From Planctomycetota bacterium (GTDB taxonomy: Bacteria; Patescibacteriota; Patescibacteriia; Patescibacteriales; UBA12465): a stretch of 34,988 nucleotides of DNA. Shown here piece after piece: positions 1 through 34,988 of this stretch. The position numbers were made by a program, and so were the translations under genes. The notes beneath the pieces were generated by a model. The model did no database searches. It saw only the letters and a list, made by a program, of their open reading frames with translations, and was not told where the DNA came from. The DNA lies in NCBI GenBank assembly GCA_025453315.1, contig JALOQQ010000001.1, forward strand, positions 1-34,988, given 5' to 3'. Each line of letters starts with the position of its first letter. Positions within the stretch are counted from its first letter, which is position 1.

Positions 1-444
1 AAAAATAATAAGTTTAGATCCATTTATTTAGCACAAGATATTTTTGAAAGACTATCTATCAGAAGAAAAAGCAAAGGCTTAATATTCTCAGATACCAATG
101 GTGACTATCTTAGTCGATTTACTTATCGAGATCGTTTGAATGCTTTGTGCCTTAAGGCAGGAATAAAAAGAATATCTTGGCACGCTCTTCGTCACTCTTT
201 TGCCTCTCAGTTAGCTACTAATGGAATATCCCTTAAAACCATTCAAGAACTATTAGGTCATTCGGACTTAAAAATGGTTCAACGCTATGCCCATTTAGAA
301 CCGATAACTTTAAGAGAGGCAATAAAGACATTAGAACCTAGAGTAAGTATAAATTTTGACTACCCGGTGACTACCGAGTCAGAAAAGTCATTAACTCCGT
401 CGAGAGTTGGAACCCCTGAAACGTCAAAAAACGCCCATAAATAA
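1..444 (+). CDS. Tyrosine recombinase / phage-type integrase, C-terminal catalytic part (5' end outside window)
   Basis: Frame 1 is open from base 1 to the TAA at 442-444. The translation contains ISWHALRHSFASQLATNG and LLGHSDLKMVQRYAHL, the HxxR...H...Y catalytic signature of tyrosine recombinases. The gene ends about 35 nt from the 3' end of a tRNA gene. Confidence 0.85.
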   Translation, partial: KNNKFRSIYLAQDIFERLSIRRKSKGLIFSDTNGDYLSRFTYRDRLNALCLKAGIKRISWHALRHSFASQLATNGISLKTIQELLGHSDLKMVQRYAHLEPITLREAIKTLEPRVSINFDYPVTTESEKSLTPSRVGTPETSKNAHK

Positions 445-479
445 CAAAAAAACAGACTTTCATCTGTATTTTGTATGGG

Positions 480-553
480 TGGGCGCACAAGGATTCGAAC
501 CCTGGACCCCTTCGGTGTAAACGAAGTGCTCTAACCAGCTGAGCTATGCGCCC
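480..553 (-). tRNA. tRNA-Val (anticodon TAC)
   Basis: The reverse complement reads GGGCGCATAGCTCAGCTGGTTAGAGCACTTCGTTTACACCGAAGGGGTCCAGGGTTCGAATCCTTGTGCGCCCA. Acceptor stem is GGGCGCA/TGCGCCC, anticodon stem CTTCG/CGAAG with loop TTTACAC, and a TTCGAAT T-loop. CCA is not encoded. Confidence 0.85.
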
Positions 554-586
554 TTATAGAAATTTGTAATTCTCTAATAAACTTTG

Positions 587-668
587 TGGGCGAAAGAGGA
601 CTTGAACCTCCACGGGTTTCCCCACAAGCACCTCAAGCTTGCGTGTATACCAATTTCACCATTCGCCC
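587..668 (-). tRNA. tRNA-Leu (anticodon GAG), long variable arm
   Basis: The reverse complement has acceptor GGGCGAA/TTCGCCC, a D-arm GTGAAATTGGTATACAC, and anticodon stem CAAGC/GCTTG with loop TTGAGGT. It also has an extra arm TGGGGAAACCCGT and a T-arm GGAGGTTCAAGTCCTCT. Confidence 0.8.
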
Positions 669-687
669 GCTAAGCTTGATAACAAGC

Positions 688-1032
688 TTATTTTTTTGCG
701 GTCTTAACGGTTTTCTCTTTCAATCTTTTCTTATAGTCTCTAACGTAATACAATTTTGCTCTTTTAACTTTAGCTTCTTTCTTTACTTCAATTTTAGTGA
801 TAGTTGGAAGATTAAGAGGAAATATTTTTTCTACGCCAATACCATCTGATACTTTACGTACAGTTATAGTAGCTCCTTTTTCTTTACCATGCTTTTTGGC
901 AATAATAAGACCTTCGTAGTATTGAACTCTTTCTTTTTCTTCTCCTTTAGAATTTAATTCTTTAATTTTTTGGTAGACTCTTACAGTCATGCCAGGCTTT
1001 AAATCAGCAATGTTTTCTTTGTTCTCGCTCAT
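688..1032 (-). CDS. rplS: 50S ribosomal protein L19
   Basis: The 114-aa translation shows the L19 pattern: LKPGMTVRV...YEGLIIAKK...TITVRKVSDGIGVEKIFPLNLPTITKIEV...KRAKLYYVRD. Confidence 0.95.
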   Translation of the reverse strand: MSENKENIADLKPGMTVRVYQKIKELNSKGEEKERVQYYEGLIIAKKHGKEKGATITVRKVSDGIGVEKIFPLNLPTITKIEVKKEAKVKRAKLYYVRDYKKRLKEKTVKTAKK

Positions 1033-1111
1033 ATAAGCTAAGAAACGAAACTGGTCATTTCGCTTATGTTGTTATTAATAATTTTTATACCAGTTTATAT
1101 TATAATTAAAA

Positions 1112-1693
1112 TTATCTCTTGTCAATGATTTGTTTAACGAATTGATATATTTTATTAAAAACTTGACGTTTGTTTAAATTACTGGTATCTAAAACAAAAT
1201 CATAGTGTTTTTTATTATATACATCAATATTAAAATATTTTTTATAACGTAATCTGTCGCTTTTATATCTTGTTTTTAAACTTTTTTGTATTTCTTCAAT
1301 GGTTTTTAGATTATTATCTTCATTTTTTCTTAAATTATTGTTTTTAGTATCTTTGGTTTCTTTTAAAATGCGTTTAGCACCCACCTCAGGAGAAACATCT
1401 AAATAGATTTTTAAAGAATGAGGGATAAAATACCACGAAGTTCGGCCTTCAATAATAAAATTATCCTCTTTTTTTCCTAATTCTTCCTGATATTTATCCA
1501 CTTCTAAGTCGGTGGTCGGATCGGTTTCGCCCAATTTATTATATTCGGCCAAGGTTAATCCTCTTTTTTTAGCAGCCTCTCTTCTTAAGCCACCCATATA
1601 ATAGCGGGGCCACTTCAAAGCCTCAGCCAACTGTTGAGCCAAAGTACTTTTACCTGAACCATGGGAACCGCTAATAGAAATAATCATAAACAA
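1112..1693 (-). CDS. P-loop nucleoside/nucleotide kinase, cytidylate kinase-like family
   Basis: An N-terminal Walker A (ISISGSHGSGKSTLAQQLAEAL), the 193-aa size and overall layout resemble archaeal-type CMP kinase-like proteins. Substrate is not determinable from sequence. Confidence 0.55.
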   Translation of the reverse strand: MFMIISISGSHGSGKSTLAQQLAEALKWPRYYMGGLRREAAKKRGLTLAEYNKLGETDPTTDLEVDKYQEELGKKEDNFIIEGRTSWYFIPHSLKIYLDVSPEVGAKRILKETKDTKNNNLRKNEDNNLKTIEEIQKSLKTRYKSDRLRYKKYFNIDVYNKKHYDFVLDTSNLNKRQVFNKIYQFVKQIIDKR

Positions 1694-1818
1694 AAATTAT
1701 CTTGTGATTAAATAAAATTTCAAAATAAAATTATATTTTTATAATAACATCGGGGCTTTTATAAATCAACAAATTAACTTATAATGGAGACAAGTCATTA
1801 TTTTTTTTATTTTGTTTT

Positions 1819-4530
1819 ATGTATTTGGAAAAACTAGAAATTCAAGGATTTAAATCTTTTGCCAATAAAAATAAATTAATTTTTCCCGGCCTAATTAGTG
1901 AATCTAGGCGTGGATTAACCGCTATTGTTGGTCCTAATGGTTCTGGCAAGTCTAATGTTGCTGATGCTATTCGTTGGGTTTTGGGTGAACAAAGTTTAAA
2001 AACTTTGCGTGGCAAAAAAAGCGAAGACGTTATTTTTTCTGGTTCGGATAATCGTTCGAAGATGAGTTTAGCTGAAGTTTCTTTGCATTTAAACAATGAA
2101 GAAGTTAAAAAAAATAATCGTCAGGAAAAAAATAAAATTAATTCCGAAGAAAACAACAATTCCGTCGAAGAGCAAACCTCTATTTTAGATTATTCGGAAA
2201 TAGTTTTAACTCGTCGTTTATACCGTGACGGTGAAAGTGAATATTTGTTAAATAATAATCGTGTTCGCTTAACTGATGTGCAGATGCTTTTGGCTAAAGC
2301 TAATTTTGGTCAACGTACTTACAGTGTTATTGGACAGGGCATGGTAGAAAATTTTTTAAATTCTAGTCCAGCTGATCGTAAAGATTTTTTTGATGAAGCA
2401 ACGGGTGTTAAGCAATATCAAATTAAGAGAGATTTTTCTTTAAATAAATTACAGAATAGTTACGAAAATTTAAATCAAGTTAGTATGTTATTAAACGAGA
2501 TCGAACCTCGTTTAAAAAGCTTAACCAGACAAATCGAAAAATTACATAAGCGTGATAGTTTGGAAAAAGATTTGAAAGAATTAGAGTTAAAATATTATGG
2601 AAAGCTTTGGCACGAATTAAATAATCGTTTGAAGCAGAACAATACTAAAATTTTAGAATTAGAAAAAACTCAATTAGAGAAGGGTAGAAAATTAGAAAAA
2701 ACCAATTCAGATTTGGAAATTATGCAACAGAAGGGTGATTTTCAAGAATTACAAAAATTACAGCAAGATCTAGCTATATTACAGGAAGAAAAAAATCGTT
2801 TAAATCGTCAGCTAGCTAAATTAGAGGCCGAATTAGAAATGAATTTAGAAGCTCATGGTCAATTTGATATTTCTTGGTTAAACGGTAAAAAGGAAGAATT
2901 GTCAGCTGAACTTTCTCTTTTACAGCAAGAAATTGCTAACAGCCCAGTTGCTAAAACGGACTCTGACTTGGAAAACAAATTACAAAAAATTAATATTGAA
3001 ATCGAAACCGCTCATTCAGAATTAAACAAATTAAATTCACAAGCCAAAACCTCTCTTTTAAATAAAGAAGAGGCTAGTAAAATAGTAACCAAATTTATTG
3101 TTGATTTGGAAGACATCTTAGTAGAGTTAGATTTTGAGAAAATGAAAAAATCTTTACAAGAATTAAAAGATAATTTTAAAAATAGTATTAAAGGTTTCGT
3201 AAGCGATGAGATTCCAGCTTTACAGTCTATTGAAGAAATTCAACGTCAGATAATTTCTTTAAGCGAAACCAAGCAGAAAATTTTAAATGATATTAATGAG
3301 GAAAAATTACAGAATTCTTCTAAGGTTGAACGTCTACGTCTCATTACGGAAAAGAAAAAACAAATTGAGCAAGAATTTTTAAGTGTCCAAGAAAAACTTT
3401 CTCGCAGTCAAATCAAGTTTGATGCTAGTGAAATTACTAAAAAACAGGAAGAAATAAAAAATAGCGTTGCTGTTCAAGATCAAGAAATTGCTAAAGTTAA
3501 TGCGGTTTTAAGTGAAATTAGTCAAAAGAAAGAAGAAGAGAAAAAAGCAATGTTTAATTTACAAAAAGCGGCTCATGAATTGCAAAATGAAATTAATATT
3601 TTAATAGGCAGTTTAAATGATTTGCGCATTAATTCAGCCAAAGAAGAAACTAGGCTGGAAGATTTAGAAGCCAACATTAGAGTTAGTCGAGTTGAATTAA
3701 AAGAAATTCAAAATTATCAAGAAAATATTGAAGAAAATTTTATTTCCGACCAAGCTTTAAACAAAATTAACAGTTTAAAAAATCAATTAGAACTTATTGG
3801 TGGTATTGATCCGGAAACTGAAAAAGAATATACCGAAACCAAAACTCGTTTTGATTTCCTCTCAGGACAAGTAAATGATTTAAATCAGGCCATTAATTCT
3901 CTGGAAAAAATTATTACCGAGTTGGATGGCGTTATAAAAGAACGTTTCGATAAAGAATTTAGGGTCATCTCTGAAAAATTTAATGAATATTTTAAAATTC
4001 TTTTTAATGGCGGTTCGGCTAAGATAGAAAAATTAATCGAGGCTGAAGAAGAAAAAACTGATATAAGCCAAGGAGATAATAAAAATGAGATCATATCTAA
4101 AGAAACAAATTCTAAAGTCATTGAGGATGTTACTAAACAAAGAATTAAATTATTAAAAAAAGGAGGCACTACTGGACTAGCTGGTATTGATATTGCCGCC
4201 ACCCCTCCTGGAAAAAAGATTCAATCGGTGGCTATGCTTTCTGGTGGAGAAAGAGCTTTGACTGCCATTGCTTTAATTTGTGCTATTATTAGTGCCAATC
4301 CTTCTCCCTTCGTTGTATTGGATGAAGTTGATGCCGCTTTAGATGAAGCTAATTCTGAACGTCTAGCTAAAATTTTAGATAACCTTTCTAATCGTACTCA
4401 GTTTATTGTTATTACTCATAATCGTGCTTCTATGAAAAGAGCTAGTGTTTTATATGGTGTAACTATGCAAGCGGATGGTGTGAGTCAGATTCTTAGCGTC
4501 AAACTTGAAGAAGTAAAAACTGGACGTTAG
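1819..4530 (+). CDS. smc: SMC chromosome condensation/segregation ATPase, short form (903 aa)
   Basis: The N-terminal head has FKSF, Walker A GPNGSGKSN and the VIGQGMVENFL Q-loop region. The C-terminal head has the LSGGERALTAIAL signature, Walker B FVVLDEVDAALD and VITHNRASM. The heads are separated by a long heptad-like Glu/Lys/Leu/Gln-rich region. Confidence 0.9.
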   Translation: MYLEKLEIQGFKSFANKNKLIFPGLISESRRGLTAIVGPNGSGKSNVADAIRWVLGEQSLKTLRGKKSEDVIFSGSDNRSKMSLAEVSLHLNNEEVKKNNRQEKNKINSEENNNSVEEQTSILDYSEIVLTRRLYRDGESEYLLNNNRVRLTDVQMLLAKANFGQRTYSVIGQGMVENFLNSSPADRKDFFDEATGVKQYQIKRDFSLNKLQNSYENLNQVSMLLNEIEPRLKSLTRQIEKLHKRDSLEKDLKELELKYYGKLWHELNNRLKQNNTKILELEKTQLEKGRKLEKTNSDLEIMQQKGDFQELQKLQQDLAILQEEKNRLNRQLAKLEAELEMNLEAHGQFDISWLNGKKEELSAELSLLQQEIANSPVAKTDSDLENKLQKINIEIETAHSELNKLNSQAKTSLLNKEEASKIVTKFIVDLEDILVELDFEKMKKSLQELKDNFKNSIKGFVSDEIPALQSIEEIQRQIISLSETKQKILNDINEEKLQNSSKVERLRLITEKKKQIEQEFLSVQEKLSRSQIKFDASEITKKQEEIKNSVAVQDQEIAKVNAVLSEISQKKEEEKKAMFNLQKAAHELQNEINILIGSLNDLRINSAKEETRLEDLEANIRVSRVELKEIQNYQENIEENFISDQALNKINSLKNQLELIGGIDPETEKEYTETKTRFDFLSGQVNDLNQAINSLEKIITELDGVIKERFDKEFRVISEKFNEYFKILFNGGSAKIEKLIEAEEEKTDISQGDNKNEIISKETNSKVIEDVTKQRIKLLKKGGTTGLAGIDIAATPPGKKIQSVAMLSGGERALTAIALICAIISANPSPFVVLDEVDAALDEANSERLAKILDNLSNRTQFIVITHNRASMKRASVLYGVTMQADGVSQILSVKLEEVKTGR

Positions 4531-4556
4531 AAAAAATTTATTTTATTTTTGTTAAA

Positions 4557-4592
4557 CTAGCATCGTTAAATAAGGCGATGCTAGTTTTTTTT
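4557..4592 (+). terminator. Rho-independent terminator after smc
   Basis: A 9-bp stem ctagcatcg (4557-4565) / cgatgctag (4576-4584) is followed by an 8-T run. Confidence 0.7.
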
Positions 4593-4664
4593 GCGATTTG
4601 GAAACTAAGTTTATTAATTAATCATACTTTATAGTTAGTATTAGTTAAATTTAAATTAATCTTT

Positions 4665-6227
4665 ATGTCTCAAAAGGTTTTTTCGACAGCCATCATGGGA
4701 TTAAGTGCAAAAATAGTAGAGGTAGAAGCGGATTTAGGTGGGGGTGATTTTGGTTCTTTTTCAGTGGTTGGTTTACCAGACATGGCCGTTTCCGAAGCCA
4801 AAGAAAGAGTGAGAAGCGCTTTACGTAATAGTGGTATCGATTTTCCTAAAAGAAAAGTGACTATTAATTTAGCTCCAGCAGATTTGCGCAAACATGGCCC
4901 TATTTATGATTTGGCTATAGCCGTTGCTATTATGTTGTTAATAGCGCCAAAAAATAATTTATTTTTTGACTCTATTTTTTTGGGTGAATTGTCTTTGAGT
5001 GGCGAAATAAAACCCATTCCCGGAGTTTTAGTTATTGCCGCCGAAATGCAAAAACTTGGTTTTAAAAAAATATTTTTACCGACTCGCAATGCTGGTGAAG
5101 CCAGTTTAATTAAAGGTTTAACCATATATCCTCTGAATAATTTAAACGAACTAAAAAATTATATTTTTAAAAATATTAGATTGTTAGAATATTCCTCGAC
5201 TTTTAGTGTTGAATGCCAACCAAATTTTTGGGGAGAAGAAAATAATTGGTCAGCTATTCAGGGGCAGGAACAAGCTAAGCGAGCACTAGAAATAGCCGCG
5301 GCCGGTTTACATCACGTTCTTTTTATTGGACCTCCAGGATCTGGTAAAACATTGCTTGCTAAGGCCTTTCCTTTACTTTTACCCAAACTATCTTTTTTTG
5401 AATCTTTGGAGTTAATTAAATTATATAGTGTTTCTAACTTAACTATTGATAATAATTTTTATTTTCAACGCCCTTTTCGTTCACCGCATCATACTGTTTC
5501 TAAGACCGCTTTAATTGGCGGTGGATCATTTCCTAAACCAGGAGAAATATCTTTAGCTCATCGAGGGGTTTTGTTCTTAGATGAATTTCCAGAATTCTCT
5601 CGAGATGTTTTAGAGGCCTTACGCCAACCATTAGAAGATGGTGAAATCTGTGTTAGTAGGACGGCTGGCAATTTTATTTTTCCTTGTCGTTTTTCTCTAC
5701 TAGCCGCCATGAATCCTTGTCCTTGTGGTTACTGGGGCGATCCAGAAAAGAAATGCCGTTGTAGTATGGGGCAAATTAATAAATACCGCCTAAAAATTTC
5801 TGGACCAATTTTAGATCGTTTTGATTTGTTTGTAGAAATTAATCGTCTAGCTCCCGAATCTTTATTAAATAGCTTTATTACTTCTAATAACAATTTAAAT
5901 GATAATTTGTCTTCTTTGCGAGCACGAATAGTTATTGCTAAACAAAAACAAAACGAACGTTTTTCAAAAAATGATCAAAATAATCAAATTTTTAATAATT
6001 CAGAAATGAAAACAAAAGAAATAAAAGATTTTCGTCTTCTTGATAAGGAAGCGTCCGAGTTATTAATTGCGGCGGCTAAAAGCTACCAGATGTCTAATCG
6101 TTCTTGCTTTAAGGTTATAAAAGTAGCCCGTACTATTGCCGATTTGTCTGGCGAAGAAATAAATACTTCTCATATTGCAGAGGCCCTACAGTATCGAGAA
6201 AACATAAAAATTTTCAATAATTTTTAA
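4665..6227 (+). CDS. comM: YifB/ComM family Mg-chelatase-like AAA+ ATPase
   Basis: An N-terminal Lon-protease-S16-like region (VEVEADLGGG...VVGLPD..V.EAKERV) is followed by an AAA+ core with Walker A GPPGSGKT and Walker B LFLDEFPEF. A Cys cluster CPCGYWGDPEKKCRC and a C-terminal helical domain complete the pattern. Confidence 0.9.
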   Translation: MSQKVFSTAIMGLSAKIVEVEADLGGGDFGSFSVVGLPDMAVSEAKERVRSALRNSGIDFPKRKVTINLAPADLRKHGPIYDLAIAVAIMLLIAPKNNLFFDSIFLGELSLSGEIKPIPGVLVIAAEMQKLGFKKIFLPTRNAGEASLIKGLTIYPLNNLNELKNYIFKNIRLLEYSSTFSVECQPNFWGEENNWSAIQGQEQAKRALEIAAAGLHHVLFIGPPGSGKTLLAKAFPLLLPKLSFFESLELIKLYSVSNLTIDNNFYFQRPFRSPHHTVSKTALIGGGSFPKPGEISLAHRGVLFLDEFPEFSRDVLEALRQPLEDGEICVSRTAGNFIFPCRFSLLAAMNPCPCGYWGDPEKKCRCSMGQINKYRLKISGPILDRFDLFVEINRLAPESLLNSFITSNNNLNDNLSSLRARIVIAKQKQNERFSKNDQNNQIFNNSEMKTKEIKDFRLLDKEASELLIAAAKSYQMSNRSCFKVIKVARTIADLSGEEINTSHIAEALQYRENIKIFNNF

Positions 6228-6339
6228 TGGGCTTTTTTCTAAAAAAGACGGGGCCATGTTATTAATAGCTACTATTTTGTTTTCCTTTATTTTTTGATAT
6301 AATTGAAACAACTATTACTGTAATAATTAAGATTAGTTT

Positions 6340-7713
6340 ATGAAAACAAAACTTATTACTTTGTTTCTAATTTTTTCCATCCTTCTTACCTCTGGTTTTG
6401 GTTGTAAAGGAGCTAGTAAGCAAGCTTTAGAGGCCATGAAACCAGTTACTATTACTTATTGGCGTGTTTTAGATGGTCCTGATGATTTCGCAGAAATTAT
6501 TCAAAAATATAACGCTATTCATCCCTTTATTAAAGTGGAATATCGCAAACTTCGTTTAAGTGAATACGAAGACGAGCTTTTAAATGCTTTTGCTGAGGAC
6601 AAGGGCCCAGATATTTTTTCTATTCATAATACTTGGATGGTTAAGTATAAAAATAAACTAGAGCCAATGCCAGCTAGCGTTACTTTAGTTTACCCAATAA
6701 CCAAAGGCACTCTTAAAAAGGAAGTTGTGCCAGAGCTCCGTACTACAGCCATGATGACTGTAAAAAAATTAAAAGATACTTTTGTGGATGTGGTTTATCG
6801 TGACGTGGTAATGGATAATAATATTTACGGCTTACCTTTATCAGTAGATACTTTAGCTTTGTATTATAATCGTGATTTATTTAACAATGCTGGTTTAACC
6901 GACATTCCATCTTATTGGAATAAAGGTTTCCAGCAAGCAGTTAAAAGATTAACTAAGCAAGACTTAAAACGTGGTATTATTCAATCGGGAATTTCTTTGG
7001 GTGGTAATAATAATATCGAACGTTTTAGTGATATTTTAGCAGTTTTAATGATGCAAAATGGTGCTACTATGATCAATGATGCTAATCAAGTAACTTTTAA
7101 TGCTCCTCCAGCCAATGCTACTAACGACGATTATATTCCGGGACTCGAGGCCTTACGTTTTTATACTGATTTTTCTAATTCTGCTAAAGAAGTTTATTGT
7201 TGGAATAATGAATTAGGAAATTCTTTAGAGATGTTTATGGGTGGAAGTTTGGCAATGATGCTTGGTTATTCTTATCATTTGCCTATTATTAAAGCTCGCG
7301 CCCCTAAACTTAATTTTTCCATTGTTAAATTGCCGCAAATTGAAGGTAGTCCGACACAAGTAAATTTTGCTAATTATTGGGTAGAGGTAGTGTCTAAAAA
7401 AAGCCAACACAAAAGCGAGGCTTGGGACTTTGTTCAATTTATTGCTAAAGAAGAAAATGTTAAAAGTTATTTAGATAAAACCAAAAAACCAACCGCCCTT
7501 ATTTCTTTAGTTGATAAACAAAAAGAAGACCCAGAAATTGGTGTTTTTGCTGATCAGGTTTTGACTGCTAAAAGTTGGTATCGTGGTAATAATGTTAAAG
7601 TAGCAGAAATGATTATGGGTGAATTAATTGACAATGTTGCTAAAACACCAGAAGCGATAGCAGATATTATTAATATTGCCGCTAATAAAGTGCAGCAAAC
7701 AGTTAGAGATTAG
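6340..7713 (+). CDS. Extracellular solute-binding lipoprotein (ABC-type, sugar-binding family 1 like)
   Basis: It has a signal peptide with lipobox LTSGFGC, a 457-aa size and sequence style typical of family-1 solute-binding proteins (ITYWR..., LPLSVDTLALYYNRDLF, ANYWVEVVSKKS). No permease or ATPase gene lies adjacent. Confidence 0.75.
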   Translation: MKTKLITLFLIFSILLTSGFGCKGASKQALEAMKPVTITYWRVLDGPDDFAEIIQKYNAIHPFIKVEYRKLRLSEYEDELLNAFAEDKGPDIFSIHNTWMVKYKNKLEPMPASVTLVYPITKGTLKKEVVPELRTTAMMTVKKLKDTFVDVVYRDVVMDNNIYGLPLSVDTLALYYNRDLFNNAGLTDIPSYWNKGFQQAVKRLTKQDLKRGIIQSGISLGGNNNIERFSDILAVLMMQNGATMINDANQVTFNAPPANATNDDYIPGLEALRFYTDFSNSAKEVYCWNNELGNSLEMFMGGSLAMMLGYSYHLPIIKARAPKLNFSIVKLPQIEGSPTQVNFANYWVEVVSKKSQHKSEAWDFVQFIAKEENVKSYLDKTKKPTALISLVDKQKEDPEIGVFADQVLTAKSWYRGNNVKVAEMIMGELIDNVAKTPEAIADIINIAANKVQQTVRD

Positions 7714-7728
7714 ACGGTATTTAATTAC

Positions 7729-8196
7729 ATGATTAAAAAAAATAAAAAAATTCTTATTTCACTTTTTAGTTTATTTTTGTTTTTATTCTTGTGCTATCAG
7801 CCACTTCCGGCTTTAGCTCAGAATGCCCCGGGAACATTAATGGACTATATTGGTGGTAGTTGTCAGAAAAGCGGTGATTGCGATCTAAATGATTTTGTTA
7901 GAGTGGGTATTTGGGTTACCCGTTGGATTTTGGGAATTGTTGGCTCTCTTACTTTATTAATGTTTGTTTACGGCGGTTTTCAAATGATGACCTCAGCTGG
8001 TCAAAGCGAAAAAATTGCTAGCGGTAAAAAAATCATTCTCAACGCTATTATTGGTTTAATTATTGTTTTTTCAGCTTATATGTTAGTAGATTGGATATTA
8101 AAGAATGTTCAAGCTACGGACGAAAAGGGACAAATTAATGCCATAAAAGGTAAGCCAAGCTGGAATCAATTGCCTGAAGGTACTGGTCAGAAATAA
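7729..8196 (+). CDS. VirB2/TrbC-like two-helix pilin family protein, diverged paralog (P0)
   Basis: The signal peptide ends PALAQ. The core LLMFVYGGFQMMTSAGQSEKIASGKKIILNAIIGLIIVFSAY aligns with the hYGGhxWMTAxGNE...AhIGLhIhhSAY core of the six genes at 15827-18596. Confidence 0.7.
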   Translation: MIKKNKKILISLFSLFLFLFLCYQPLPALAQNAPGTLMDYIGGSCQKSGDCDLNDFVRVGIWVTRWILGIVGSLTLLMFVYGGFQMMTSAGQSEKIASGKKIILNAIIGLIIVFSAYMLVDWILKNVQATDEKGQINAIKGKPSWNQLPEGTGQK

Positions 8197-8207
8197 TTGT
8201 TATTAAA

Positions 8208-8861
8208 ATGGATAAAAAACCCATACAAATTGAAATTGGCAATAATTTGAAAAAAATTAGAGAAGAACATCGGCTTGATATTGTAGATGTAGCCAAAACT
8301 CTTAAAATTAAACCAGAATTTCTTGAATCAATTGAAATTGGTGCTTGGCAAAAACTACCCTTTGGTTTTTATGGTCGTAGAATTAAAAAAGAATATCAGG
8401 CTTATCTCGGCTTTGATGAAGAGAAATTTAGAAAAGAAATTGGACACCATCAGGAAAAAGAGACTGGTGAAGCACAAGCAGATTTATTTTTCCGTTACAA
8501 GATAATTAAAGATAAAAAAATATTTTGGCCAGTTATTTTAAAAATTAGTATTTTAATTATTGCCGTACTGGGTTGTATTATTTATTTAATTTTTTATTTA
8601 AATAATATTTCTAAACCGCCTTTTTTAGAAATAACTGAACCAGCGAATGGCTTAATTACTAATAACCATGCTATTATAGTTAGTGGCCATACTGAACTAG
8701 AAGCTCAAATTCAAATTAATGGCGAATTGGTTTTAGGTGATAATAATGGTTTTTTTTCTAAAAATATTATTTTGCATCAGGGCATAAACAATATTACTAT
8801 TAGTGCCCAAAAGAAACACGGTCGAGCCCAGAGTATTAAGCGTTATATTTTAGTAGAGTAA
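8208..8861 (+). CDS. RodZ-like HTH membrane protein with extracytoplasmic Ig-like domain
   Basis: The N-terminal HTH (GNNLKKIREEHRLDIVDVAKTLKIKPEFLESIEIGAWQKLPFGFYGRRIKKEYQAYLG) matches the RodZ pattern. It has a single TM helix (ILKISILIIAVLGCIIYLIFYL) and a beta-rich C-terminal domain. Confidence 0.6.
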   Translation: MDKKPIQIEIGNNLKKIREEHRLDIVDVAKTLKIKPEFLESIEIGAWQKLPFGFYGRRIKKEYQAYLGFDEEKFRKEIGHHQEKETGEAQADLFFRYKIIKDKKIFWPVILKISILIIAVLGCIIYLIFYLNNISKPPFLEITEPANGLITNNHAIIVSGHTELEAQIQINGELVLGDNNGFFSKNIILHQGINNITISAQKKHGRAQSIKRYILVE

Positions 8862-8872
8862 TTATAATATTT

Positions 8873-9403
8873 ATGACAAACATTTTTCAGGTAACAGAGA
8901 TTATTAAAAAATTAGATTTAACTAGTGGTCAAAAATTGGCTGATTTTGGTTGTGGTCGTTTTGGTTTTTTTGTTAAACCAATTGCTCAGGCGCTTGGTAA
9001 AAAAGGAAAAGTATATGCTATTGATGTTATGAGGGATGTTATTGAAGAAATAGAGCATTTAATTCGTGTCGAAAATTTACCCCAAATAGAGCCTTTAAGA
9101 GCTAATATTGAAGAACATGTTAATATAGAGAATAACAGTGTTGATGCGGTAGTTATTATTAATACTTTATTCCAGTCAGAGAAAAGACTTGAAATTTTAC
9201 GAGAAGCTGTTAGAATCCTAAAGTCTGGCGGTAAATTATTAATTGTGGACTGGAGAAAACAAGATTCTCCTTATGGTCCCCCGGCAGAATTAAGAATTAA
9301 CTTTACTTCTTTGAAAGTAGCCGCTTTAAAGGCTGGTTTAGAACTGGAGGACGAGTTTTCAGCTGGCGGTTACCATCAAGGGGTGCTGTTCATAAAATTA
9401 TGA
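8873..9403 (+). CDS. Class I SAM-dependent methyltransferase
   Basis: It carries motif I LADFGCGRFG, an acidic post-I residue (VYAIDV) and the later motif LKSGGKLLIVDW. Its TGA stop overlaps the next ATG (ATGA). Confidence 0.75.
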   Translation: MTNIFQVTEIIKKLDLTSGQKLADFGCGRFGFFVKPIAQALGKKGKVYAIDVMRDVIEEIEHLIRVENLPQIEPLRANIEEHVNIENNSVDAVVIINTLFQSEKRLEILREAVRILKSGGKLLIVDWRKQDSPYGPPAELRINFTSLKVAALKAGLELEDEFSAGGYHQGVLFIKL

Positions 9404-9795
9404 GTAACTTTTTAACCCTAAAATATTGGTTTTCTCTTAGACCAGAGGCAATTTTACCAATCTTTTTTAAAGTGTTAGTGATTTTTGTGGTTTTATTATT
9501 AGTGGCTGTAGTTGTTTTTTACTGGCTACAAAAGAAAAAGGGCCTGTATCGTTTTTTTTACGAGGATCTAATGAACTTTTCCTCTACTAATTTTCTTCTT
9601 GGTTTGTTGTTAGTTTTTTTTAGTTATGAACGTGTGCCATTTTTTGCTGCTCGTTTTTGGTTTGTTTTATGGGGCGCGGGAATGCTTTGGTGGTTAATCA
9701 GAATAGGTTTGAAATTAAAGAAAATACCAGAGAAAAAGAAGGAATGGGAGAAAAATAACGAACTTAGTAAATATTTACCTAAACAGAAAAACTAA
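9400..9795 (+). CDS. Small membrane protein, unknown function
   Basis: It has three or four hydrophobic helices and is translationally coupled to the methyltransferase by a 4-nt overlap. Confidence 0.55.
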   Translation: MSNFLTLKYWFSLRPEAILPIFFKVLVIFVVLLLVAVVVFYWLQKKKGLYRFFYEDLMNFSSTNFLLGLLLVFFSYERVPFFAARFWFVLWGAGMLWWLIRIGLKLKKIPEKKKEWEKNNELSKYLPKQKN

Positions 9796-9869
9796 TTTTA
9801 CTTTGAGATGTTCGGATTGCGTATTGTTATATAATTTATCATTTTTCAATTTGATTAATAGATTTTATA

Positions 9870-9903
9870 AAAAGACCGTTTTTAGCGGTCTTTTTATTTT
9901 TTT
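9870..9903 (+). terminator. Rho-independent terminator ending the 6340-9795 operon
   Basis: The stem aaaagaccg (9870-9878) / cggtctttt (9886-9894) is followed by a T-rich tail. Confidence 0.65.
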
Positions 9904-10009
9904 GTCACAAATTATTTGTTTTAATTGCTCGAGAGGAGTTTTAAAAAAGAAAATTTTATTAATTTATTGTTATGTGTTTAACATGTTTTATTTAAATAAG
10001 TAGAAAAAT

Positions 10010-10375
10010 ATGACTAATTTTTGTACTAATAGTAAAATCAAAGGAAACTGGGGGGAGACTTTAGCTAGTCAATATTTAGAGAAAATGGGTTTTACTATTA
10101 TTGGTCGCAATATGCGAATAAAGAGTAAAGAAGCTGATATTGTTGCTAATTATAATAAAGAAATTCATTTTATTGAAGTAAAAACACGTTTTTTTGATCA
10201 ATCAAATCGTTTTTTATCAGCTAAACAAATTGTTAATTTTAAAATTTTTCGTCTGGCATATTGTCGTAAATTTAATTTGAAAATCGAAAGAACTTCTTGG
10301 GACTTAATTCAAATTATTATTAATAAAAAAAACAAAATTGCTAAATTAAGCTATTTTAAAGATATTTTTATTTAG
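10010..10375 (+). CDS. yraN: YraN family (UPF0102) endonuclease-like protein
   Basis: GNWGETLASQYLEKMGFTIIGRNMRIKSKEADIVANYNKEIHFIEVKTR matches the YraN G.xGE..A..yL...G..i...N.r...gE.DiVa.....lhFiEVKtR pattern. Confidence 0.8.
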   Translation: MTNFCTNSKIKGNWGETLASQYLEKMGFTIIGRNMRIKSKEADIVANYNKEIHFIEVKTRFFDQSNRFLSAKQIVNFKIFRLAYCRKFNLKIERTSWDLIQIIINKKNKIAKLSYFKDIFI

Positions 10376-10468
10376 GCATTTTAACAGGCTTGGTTAAAAT
10401 AGTTTGTTGGTGTTATTTTACAGAGATTTGGTAAACTAATGAAGATTTGTGATATAATTTAGGTTATC

Positions 10469-11695
10469 ATGCAGATAATAAAACAAAATTTTTCTTGGTT
10501 AAGAATTCTATTTTTTTCGGTAAATATTATTTTTTATCTTTTTTTTGCTTGGCTCTCGTTGTCTAGAGGAAATTTTATTACAGAACATTTAGAGACCTTT
10601 TCCGTCTTTGGACACTTATTAGTTAAATTAATTTTTTTATTTCTTTCTCTTTGGTATGCTTTTTTTATTTTTTTAAGAAAAAAATGGCAGGAGATAGAGC
10701 TAAGAGTATCGTTCATAATTATTTTAGTAATTTGTTTATTTACTTTTCCCATTCTTTCTCAGGATACCTCATATTATTTTTTCATGGCTAGAAATTTTTT
10801 TTCTGGTTTAAATCCTTATTTTGTTCCACTTAATTATAATAATGAGTTTAGTCATTTGTTTCATTCCTATTGGGTGTCACTTCCCACCCCCTATGGCCCC
10901 AGTTTTTTGCCTTTCTTTTTTTTACCCGCGTTAGTTTTTAAGAATTCGCTTATCGGGGCAATATATTTTTATAAACTTATTGTTTTGGGTGTTTTTTTGT
11001 TTTCTTTATTCATTTTTAAAAAGATTTTAATTATTAAAAAATTACCAGCTCATTTATTTTGGTTTTATGCTTTTAACCCAGCGCTTTTATTACAGTTAGT
11101 TATAGACGGCCACAATGAACTTATTATCATTACCTTTTTGCTTTTATCATTATTTTATTTAACACTCGAAAAAAAAGTTTGGGCTCAGGCTAGCTTGATT
11201 ATTTCCATTTTTATAAAATACACCTCATTCATTCTTTGGCCGATAATGTGGTTTAAAGATGGAAAGTTTTCGGGAAAGAATTTTTTTTATTCCAACTTTA
11301 TCTTAATAGCGTCTACTATTATTATTCTTTTTGCCTCTGGCCTTTTACCTAAACAGATATTTTCCAATTTAGCCTATCTTAATCAATCTTGTTTTTATGT
11401 TTGTTCGCCCCTCATGCAATTAATAGATAATTATTTTATTAACTATGAGTTTATTATCAGGTTTTCCATTTTTTTTGTCTTATATTTATTAATATTATAT
11501 GTTTTTCTTTTCCGAAAATTTAGTAGAGAAAAATTTATTTTTTGGACTTTAGTTGTTTTTCTTTTTATATTTATCAGATCATTAACGCCCTGGTATATTC
11601 TTTTAATAATTCCCTTTGGTATTTTGGCTAATGACCGTAAATATCTTTCAGCTAGTTTGTTTTTCAGTATCTATTCTTTATTTTTTTACCCCTAA
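10469..11695 (+). CDS. Polytopic membrane protein, GT-C-fold glycosyltransferase-like (DUF2029-like)
   Basis: The 408-aa protein has about 10 or more hydrophobic helices. Its first external loop carries SQDTSYYFFMARNFFSGLNPY...LPTPYGPSF, a pattern typical of GT-C mannosyltransferase-like proteins. Confidence 0.5.
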   Translation: MQIIKQNFSWLRILFFSVNIIFYLFFAWLSLSRGNFITEHLETFSVFGHLLVKLIFLFLSLWYAFFIFLRKKWQEIELRVSFIIILVICLFTFPILSQDTSYYFFMARNFFSGLNPYFVPLNYNNEFSHLFHSYWVSLPTPYGPSFLPFFFLPALVFKNSLIGAIYFYKLIVLGVFLFSLFIFKKILIIKKLPAHLFWFYAFNPALLLQLVIDGHNELIIITFLLLSLFYLTLEKKVWAQASLIISIFIKYTSFILWPIMWFKDGKFSGKNFFYSNFILIASTIIILFASGLLPKQIFSNLAYLNQSCFYVCSPLMQLIDNYFINYEFIIRFSIFFVLYLLILYVFLFRKFSREKFIFWTLVVFLFIFIRSLTPWYILLIIPFGILANDRKYLSASLFFSIYSLFFYP

Positions 11696-11701
11696 TATTA
11701 T

Positions 11702-13291
11702 ATGTTGCAAAATCAATCCAAAAAGATTGCTATAATTATCGGCGCCGGACCAGCGGGGTTAACGGCGGCTCTTGAACTTTTAAAACAAAAAGATGTTTTG
11801 CCCTTAGTTATTGAAGAAAAAAACATTGTTGGCGGAATAAGCGCCACTATTGATTTTAATGGTAATAAAATGGATATCGGCGGTCATCGTTTTTTTTCTA
11901 AATCAGAAACTGTTAATAAACTTTGGTTTTCTTTTTTGCCGTTACAAGGCCATCCCAGCATTGATGATAAGTTTTTAAATAAAGAAAAAAAATATTCTAA
12001 ATTGCCATCAGCCCCAGACCCAGAAAAAGAAGATAAAACTATTTTAATTAGAGATCGTTATTCGAGAATTTATTATTTAAAAAAGTTTTTTTCTTATCCA
12101 ATTTCTTTAAAATTAGAAACTTTTTTAAATTTAGGAATAGTGCGAAGTTTAAAAATAATTTTTAGTTATTTTTATGCTCGTATTTATAGAATTTTGCCCG
12201 AAAAATCTTTAGAAGATTTTATGATAAATCGTTTTGGCAAAGAGTTATATTTAACTTTTTTTAAAGATTATACTAAGAAAGTTTGGGGAATTGATTCAGA
12301 ATATTTACCAGCTGATTGGGGCGTTCAGCGCATTAAAGGTATTTCTTTATCTAAAGTTGTTTTTAAAGCCATTTTATCTTTATGGCCTTTTACTAAAGGC
12401 ACTAGTAAAAATAAAAAAATTGAAGCTAGTTTAATTGAAGAGTTTTTTTATCCTAAATATGGCCCAGGGCAACTTTGGCAGGAGATGAAAAATAAAATAG
12501 AAAATTCTGGCGGTATTGTAAAATTAAATTCACGTTTGCGTAAGATAGATGTATTAAACAATGTTGTACTTGGGGTAGAGATTGAAAATAATGGAAAAAT
12601 TGATTATATCAAGTGTGATTACTTATTATCTTCTATGCCGATTAAAGATTTAGTTAATTCCTTTTCTCAGGTTGTTCCAGAAAAGATAAAAAATATTGCC
12701 AATGGTTTATTATATCGTGATTTTATTAGTTTGGGGGTCTTGGTAAAAAAATTAAAAATCAAAAATTCTACTCAGATAAAAACCATTAATAATATAATTC
12801 CAGATACTTGGATTTATATTCAAGAACGAGAAGTAAAAATTGGACGTTTACAAGTTTTTAATAATTGGAGCCCTTATTTAGTTAAAGATTTTTTAAACAC
12901 AGTTTGGTTGGGTTTAGAATATTTTGTCCAAGAGGGCGACGAACTTTGGTCTTTAAGTGAAGAGGACTTTAAAAATTTTGCTATTAATGAATTAGAGAAA
13001 ATTGGTATTTTAGAAAAAGAAGATGTTTTAAATGCTCATCAGGCAAAAATAAAAAAAGCCTACCCCTCTTATTTTGGGTCCTATGCCGAATTTCCATTAT
13101 TGAAAGAGTATATTAATAAAATTAGTAACCTTTATCTTATTGGTAGGAATGGTCAACATCGTTATAATAATATGGATCATTCTATGCTTTCAGCACTGGA
13201 GGCGGTTTCTAATATTAAAAATAATATTATCAGTAAAGATAATATTTGGGCGGTTAATAGTGAAGAAGATTATCATGAAACAAAAAAATAA
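11702..13291 (+). CDS. FAD-dependent oxidoreductase, UDP-galactopyranose mutase-like
   Basis: The N-terminal dinucleotide fold is IAIIIGAGPAGLTAALEL...EEKNIVGG. The C-terminal motif LIGRNGQHRYNNMDHSMLSALEA resembles the GRLxxYxYxNMD motif of the Glf/UGM family. Confidence 0.65.
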   Translation: MLQNQSKKIAIIIGAGPAGLTAALELLKQKDVLPLVIEEKNIVGGISATIDFNGNKMDIGGHRFFSKSETVNKLWFSFLPLQGHPSIDDKFLNKEKKYSKLPSAPDPEKEDKTILIRDRYSRIYYLKKFFSYPISLKLETFLNLGIVRSLKIIFSYFYARIYRILPEKSLEDFMINRFGKELYLTFFKDYTKKVWGIDSEYLPADWGVQRIKGISLSKVVFKAILSLWPFTKGTSKNKKIEASLIEEFFYPKYGPGQLWQEMKNKIENSGGIVKLNSRLRKIDVLNNVVLGVEIENNGKIDYIKCDYLLSSMPIKDLVNSFSQVVPEKIKNIANGLLYRDFISLGVLVKKLKIKNSTQIKTINNIIPDTWIYIQEREVKIGRLQVFNNWSPYLVKDFLNTVWLGLEYFVQEGDELWSLSEEDFKNFAINELEKIGILEKEDVLNAHQAKIKKAYPSYFGSYAEFPLLKEYINKISNLYLIGRNGQHRYNNMDHSMLSALEAVSNIKNNIISKDNIWAVNSEEDYHETKK

Positions 13292-13341
13292 TTTTACAAT
13301 AATCCTTCAAATATTTTTTGGCTTAAGTCAATGATGTTTAT

Positions 13342-14037
13342 TTAAAACCAATTTTTAAAACGCCAAACAAACAAACGCCAGAAATGTTGAAAGAATTGTT
13401 TTACTATCTTTCCATCCATTTTACTCGTTCCCAATTCTCTATTTTTAAAACTATAAGGAAGTTCTAAATAATTTTTGAATTTTCCTTTCACTAAAATTTC
13501 TAAAAGTATTTTATAGCCCAATGGTTCTAGTTTTACTTCATTAATAACTGATTTTTTTAACATAAAAAATCCACTCATAGGATCTTTTATTTTAATGCCC
13601 AAAAGAATAGTTAGTTTTGTACAGAAAAGAGAGCCCAATTTTCTGGACCAAGGCCATTCTTCAATGGCCCCGCCTTGAGCATGGCGACTGGCAATAATTA
13701 AATCGTAATTAAAAATATTTTTTACCATTTCCGGTATTAGATCGGCGGGATGAGAGAGATCGGCGTCCATAACTGCCAAAATATCTCCTTTTGCTTCTTG
13801 GAAGCCACGCAAGACAGCGGTGGCTAAGCCGCGTTCTTGACGACAAACATATTTAATAAAAGAATGTTGTTTTTGTTGTTCTTGGATAACAGCAATAGTC
13901 TTATCGGTTGATGTGTCGTCAATAAAAATAACCTCGAATTCAATGTTTGGGCAAAGAGAAAAAGCCTTGGTTAATTTTTCCAATAAAACCGGAATTGATT
14001 TTTCTTCGTTGAGAGTGGGGATGATTAAAGAAATCAT
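13342..14037 (-). CDS. GT2 polyprenyl-phosphate glycosyltransferase (Dpm1/GtrB-like)
   Basis: The pattern is ISLIIPTLNEE...VIFIDDTSTDKT...RGLATAVLRGF..A.GDILAVMDADLSHP. The size (231 aa) is typical of dolichyl/polyprenyl-phosphate mannose or glucose synthases. Confidence 0.85.
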   Translation of the reverse strand: MISLIIPTLNEEKSIPVLLEKLTKAFSLCPNIEFEVIFIDDTSTDKTIAVIQEQQKQHSFIKYVCRQERGLATAVLRGFQEAKGDILAVMDADLSHPADLIPEMVKNIFNYDLIIASRHAQGGAIEEWPWSRKLGSLFCTKLTILLGIKIKDPMSGFFMLKKSVINEVKLEPLGYKILLEILVKGKFKNYLELPYSFKNRELGTSKMDGKIVKQFFQHFWRLFVWRFKNWF

Positions 14038-15668
14038 GGTTTTAAATAAATTATACTAATTTTATCCTCGTAAATTATTCGCCATTTACCAGAATTATTA
14101 AGATGAGTTATTATGCTATTTTCTTTAGGAATAAGATCATTATCTTTAATTTCAAAAAAGAAACGCTCAAACCAATTAAATTTAAAATTAGAATTTTTTT
14201 CTATCATTATTAAACCAATATTATATTGATTTAATTTTGATTCTACTAAATCTTTATCAAAGAAATTATAATATTCTCTTAAAAAAGTCGTACCGTTAAT
14301 TGGATATTGTGGTAAGCGTCCATCAATAAAAAGTTTTCTTTCCGGATAAGTCCAAATCATAAACCCACCCCAACCGTAATTATTAAATATTCTTTTTTCG
14401 TTATATTCGGGATGATCTTTAAGAAATTGTATGGCCGCACAAGGGAAGCTCTGACAAAAGTTGGTAAAGGGATCTTTAAATAGATTAATTTTTGGTATCA
14501 CGCAAGTTATAAGAAAAATAACTGTAATGATAACAGTTGTTTTTAAAAATAAAGAGACGTATTTGTTAAAAACTATTTTTTTTATTTCAAAAAGAGAATA
14601 ATAATAATGAATAGTTAAAGGAAGAGAAGCGACAAAAAAAAGCGGTACATGTCTGCGCGATTTAAAACTCATTATTAATAATATTAGAGTTAGTCCTAAT
14701 CGCCACCAAGAAGTGCCGATTTTTTTATAAGCATAAAAATAGGTAACCAAACCACTTAAAAATAATCCTAAATAAAGTAAGCCCCAATAATGAAATGGGT
14801 AATTAGATTGTGATAACCACTCTGAAATATGAGATTGATAATAATTATCTCGATAATTTAATAAAAATTTATATAACTCTATGTTATAGGGAGTTAAAAG
14901 TGTTACCAGAAACACACCTAGAGCGAAAAATAAAACAACTTTAATCTGTTTTAAAGATAAATAAGTATTGTTTTCGGAATAATTTAATAATTTAAAATTA
15001 TGATAACGAAGAATATTTTCGACTGTTTTTATAATTAACCAAAATCCTAAAACGAAACCACCAAACAGGAAGCCCCCATGGAGCATGGCCCAAAGCCAAA
15101 ACAGCGGTAATAGCCAGAAAAGGATGAAAAAATAATTCTTTTTTTTATTTGAACAAGCTAATTCGTATTTTTTTAAAATTAAAAGTAGTAGAGTTAAAAA
15201 AAGAAAGGTAAATTCTTGCATGCGTACGCCCATAAAACTGCCAATTGCAAAATAACCAATAATAAAAAAAGGTAAAATAAAAAAATCAGCTTTAGAATTT
15301 TCTTTCCTAATTTCCCGATGCAGAAGTGCAAAAACAATTATTACTAGTAAAGAAAAAAAGATATTAACGGTCGGATAGCCAAAATAATTAAAAGTTAAGT
15401 AAGTAAGAAGGTTGGAGAGCCATTCGTGATCCACCCAGCGACCACCCATTATCGTATAATCAAAGTGATCAAAACGAGGAACTTCTTTAGTGAGCCAAAT
15501 TTCTTGGCCATCTTTAAGATGCCAACCTAGATCAGGATTAAGGTAAGAATAAGAATTTTTTAAAAATAATAAGAAAAATAAAATATAGCCCAGAATCCAA
15601 AGGCAATGTTTAAAAGTAAAATAATTATTATTTTCAGTATTTTTTTTAATGATTTTATTCCAAAACAT
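14034..15668 (-). CDS. Polytopic membrane protein, GT-C-fold glycosyltransferase-like
   Basis: The 544-aa protein has many TM helices. Its first loop holds acidic motifs (PRFDHFDYTIMGGRWVDHEWL) and it has a soluble C-terminal domain. Its TGA stop overlaps the start of the GT2 gene (ATGA), implying coupling. Confidence 0.5.
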   Translation of the reverse strand: MFWNKIIKKNTENNNYFTFKHCLWILGYILFFLLFLKNSYSYLNPDLGWHLKDGQEIWLTKEVPRFDHFDYTIMGGRWVDHEWLSNLLTYLTFNYFGYPTVNIFFSLLVIIVFALLHREIRKENSKADFFILPFFIIGYFAIGSFMGVRMQEFTFLFLTLLLLILKKYELACSNKKKNYFFILFWLLPLFWLWAMLHGGFLFGGFVLGFWLIIKTVENILRYHNFKLLNYSENNTYLSLKQIKVVLFFALGVFLVTLLTPYNIELYKFLLNYRDNYYQSHISEWLSQSNYPFHYWGLLYLGLFLSGLVTYFYAYKKIGTSWWRLGLTLILLIMSFKSRRHVPLFFVASLPLTIHYYYSLFEIKKIVFNKYVSLFLKTTVIITVIFLITCVIPKINLFKDPFTNFCQSFPCAAIQFLKDHPEYNEKRIFNNYGWGGFMIWTYPERKLFIDGRLPQYPINGTTFLREYYNFFDKDLVESKLNQYNIGLIMIEKNSNFKFNWFERFFFEIKDNDLIPKENSIITHLNNSGKWRIIYEDKISIIYLKP

Positions 15669-15690
15669 ACTAACTTTATACCATGTTTTA

Positions 15691-15719
15691 TTGTCTTACT
15701 CAAGAATATGTGTTACAAT
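15691..15719 (+). promoter_or_regulatory. Candidate sigma70-type promoter for the pilin array
   Basis: The -35 TTGTCT (15691-15696) is followed by a 17-nt spacer that includes TGn, then the -10 TACAAT (15714-15719). This leaves a leader of about 100 nt before the ATG at 15827. Confidence 0.4.
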
Positions 15720-15826
15720 ATTTATTAGAACTGCTCTACAGCAGTATTTCTGCTGTTTTAATTAATAAGTCTATTATCTTAAAACAGTTTTAATTTTAAA
15801 ATTAATATCTAGAGGGGTGGTGAACT

Positions 15827-16210
15827 ATGAATAAAACTTTAAAACATTTAGTTTCTTTCGCCGTTATTGCTGTTTTTGCTTTTGGCATACTAGCTATTGC
15901 TCAACCAGCATCAGCTCAGTTAAACGTTGGTTTAAATGATTCTAACGTAACTGGTATCGGTCTTGGTAGTAAAGATCCTAAAGCAATTGCTAACTACGTT
16001 ATCAAATTGGCTTTAGGTTTCTTAGGTTTAATCGCCGTGGTTATTTGTTTGATCGGTGGTTTCAAATGGATGACTGCCGCTGGTAACGAAGAGCAGGTTG
16101 GTGAAGCTAAGAAATTGTTAGGTGCTGGTTTAATCGGTTTAGTAATTATCTTAACCGCTTACGGCTTGTCTACCTACGTTATTACTCAGTTAATGAGTGC
16201 TACCAGCTAG
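15827..16210 (+). CDS. VirB2/TrbC-like two-helix pilin family protein P1 (candidate major subunit)
   Basis: It has a strong SD agaggggtggtg, a signal peptide ending PASAQ and the core LIGGFKWMTAAGNEEQVGEAKKLLGAGLIGLVIILTAY. Its codon choice is more biased (ggt/gct/atc) than its neighbours. Confidence 0.8.
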   Translation: MNKTLKHLVSFAVIAVFAFGILAIAQPASAQLNVGLNDSNVTGIGLGSKDPKAIANYVIKLALGFLGLIAVVICLIGGFKWMTAAGNEEQVGEAKKLLGAGLIGLVIILTAYGLSTYVITQLMSATS

Positions 16211-16243
16211 TTCTGTTTTCTATTGTCGATTTTAGAAAAATTT

Positions 16244-16266
16244 GGTCCCTTCCTAATGAAGGGACC
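16244..16266 (+). terminator. GC-rich hairpin between P1 and P2 (possible partial terminator or mRNA-stabilising stem)
   Basis: A 9-bp stem ggtcccttc / gaagggacc with loop ctaat is followed by only a weak T tract (accgtcttt). Confidence 0.4.
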
Positions 16267-16314
16267 ACCGTCTTTGGCAGAAAAATATTTGTGCCAAGAA
16301 GGGTGGTCAATATT

Positions 16315-16731
16315 ATGAAAAAAATATTTAACTTTGTTAAAAAAACAAGCTTATTATTAGGAGTATTGTTTTTTTTGTTTTTGGGAATTAGTCCTGTGTT
16401 AGCTCAGAGTAAAGATGGTGATTATGGTTTAGCTGAAACGGTTGGTGAGGGACAAATTCAAGGGGCAATGAAAACAAAAAATGTTGATAGTGGAGCCTGG
16501 GGTTTTGTCACCTCAGAATTGGGACGTATTATTGGTTACGCTTTATCTTTTGTTGGTGTCATATTTTTAGTTTTAATGATATACGGCGGTATATTATGGA
16601 TGACTGCTCAGGGTAATGAAGAACAAACAAAAAAAGCCAAGACCTTGATTGTTGATGCAGTAATTGGTTTAGTTATAGTAATGTCTGCTTATGCTATTAC
16701 GGCTTTTGTTGGACAAGCTTTAACTGAGTAA
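16315..16731 (+). CDS. VirB2/TrbC-like two-helix pilin family protein P2
   Basis: The ATG at 16315 follows the SD gaagggtgg, whereas the ORF-track start at 16291 is GTG with no SD. The signal peptide ends PVLAQ and the core is MIYGGILWMTAQGNEEQTKKAKTLIVDAVIGLVIVMSAY. Confidence 0.8.
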   Translation: MKKIFNFVKKTSLLLGVLFFLFLGISPVLAQSKDGDYGLAETVGEGQIQGAMKTKNVDSGAWGFVTSELGRIIGYALSFVGVIFLVLMIYGGILWMTAQGNEEQTKKAKTLIVDAVIGLVIVMSAYAITAFVGQALTE

Positions 16732-16733
16732 TT

Positions 16734-17363
16734 ATGAAAAAAATATTATTAATAATTTTTATTGCGGTATTATTTTCCATTATTACGATAAATAGAGTAT
16801 CAGCTTTGGTTGTTAACTCTGATAAAGATCCTTTTAAAGTAGATTTGCAAAAAGGTTCGCCAATAAATAAAATAGATCCGCTTACCGGGCAAATAGAGCT
16901 TAATGCTGATAATTCTCTTAAAACCCCTTCCTCCAAAGATGTTGCTATACCAAAAGAGGGATATAATTTTTTACAAAACAGTGGATTAGAAAGTACGGCT
17001 GCTAAGTCAGGACATCTTGATAATTCAACCGGAGGTGATGGGGAAACGGACTTAATGTATACAATTGGGCATGTTATAAGGACAGTTATGTCTTGGTTGA
17101 GCGTTGGTTGTTTGCTTTTATTAATATATGGAGGAGTCCTTTGGATGACCGCTTCGGGAAATGATGATCAAATTAAAAAAGCCAAAGCTATTTTAAAAAA
17201 TACTATAATTGGAGTGGTAATTATTGTGTCAGCTTATGCCGTAACCACCTTTATTATGGATCAGTTGGTTAAGCCAGTAGAGAGTCCAACTTTAAAAACA
17301 ATACAAAGTAAAGGAGGAACAATACCTAATACTACTCCCAATATTATTATACCTTCTAAATAA
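16734..17363 (+). CDS. VirB2/TrbC-like two-helix pilin family protein P3 (long form)
   Basis: The core is LIYGGVLWMTASGNDDQIKKAKAILKNTIIGVVIIVSAY. It is preceded by about 110 aa of unique sequence and followed by a roughly 30-aa Thr/Pro/Ile-rich tail. The gene starts 2 nt after the P2 stop. Confidence 0.8.
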   Translation: MKKILLIIFIAVLFSIITINRVSALVVNSDKDPFKVDLQKGSPINKIDPLTGQIELNADNSLKTPSSKDVAIPKEGYNFLQNSGLESTAAKSGHLDNSTGGDGETDLMYTIGHVIRTVMSWLSVGCLLLLIYGGVLWMTASGNDDQIKKAKAILKNTIIGVVIIVSAYAVTTFIMDQLVKPVESPTLKTIQSKGGTIPNTTPNIIIPSK

Positions 17364-17374
17364 TGATTTAGTAT

Positions 17375-17764
17375 ATGAGAAAAGTTTTATTTACTATATT
17401 TATTTTTTTATTTTTCCCTTTATTTCTAGTGAATGCTGAGACACCCAATCTTTCCAACGCCTTTTCTAATAGTAAGACAGCTTCAGGACTTAATAATTTT
17501 AATAGCAAGGCCGGTCTAAGCCAAGTTGCCGAACCGGAATACATTGTTGCTAATTTTATTCAGAAATTATTATCTTTTCTTGGTGTTATATTTTTAATAT
17601 TAACGATATATGGTGGCATAACTTGGATGACGGCTCGTGGCAATAAAGACGCTGTCGAAAAAGCTAAAACAATAATGTCTCGGGCGATTATTGGTCTGGG
17701 TATTATTTTAGGAGCTTACGCCATTACAGCCTTTGTTTTTCAATCTTCGCTTTTCTTTAAATAA
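17375..17764 (+). CDS. VirB2/TrbC-like two-helix pilin family protein P4
   Basis: It has a signal peptide (FLVNAE) and the core TIYGGITWMTARGNKDAVEKAKTIMSRAIIGLGIILGAY. Confidence 0.8.
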   Translation: MRKVLFTIFIFLFFPLFLVNAETPNLSNAFSNSKTASGLNNFNSKAGLSQVAEPEYIVANFIQKLLSFLGVIFLILTIYGGITWMTARGNKDAVEKAKTIMSRAIIGLGIILGAYAITAFVFQSSLFFK

Positions 17765-17782
17765 AATTTCTTCATAACTATT

Positions 17783-18163
17783 ATGAAATTAGTTTTTAAA
17801 AAAATATTATTTTTATTGCTTTTAACCCTAATTCTAATCTCGCCGAGTTTGGTTTTTGCTCAATTTAGTTCGAGAGTAATGACATCTAAACTAGATGCTG
17901 TTGCTCAACAATCCGGTTATTCGGCGTCTACCGACGAGACTACTCTTGTAACTACTTTGGGTAGTATTGTTAATATTCTTTTAAGTTTACTTGGTATTAT
18001 ATTTGTTGCTTTAACTATTTATGCTGGTTTTAATTGGATGACCGCTCAAGGTAATGAGGAAAAAGTGAAAGAATCTAAAGCCACTTTAAGAACAGCGGTT
18101 ATTGGTTTGGTAATAACCCTATCTTCGTTTGCTATTTGGAAATTTATTGAGTCAAGATTATAA
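17783..18163 (+). CDS. VirB2/TrbC-like two-helix pilin family protein P5
   Basis: The signal peptide ends LVFAQ and the core is TIYAGFNWMTAQGNEEKVKESKATLRTAVIGLVITLSSF. Confidence 0.8.
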   Translation: MKLVFKKILFLLLLTLILISPSLVFAQFSSRVMTSKLDAVAQQSGYSASTDETTLVTTLGSIVNILLSLLGIIFVALTIYAGFNWMTAQGNEEKVKESKATLRTAVIGLVITLSSFAIWKFIESRL

Positions 18164-18173
18164 TTTTATTAAT

Positions 18174-18596
18174 ATGTTTAAAAAAATCATTTTTATTTTA
18201 TTGTCAGTTTTAATAATCGGCTATAGTTTTCCAGTTAGTGCTCAACTAGGATTATTAGAAAAAAAGAATACTGGTATGGAGGATAAGTTTGCCAAAGGTG
18301 CTGGTTTTAGCAAATCAACTAATGCCAGTTCAGCACCTTTAATGGTGGCTAATATTATAAAAGTCTTATTAAGTATTTTAGCTATTATTTTTGTTAGTTT
18401 AACTATTTATGCTGGTTTTACTTGGATGACTGCTCAAGGAAATGAAGAAAGAATAAAAGAAGCCAAGGGTACTTTAAAGACTGCAATTATTGGTTTAATA
18501 ATAGTGATGTGTGCTTATTCTATTACGGCTTTTGTCTTTACTAAGTTTGCTAATACTGGAAGTGCGACTAGTAACGGCAAACCACTTGGAAATTAA
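18174..18596 (+). CDS. VirB2/TrbC-like two-helix pilin family protein P6
   Basis: The ATG at 18174 gives MFKKIIFILLS... with the signal peptide ending PVSAQ; the track start at 18129 would overlap P5. The core is TIYAGFTWMTAQGNEERIKEAKGTLKTAIIGLIIVMCAY. Confidence 0.8.
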   Translation: MFKKIIFILLSVLIIGYSFPVSAQLGLLEKKNTGMEDKFAKGAGFSKSTNASSAPLMVANIIKVLLSILAIIFVSLTIYAGFTWMTAQGNEERIKEAKGTLKTAIIGLIIVMCAYSITAFVFTKFANTGSATSNGKPLGN

Positions 18597-18615
18597 CTAT
18601 TTGTTTTAAAATAAG

Positions 18616-18644
18616 AAAAGACTACTTGTGGTAGTCTTTTTTTT
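18616..18644. terminator. Bidirectional terminator between convergent genes
   Basis: The stem gactac (18620-18625) / gtagtc (18631-18636) is flanked by AAAA upstream and an 8-T run downstream. It lies between the + strand pilin array and the - strand gene ending at 18661. Confidence 0.7.
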
Positions 18645-18660
18645 GTTTTTTAAAATTAGT

Positions 18661-19311
18661 TTATTCAACCCATCTGGTACGCCAAATATATTTATTTCCT
18701 TGCAAATCAGTTTTAATGGTTTTAACATATTCTATGTCAACTTCTTTTTTTTCGTTAGTTGCAAAGCTAGTCCAGACAGCTTTATAGTCTCCTGATGGTA
18801 AATTCCACCAATAAATATCTCTTGGCCCGAGATCTTTACTGGGCATAGCTTCTTTTCCCGTTTTTTTATTTATAATAGTTACTGAGTAAGTTTTTCTTTC
18901 TCTTTCTTGTTCTTGGCTATTAATATGATAATGATTATCTAAAAATAGACAATTCATTGCATAACCATTACAACCACTATGTCCGGTTGAAGTAGAGTTG
19001 TTGTTTATGTTATCAGCTAGGGCTACATCATAAATAAAATTTCCAACCTTGCTGTTTGTGCCATGAGTTCCAATTGCACTAGTATTATCCATTCTAGCAT
19101 CATATAATGCCAATAATCTATTATTCAGTTCTTTTACCAAGACAGTGTCGCCATCTTTTTTGGCTTGGTCTCTTTCGGCTGTTAAATCAGCCTTTAGTGA
19201 TTCGTATTTTTCTTGAGTCATTCCTTTTTCATAACTAGCAGGACGGAATTGTGCATTTACTGCGGTGCTGATTATCATAATCATTATCACCAAGATCATC
19301 GTTTTTTTCAT
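18661..19311 (-). CDS. Secreted protein of unknown function
   Basis: Starting at the internal ATG (19309-19311) gives MKKTMILVIMIMIISTAVNAQ, a typical signal peptide; the track start at 19365 adds 18 basic residues. I recognise no family. Confidence 0.55.
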   Translation of the reverse strand: MKKTMILVIMIMIISTAVNAQFRPASYEKGMTQEKYESLKADLTAERDQAKKDGDTVLVKELNNRLLALYDARMDNTSAIGTHGTNSKVGNFIYDVALADNINNNSTSTGHSGCNGYAMNCLFLDNHYHINSQEQERERKTYSVTIINKKTGKEAMPSKDLGPRDIYWWNLPSGDYKAVWTSFATNEKKEVDIEYVKTIKTDLQGNKYIWRTRWVE

Positions 19312-19453
19312 CGTGTTATATTTATTAAAGTTATTAATTCTATTTATGTATTTTTTTGGAACCATTATAGTGCTATAATAGTTGTATATATTGAGTTTTA
19401 GAGATCGTTTATTGTAAGGATAATAGTATCATATTTAATAACTTTTGTCAATA

Positions 19454-20494
19454 ATGTCTAAGTACAAACTCTATACAAATTCTAAAAGAGCCTGGGACGG
19501 TATGCTAAAGGCTATGAAATTGGCCCAAAAATCTATTTATATAGAAATGTTTATTTTATTGGCCGACACTTCAGAAACCCATGATTTTTGGGGTGTTATT
19601 AAAGAAAAGGCTAAAAAGGGCGTAAAAATAGCCATAGTAGCTGACAGCTTTGGTAGCTATGCTCTAGATAAAGAGGCTGTAAATGAGGCCCGCGCACTAG
19701 GAGTGGAAATATTGTTTTTTAGTGATTGGTTGAGACGCACTCATCGTAAAATTATTATTGTTGATGAAAAAATTGCTTTTCTAGGCGGGGTTAATATTGA
19801 AAAGAAAACCATTAATTGGCGCGATTTACAAGTTCGTTTAGAATCAAAATATTTAGCCAAAGTTATTTTTAAAAGTTTTGCCTATACTTATATTATGTGT
19901 GGTGGCAAGGACCCTTTTATTTTAAAGCAACAGCAGAAAAAGTTTTTTCATAAAGTGCATTCCTGGCTCTTGGAACATTGGCCCAACTCAGGAGTTTATG
20001 CTTTAAATAATTATTATCGAGAAAAAATTATTGCCGCTCAAAAAAGAATAGTAATTATTACCCCTTATTTTACCCCTCCTCGTTGGTTAGTGGCCTTGCT
20101 TGATGATGCAATTCGTCGTGGTGTCAAAGTTGAGGTTATTATTCCGGAGAATACGGATGTTTCTATTATTAATAGAGTTAATTATGGTTATATTAGATTA
20201 CTGTCGCATTTGGGTATTGAATTTTTTCTCTTTAAAAAAATGAATCATGCCAAGGCTTTATTTATCGACAATAAAGAATTAATGATTGGTTCACCTAACA
20301 TTGATTTTCTTTCTTTTAATTTTAATTTGGAAGTAGGAGTCTTTATGGACGATAAAGAATTAATTCAAGAATTTTCTTTGTTAGTAGAAAAATGGCAAAG
20401 ACAATCTTGGCCCTTGGCTTATTTAAAGAATAAATTAATTTGGCTTGATTATGTTTTTGCTTTTTTTATCCGGTTGTTTTTAAGGATGTTGTAA
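19454..20494 (+). CDS. Phospholipase D superfamily protein with two HKD motifs (ClsB-like cardiolipin/phospholipid synthase)
   Basis: HKD motif 1 is HRKIIIVDEKIAFLGGVNI and HKD motif 2 is HAKALFIDNKELMIGSPNID. There is no N-terminal TM helix. The ATG at 19454 is preferred over the TTG at 19445. Confidence 0.8.
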   Translation: MSKYKLYTNSKRAWDGMLKAMKLAQKSIYIEMFILLADTSETHDFWGVIKEKAKKGVKIAIVADSFGSYALDKEAVNEARALGVEILFFSDWLRRTHRKIIIVDEKIAFLGGVNIEKKTINWRDLQVRLESKYLAKVIFKSFAYTYIMCGGKDPFILKQQQKKFFHKVHSWLLEHWPNSGVYALNNYYREKIIAAQKRIVIITPYFTPPRWLVALLDDAIRRGVKVEVIIPENTDVSIINRVNYGYIRLLSHLGIEFFLFKKMNHAKALFIDNKELMIGSPNIDFLSFNFNLEVGVFMDDKELIQEFSLLVEKWQRQSWPLAYLKNKLIWLDYVFAFFIRLFLRML

Positions 20495-20577
20495 GTTTTA
20501 TCTTTATAGTATAATTATTAGTAGCAAGATTTTTTATTATTAAAATATTTTAATTATTAATTTAAAGTTACAATTAT

Positions 20578-21537
20578 ATGGCAAAAAAGAAAGAATTAGC
20601 TTCTATTAAGTTTTTTAAGGAAATCGATAAAAAATCAGTTGCCATTGCCGGTGGCAAAGGAGCGTCTTTAGGTGAAATGACTAAAGCCGGTTTAGCTGTG
20701 CCGCCAGGCTTTGTTATTCTTTCTCATTCTTTTGATCGTTTTTTAGAAGAAACCGATTTATTTCAAAGCATTGATTCCGAATTACATAAAACTAATTATA
20801 ATGATATTAATTCAGTCGATAAAACCTCAGCTATTATTAGAGAAATGATTCATGAAGCTAAAATGCCGATTGATTTAAGTAAAGAAATTGTAGCTAATTT
20901 TAAAAAGTTAAAGACTAAATATGTAGCAGTGCGTTCTTCGGCTACTGCTGAAGATTCTTCAGTAGCCTCTTGGGCCGGTGAACTAGAAACTTATTTGAAT
21001 ACCACTGACAAACGTTTATTGGAAAATGTAAAACGTTGTTGGTCTTCTTTGTTTACGCCGCGCGCTATTTTTTATCGTAAAGAAAAAGATTTATTAGAGA
21101 CTCATGTTTCCGTGGCCGTGGTTGTACAAAAAATGGTGGAGTCAGAAGTTTCTGGAATCGCTTTTACGGTTCATCCAGTTACTCAAGATAGAACACAAAT
21201 GATTATTGAAGCAGGATATGGTTTGGGTGAAGCTATTGTTTCCGGATCAATAACCCCAGACTCTTATGTTTTAGATAAAAGGGATATGTCTTTAATGGAT
21301 GTTAATGTTAGTAAGCAAGAAAAGAAAATTGTGCTTGATGTAAAAAATGGAGTAAAGTGGACTAAGATCGCCAAGAATGAACAAGAAAAGCAAAAATTAT
21401 CTAATAAACAAGTAGTGCAGTTGGCCGAATTATGTCTTAAAATCGAAAAGCATTATAAATTTCCTTGTGATATAGAATGGGCTTATGAAAAAAAGAAATT
21501 TTATATAACTCAGAGTCGTCCTATTACTACTCTCTAA
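20578..21537 (+). CDS. PEP/pyruvate-binding (PPDK_N) domain protein: stand-alone ATP-grasp domain of the PEP synthase family
   Basis: The pattern is AGGKGASLGEM..AGLAVPPGFV...VAVRSSATAEDS..ASWAGELETYLN...CWSSLFTPRAIFYR...VAVVVQKMV.SEVSGIAFT..P...GYGLGEAIVSG...PD.Y...CDIEWAY...FYITQSRPIT. The protein stops right after this domain. Confidence 0.8.
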   Translation: MAKKKELASIKFFKEIDKKSVAIAGGKGASLGEMTKAGLAVPPGFVILSHSFDRFLEETDLFQSIDSELHKTNYNDINSVDKTSAIIREMIHEAKMPIDLSKEIVANFKKLKTKYVAVRSSATAEDSSVASWAGELETYLNTTDKRLLENVKRCWSSLFTPRAIFYRKEKDLLETHVSVAVVVQKMVESEVSGIAFTVHPVTQDRTQMIIEAGYGLGEAIVSGSITPDSYVLDKRDMSLMDVNVSKQEKKIVLDVKNGVKWTKIAKNEQEKQKLSNKQVVQLAELCLKIEKHYKFPCDIEWAYEKKKFYITQSRPITTL

Positions 21538-21562
21538 ATAAAGTAAATTAAATATTTAAAAT

Positions 21563-21590
21563 AAAAGCGGAGCTTACTCCGCTTTTATTC
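21563..21590 (+). terminator. Rho-independent terminator
   Basis: The stem gcggag (21567-21572) / ctccgc (21577-21582) with loop ctta is extended by AAAA/TTTT and has a T tract downstream. Confidence 0.7.
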
Positions 21591-21660
21591 TTCCCTTGTT
21601 TCTTCTGCTTTTTTCTGCTATACTTTTCTCTAATCTTTTTTAACTCTTTTTTATTTACAT

Positions 21661-24153
21661 ATGGCCGAGAAAAATAACTTAATTAAAGTTCGTGGTGCAC
21701 GCGTCAATAATCTCAAAAATATTAATGTTGATATTCCACGCGATCAACTAATTGTTATTACTGGACTATCCGGATCTGGAAAGTCTTCTTTGGCTTTTGA
21801 TACTATTTATGCCGAGGGACAAAGGCGCTATGTTGAATCTTTATCGTCTTATGCTCGGCAATTTGTTGATTTAATGGATAAGCCGGATGTTGATTCAATT
21901 GAAGGATTATCTCCAGCGGTTTCTATTGATCAAAAATCAGTTTCCAATAATCCTCGCTCTACAGTCGGAACTATTACAGAAATTTATGATTTTTTTCGTT
22001 TGTTGTTTGCTAAGATGGGAGCGCCTTATTGCGTTTGTTGTGATACAAAAATGAAAAAACAAAAAAAAGAAAATAAGGGTGACGGAATTATTCAGCCCGC
22101 TTTTTTTAGTTGTCCAAATTGTAATAATACTTTGCCAGAATTAACTTTAAATAATTTTTCTTTTAATTCCAGCCATGGTGCTTGCCCGGTTTGTAGCGGT
22201 TTGGGAACTAAATTGGAGGTTGATCCAGAATTAGTTTTAAATCTTAATTTAAGTTTAGAACAAGGAGCGATTAAGCCATTAGCTCGCAATAATTTTCGTA
22301 GTAACGATGCCTTTTTAAAAGAATTGGAAAAAGTGGTTGAGAAGTCTGGTTTTTCAGTTGCCCTTCCTTTAAAGCAAGCTTCTAAAAAACAATTAGATTT
22401 GATTTTGTATGGCGATAAAAATTTTATTGGTTTGATTGCTGAACTCGAGAGGCGTTATAAGGAAACCGAATCTAATTACGTACGTCAAGAAATAGAACAG
22501 TATATGCGTATTTTGCTTTGTCCAACTTGTGAAGGTAAACGTCTTAAAAAAGAAATGTTAGCTGTAAAAATAGGTACTTATTCTATTAATGATATTGTTA
22601 GTCGTGATATTGTCGGGGTGAGAGAATTATTAATTGATATTGCTTCTAATACTAAATTAAGTGAGTTGGAAAAGAAGATTTTCTCTCAAATAACCAACGA
22701 AGTTAATTTGCGTTTAGATTTTATTAATAATGTTGGTCTTAATTATTTAACTCTTAGTCGTTCGGCCACCACTCTTTCTGGTGGTGAAGCACAGCGTATT
22801 CGTTTGGCCACTCAATTGGGTGCTGGACTCATGAGCGTGCTTTATGTTTTAGATGAACCATCGATTGGCTTACATCAGCGTGATAATGAAAAATTAATTG
22901 AAACTTTAAGAGCTTTACGCGATAGAGGTAACACAGTTATTGTCGTTGAACATGATGAAGCTATGATGTTGGCCGCTGATCACTTAATTGATATTGGTCC
23001 GGGTGCCGGAGAAAAAGGTGGTAAATTAATTTTTGAGGGAACACCGGAGGCTATAAAAAAATGTAAAGAATCTTTAACCGGGCAATATTTAAGTGGTGCT
23101 AAAACCATTCCTTTACCAACTAAATATCACGCTGGTAATGGTAAGGCTATTGAAATTCTTGGTGCCTCTGAACATAATTTACAAAACATTAATGTTAGGA
23201 TTCCTCTAGGTAAATTAGTTGCTATTACGGGAGTTTCTGGTTCTGGTAAATCAACCCTAATGAGTGATATTTTAGCTAATTCTTTAAATAAAAAGTTTTA
23301 TCGAGCTAAAGTTCAAGTTGGTAAACATAAAGAAATAAAAGGCTTAGAATTTATTGATAAGGTTATTGATATTGACCAGTCTCCAATTGGTCGTACGCCT
23401 CGCTCTAACCCCGCTACTTATACTGGTGCTTTTACACCTATTCGTGATCTTTTTGCTTCTTTATTTGATGCTAAAAAACGTGGTTATGGAGCTGGTCATT
23501 TTTCTTTCAACGTAGTTGGTGGTCGTTGTGAGCAATGTTCTGGTGATGGTTTATTAAAAATTGAAATGCAGTTTCTATCCGATGTTTATGTTACTTGTGA
23601 TAGTTGTGGTGGCCAAAGATTTAAAAAGGAAATTTTAGAAATCACTTACAAGAGTCCTTTTGTTCGTGAACCAAAAAATATTTTTGAAGTTTTAAAAATG
23701 ACCGTAGATGAAGCCATGTCTTTTTTTCAAGACAAATCAGCTATTTATCAAAAACTAGAAACTTTACATAAGGTCGGTTTGGGTTATATTACTCTTGGTC
23801 AATCAGCCACCACTCTTTCTGGCGGTGAGGCTCAACGCGTAAAACTAGCAACTGAATTATCACGTCGTGCTACCGGTAAAACCTTATATATTTTAGATGA
23901 ACCGACAACCGGTCTTCATTTTGAAGATATTAATCGTTTGATGGAAGTACTTATTAAATTAGTGGAAAAAGGTAATACGGTTCTTATTATTGAACATAAT
24001 CTCGATGTCATAAAGGCTGTTGACTGGATAATTGATCTTGGCCCAGACGGTGGTAAAAATGGTGGATTAATAGTTGCCGAAGGAACACCAAAAGAAGTGG
24101 CCAAAAAGACCGGAACTTATACTGGGGAATATCTAAATAAAATATTAGGATAA
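21661..24153 (+). CDS. uvrA: UvrA-family ABC ATPase lacking the UvrB-binding domain (class II-like UvrA)
   Basis: It has two ABC modules: Walker [10 protein letters not shown] and GVSGSGKST, signatures [12 protein letters not shown] and [12 protein letters not shown], and Walker B YVLDEPS and YILDEPT. Zn modules are present (CPVC...CPTC and CEQC...CDSC). At 830 aa it is shorter than the usual ~940 aa. Confidence 0.85.
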
Positions 24154-24156
24154 ATT

Positions 24157-24185
24157 TTGGCAGAGATTAGGTTTTATGGTATAAT
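24157..24185 (+). promoter_or_regulatory. Candidate promoter for the membrane protein / double-ATPase operon
   Basis: The -35 TTGGCA (24157-24162) is followed by a 17-nt spacer, then the extended -10 TGGTATAAT (24177-24185). Confidence 0.4.
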
Positions 24186-24232
24186 AATGTTGATTATTTT
24201 TTAACTTATTATTACTTATTTTAAAAAAATCT

Positions 24233-25198
24233 ATGCTTTCTTATCGCTCTATTTTAAAACAATCCTGGAACAACGTTTGGCGCTTTAAACATTTGTGGTT
24301 TTTTGGTTTGTTTGCCTTTGTTCTTTCTGCTTCTAATTTTGATTTTTTATCTAATCTTCTTAGTGCTGAAAAAAGAGCTGTGCTTTTTTCTAACATTCTT
24401 AATTTTGCTCAAACTGGAATTATTGGTAAATCTTTTTTTAAAGGTGTTCACTTGATTTTTCAAAGCGATCCAGTCGGCATGGTGACTTTTATTATTGTTG
24501 GTCTTATTGTTTTAGCCTTATTAATATTTATTCTTTGGTTATCAGTTTCTTCTCAGGCAGCCATTTTTAGTTCTACTTATTTAATTTATAAGAAGAAAAC
24601 TGATTTAGATATTAAAGCTGGCATTCGTTTCGGTTCAAAAATATTCTGGCCGGTATTGGGTGTTAATATTTTAGCTAAATTGGTGTTATTGTCTTCTTTT
24701 ATAATCTGCAGTATTCCTCTTTTTTTCCTTTCCGAGAAATCTTTTACTTTTGATTTGTTTTATACTTTGCTTTTCATCATTTTTGCAGTTATTAGTTTTG
24801 TGTTACTGATTGTTTCTAAATATGCTGTGGCTTATAAAGTTATTAAAAATACTAGTTTTATTTCTTCTTTAAGAAGTGCTTGGCATTTGTTTATTAAAAA
24901 CTGGTTAATTAGTGTCGAAATTTCCATTGTTTTTTTGGCGGTTTACTTAGTTAGTTTAGTTGCCGGTTGGTTATTGTCAGTTATTATTGCTTCACCATTT
25001 ATTGTTATATCTTTATTTACTGGTAGTTTTGCTTTTTGGGTAATTGCTTCAGCTGTTAATGTATTAGTAGTTATTGCTGTTGGCATGGTTCTTACTTCTT
25101 TCCAGTTTTCAGCTTGGACTCAATTATTTATTCAACTTATTGAAAATGGCGGACGCAGTAAAATAGAAAGAATAGTTGATTCAACTAAAAAAAGTTAA
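24233..25198 (+). CDS. Polytopic membrane protein, unknown function
   Basis: The 321-aa protein is almost entirely hydrophobic helices (about 7-8) and ends 43 nt before the ATPase gene on the same strand. Confidence 0.6.
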   Translation: MLSYRSILKQSWNNVWRFKHLWFFGLFAFVLSASNFDFLSNLLSAEKRAVLFSNILNFAQTGIIGKSFFKGVHLIFQSDPVGMVTFIIVGLIVLALLIFILWLSVSSQAAIFSSTYLIYKKKTDLDIKAGIRFGSKIFWPVLGVNILAKLVLLSSFIICSIPLFFLSEKSFTFDLFYTLLFIIFAVISFVLLIVSKYAVAYKVIKNTSFISSLRSAWHLFIKNWLISVEISIVFLAVYLVSLVAGWLLSVIIASPFIVISLFTGSFAFWVIASAVNVLVVIAVGMVLTSFQFSAWTQLFIQLIENGGRSKIERIVDSTKKS

Positions 25199-25241
25199 TT
25201 TATTTTTTAAATATAGTTTATAAAGTATAGTTTTTTCAGTT

Positions 25242-28200
25242 ATGACCGGATTCGCTTCTATAAACAGTTTACTCCATCCTAAAAAGAGCCGTGACGATGA
25301 CGAGACGATAGAGGGTAAATTTGCTAAAAAACAACAAGAAATAAAACTTAAGGACATAGAGAATTTAACAGAAGCCAAGGCAAATACCCTTGGCTTGTCG
25401 TATGTTAACCTTTATGGTTTTCCGGTTAGTCCGGATGCAATTATTTTAATTCCTGAAGAAGAAGCTCGTCAAAACAAAATTGTTTGTTTCTTTTATGATG
25501 GCAAAAATATTCGTATCGGTGCTGTAAATAATAATCAATACGTAATTGATAAAGCAGCTGAACTTGATGCCCAATATTTTACTAACAGTAAGATATACTT
25601 AATTTCTGAAGTTAGTCTTAATTGTGCTTTAGAAGTTTATAAAACTATCCCTAAGACTAAAAAATACGAAGGCGTAGAAATTAAGGCTGAAGATTTTGAA
25701 CGTCTTAAAAATGAAATAAAAGATTTTCGTACCCTCGCTAAAAAAATTAATGAAGTTAATATTAGTGAGATTGTTACTCTTATTTTAGCTACGGCTGCCA
25801 AAATTAGTTGTAGTGATATTCATATTGAGGCTGAAGAAAGGGGTATTGTTATCCGTTTACGTATTGATGGTATGTTGCAAGAAGCGGCTGTTATTGATCG
25901 CGACAAATGGAAAAAGGTTATTTCACGTATGAAAATCTTAGCTAAGGTAAAAATTAACGTCGAAAATAAACCACAAGATGGTCGCTATACTATTAATTTA
26001 GGTACTGATAAAATTGATGTCCGTTCCTCTTTCTTGCCCACGGCTTTTGGCGAAAGTGTGGTAATGCGTTTGTTACGTTCTAATGCTATTAGTTTATCTT
26101 TTGCTGATTTAGGATTATTGCCAGAATGTTTTAAAGTATTAGAAGCAGAAATTGCCAAGCCCAATGGTCTTATTCTAACAACTGGTCCAACTGGTTCTGG
26201 TAAAACTACTACTCTTTATAGTGTTTTAAATAAATTAAATACTCCGGATGTAAAAATAATTACTCTTGAAGATCCTATTGAATATCAATTAAAAGGTATT
26301 AGTCAGAGTCAAATTGATAGTAAAAAGGGTTATACTTTTGCTGATGGTTTACGTTCTATTTTGCGTCAAGATCCAGATATAGTTATGGTCGGCGAAATCC
26401 GTGATTTGGAAACAGCTGAAATTGCTGTTGAGGCGGCTTTAACTGGTCACTTGGTTCTCTCGACTCTTCATACTAACGATGCCGCTGGTGTTATTCCGCG
26501 TATGATCGATATGGGAATAAAGCCATTCTTTTTAGTGCCGGCTTTAAACGTGGTAGTTGGTCAGCGTTTAATTAGAAAACTTTGTCCTTTATGTAAGGTC
26601 GAACATCATTTAACTATCGAAGAAGAAGAATTAGTTAAAAAAATATTAGCTGTTATTTCACCAAAATCAGGAATTGAAATTCCTTCTGATCTTCCTGTTT
26701 TATATAAGGCTGGAGCTGGTTGTGAAAAATGTAATAATTTAGGTTATAAAGGCCGTATCGGTATTTACGAAGTGTTTACTATGGATGATCAAATAAAACA
26801 GTTGGCTATGGATAATGCTCCTTCTTTTAAAATACTCCAACAGGCTATTGAAAATGGCATGATCACCATGCTTCAAGATGGTGTTATTAAAGCCACTAAA
26901 GGAGTTACGAGCTTGGAAGAAATTTATGAAAATATTGGTAACTTTGACTATATTAATGAGCTTTATGATATTGTTGTTTCACAAACAGTTGGTCGTGGTA
27001 TTAAGATTTCAGTCGAAGAAATGAATAAGGCTAAAGAGCTAATTAAAAATAAAGTTGGTATTCAAGAGGCGGTGAAGAAAATGCCAACCAAAGATGTTTT
27101 AGTTATGATTATGGCTATGGCCATTGTTAGTAGAACCGGAGACTTGCATATTGAGCCAACTGAAACTGGTGTTAAATTTCGTTTTAGAATAGACGGTGTT
27201 CTTAATGACTTTTTAGATTTACCTAAATCTAATTATTTACCATTATTATCACAAGTAAAAATATTATCTGGTTTTGCCACTAACGTAAAAAAAGCTACTA
27301 TGGACGGACGTTTTAGTATGTTCTCTGACGGCAAAAAAATGGATTGTCGTGTTTCGATTATTTCTGGTGGTTATGGTGAAACAATTGTAATCCGTTTATT
27401 GACCAGCCAAGCCTCAACTTTGAATATGGAAAAATTAGGTATTACCTCTTTCTCTTTAAAAATGTTACGAGGTTCAATGAAAAAAACCAAAGGTGTCATT
27501 ATTACTACCGGTCCAACTGGTTCTGGTAAAACCACCACTTTATATAGTGTTTTAAATGAATTAAACACGCCTTCAGTGAAAATTATTACCGTTGAAGATC
27601 CGATTGAATATAATATGGCCGGTGTTATGCAGACTCAGATTGATGCTGAACATGGTTATACTTTTGCCGCCGCTATGCGCTCTCTTTTACGTCAAAATCC
27701 TAACGTCATGATGATCGGTGAAATCCGTGATGAAGAAACAGCCAAAATTTCAATTGAGGCTGCTATGACTGGCCACTTAGTTCTTTCTACTATCCATGCT
27801 AATAGTGCCGCTGGTGCTATTTCACGTTTTGTTGGTTTGGGCGTAGAAAGACAATCTTTAGCTAATTCTATGAATTGTAGTATTGGTCAGCGTTTGGTTA
27901 GAAGTCTTTGTCCTAATTGTAAACAACCAACAGAAATCTCTCCAGAAAATTTAGCCGAAGTAAAAAGATTACTCGATTTAATTAAAAATCCTGAAGTAAT
28001 AAAACCAACCGAATTAAAATTTTGGAAAGCTGTGGGCTGTGACCAATGTAATAATATTGGTTATAAAGGAAGACTGGGCTTGTATGAAGTTATTGAAATG
28101 TCACCAGATATTCAGAAATTAATTCAAACCGAGGGAGTTACTGATTATGATATTGAACAACAAGCTATTGCCAACGGCACAATTACCATGGTTCAAGACG

Positions 28201-28262
28201 GAGTTTTAAAAGCTTTAAATGGTGAAACGACGATTGAAGAAGTGTTTAGAGTTATTCAGTAA
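25242..28262 (+). CDS. Tandem-fused double PilB/GspE-family secretion ATPase (two complete ATPase units in one 1006-aa chain)
   Basis: Unit 1 has Walker A GPTGSGKTT (26184-26210), Asp box ITLEDPIEY, Walker B DPDIVMVGEIRD, His box TGHLVLSTLHTND and Zn site CPLCK...CEKCNNLGYKGR. Unit 2 has GPTGSGKTT (27510-27536), ITVEDPIEY, NPNVMMIGEIRD, TGHLVLSTIHANS and CPNCK...CDQCNNIGYKGR. There is a single GspE_N-like N-terminal domain. Confidence 0.9.
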   Translation: MTGFASINSLLHPKKSRDDDETIEGKFAKKQQEIKLKDIENLTEAKANTLGLSYVNLYGFPVSPDAIILIPEEEARQNKIVCFFYDGKNIRIGAVNNNQYVIDKAAELDAQYFTNSKIYLISEVSLNCALEVYKTIPKTKKYEGVEIKAEDFERLKNEIKDFRTLAKKINEVNISEIVTLILATAAKISCSDIHIEAEERGIVIRLRIDGMLQEAAVIDRDKWKKVISRMKILAKVKINVENKPQDGRYTINLGTDKIDVRSSFLPTAFGESVVMRLLRSNAISLSFADLGLLPECFKVLEAEIAKPNGLILTTGPTGSGKTTTLYSVLNKLNTPDVKIITLEDPIEYQLKGISQSQIDSKKGYTFADGLRSILRQDPDIVMVGEIRDLETAEIAVEAALTGHLVLSTLHTNDAAGVIPRMIDMGIKPFFLVPALNVVVGQRLIRKLCPLCKVEHHLTIEEEELVKKILAVISPKSGIEIPSDLPVLYKAGAGCEKCNNLGYKGRIGIYEVFTMDDQIKQLAMDNAPSFKILQQAIENGMITMLQDGVIKATKGVTSLEEIYENIGNFDYINELYDIVVSQTVGRGIKISVEEMNKAKELIKNKVGIQEAVKKMPTKDVLVMIMAMAIVSRTGDLHIEPTETGVKFRFRIDGVLNDFLDLPKSNYLPLLSQVKILSGFATNVKKATMDGRFSMFSDGKKMDCRVSIISGGYGETIVIRLLTSQASTLNMEKLGITSFSLKMLRGSMKKTKGVIITTGPTGSGKTTTLYSVLNELNTPSVKIITVEDPIEYNMAGVMQTQIDAEHGYTFAAAMRSLLRQNPNVMMIGEIRDEETAKISIEAAMTGHLVLSTIHANSAAGAISRFVGLGVERQSLANSMNCSIGQRLVRSLCPNCKQPTEISPENLAEVKRLLDLIKNPEVIKPTELKFWKAVGCDQCNNIGYKGRLGLYEVIEMSPDIQKLIQTEGVTDYDIEQQAIANGTITMVQDGVLKALNGETTIEEVFRVIQ

Positions 28263-28366
28263 AATTAGTAAAATATAAATAAATTAAAAAAATTAAAAAA
28301 CATATTGTCAAATAAGATTTATAAAATATAACATCAATCTTTGGCTCTATAATTAAATGATTTAAT

Positions 28367-28939
28367 ATGATTAATCTTAAGTTCATGGATAAGTTAAGGG
28401 GAGAATATAAAAAAAGCGAAATTCAAAGACGCCAGATTATTAGTTTATCTAATATAGTTATAAATACTTCTAAAAAAATTATTTTTGCCCTTCATCGTAA
28501 AGAAATAAAATTAGCGGAAGAGCAATTTGTGGAAGTGGAAAAAATATTAAAGAAATTAGAAAAAGAATTTGGTTTAAAACGTATTAATGAAGAAGGATCT
28601 TACTCGGCTGCGGTTGAAGAATATACTGAAGCCAAGATGTTTTACTTTTTTAATATTGGTAAAAAAATTGATAAAATTAAAGAAGCTAATTTGGAAAGCG
28701 ATGCTTACTTAGGTGGCATTTGTGATTTTACCGGTGAATTAGTTCGTCGTGCTACCAACGAAGCTTCTAATGGTAATTACGATGAAGTTAAAAGAATCAA
28801 GGAAATTATTAGAGAGGTGATGGATCAGTTAATTACTTATGATTTAGGTGGTTACTTACGTACTAAGTACGACCAGGCTTATAATAATTTACGTAAGATT
28901 GAGCAGATGGATTACGAAATAGCCCTACGTAAGCGCTAG
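28367..28939 (+). CDS. Translin/TRAX family protein
   Basis: YLGGICDFTGELVRRA matches the translin YLxGxxDxTGELxR motif. The C-terminal LRTKYDQAYNNLRKIEQMDYEIALRK matches the translin LRKRxDxLKYxVKKxExVVYDLSIR segment. AVEEYTEA provides an ExxE pair. Confidence 0.7.
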   Translation: MINLKFMDKLRGEYKKSEIQRRQIISLSNIVINTSKKIIFALHRKEIKLAEEQFVEVEKILKKLEKEFGLKRINEEGSYSAAVEEYTEAKMFYFFNIGKKIDKIKEANLESDAYLGGICDFTGELVRRATNEASNGNYDEVKRIKEIIREVMDQLITYDLGGYLRTKYDQAYNNLRKIEQMDYEIALRKR

Positions 28940-28970
28940 TAAAAAATTGTAACTATTTATAATAAAATTT

Positions 28971-29483
28971 ATGAAAGTTGCCGTAGTTTCTGATATTCAT
29001 GACAATCTAGCTAACTTAGAAACTTTTCTTAAATATTTACACAAGACCGGTATTAACACGGTCTTGTGTTGTGGAGACCTTACTAATAGTGAAACTTTAT
29101 ATACTTTAGCTAAGGGGGTAAAGGGTGATATATTCTTGGTTCGTGGTAATATTGAAATATATAATGAAGAGGAAACCAAAAATTATCATAATGTACATTA
29201 TTTTGGACCTTTAGCTTATTTTCAAATAGAAAATAAAAACATTGCCCTTTGTCATGAGCCGTTTTGGATTGAGAAAATAAAGAAGCAATACCCTGATACT
29301 GATTTTATTTTTTATGGTCATACTCACAAACCTTGGAGCGAAACATCGGTTTTAAATAATAAAAATATTCTTATTGCTAATCCGGGAAATTTAGCCAATA
29401 CTTTCCATCCGGCCACCTTTGCCGTCTGGGATATTAATAATAATCAATTGGATTTAAAAAGACCACAGGATCTTGATTTATAA
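28971..29483 (+). CDS. YfcE/MJ0936-type metallophosphoesterase
   Basis: The metallophosphoesterase motifs are present: VVSDIHDN, CCGDL, RGNIE, CHEP and YGHTHKP. Confidence 0.85.
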   Translation: MKVAVVSDIHDNLANLETFLKYLHKTGINTVLCCGDLTNSETLYTLAKGVKGDIFLVRGNIEIYNEEETKNYHNVHYFGPLAYFQIENKNIALCHEPFWIEKIKKQYPDTDFIFYGHTHKPWSETSVLNNKNILIANPGNLANTFHPATFAVWDINNNQLDLKRPQDLDL

Positions 29484-29551
29484 ATAATTTAAATTAAAGT
29501 ATTTATTGATTAAAGTATTCCTTGGGGTTTAGCCCAATATAACTCATTAAT

Positions 29552-30328
29552 ATGTTAAATAAAAATATAAAAAATACAGCCATTAAAGCCGTAACCATTG
29601 CCGCTAAAAAATTAATTAAAGTTTATAATTCTTTTGAGCGTCGTACAGTAAAGATGAAATCGGCACATGAAATTTTAACTTCAGCCGATTTACTTTCCGA
29701 AAAGATTATTATTTCGGAAATAAAAAGAAAATTTTCCAAACACAGTATTCTTTCCGAAGAAGCTGGTTTATTAGACAAAGAAAAAGATTATTTATGGATT
29801 ATTGATCCAATAGATGGTACTACTAATTTTTCTATGCATAATCCGCTTTGGTCTATGTCTCTGGGTTTAGCTTATAAAGGAGAAATAATTTTCGGTTTAA
29901 TTTATGCTCCCATGTTAAAAGAAATGTATTGGGCTGAAAAAGGTTGTGGCGCTTATTGTAATAATAAAAAAATTCAAGTCTCATCTATAAATAGTGGCAA
30001 GGTTATTAATACTTTTTGTCATGGTAGTAACGAAAAAGATATAAAAAGGGCAATAAAATATTTTCAGAAACAAAAATTAGCTAATTTTGATTGCCGTCAA
30101 TTAGGTAGTGCCGCTTTAGAATTGGCTTATGTCGCCTCGGGTAGGATTGAATCTATAGTAATTCCCGGAGTGAGGTCTTGGGATGTGGCCGCTGGTATTT
30201 TATTGGTTAGTGAAGCTGGCGGAACTGTAACTAATTTTAAAAACAAACCTTGGACTTTGAAAGATTGTGATTTAATAGCTACTAATGGCTTGGTTCAGGA
30301 GCAAATTATAAATGTGCTAAATAGTTGA
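29552..30328 (+). CDS. suhB: Inositol monophosphatase family protein
   Basis: The family motifs are present: LSEEAG, WIIDPIDGTTNF and the C-terminal WDVAAGILLVSEAGG. Confidence 0.85.
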   Translation: MLNKNIKNTAIKAVTIAAKKLIKVYNSFERRTVKMKSAHEILTSADLLSEKIIISEIKRKFSKHSILSEEAGLLDKEKDYLWIIDPIDGTTNFSMHNPLWSMSLGLAYKGEIIFGLIYAPMLKEMYWAEKGCGAYCNNKKIQVSSINSGKVINTFCHGSNEKDIKRAIKYFQKQKLANFDCRQLGSAALELAYVASGRIESIVIPGVRSWDVAAGILLVSEAGGTVTNFKNKPWTLKDCDLIATNGLVQEQIINVLNS

Positions 30329-30399
30329 AAAATAAAAAATATCTTTATATAATATAATAACGCCCTTTAAGAGGGTATTAATGATAAATAGCAAATAAT

Positions 30400-31626
30400 A
30401 TGTCCAAAGTCTTAACTGATAAAAATCTAATAGAAAAATTCTTAACTCGAGGCGTTGAGGCTATTTACCCAACCGTTGATGATCTGAGAAAAAAATTGCT
30501 TTCCGGTGAACGATTAAGGATTTATCAGGGATTTGATCCAACTGGTCCTTATTTGCATGTCGGCCATGCTATTGGTATTCGTGGTTTAAGAATTCTTCAA
30601 CAATTGGGGCATGAAGTAATATTTTTGGTTGGTGATTATACGGCTAAAGTTGGTGATCCTGATAAAAATAGCACCAGAAAAATGTTGAGCGATGAGGATA
30701 TTGAAAATAATATGGCTGGCTGGAAAGAGCAGGCCTCTCAATTAATTGATTTTGGTGGTGATAATCCAGTACAGTTTAAAAGAAACTATGAATGGTTGTC
30801 TAAGTTAAATTTGAATGACTTAATTAAATTAATGTCGCAGACCACTGTTCAAAGAATGATGGAACGTGATTTATTTGAACGTCGTTTAAAAGAAAACAAC
30901 CCCATTCATCTCCATGAGTTTATTTATCCTTTAATGCAGGGTTATGATGGTGTGGCCATGGAAGTGGATATGGAAATTGGTGGTGCTGATCAAATTTTTA
31001 ATATGCTCACTGGTCGCACTTTAAGTCGCGCCTATCTTAATAAAGAAAAATTTGTTCGGGCTAATAAAATGATGGATGCTCCCGACGGCAGAACTATGAG
31101 TAAAACCAAGGGTAATGGTATTAATTTAGGTGATAGTGCTGAAGATATGTATGGCAAAGCTATGTCTTATCCTGATAGTGCGATTACTTCAGGTCTTGAA
31201 ATGCTAACCGATGTTCCTATGGAACAAATAAAAGAAATTTCTGAAGAAATAAAAAAAGGCAGTAATCCCATGCAATTCAAGAAATTGATGGCTTATGAAA
31301 TAGTAAAGACAATTAAGGGTGAAGAAGCGGCTTTAAAAGGAAAAAAATATTTTGAAGATACTGTACAGCACAAAGAGATTCCTCAAGATATAAGAGAAGT
31401 GAAGCTTTCTTCTGATCAAAAAACAATTATCGAATTGCTGGTTATTAGTGGTCTGGCTAAAAGTAATGGAGAAGCACGCCGACTTATTCAGCAAAAAGGC
31501 GTAAAGATAAAAAATGGCGCCGAAGACTTTAAGGTTATTGATGATATTAATGAAATTATTGTTTTAACAGACGAAACCATTCTACAGAAAGGTAAATTGG
31601 ATTTTATTAAATTTAGAATAAAATAG
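30400..31626 (+). CDS. tyrS: Tyrosine--tRNA ligase
   Basis: It is a class I synthetase with YQGFDPTGPYLHVGHAIG (HIGH-type), GADQ.FN and a KMSKS-like TMSKTKGN. The C-terminal S4-like domain reads SNGEARRLIQQKGVKI. Confidence 0.9.
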   Translation: MSKVLTDKNLIEKFLTRGVEAIYPTVDDLRKKLLSGERLRIYQGFDPTGPYLHVGHAIGIRGLRILQQLGHEVIFLVGDYTAKVGDPDKNSTRKMLSDEDIENNMAGWKEQASQLIDFGGDNPVQFKRNYEWLSKLNLNDLIKLMSQTTVQRMMERDLFERRLKENNPIHLHEFIYPLMQGYDGVAMEVDMEIGGADQIFNMLTGRTLSRAYLNKEKFVRANKMMDAPDGRTMSKTKGNGINLGDSAEDMYGKAMSYPDSAITSGLEMLTDVPMEQIKEISEEIKKGSNPMQFKKLMAYEIVKTIKGEEAALKGKKYFEDTVQHKEIPQDIREVKLSSDQKTIIELLVISGLAKSNGEARRLIQQKGVKIKNGAEDFKVIDDINEIIVLTDETILQKGKLDFIKFRIK

Positions 31627-31692
31627 ATTGAGAAGATAAATAACTTTTTATTGGATTTTAATTAAAAGATATTTATTAAGATAGGTTGATTA

Positions 31693-31728
31693 AGATAGAT
31701 TAGATAGACAAGATAGACAAGATAATTA
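31693..31728. repeat. 9-bp tandem repeat AGATAGAYW, about 4 copies
   Basis: The copies are agatagatt (31693-31701), agatagaca (31702-31710), agatagaca (31711-31719) and agataatta (31720-31728). A further agatagg lies at 31679-31685. The repeat ends 30 nt upstream of the glyQS ATG. Confidence 0.8.
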
Positions 31729-31758
31729 GAGTTTATAACTTATAAGATATTAAAATAT

Positions 31759-33177
31759 ATGGCTGAACAAAATAAGACAGAACAAAATAATATTACTATT
31801 GAAAAAATAGTTTCTCTTTGTAAGCGTCGTGGTTTTGTTTTTCCTTCCTCGGAAATTTATGGTGGTTTTGCGGCGGTTTATGATTATGGTCACTATGGCG
31901 CTCTTTTAAAAAACAATATCCGCGATTCTTGGTGGCGAGCCATGACTCAATTACGAGAAGATGTGGTAGGTATTGATTCTGGTATTTTTATGCATCCTAA
32001 AACTTGGGAAGCTTCTGGACATACTGCTAGTTTTGATGATCCTCAAGTTGATTGTCGAAAATGTAAAAGTCGTTTTCGCGCTGATCACCTTTTAGAAGAA
32101 TTTGGTATTAGTGCTGATAAGGCCTCTTTAGAGTTTATTAATGGAGAATTAGATAAATTAAGGAATGAAAAAAAACTTAAATGTGCTAATTGTGGTTCTA
32201 CTGAACTAACTTCGGCGAAGCGTTTTTCTTTAATGGTAAAGTCAAATTTGGGTTCACCCACTGATGAATTAAAAGAAGAAAATGTCGTTTATTTAAGGCC
32301 AGAAACTTGCGGTGGTATTTATTTACAATACAAAAATACTTTAGACTCTACTCATCCTAAATTACCGTTTGGTATCGCTCAGGTTGGAAAAGCTTTTCGT
32401 AACGAGATAGTAGCTCGTCAATTTATTTTTCGTACTCGTGAATTTGAACAAATGGAAATGCAATATTTTATTTTTCCAGAAATGACTGAGGAAAAATATG
32501 AAATGTGGAGAGAGTTGCGTTGGCAGTGGTATTTAGATAATGGTTTAGATGCTAGTGATTTAAGATGGTATAAACATGAGAAACTTGCTCACTATGCTAA
32601 AGCCGCCTATGATGTTGAATATAATTTTAAAAGTTTGCTTGGTTTTAAAGAGGTAGAAGGTATTCATGCTCGTGGTGATTGGGATCTATCTCAACACAGT
32701 AAGTTTTCCGGACAGGATTTAAGTTATTTTGATGAAGTTACTAAAACCAGATTCATTCCACATATCGTGGAAACTTCAGTTGGTTTAAATCGTCTTTTCT
32801 TGATGTTTTTAGATAAGGCCTATACTGAAGAACAATTAGAAAACGGAGAAACTAGAACGGTTTTAAAGTTTTCTAAAACTTTAGCCCCAGTTAAAATAGC
32901 TATTTTTCCTCTTTTAAAAAACAAGCCAGAGTTAGTAGAAAAGGCCCGCGAAATCTATCAAAAATTGCGACAAAGCTTTGTTTGTGAGTTTGATGATAAT
33001 GGCAATATTGGTAAGCGTTATCGTCGTCAAGATGAAATTGGTACCCCTTATTGCCTAACTGTTGATTTTGATTCCTTAGAAAAAAATGATGTGACAATCA
33101 GAGATAGAGATAGCATGAAGCAGGAAAGAATTAGTATTGATGATTTAGAATCTTATTTTTTAAAAAATTTAAAATAA
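31759..33177 (+). CDS. glyQS: Glycine--tRNA ligase (alpha2 homodimeric type)
   Basis: The pattern is KRRGFVFPSSEIYGG....YDYGHYG..LKNNI...W, class II motifs FRNEI.ARQFIFRTREFEQMEMQYF and GIHARGDWDL, and a C-terminal anticodon-binding domain (IGKRYRRQDEIGTPYCLTVD). Confidence 0.92.
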   Translation: MAEQNKTEQNNITIEKIVSLCKRRGFVFPSSEIYGGFAAVYDYGHYGALLKNNIRDSWWRAMTQLREDVVGIDSGIFMHPKTWEASGHTASFDDPQVDCRKCKSRFRADHLLEEFGISADKASLEFINGELDKLRNEKKLKCANCGSTELTSAKRFSLMVKSNLGSPTDELKEENVVYLRPETCGGIYLQYKNTLDSTHPKLPFGIAQVGKAFRNEIVARQFIFRTREFEQMEMQYFIFPEMTEEKYEMWRELRWQWYLDNGLDASDLRWYKHEKLAHYAKAAYDVEYNFKSLLGFKEVEGIHARGDWDLSQHSKFSGQDLSYFDEVTKTRFIPHIVETSVGLNRLFLMFLDKAYTEEQLENGETRTVLKFSKTLAPVKIAIFPLLKNKPELVEKAREIYQKLRQSFVCEFDDNGNIGKRYRRQDEIGTPYCLTVDFDSLEKNDVTIRDRDSMKQERISIDDLESYFLKNLK

Positions 33178-33215
33178 GATATTTGCTAATTAAAATAATT
33201 TAGGAATATTTTTAT

Positions 33216-33253
33216 AAAATAACATTCTAATTGGAATGTTATTTTATTTTTTT
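33216..33253 (+). terminator. Rho-independent terminator after glyQS
   Basis: A 12-bp stem aaaataacattc (33216-33227) / gaatgttatttt (33234-33245) with loop taattg is followed by a T run. Confidence 0.7.
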
Positions 33254-33329
33254 AAAGATTAATTTTGAAGTTGTGTTTTTGTCTTTGTGCTGAGAGAATA
33301 AAATTTTTTGTCAAAGTTGTCCAAAACTA

Positions 33330-33357
33330 TTGTAATATTTTGAAAAGATGTTATAAT
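33330..33357 (+). promoter_or_regulatory. Candidate promoter of the small basic protein gene
   Basis: The -35 TTGTAA (33330-33335) is followed by a 16-nt spacer, then the extended -10 TGTTATAAT (33349-33357). Confidence 0.45.
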
Positions 33358-33417
33358 ATTATATAGAAGTTATTTTATTTTAATTTTTAATTCATACTTT
33401 GAAAGGAGGTGAATACT

Positions 33418-33540
33418 ATGCCAGCTAAGAAAAAAGTTGCCAAGAAAGCTGCTCCTAAAAAAGCCGCTCCTAAGAAGGCCGTTAAGAAAGCTGCTCCTAA
33501 AAAAGCCGCTCCTAAGAAAAAAGTTGCCAAGAAGAAATAA
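33418..33540 (+). CDS. 40-aa Lys/Ala/Pro-repeat basic protein (histone H1-like / AKP-repeat DNA-binding candidate); absent from the ORF track
   Basis: A near-perfect SD aaaggaggtga precedes the ATG at 33418 by a 6-nt spacer. The translation is MPAKKKVAKKAAPKKAAPKKAVKKAAPKKAAPKKKVAKKK, with TAA at 33538-33540. A candidate promoter lies upstream and a strong terminator downstream. Confidence 0.75.
   Translation: MPAKKKVAKKAAPKKAAPKKAVKKAAPKKAAPKKKVAKKK
33442..33518 (+). repeat. Perfect 35-nt direct repeat (period 42 nt) inside the small basic ORF
   Basis: The sequence aagaaagctgctcctaaaaaagccgctcctaagaa occurs at 33442-33476 and again at 33484-33518. Confidence 0.9.
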
Positions 33541-33577
33541 TATTTTTTTGGTCTCACTGTTTGAAATTTTTATTATA

Positions 33578-33610
33578 CAAAAATCTCCCGTTAAGGGAGA
33601 TTTTTGTATT
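33578..33610 (+). terminator. Rho-independent terminator after the small basic ORF
   Basis: A 12-bp stem caaaaatctccc (33578-33589) / gggagatttttg (33595-33606) with loop gttaa. Confidence 0.7.
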
Positions 33611-33666
33611 AGCTGAATTATCTAATTTAACATTATTATTGTTTTAATTTTATAATTAGTTAGACT

Positions 33667-33694
33667 TTGTAAAATGTTCAAAATAGGGTACAAT
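33667..33694 (+). promoter_or_regulatory. Candidate promoter placed to give a nearly leaderless mRNA for the O-antigen-ligase-like gene
   Basis: The -35 TTGTAA (33667-33672) is followed by a 16-nt spacer, then the -10 TACAAT (33689-33694). The ATG lies at 33704 with no SD between. Confidence 0.35.
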
Positions 33695-33703
33695 AACTAT
33701 AAT

Positions 33704-34988
33704 ATGATTAAAAAAATAATTACGCCAATTTTAGGCTTTTTCCCTTTATTAATAGCAGTATTGTTGCCATTTTTTAGCGGTGGAGAGGATCCTTTAATTA
33801 AGTTATTTTCCATTCTATTAATTTCTTTTTCTTTGTTATTATTTACCTTATTTTCTGGTTTAAAGTGGTTAAGAGGTAATAGTTTCTTTTCGGCGAGGGT
33901 TATTTTAGGATTATTTTTATTATTTTCTTTTTTGAGTTCTATTTTTTCTCATAATGTATTTTTCAGTTTATTGTGCTGGCTAGAATTTTTGCTTGGTGCC
34001 TTAATATTTTTTACACTACAAAAACAAGAATTTTGGCAAAATAAAAAGTATTCTATTTTAGCTGTTATTGTTTCTTCATCTACACTTCTTAGCTTACTCG
34101 GTTTTTTTTATTATCTAGTTGGTAATTATACTAGGCTCACTTCTACTTTTTACTGGCCAAACCCCTTCGCTTCTTTCTTGCTTCTAATTTTGCCATTGAA
34201 CATTTATCTTTTGTGGCAAGGTAGATATAAATTAATTTGGTTATTATTTTTGATAATTAATGGTTCGGCTTTTGTCTTAACTGGTTCTCGTGGAGCTTGG
34301 CTGAGTTTGATTTTGGTATTAGTTGGTTTAGCTATAATCGCTTGGCGTCAAAAAGAGTTCTTTGTCCCGAAAAAAAATATTTTTAATATTTTAAAAATAT
34401 TTATATTAATAGTCATCCTAGCTTTTGTTTTGCAAGGATTAAAAGATAATAATTGGTCTTTTATCCAAAGGAATTATCAAGGTCCTTTAGATTCTTCATC
34501 AGTTATGAGACTGGATTATTGGCTCGGCGCTGGGAAAATATTTATTTCCAATCCATTTTTAGGTACTGGACTGGGTAGCTTTAAAACGGTTTATCAATAT
34601 TATCAAAGTAATCCATTAAGCTCTGGAAAGTATGCACACAATTGGTATTTAGAGTTATTGGCTGAAGGAGGTATATTAGTATTTTTAAGTTTTTTAGCTT
34701 TTATTTTATTGGTTCTCAGACCACAAAATAAAATGACCGAAAATCCCTTTTCCTGGTTTATTCTTATTTCTTTATCAAGTTATTTGCTTCATAACGGAGT
34801 AGATATTGGTTCTCATTATTTTGCTAATCAAATATTATTTTGGTTGTTATTAACTTGGTATATTAGTATTAATATAAAAATAGAAAAAAAAGAGAATAAT
34901 AATTTATTTATTCCGCGCTTTATTCCTGTTATTATTTTAGGTTTGACTACAATTTTTATTGTCTTAATTTGTTTTACAGCTTTAATTG
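33704..34988 (+). CDS. O-antigen ligase / Wzy_C family polytopic membrane protein (3' end outside window; absent from ORF track)
   Basis: My own translation is open from the ATG at 33704 to the window end. It contains YWPNPFASFLL, LTGSRGAWLSLILV, RLDYWLGAGKIFISNPFLGTGLGSFKTVY and KYAHNWYLELLAEGG, which are hallmarks of the O-antigen ligase/polymerase family. Confidence 0.8.
   Translation, partial: MIKKIITPILGFFPLLIAVLLPFFSGGEDPLIKLFSILLISFSLLLFTLFSGLKWLRGNSFFSARVILGLFLLFSFLSSIFSHNVFFSLLCWLEFLLGALIFFTLQKQEFWQNKKYSILAVIVSSSTLLSLLGFFYYLVGNYTRLTSTFYWPNPFASFLLLILPLNIYLLWQGRYKLIWLLFLIINGSAFVLTGSRGAWLSLILVLVGLAIIAWRQKEFFVPKKNIFNILKIFILIVILAFVLQGLKDNNWSFIQRNYQGPLDSSSVMRLDYWLGAGKIFISNPFLGTGLGSFKTVYQYYQSNPLSSGKYAHNWYLELLAEGGILVFLSFLAFILLVLRPQNKMTENPFSWFILISLSSYLLHNGVDIGSHYFANQILFWLLLTWYISINIKIEKKENNNLFIPRFIPVIILGLTTIFIVLICFTALI

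What the first reader, a model, noticed from the sequence alone, without database searches (positions are those of the whole stretch)
15827..18596. Array of six tandem paralogs of a signal-peptide plus two-helix (VirB2/TrbC-like) pilin family with an invariant WMTAxGN loop
Six consecutive same-strand genes encode proteins of 127, 138, 209, 129, 126 and 140 aa, using the internal ATG starts. After the first gene they are separated by only 2-18 nt. All six translations show the same architecture. Each begins with a Sec-type signal peptide, most ending near AxAQ (PASAQ, PVLAQ, LVFAQ, PVSAQ). A short non-conserved Ser/Thr/Asn/Gly-rich segment follows. Hydrophobic helix 1 ends in (I/L)Y(G/A)G(F/I/V), then comes the near-invariant loop WMTA(A/Q/S/R)GN(E/D/K)(E/D) and a Lys-rich stretch. 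Hydrophobic helix 2 reads AhIGLhIhhxAY. A signal peptide plus a helical hairpin joined by a short charged loop is the architecture of conjugative VirB2/TrbC/TraA pilins, not of type IV (PilA) pilins. To my knowledge such proteins are routinely annotated TrbC/VirB2-like in Patescibacteria genomes, but no filament, machine or function has been shown for them. A six-gene array with no VirB4, VirB6 or VirD4 gene beside it does not fit a standard T4SS locus.
Basis: partly seen in the sequence, partly recalled or inferred. Interest (0 to 1): 0.8.

Follow-up and report, generated by a model that had tools for sequence, protein, structure and literature searches.

The report
Conserved six-gene VirB2-like pilin operon
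This is a six-gene operon of VirB2-type (type IV secretion) pilin paralogs from an ultrasmall Patescibacteria (CPR) bacterium, a kind of array already described in hundreds of such genomes and genetically essential in one cultured species; this copy shows that the six genes are old, position-specific paralogs rather than recent duplicates.

Summary
Six same-strand genes (15827-18596) encode 127/138/209/129/126/140-aa proteins, each with a signal peptide and two hydrophobic helices joined by an invariant WMTAxGN loop. All six, plus a seventh paralog at 7729-8196, score above threshold on Pfam PF18895 (T4SS_pilin). NCBI already names P1 'pilin'. No VirB4, VirB6, VirD4 or relaxase gene lies on the 35-kb contig.

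The kind of locus is published. Quinonero-Coronel 2025 counted 441 VirB2 arrays of 2-11 genes in 383 Patescibacteria assemblies, many away from virB4. Wang 2023 showed a pilin array to be essential in Southlakia epibionticum.

Comparison with related loci added three points:
- 54 loci from other species carry exactly six tandem pilin genes, and each position has its own orthologs. Position 1 is the most conserved.
- A strong hairpin without a T-run follows gene 1 in about 93% of arrays. A T-run terminator follows gene 6. This fits P1 being the major subunit.
- A previously unannotated 544-aa membrane protein, transcribed divergently from the array, has a GT-C protein-glycosyltransferase fold. 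It is the immediate neighbour in 43 of 61 arrays, which suggests pilin glycosylation.

Verdict: a new member of a known kind, of moderate interest.

The parts
15691..15719 (+). Promoter-like site (TTGTCT, 17 nt, TG-TACAAT with extended -10) upstream of P1
   Evidence: Consensus scan only and the sequence itself. Not tested further.
15827..16210 (+). P1, a 127-aa VirB2-like pilin and candidate major subunit. Strong SD (GAGGGGTGGTGA); predicted cleavage ASA|Q.
   Evidence: PF18895 36.4 bits. NF045849 39.9 bits. AF2 model shows helices 51-83 and 88-126, pLDDT 74.7. Position 1 is the most conserved position across 54 arrays: 134.6 mean bits and 56% identity. NCBI names it 'pilin'.
16243..16267 (+). 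10-bp G+C-rich hairpin after P1 with no T-run. A second hairpin follows that overlaps the P2 SD.
   Evidence: spacer z = -4.68. A hairpin after gene 1 is conserved in structure, not in sequence, across 54 arrays: median z -4.86, 93% below -2, against 12% in the control.
16315..16731 (+). P2, a 138-aa pilin paralog (SD GAAGGGTGGT)
   Evidence: PF18895 38.0 bits. Positional orthology 0.8.
16734..17363 (+). P3, a 209-aa pilin paralog with an insertion of about 80 aa between the signal peptide and helix 1, plus a C-terminal tail
   Evidence: PF18895 38.4 bits. Alignment.
17375..17764 (+). P4, a 129-aa pilin paralog
   Evidence: PF18895 28.0 bits. This is the least conserved position.
17783..18163 (+). 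P5, a 126-aa pilin paralog
   Evidence: PF18895 36.7 bits. NF045849 45.0 bits, above its cut-off of 40.
18174..18596 (+). P6, a 140-aa pilin paralog
   Evidence: PF18895 38.4 bits. Positional orthology about 1.0.
18613..18643 (.). Bidirectional intrinsic-terminator-like hairpin with a T-run, closing the operon
   Evidence: A hairpin follows gene 6 in 96% of arrays, with a T-run in 58%.
7729..8196 (+). P7, a 155-aa seventh paralog (loop MMTSAGQ), starting 15 nt after an orphan solute-binding-protein gene
   Evidence: PF18895 47.2 bits. A singleton in this upstream position is present in 32 of the 54 six-gene loci.
14034..15668 (-). 544-aa polytopic membrane protein with a GT-C glycosyltransferase fold, transcribed divergently from the array. 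Candidate pilin glycosyltransferase (inferred).
   Evidence: No Pfam, NCBIfam or PDB sequence hit. AF2 pLDDT 89.7, pTM 0.90. Foldseek hits: DPY19 E 5e-7, STT3, AglB, AftA. Immediately upstream of the array in 43 of 61 arrays and in L091, L093 and L095.
13342..14037 (-). GT2 glycosyltransferase overlapping the stop of the GT-C gene. Candidate polyprenyl-phosphate-sugar synthase (inferred).
   Evidence: PF00535 E 1.3e-32. Found behind the GT-C gene in 22-24 related loci.

Best explanation
The region is a chromosomal operon of six anciently diverged pilin paralogs of the VirB2/TrbC superfamily (Pfam PF18895), from a Patescibacteria bacterium close to Falkowbacteria (class ABY1).

Proposed mechanism, with shown and inferred steps marked:
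1. Each product is exported by Sec and cut by signal peptidase I at an AxA-type site. The motif is shown; the cleavage is inferred.
2. The mature protein sits in the membrane as an N-out/C-out helical hairpin. The invariant WMTAxGN plus Lys-rich loop faces the cytoplasm. This is inferred from hydrophobicity, the positive-inside rule and the AF2 model.
3. A VirB4-driven, monoderm-type T4SS encoded elsewhere in the genome extracts the pilins and polymerises them into a pilus or pilus-like conduit. The conserved loops would line the lumen, and the variable N-terminal segment and C-terminal tail would be exposed. This is inferred by analogy with solved VirB2 and TraA pili and from the literature on Patescibacteria.
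4. P1 is the major subunit and P2-P6 are lower-abundance, non-redundant specialised subunits. This is inferred from positional orthology, P1 being the most conserved position, its own strong ribosome-binding site, and a conserved hairpin without a T-run after gene 1 that would raise P1 mRNA over the distal genes.
5. The exposed segments may be glycosylated by the divergently encoded GT-C/GT2 pair. This is the weakest step.
For: Family: PF18895 is above gathering for all seven proteins. TrbC/VirB2 PF04956 is matched by 17 of 29 P1 orthologs, best E 2.7e-7. P5 exceeds the NF045849 pilin-like conjugal-transfer cut-off.

Architecture: each protein has a signal-like segment plus two hydrophobic segments and AxA sites. 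AF2 gives a helix 51-83, turn, helix 88-126 hairpin.

Both termini tolerate large added domains in relatives (L073, L076, L084, L085), as expected if both are outside.

Old, non-redundant set: 54 loci from different species have exactly six genes. Same-position scores are 80-135 bits against 65-78 bits off-diagonal. The best hit falls on the same position in 100/80/60/40/90/100% of comparisons. Within-array scores are close to the between-genome off-diagonal scores.

Expression layout: the gene 1-2 spacer has a median of 97.5 nt, against 3-10 nt at the other junctions. The hairpin after gene 1 has median z -4.86, and only 11% of arrays have a T-run there, against 58% after gene 6.

Machine and phenotype in relatives: the T4SS and its pilin array are essential in S. 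epibionticum (PMC10633639; PMC12857230). The three Falkowbacteria assemblies visible in Table S1 of PMC12102498 are all listed as having VirB4.
Against: - No T4SS machinery gene lies on this contig, and the rest of the genome could not be read.
- No filament of these proteins has been seen in any organism (PMC12857230).
- The Foldseek search of the P1 model gave no significant hit at all and no VirB2 or TraA among the 50 matches listed. A bare hairpin is uninformative in such a search.
- The sequence match to Agrobacterium VirB2 in PDB is not significant (E 6.3).
- The window proteins themselves are below the TrbC gathering score.
- The major/minor split rests on conservation and RNA structure, not on expression data.
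- The related loci were picked by similarity to P1, so they sample one lineage.
Confidence: 0.6

Rival explanations
1. The six genes are a repertoire of interchangeable major pilins kept for surface variation or host-range flexibility, as proposed for the VirB2 paralogs of Bartonella and Anaplasma and suggested for Patescibacteria in PMC12102498.
For: Identity within the array is low (26-32%). The exposed N-terminal segment and C-terminal tail are the variable parts.
Against: Positional orthology holds across 54 species-level genomes, and within-array scores are only slightly above the between-genome off-diagonal scores. So there is no sign of recent duplication or gene conversion. The genes are packed 2-18 nt apart behind one promoter region, with no obvious means of choosing one. 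The count of six is kept in most loci.
Confidence: 0.15
2. The proteins do not form a filament. They are resident membrane hairpins that build or gate a channel or envelope structure, either as part of the T4SS translocon or independently of it.
For: No VirB4 lies nearby in any of the eight neighbourhoods for which Pfam gene tables were read: the window, L007, L009, L091, L092, L093, L094 and L095. No pilus has been observed. The neighbours are envelope-glycan genes. One paralog is paired with a solute-binding protein.
Against: Homology to the VirB2/TrbC pilin families. The architecture is the one that polymerises in every solved conjugative pilus (established knowledge). Fusions to large domains at either terminus fit surface display.
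Confidence: 0.2
3. The pilins are assembled by the type IV pilus/T2SS-type machinery, for which a 1006-aa double T2SSE ATPase is encoded 6.6 kb downstream, and not by a T4SS.
For: The double T2SSE ATPase at 25242-28262 scores E 1.9e-230.
Against: The proteins have Sec-type signal peptides with AxA sites. They lack the class III prepilin leader and its G|F/M...E5 motif. The ATPase gene is not conserved near the arrays: 0 of 75 related loci.
Confidence: 0.03

Closest known systems
VirB2-like pilin arrays of Patescibacteria (Quinonero-Coronel et al. 2025, PMC12102498; the essential array of six pilins in the T4SS cluster SEML1_0006-0019 of Southlakia epibionticum ML1, Wang et al. 2023, PMC10633639; the 'Sec secreted array' of TM7x)
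   Same: The Pfam families are the same (PF18895/PF04956). The genes are arranged in tandem and identity within the array is low. The array has six genes, as in S. epibionticum. The host is a monoderm CPR bacterium, and arrays are often not next to virB4.
   Different: This array stands alone among housekeeping and envelope-glycan genes rather than inside the T4SS cluster. The lineage is ABY1/Falkowbacteria-like, not Saccharimonadia. I did not find three features in those papers: orthology by position, the hairpin after gene 1, and the divergent GT-C neighbour. Orthology between these six and the six of S. epibionticum was not tested.
VirB2 (Agrobacterium T-pilus), TrbC (RP4) and TraA (F) conjugative pilins of diderm T4SSs
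   Same: All have a signal peptide followed by two hydrophobic helices joined by a short polar or basic loop. PF04956 is matched weakly here. The alignment to Agrobacterium VirB2 (8cue) places the DP motif, helix 1, the WM of the loop and helix 2 in register.
   Different: That match is not significant (E 6.3). The loop here is about 8 residues longer and carries the family-specific WMTAxGN(E/D)(E/D) motif. The host is a monoderm. There are six co-transcribed paralogs rather than one gene. No VirB5-like tip protein was found, and cyclisation or acetylation is unknown.
Mbov_0395 family pilin-like conjugal transfer protein of Mycoplasma ICEs (NCBIfam NF045849)
   Same: P5 scores 45.0 bits against a cut-off of 40, and P1 scores 39.9. 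All seven proteins match at E <= 2.2e-4 over the two-helix core.
   Different: That family is an ICE-borne single gene in wall-less Mollicutes. Here the genes are chromosomal, number six plus one, and have no ICE context. The match matters because monoderm MPF-FATA systems are usually said to lack VirB2 homologues.
Pilin glycosylation systems: TfpW (GT-C) and PilO/TfpO for Pseudomonas type IV pilins; PglL in Neisseria
   Same: A membrane glycosyltransferase gene lies next to the pilin gene or genes. Here a GT-C-fold protein and a GT2 lie directly beside the array.
   Different: Those systems modify type IV pilins, not VirB2-type pilins. No glycosylation of any T4SS pilin in CPR has been shown. 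The link here rests on gene neighbourhood and fold only.

Membership tests
Pfam PF18895 T4SS_pilin | HMM score at or above the gathering score (26.6 bits) | tested here: met
   P1-P6 score 36.4, 38.0, 38.4, 28.0, 36.7 and 38.4 bits. P7 scores 47.2 bits.
Pfam PF04956 TrbC/VirB2 pilin | HMM score at or above the gathering score (27.9 bits) | tested here: not met
   The window proteins score 14.1-19.2 bits or nothing. However, 17 of 29 P1 orthologs match at E <= 0.01, best 2.7e-7. This supports a superfamily relationship, not direct membership.
VirB2/TrbC/TraA-type conjugative pilins | Cleavable Sec signal peptide followed by two hydrophobic helices joined by a short polar or basic loop | tested here: met
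   Each protein has three hydrophobic segments, -3/-1 cleavage sites and a K-rich loop. AF2 gives a hairpin of helices 51-83 and 88-126. The signal-peptide call is a heuristic, not SignalP.
VirB2/TrbC/TraA-type conjugative pilins | Fold similarity to solved pilin subunits | tested here: inconclusive
   Foldseek against PDB gave no hit with E <= 0.001 to anything, and no VirB2 or TraA among the 50 matches listed. A two-helix hairpin is too simple for this test. The profile against PDB sequences gives VirB2 8cue at E 6.3.
VirB2/TrbC/TraA-type conjugative pilins | Encoded with VirB4, VirB6, VirB3 and other T4SS core genes | tested here: not met
   No such gene lies on the whole 34988-bp contig. 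None appears in the Pfam gene tables read for the seven related loci. The literature reports the pilin gene near virB4 in only 1135 of 1948 assemblies. The rest of this genome was not readable.
VirB2/TrbC/TraA-type conjugative pilins | Polymerises, with phospholipid, into an extracellular filament | not testable with these tools
   No multimer prediction or experiment was available. A filament had not been observed in Patescibacteria as of PMC12857230.
Patescibacteria VirB2 pilin arrays (PMC12102498) | 2-11 PF18895/PF04956 genes in tandem or separated by one gene, highly divergent (mean about 25%, maximum 54% identity) | tested here: met
   Six tandem genes at 26-32% identity to P1. The closest relatives are Falkowbacteria and other Patescibacteria MAGs.
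Type IV (PilA-type) pilins | Class III leader cut by prepilin peptidase (G|F/M, then E at +5) and a single N-terminal hydrophobic helix | tested here: not met
   The N-termini are classical n-h-c signal peptides with AxA sites, followed by two further hydrophobic helices. No type IV pilin (PilA-type) Pfam family appears; the only pilin-named extra is a non-significant Archaeal Pilin_N match for P1 (E 0.28, 12.5 bits vs cut-off 25.2).
NCBIfam NF045849 Mbov_0395 pilin-like conjugal transfer protein | Score at or above the curated cut-off (40 bits) | tested here: inconclusive
   P5 scores 45.0 (met) and P1 scores 39.9 (just under). The others score 20.8-38.0.
GT-C glycosyltransferases (for the 544-aa neighbour, 14034-15668) | Polytopic GT-C fold with a conserved acidic motif in the first extracytoplasmic loop | tested here: met
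   The model has pLDDT 89.7. Foldseek hits are DPY19 at E 5e-7, STT3 at 5e-5, AglB, AftA and Pmt4. D46 is invariant and D44 is at least 90% conserved, just after TM1. Donor, acceptor and activity were not testable.

The most novel reading that the evidence does not exclude
The six pilins are a fixed, ancient set of non-interchangeable subunits, one major (P1) and five specialised. Together they would build a heteromeric T4SS pilus in a monoderm CPR bacterium. Their exposed termini would be glycosylated by a dedicated, previously unannotated GT-C/GT2 pair encoded divergently from the operon. That would be the first glycosylated VirB2-type pilus and the first with an obligate multi-pilin composition.
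Probability: 0.25. Interest if true: 0.65.

Novelty: new member of a known kind. Interest (0 to 1): 0.35.

Why it matters
Patescibacteria make up a large share of bacterial diversity and live attached to host cells. Their T4SS, with its pilin array, is one of the few systems shown to be essential for that lifestyle, yet what it builds or transports is unknown. This locus does not change that picture, because it is one more such array. The comparative results do give specialists concrete things to test:
- The arrays are conserved sets of position-specific paralogs, not recent duplicates. This argues for division of labour among the pilins rather than antigenic variation.
- The operon has a conserved RNA hairpin that singles out gene 1 as the likely main subunit to look for in proteomes and tomograms.
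- A conserved neighbouring GT-C enzyme is a candidate modifier of the pilins.

Tried and rejected
- Foldseek of the P1 model against PDB gave only non-significant matches to helical hairpins. It cannot confirm or refute a VirB2 fold.
- The profile of P1 orthologs against PDB sequences gave VirB2 (8cue) only at E 6.3.
- The search for related loci with the seven-paralog alignment failed because no stretch was conserved enough. It was repeated with the P1 ortholog alignment.
- tblastn of P5 against 72,556 plasmids found no match, so no link to known conjugative plasmids could be shown by simple search.
- A literature search for Mbov_0395 found nothing relevant.
- I looked in the supplements of PMC12102498 for the accessions of the closest relatives (CP066698, OW818634, GCA_021806615). 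None was in the stored part, so VirB4 presence in those exact genomes remains unchecked.
- Assembly by the nearby double T2SSE ATPase was considered and rejected: the signal peptide is of the wrong type and the ATPase gene is not conserved near arrays.
- N-glycosylation sequons were inspected by eye in the exposed segments (P1 has NDS and NVT). They are not conserved among P1 orthologs, so no acceptor motif can be claimed.
- Rfam and tRNA scans found nothing in or near the array.
Full report
**1. What is in the sequence**

The window is a whole 34,988-bp contig; the longest contig carrying P1 has exactly that length. Its G+C content is about 31%.

Six + strand genes lie at 15827-16210, 16315-16731, 16734-17363, 17375-17764, 17783-18163 and 18174-18596. 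They encode 127, 138, 209, 129, 126 and 140 aa. The spacers are 104 nt and then 2, 11, 18 and 10 nt.

The alignment shows W-M-T-A-x-G-N invariant in the six proteins. It also shows (I/L)(Y/I)(G/A)G before the loop, a K-rich stretch after it, and A(I/V)IGL at the start of helix 2. Global identity to P1 is 26-32%.

Each protein has three hydrophobic segments: an N-terminal signal-like one and two more.

**2. Family**

All six score above the gathering threshold of Pfam PF18895 'T4SS_pilin', at 28.0-38.4 bits against 26.6. Matches to TrbC/VirB2 PF04956 are weak and below threshold.

It starts 15 nt after an orphan SBP_bac_1 gene.

NCBIfam places the proteins next to the Mycoplasma ICE 'Mbov_0395 pilin-like conjugal transfer protein'. 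P5 scores 45.0 bits against a cut-off of 40, and P1 scores 39.9.

Of 29 P1 orthologs, all match PF18895 and 17 also match TrbC/VirB2, best E 2.7e-7.

An AF2 model of P1 gives a signal helix and a hairpin of helices 51-83 and 88-126, with pLDDT 74.7. Foldseek against PDB is uninformative for such a simple fold. A profile search of PDB sequences finds Agrobacterium VirB2 only at E 6.3, although the DP motif, helix 1, the WM of the loop and helix 2 align in register.

The proteins have no class III prepilin leader, so they are not type IV pilins.

**3. Surroundings**

Every ORF of at least 100 aa on the contig, apart from one 105-aa ORF antisense within the SMC gene (3885-4202), was scanned against Pfam. 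The contig carries these genes:
- Housekeeping: SMC, L19, a ComM-like Mg-chelatase, UvrA, TyrRS, a class II aaRS, PPDK_N and PLD.
- Envelope-glycan genes: an MptB-like GT-C, a GT2 and the 544-aa protein described in section 7.
- A 1006-aa double T2SSE ATPase.

There is no VirB4, VirB6, VirB3, VirD4 or relaxase gene.

NCBI labels the contig 'Planctomycetes bacterium' and already calls P1 'pilin'. The nearest homologs and syntenic contigs are Falkowbacteria and other Patescibacteria. The label is therefore almost certainly a binning error.

**4. What was already known**

PMC12102498 searched 3,035 Patescibacteria genomes with PF18895, PF04956 and the CONJScan profiles. Its main findings were:
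- VirB2-like pilins occur in 1,948 assemblies that also contain VirB4, but lie near virB4 in only 1,135 of them.
- There are 441 arrays of 2-11 pilin genes in 383 assemblies, with mean identity 25% and maximum 54%.
- The authors compared the arrays with the VirB2 paralogs of Bartonella and Anaplasma and suggested adaptation to different hosts.

[quoted passage not shown] A 2025 review counts six structurally conserved, sequence-divergent VirB2-like pilins there, and states that a pilus is a possibility still to be shown.

The three Falkowbacteria assemblies visible in Table S1 of PMC12102498 are all listed as having VirB4.

So the kind of locus, its annotation and its frequent separation from virB4 are all published.

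**5. New point 1: the six genes are a conserved, position-specific set**

Scanning one genome per GTDB species with the P1 ortholog profile returned 80 loci. An HMM of the seven window paralogs was run on all ORFs of these loci. It shows exactly six tandem pilin genes in 54 non-redundant loci, 32 of which also carry the upstream singleton.

All-against-all BLASTP by position gave these mean scores:
- Same position, different genome: 134.6, 104.4, 90.5, 80.3, 100.4 and 106.6 bits for positions 1-6, and 116.2 for the singleton.
- Different positions: 65-78 bits.

The best hit in another genome falls on the same position in 100, 80, 60, 40, 90 and 100% of comparisons. Mean same-position identity is 56, 47, 42, 39, 43 and 46%.

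Scores within one array are close to the off-diagonal scores between genomes. There is therefore no sign of recent duplication or gene conversion.

The paralogs predate the divergence of these species, and each has been kept. This argues for distinct roles rather than an interchangeable variation repertoire.

One caveat applies: the loci were chosen by similarity to P1, so they sample one lineage. Orthology with the six pilins of S. epibionticum was not tested.

**6. New point 2: operon layout**

The gene 1-2 spacer has a median of 97.5 nt in the 54 arrays, against 3-10 nt at the other junctions.

The 80 nt after the gene 1 stop fold far better than shuffles: median z is -4.86, and 93% of arrays are below -2. 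In the control region upstream of gene 1, only 12% are below -2. The hairpin sequences differ between loci, so the structure is conserved rather than the sequence.

Only 11% of arrays have a T-run after this hairpin, against 58% after the gene 6 hairpin.

In the window the hairpin is at 16243-16267. The whole spacer has z = -4.68, and a second stem overlaps the P2 Shine-Dalgarno sequence. A T-run terminator at 18613-18643 closes the operon. P1 and P2 have strong Shine-Dalgarno sequences; P3-P6 do not.

My reading, which is an inference, is that the hairpin acts as an mRNA-stabilising or partially terminating element that enriches P1 message. Together with P1 being the most conserved position, this fits P1 as the major subunit.

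**7. New point 3: a GT-C neighbour**

The divergent gene at 14034-15668 (544 aa) has no Pfam, NCBIfam or PDB sequence match. It has at least 858 homologs, and those that carry a name are all called 'hypothetical'.

Its AF2 model is confident, with pLDDT 89.7 and pTM 0.90. It matches GT-C enzymes, mainly ones that glycosylate proteins:
- DPY19 C-mannosyltransferase, E 5e-7.
- STT3 and AglB oligosaccharyltransferases, E 5e-5 to 3e-4.
- AftA, E 9e-4.
- Pmt4, weaker.

D46 is invariant and D44 is at least 90% conserved, just after TM1. This fits the acidic first-loop motif of GT-C enzymes.

A homolog sits immediately upstream of the array (median 121 nt, opposite strand) in 43 of the 61 arrays that have enough upstream sequence. 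In four of these loci the rest of the synteny block is missing. The same arrangement occurs in the differently arranged L091.

Starting instead from homologs of the 544-aa protein, two of three loci (L093, L095) have pilin arrays of 7 and 9 genes divergently adjacent. The third (L094) has only GT2 and GtrA genes.

A GT2 gene (13342-14037) overlaps the stop of the 544-aa gene, and further GT-C and GT2 genes often follow.

The hypothesis is that the GT2 makes a polyprenyl-phosphate sugar and the GT-C transfers it to the exposed Ser/Thr/Asn-rich pilin segments. The alternative is plain co-location of envelope genes. I put the glycosylation reading at about 0.3.

**8. Topology and mechanism**

Relatives carry pilin domains fused to large extra domains at either end:
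- Extensions between the signal peptide and helix 1: L073 proteins of 439-589 aa with the pilin core at the C-terminus.
- Extensions after helix 2: L076 896 aa, and L073 369 and 616 aa.

P3 of the window has an insertion of about 80 aa in the first of these places.

Both termini therefore tolerate ectodomains. This fits an N-out/C-out hairpin with the K-rich WMTAxGN loop on the cytoplasmic side. By analogy with solved VirB2 and TraA pili (established knowledge), the loop would line the lumen after assembly.

The conservation pattern fits this model: the loop and helices are invariant and the termini are variable.

**9. Verdict**

The identification as VirB2-type pilins is supported.

The claim of novelty is not supported. 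The locus is a new member of a published kind, and its separation from virB4 is common.

The comparative findings in sections 5-7 are modest additions that I did not find in the papers read. They give testable predictions. Interest is 0.35.

Noticed in passing
window 14034-15668 (-), with 13342-14037 (-): This 544-aa protein is annotated 'hypothetical' and has no Pfam, NCBIfam or PDB sequence match, yet it gives a confident GT-C glycosyltransferase model. The best structural matches are DPY19, STT3/AglB and AftA. It lies divergently next to the pilin array in 43 of 61 related arrays, with a GT2 gene behind it. At least 858 homologs were found; those that carry a name are all called 'hypothetical'.
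   Followed up: yes
window 6340-7713 (+) and 7729-8196 (+): An orphan ABC-type solute-binding protein gene is followed after 15 nt by a seventh, divergent pilin paralog (loop MMTSAGQ). No permease or ATPase gene is nearby. An SBP homolog is present in 41 of 75 related loci, and an upstream singleton pilin in 32 of the 54 six-gene loci. The reason for linking an SBP with a VirB2-like protein is unexplained.
   Followed up: partly
window 25242-28262 (+): A 1006-aa protein has two T2SSE (PilB/PilT-type) ATPase domains in tandem (E 1.9e-230, two stretches). It looks like a fused double secretion ATPase. It is not conserved near the pilin arrays of related loci.
   Followed up: no
L073 1511-15808; L076 7254-15838; L084; L085: In some relatives (Magasanikbacteria and others) the pilin core is fused to large extra domains at either end, giving proteins of 200-1867 aa. 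One example has a Cys-rich, repeat-containing C-terminal extension. L073 carries 14 such genes in a row. They may be pilin-anchored adhesins.
   Followed up: partly
whole window; L013-L090 record titles: The contig is deposited as 'Planctomycetes bacterium', but its gene content, synteny and nearest homologs are Patescibacteria (Falkowbacteria-like). Many related MAGs in the genome collection are titled 'uncultured Gammaproteobacteria', and one is titled 'Nanoarchaeia'. These are probably binning or labelling errors.
   Followed up: partly
window 16268-16314 (+): A second predicted stem in the P1-P2 spacer pairs CCGTCTTTGGCA with TGCCAAGAAGGGTGG. This partly covers the P2 Shine-Dalgarno sequence and could control P2 translation.
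   Followed up: no
window 28367-28939 (+): A 190-aa protein matches the Translin family (PF01997, E 7.4e-20). From my own knowledge, this family is mostly eukaryotic and archaeal, so it is unusual in a bacterial contig.
   Followed up: no
window 33409-33540 (+): A 43-aa ORF encodes a Lys/Ala/Pro repeat peptide (AKKAAPKKAAPKK...). It resembles histone H1-like or HU C-terminal tails. It lies in an otherwise ORF-poor stretch at the end of the contig (33200-34988).
   Followed up: no
window 136-444 (+), 478-668 (-): A truncated tyrosine-recombinase (Phage_integrase) C-terminal fragment lies beside tRNA-Val(TAC) and tRNA-Leu(GAG) at the contig start. It may be the edge of an integrated element.
   Followed up: no
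window 10469-13291 (+): An MptB/MptA-like GT-C mannosyltransferase homolog (408 aa) is followed by a 529-aa flavin amine-oxidase-like protein. Together with the GT2 and the 544-aa GT-C, they form an envelope-glycan gene cluster directly upstream of the pilin operon.
   Followed up: no

What the first reader, a model, noticed from the sequence alone, without database searches (positions are those of the whole stretch)
25242..28262. Covalent tandem fusion of two complete PilB/GspE-type secretion ATPases in one 1006-aa protein
A single uninterrupted ORF encodes a GspE_N-like N-terminal domain followed by two full N2+CTD ATPase units. Each unit has an intact Walker A (GPTGSGKTT at 26184 and 27510, 442 codons apart), Asp box, Walker B, His box and tetracysteine Zn site. 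The junction is around 26937-27075, where the first unit ends with the usual ...GVTSLEEIYENIG and a linker of about 45 aa follows. PilB/GspE/PilT-family ATPases are normally proteins of about 350-570 aa that assemble as homohexamers. A fused dimer would build the ring from three chains, or form a stacked double ring. It would allow the two positions to specialise, for example extension-like versus retraction-like, or catalytic versus regulatory. By eye, in the 108 nt from just before Walker A to the Asp box I count roughly 18 mismatches between the two units, including a 23-nt identical run. So the duplication is diverged but clearly internal. I am not aware of a characterised fused double ATPase of this family.
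Basis: partly seen in the sequence, partly recalled or inferred. Interest (0 to 1): 0.8.

Follow-up and report, generated by a model that had tools for sequence, protein, structure and literature searches.

The report
Fused double pilus-motor ATPase in Patescibacteria
One gene really does encode two complete, apparently active PilB/GspE-type pilus-motor ATPases joined head to tail; this uncharacterised design is conserved across hundreds of ultrasmall (Patescibacteria) genomes and would force the normally six-identical-subunit motor ring to be built from two alternating kinds of subunit.

Summary
ORF 25242-28262 is uninterrupted (1006 aa). It contains a weak MshEN-like N-domain followed by two full N2D+CTD PilB/GspE units that are 44% identical (E 3e-129). 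Each unit has Walker A, Asp box, Walker B, His box and four Cys.

It is not an assembly artefact. I saw 216 distinct full-length double proteins from independent assemblies (Falkowbacteria, Parcubacteria/Paceibacterota, Moraniibacteriota), with a near-constant spacing of 429-448 residues between the two Walker A motifs. There are 13 divergent Patescibacteria clusters at 50% identity, plus one independent non-Patescibacteria case.

All catalytic motifs of both halves are essentially invariant, and both halves are extension-type rather than PilT-type. Forty-five positions are fixed differently in the two halves.

The gene is never next to pilC/M/N/O/T. In the window's lineage it follows a conserved DUF7544-like membrane protein. 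In Paceibacteria it sits between a DHH phosphoesterase and ruvB.

No solved structure and no paper found describes this architecture.

The most likely mechanism is a trimer forming an alternating (AB)3 pseudo-hexameric motor. A stacked double ring is the main rival. Neither the oligomeric state nor the function has been tested.

The parts
25242..28262 (+). Whole gene: 1006-aa tandem PilB/GspE-type ATPase (N1 domain, unit A, linker, unit B), including the stop codon
   Evidence: Single ORF. Two T2SSE stretches. Identical protein P0001 is on record at NCBI/JGI as 'GspE/PulE family protein'.
25359..25646 (+). N1 domain (aa about 40-135), MshEN/GspE_N-like, present once only
   Evidence: MshEN PF05157 E 0.0026, below cut-off. 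The PilB model aligns from aa 30. AlphaFold gives an alpha/beta domain with pLDDT 80-89.
25647..25781 (+). Linker 1 (aa 136-180) between N1 and N2D-A; homologous to the inter-unit linker
   Evidence: The BLASTP alignment of the two halves starts at aa 131 against 573.
25782..26141 (+). Unit A N2D (aa 181-300) with conserved arginines R248, R261, R276
   Evidence: Invariant columns. Arg columns retained in the units of all 15 representative double proteins, except His at the R248 column in P0123_A and both P0127 units. Foldseek match to Geobacter PilB.
26142..26936 (+). Unit A CTD (aa 301-565): Walker A 26184-26210, Asp box aa 339-347, Walker B 26379-26405, His box aa 402-411, tetracysteine 26583-26732
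   Evidence: Motif positions. Motifs invariant or nearly so in 120 relatives.
26937..27101 (+). Inter-unit linker (aa 566-620), predicted helical; the least conserved part together with N1
   Evidence: Helices 569-582, 591-602 and 604-612 with a low-pLDDT stretch at 578-585. Mean pairwise identity 0.59. Spacing between the two Walker A motifs is 429-448 aa in 216 proteins.
27102..27467 (+). Unit B N2D (aa 621-742) with R690, R703, R718; no N1 domain of its own
   Evidence: Invariant columns. 15 positions fixed differently from N2D-A, for example R229/E671 and W223/Y665.
27468..28259 (+). Unit B CTD (aa 743-1006): Walker A 27510-27536, Asp box aa 781-789, Walker B 27705-27731, His box aa 844-853, tetracysteine 27909-28049
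   Evidence: Motif positions. Motifs invariant or nearly so in 120 relatives.
24233..25198 (+). Conserved upstream partner candidate: 321-aa all-helical polytopic membrane protein, DUF7544-like, 43 nt before the ATPase start
   Evidence: Same gene directly upstream in L001-L004. 25 family clusters share the identical longest-contig length with a double-ATPase cluster. DUF7544 hit in 15 of 57 members. AlphaFold pLDDT 93 with no significant PDB match. Homologues also precede single PilB-like genes in L005, L006 and L090.
24157..24185 (+). Promoter-like site (11 of 12, extended -10 TG) upstream of the membrane-protein gene; possible start of a membrane protein-ATPase transcript
   Evidence: This is a consensus match only, and the total count of such sites in the region is not above the shuffled expectation. 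No terminator-like site lies in the 43-nt gap between the two genes.
28367..28939 (+). Conserved downstream neighbour: Translin-family protein (190 aa)
   Evidence: PF01997 E 7e-20. Same position in L001-L004, 53-59% identical.
28971..29483 (+). Conserved downstream neighbour: YfcE-family metallophosphoesterase (170 aa)
   Evidence: Metallophos_2 E 1.6e-25. TIGR00040 yfcE above cut-off. Same position in L001-L004.

Best explanation
The gene encodes a natural, conserved 'double PilB'. It consists of one MshEN-like N1 domain followed by two complete extension-type (PilB/GspE) ATPase units, A and B. The two units arose by an ancient duplication-fusion in Patescibacteria and have since been kept intact.

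Shown: the fusion is real, it is widespread, and both nucleotide sites carry every catalytic residue under strong purifying selection. The two units have also become non-equivalent, with 45 positions fixed differently, a third of them in the N2 domains.

Inferred: three chains assemble into a planar pseudo-hexameric ring of alternating units, (AB)3. Both kinds of site hydrolyse ATP, and only three N1 anchor domains are present. In current models the platform protein GspF/PilC is itself an internally duplicated protein that trimerises into a ring of alternating Cyto1 and Cyto2 domains, each contacting one ATPase N2D. An (AB)3 motor would mirror that arrangement 3:3, which would let N2D-A and N2D-B each specialise for one Cyto domain. 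Such a ring can have at most C3 symmetry, because A always sits opposite B.

Inferred, weaker: the motor drives a type IV filament-like machine (pilus, competence or secretion) whose other parts are encoded elsewhere. In the window's lineage it possibly acts together with the conserved upstream membrane protein.
For: Real and duplicated. Conserved in 216 distinct proteins with near-constant unit spacing. Named sources are Falkowbacteria, Parcubacteria GW2011_GWA2_47_8 (KKU82539.1), Paceibacterota and Moraniibacteriota.

Both sites conserved: Walker A, Asp box, Walker B, His box and Cys are invariant or nearly so in 120 relatives, and retained in 13 divergent Patescibacteria clusters.

Both halves extension-type. 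Fold of each unit matches Geobacter PilB, target-normalised TM-score 0.84-0.88.

Non-equivalence: 45 positions conserved within each half but different between them. The N2Ds share only about 25-42% identity between A and B, while each N2D is 72-75% conserved among orthologues.

Ancient single origin of the main family: B units are monophyletic in 59 of 100 bootstraps, and the locus is shared across lineages.

Platform symmetry argument: the PulF3:PulE6 model, in which Cyto1 and Cyto2 each bind one N2D (PMC10790770). Precedent for two different extension ATPases serving one pilus: PilB plus TfpB (PMC8213720).
Against: No oligomer could be modelled. The monomer model has pTM 0.46, so the relative position of the two units is undefined.

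Tandem ATPase proteins known from other families (KaiC, p97, ClpB; from my own knowledge) form stacked rings, not planar ones. The absence of an N1 domain on unit B fits a membrane-distal second ring equally well.

No pilC, pilM/N/O, pilT or prepilin gene is adjacent in the window or in 11 related loci. A pilus role is therefore inferred from homology only.

The conserved upstream membrane protein is not PilC-like.

NJ support for a single origin is only moderate. The A unit of the window's subfamily groups with single-unit PilBs rather than with the other A units.
Confidence: 0.5

Rival explanations
1. Stacked double ring. Six chains assemble so that the six A units form a membrane-proximal ring (with six N1 anchors) and the six B units form a second ring beneath it, as in KaiC, p97/NSF or ClpB. 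Ring B would act as a booster, a regulator or a docking surface.
For: Unit B lacks its own N1 anchor domain. The 55-aa helical linker could reach a ring below. More sites are conserved only in A than only in B in the C-terminal subdomain, 15 against 1. B also evolves somewhat faster. Every tandem ring ATPase I know of stacks its domains (my own knowledge, not tested here).
Against: In this superfamily each N2D packs on the neighbouring subunit's CTD (McCallum et al. PilB structures, from my own knowledge), so a covalently linked neighbour in the same ring is a natural geometry. N2D-B is as conserved as N2D-A and keeps all three arginines. No structural test was possible.
Confidence: 0.3
2. A motor for something other than a canonical type IV pilus. 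The double ATPase would work with the conserved DUF7544-like membrane protein (ABY1/Falkowbacteria lineage), or alongside DHH/NrnA-like, translin, YfcE and Ruv proteins. That would be a PilC-independent module, for example for nucleic-acid uptake or processing or some other envelope transport. This rival concerns function and is compatible with either ring geometry.
For: The gene is never adjacent to pil genes. Conserved micro-synteny is membrane protein-ATPase-translin-YfcE in the window and L001-L004. In Paceibacteria and Moraniibacteria it is TsaE / DHH-ATPase-RuvB-bPH-YebC-RuvC. The membrane-protein family co-locates with double ATPases in at least 25 clusters. It also precedes single PilB-like genes. 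It is not PilC-like.
Against: Patescibacterial genomes are tiny and gene-dense, so conserved adjacency to housekeeping genes may carry no functional meaning. The partner differs between lineages (membrane protein in one, DHH in the other). Orphan PilB paralogues such as TfpB still serve ordinary pili (PMC8213720). Prepilin-type (N_methyl) genes lie within a few kb in L001/L002.
Confidence: 0.2
3. One half is a degenerate, non-catalytic regulatory pseudo-ATPase, or the protein is a PilB-PilT (extension plus retraction) fusion.
For: Unit B is slightly less conserved. Some B units have GPTSAGKT or GPTSSGKT in Walker A. In the independent non-Patescibacteria double protein P0134, unit A has lost the Walker A lysine (GPTGSGTTT), so degeneration of one half can happen.
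Against: In the window protein and all 13 Patescibacteria clusters, both units keep the P-loop lysine, the Walker B Glu/Asp and the His box; the Asp-box acidic pair is kept in most but reads EN in five clusters. The zinc cysteines are kept in all but one unit (P0130_B). Both halves score about 2.5-fold higher for PilB/GspE than for PilT, and both have the tetracysteine subdomain.
Confidence: 0.05
4. Assembly or annotation artefact: two adjacent pilB genes merged by a missed stop or frameshift, or a chimeric contig.
For: None found. Adjacent separate PilB/PilT genes are common elsewhere. Read mapping could not be done.
Against: 216 distinct intact double ORFs from four independent data sources. 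The junction is conserved in frame, and unit spacing is 429-448 aa. Composition is uniform across the gene.
Confidence: 0.01

Closest known systems
PilB, the type IVa pilus extension ATPase (e.g. Geobacter metallireducens 5TSG/5TSH, Myxococcus xanthus 3JC8)
   Same: Best sequence and fold match for each unit: PDB E 8e-110, target-normalised TM-score 0.84-0.88, 44-47% identity. Same N1-N2D-CTD order. Same Walker A, Asp box, Walker B, His box and tetracysteine.
   Different: PilB has one ATPase unit per chain (about 560-590 aa) and forms homohexamers; pilB is usually encoded with pilC, pilD or pilT. Here there are two units per chain, one N1 domain per two units, and no adjacent pil genes. Each half alone is below the NCBIfam PilB cut-off (463 and 402 bits against 676).
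GspE/EpsE/PulE, the type II secretion ATPase
   Same: Highest NCBIfam score (TIGR02533). Same motifs and zinc site.
   Different: GspE is single-unit, and its N1 domain binds GspL in a diderm secretion machine. Patescibacteria appear to lack an outer membrane and the PilQ secretin (PMC6744442). Each half alone is below the GspE cut-off (489 and 420 bits against 630).
Thermus thermophilus PilF (6F8L, 913 aa) and other long PilBs
   Same: Also much longer than a standard PilB, with PilB-type motifs.
   Different: The extra length there is repeated N-terminal GSPII/MshEN domains in front of a single ATPase unit. Here the ATPase unit itself is duplicated.
PilB plus TfpB in Acinetobacter baylyi (PMC8213720)
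   Same: Two diverged extension-type ATPases are both needed for one pilus. TfpB, like this gene, lies away from pilC.
   Different: They are separate polypeptides. Whether they share a ring is not known. Here the two paralogous units are covalently joined at 1:1 stoichiometry.
Platform protein GspF/PilC (trimer of an internally duplicated protein) and TadB/TadC (PMC10790770)
   Same: The same architectural logic on the partner side: a ring of six domains built from three chains of two diverged repeats, Cyto1 and Cyto2, each modelled to bind one ATPase N2D.
   Different: A different protein family, a membrane platform rather than an ATPase. The match in symmetry is my inference and has not been tested.
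Tandem ring ATPases KaiC, p97/NSF, ClpB/Hsp104 (my own knowledge)
   Same: Two P-loop ATPase modules in one chain, both often active.
   Different: They belong to different superfamilies (RecA-like KaiC, AAA+), and their two modules form two stacked rings. Whether the double PilB stacks or alternates is unknown.
P0134-type double ATPase from a non-Patescibacteria genome
   Same: Two T2SSE units in one 1047-aa chain.
   Different: Independent origin: its A and B units are each other's closest relatives, bootstrap 99. It carries an N-terminal T2SSF-like region. Unit A has lost the Walker A lysine.

Membership tests
PilT/VirB11-like secretion ATPase superfamily, GspE/PilB branch (Pfam T2SSE PF00437) | Significant T2SSE domain match above the gathering score | tested here: met
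   764 bits against a cut-off of 24.9, in two stretches.
PilT/VirB11-like secretion ATPase superfamily, GspE/PilB branch (Pfam T2SSE PF00437) | Walker A, Asp box, Walker B and His box in each ATPase unit | tested here: met
   All four motifs are present in both units. They are invariant or nearly so in 120 relatives.
Extension-type ATPases (PilB/GspE as opposed to PilT) | Tetracysteine zinc-binding subdomain in the CTD, and higher scores for PilB/GspE models than for the PilT model | tested here: met
   CxxC pairs at 448/494 and 890/933. Unit A scores GspE 489, PilB 463, PilT 186 bits. Unit B scores 420, 402 and 160 bits.
Extension-type ATPases (PilB/GspE as opposed to PilT) | N-terminal N1 domain (T2SSE_N / MshEN) | tested here: inconclusive
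   MshEN E 0.0026, 18.1 bits against a cut-off of 23.1. The PilB model aligns from aa 30. The domain is present once, not once per unit.
NCBIfam equivalogs TIGR02538 (type IV-A PilB) and TIGR02533 (T2SS GspE) | One ATPase unit reaching the curated equivalog cut-off | tested here: not met
   The whole protein passes only because two units add up (871 and 900 bits). Each half alone is below cut-off: 463 and 402 against 676, and 489 and 420 against 630. It is therefore a family member but not an equivalog of PilB or GspE.
Type IV pilus / type II secretion machinery component | Encoded with platform (pilC/gspF), alignment (pilM/N/O), prepilin peptidase or pilin genes | tested here: not met
   None of these genes is in the 35-kb window, nor within 8-10 kb in L001-L004, L007, L085-L087, L089 or L091. 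The exception is N_methyl proteins in L001/L002. Presence elsewhere in the genome was not testable.
Type IV pilus / type II secretion machinery component | Forms a hexameric ring that engages the platform protein | not testable with these tools
   Only a monomer could be predicted (pTM 0.46). No multimer modelling or biochemistry was available.
Stacked tandem ring ATPases (KaiC / p97 type architecture) | Two ATPase modules of one chain forming two coaxial rings | not testable with these tools
   No coordinates or multimer prediction were available. This was considered only as an architectural analogy.

The most novel reading that the evidence does not exclude
The double ATPase is the motor of a Patescibacteria-specific, PilC-independent two-gene module, made of the DUF7544-like polytopic membrane protein plus a PilB-like ATPase that is single or double. 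In this reading an obligatorily asymmetric (AB)3 ring drives a so far undescribed envelope process, for example nucleic-acid uptake feeding the adjacent translin, YfcE and DHH/NrnA-like phosphoesterases. That would be a new kind of machine built from a pilus motor.
Probability: 0.15. Interest if true: 0.85.

Novelty: new variant of a known kind. Interest (0 to 1): 0.62.

Why it matters
PilB/GspE motors are thought to work as rings of six identical subunits. There is a long debate over whether they cycle with two-fold (C2) or three-fold symmetry, and over how they couple to a dimeric or trimeric platform protein.

A natural, strongly conserved covalent A-B dimer offers two things. It is a built-in 'linked-subunit' construct of the kind engineers made for ClpX, so sites can be mutated in alternating positions. 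If the ring is planar, it is also a motor that cannot be C2-symmetric, because A always faces B. Its existence would then constrain the mechanism.

The protein also marks an unstudied, widespread component of Patescibacteria, whose pili are central to their episymbiotic lifestyle. In addition, it points to a conserved membrane partner of unknown function.

Tried and rejected
1. Artefact hypothesis. Rejected by family-wide conservation.

2. Recent internal duplication or gene conversion in the window gene. Third-base identity at identical residues is about 0.6 along the whole alignment, with no local peak at the 23-nt run. There is therefore no conversion signal, and the run reflects identical residues plus AT-biased codons.

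3. Recurrent independent fusions. P0127 and P0128 have A and B units as sisters (bootstrap 99-100). However, both lie at the same TsaE/PolA...RuvB locus as the main family. I read them as intragenic homogenisation or re-duplication, not as new fusions. Only P0134 is clearly independent.

4. Testing co-occurrence with a separate single pilB in the same genome by matching contig lengths. This gave no match and is inconclusive, because the hit list was crowded with double proteins.

It returned mostly ordinary PilB or PilB-PilT loci and only one double protein (L007, Moraniibacteriota). It is therefore not a census.

6. PilC-like nature of the upstream membrane protein. Rejected: the hits are DUF7544 and weak choline-transporter-like matches, and Foldseek finds nothing at E <= 1e-3.

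7. Prepilin motifs in the window. None found.

8. Model coordinates are not exposed, so contacts between the units in the AlphaFold model could not be inspected.

9. Seven literature searches found no description of tandem or fused PilB/GspE. The library lacks most subscription-journal papers, so absence is not proof.


Full report
OBSERVATION

The ORF at 25242-28262 (+) is one uninterrupted frame of 1006 codons. Pfam T2SSE matches twice (E 1.9e-230), as do the NCBIfam GspE and PilB models. Residues 131-565 align to 573-1005 at 44% identity over 436 aa, E 3e-129.

Each half has all the expected motifs:
- Walker A GPTGSGKTT at aa 315 and 757 (nt 26184 and 27510, 442 codons apart)
- Asp box at 339 and 781
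- Walker B at 380 and 822
- His box at 402 and 844
- Two CxxC pairs at 448/494 and 890/933

The 108 nt around Walker A have 20 mismatches and a 23-nt identical run.

The repeated unit starts in the linker that precedes the N2 domain, so unit B has no N1 domain. The single N1 domain is only a sub-threshold MshEN match. It is nonetheless modelled as a compact alpha/beta domain.

NOT AN ARTEFACT, BUT A FAMILY

The exact protein is on record at NCBI and JGI as a generic 'GspE/PulE family protein'. A search of 5.8 billion proteins returned at least 120 clusters of 1003-1012 aa at 65-70% identity and full coverage. A second search added many more.

In all, I saw 216 distinct proteins with two Walker A motifs. 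The spacing between the motifs is 429-448 residues, with a mode of 442.

An exhaustive HMMER scan of 1.84 billion cluster representatives found 14 clusters (at 50% identity) with the double architecture. They are 978-1047 aa long and 38-64% identical to the query. All further hits were single-unit proteins.

Named sources are Falkowbacteria, Parcubacteria group GW2011_GWA2_47_8 (KKU82539.1), Paceibacterota, and a Moraniibacteriota genome in GTDB. The NCBI label 'Planctomycetes bacterium' on this contig is therefore probably a binning error.

BOTH HALVES LOOK ACTIVE AND ARE BOTH EXTENSION-TYPE

In 120 relatives every catalytic motif and all eight cysteines of both halves are invariant or nearly so.

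In the 13 divergent Patescibacteria clusters every unit keeps the P-loop lysine, the Walker B acidic residues and the His box. The Asp-box acidic pair reads EN instead of ED in five clusters, and the R248 column is His in P0123_A and in both units of P0127. The zinc site is kept in all but one unit (P0130_B).

Scored separately, unit A gives GspE 489, PilB 463 and PilT 186 bits. Unit B gives 420, 402 and 160 bits. The protein is therefore not a PilB-PilT fusion and not a catalytic-plus-dead pair.

The AlphaFold model has mean pLDDT 77. Each unit matches Geobacter PilB at a target-normalised TM-score of 0.84-0.88. No solved chain contains two units. The model's pTM of 0.46 means the mutual arrangement of the units is undefined.

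THE TWO UNITS ARE NOT EQUIVALENT

Forty-five aligned positions are at least 90% conserved within A orthologues and within B orthologues but carry different residues. They split as 15 in the N2D, 15 in the CTD core, 10 in the C-terminal subdomain and 5 in the linker. Examples are R229/E671 and W223/Y665.

The N2 domains are the most diverged parts between A and B, at about 25-42% identity. Each is nevertheless 72-75% conserved among orthologues. Unit B evolves slightly faster.

HISTORY

Unit A is closer to single-unit PilBs (up to 56%) than to unit B.

In NJ trees of 165 units, the B units of the 12 main double proteins form a clade in 59 of 100 bootstraps. This fits one ancient duplication-fusion, with moderate support.

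Three double proteins have A and B as sisters (bootstrap 99-100):
- P0127 (A and B 56% identical) and P0128 (74% identical) lie at the same locus as the main family. I interpret them as intragenic homogenisation or re-duplication.
- P0134 is an independent event. It comes from a non-Patescibacteria context, has a T2SSF-like N-terminus, and its unit A has lost the Walker A lysine.

CONTEXT

The 35-kb window holds no pilC, pilM/N/O, pilT, prepilin peptidase or prepilin-type gene.

In the window and its close relatives (L001-L004) the order is:
- polytopic membrane protein (321-338 aa), followed by a gap of 3-43 nt
- the double ATPase
- a translin-family protein
- a YfcE phosphodiesterase

UvrA, a cardiolipin-synthase-like PLD protein and IMPase lie nearby.

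The membrane protein has these properties:
- It belongs to a Patescibacteria-only family of 'hypothetical' proteins. Twenty-five of its clusters share their longest contig with a double-ATPase cluster.
- It is DUF7544-like (15 of 57 members).
- It is confidently modelled as all-helical (pLDDT 93), with no significant PDB match. It is not PilC-like.
- Homologues also sit directly upstream of single-unit PilB-like genes in L005, L006 and L090.

In Paceibacteria and Moraniibacteria the conserved order is different: PolA and TsaE on the opposite strand, then a DHH/NrnA-like protein, the double ATPase, RuvB, a bPH protein, YebC and RuvC.

These links to nucleic-acid enzymes are suggestive. In tiny, gene-dense genomes they may equally be passive synteny.

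MECHANISM

Shown: a real, conserved fusion; two intact extension-type active sites; fixed differences between the units.

Inferred, and favoured at about 0.5: three chains form a planar (AB)3 ring. This mirrors the published PulF3:PulE6 model, in which the internally duplicated platform protein presents alternating Cyto1 and Cyto2 domains, each to one ATPase N2D (PMC10790770). The N2D divergence would then be specialisation for the two Cyto domains. Such a ring cannot be C2-symmetric, because A faces B.

Main rival, at about 0.3: a stacked A6/B6 double ring, as in KaiC or p97. The lack of an N1 domain on unit B fits this equally well.

Function as a type IV filament motor is inferred from homology only. 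Orphan extension ATPases can serve ordinary pili, as TfpB does (PMC8213720). A PilC-independent module with the upstream membrane protein remains possible.

KNOWN OR NEW

Sequences of this family have been public since at least the 2015 Parcubacteria genomes, but only under generic names.

Seven full-text searches found no description of a tandem or fused PilB/GspE. I also read papers on PilB regulation, Patescibacteria pili and Patescibacteria protein families, and none describes one.

I rate it a new variant of a known kind. Interest is moderately high, because it offers a natural linked-subunit motor and bears on the symmetry question. It is tempered by the untested oligomeric state and function.

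Noticed in passing
window 24233-25198 (+); also L001 8974-9990, L003 9017-9997, L090 8677-9984, L006 349-1557, L005 6897-7901: A Patescibacteria-specific, fast-evolving polytopic membrane protein (DUF7544-like, AlphaFold pLDDT 93, no PDB match) sits directly upstream of PilB-like ATPase genes, both double and single. This looks like a conserved two-gene module of unknown function.
   Followed up: yes
window 15827-18596 (+) and 7729-8196 (+): Six consecutive small paralogous ORFs (126-209 aa), each with a signal-like N-terminus, two hydrophobic helices and a shared W(M)TA.GNE motif. A seventh copy at 7729-8196 hits Pfam T4SS_pilin (PF18895). Together they form a tandem array of VirB2/TrbC-like pilin genes.
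   Followed up: partly
whole window (contig of 34988 bp; protein P0001/P0399 records): NCBI labels the source 'Planctomycetes bacterium' (locus tags MUF50_). However, the closest relatives of both the ATPase and the membrane protein, the shared synteny, the 26-37% GC (mostly about 30%) and the T4SS_pilin array all point to Patescibacteria (Falkowbacteria/ABY1-like). This is a probable mis-binning.
   Followed up: partly
L088 8001-11144 (protein P0134): An independent double T2SSE ATPase (1047 aa) in a non-Patescibacteria context (ECF sigma factor, sulfatase, BatA/VWA). It has an N-terminal T2SSF (platform-like) region. Its unit A has lost the Walker A lysine (GPTGSGTTT). This looks like a platform-fragment-ATPase-ATPase fusion with one degenerate site.
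   Followed up: partly
L086 10001-12985 (P0127) and L091 3226-6213 (P0128): In these two orthologues, at the conserved TsaE/PolA...RuvB locus, the two halves are 56% and 74% identical and are each other's closest relatives. This suggests intragenic gene conversion or loss followed by re-duplication (concerted evolution of the halves).
   Followed up: partly
L085, L087, L089, L007, L086, L091: Conserved Paceibacteria/Moraniibacteria neighbourhood: PolA and TsaE (opposite strand), a DHH-family (weakly NrnA-like) protein of about 380 aa, the double ATPase, RuvB, a bPH_2 protein, YebC and RuvC. The ATPase is embedded among DNA recombination and repair genes.
   Followed up: partly
window 28367-28939 (+): A bacterial Translin-family protein (PF01997, E 7e-20) is conserved immediately downstream of the double ATPase in the window and L001-L004. 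Translin is best known from eukaryotes and archaea. NCBIfam only matches mis-named 'HAD superfamily' archaeal models, all below cut-off.
   Followed up: no
window 19445-20494 (+): A PLD-type, cardiolipin-synthase-like gene stays near the double ATPase in the window, L001 and L003. Cardiolipin is reported to stimulate GspE/PilB ATPase activity (abstract of PMC10790770). The association may be a coincidence.
   Followed up: no
window 20578-21537 (+): A stand-alone 319-aa ORF consists only of the PPDK_N (pyruvate phosphate dikinase ATP-binding) domain, without the other dikinase domains.
   Followed up: no
window 478-668 (-): Two adjacent tRNA genes, tRNA-Val(TAC) and tRNA-Leu(GAG). These are the only Rfam or ARAGORN hits in the window.
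   Followed up: yes
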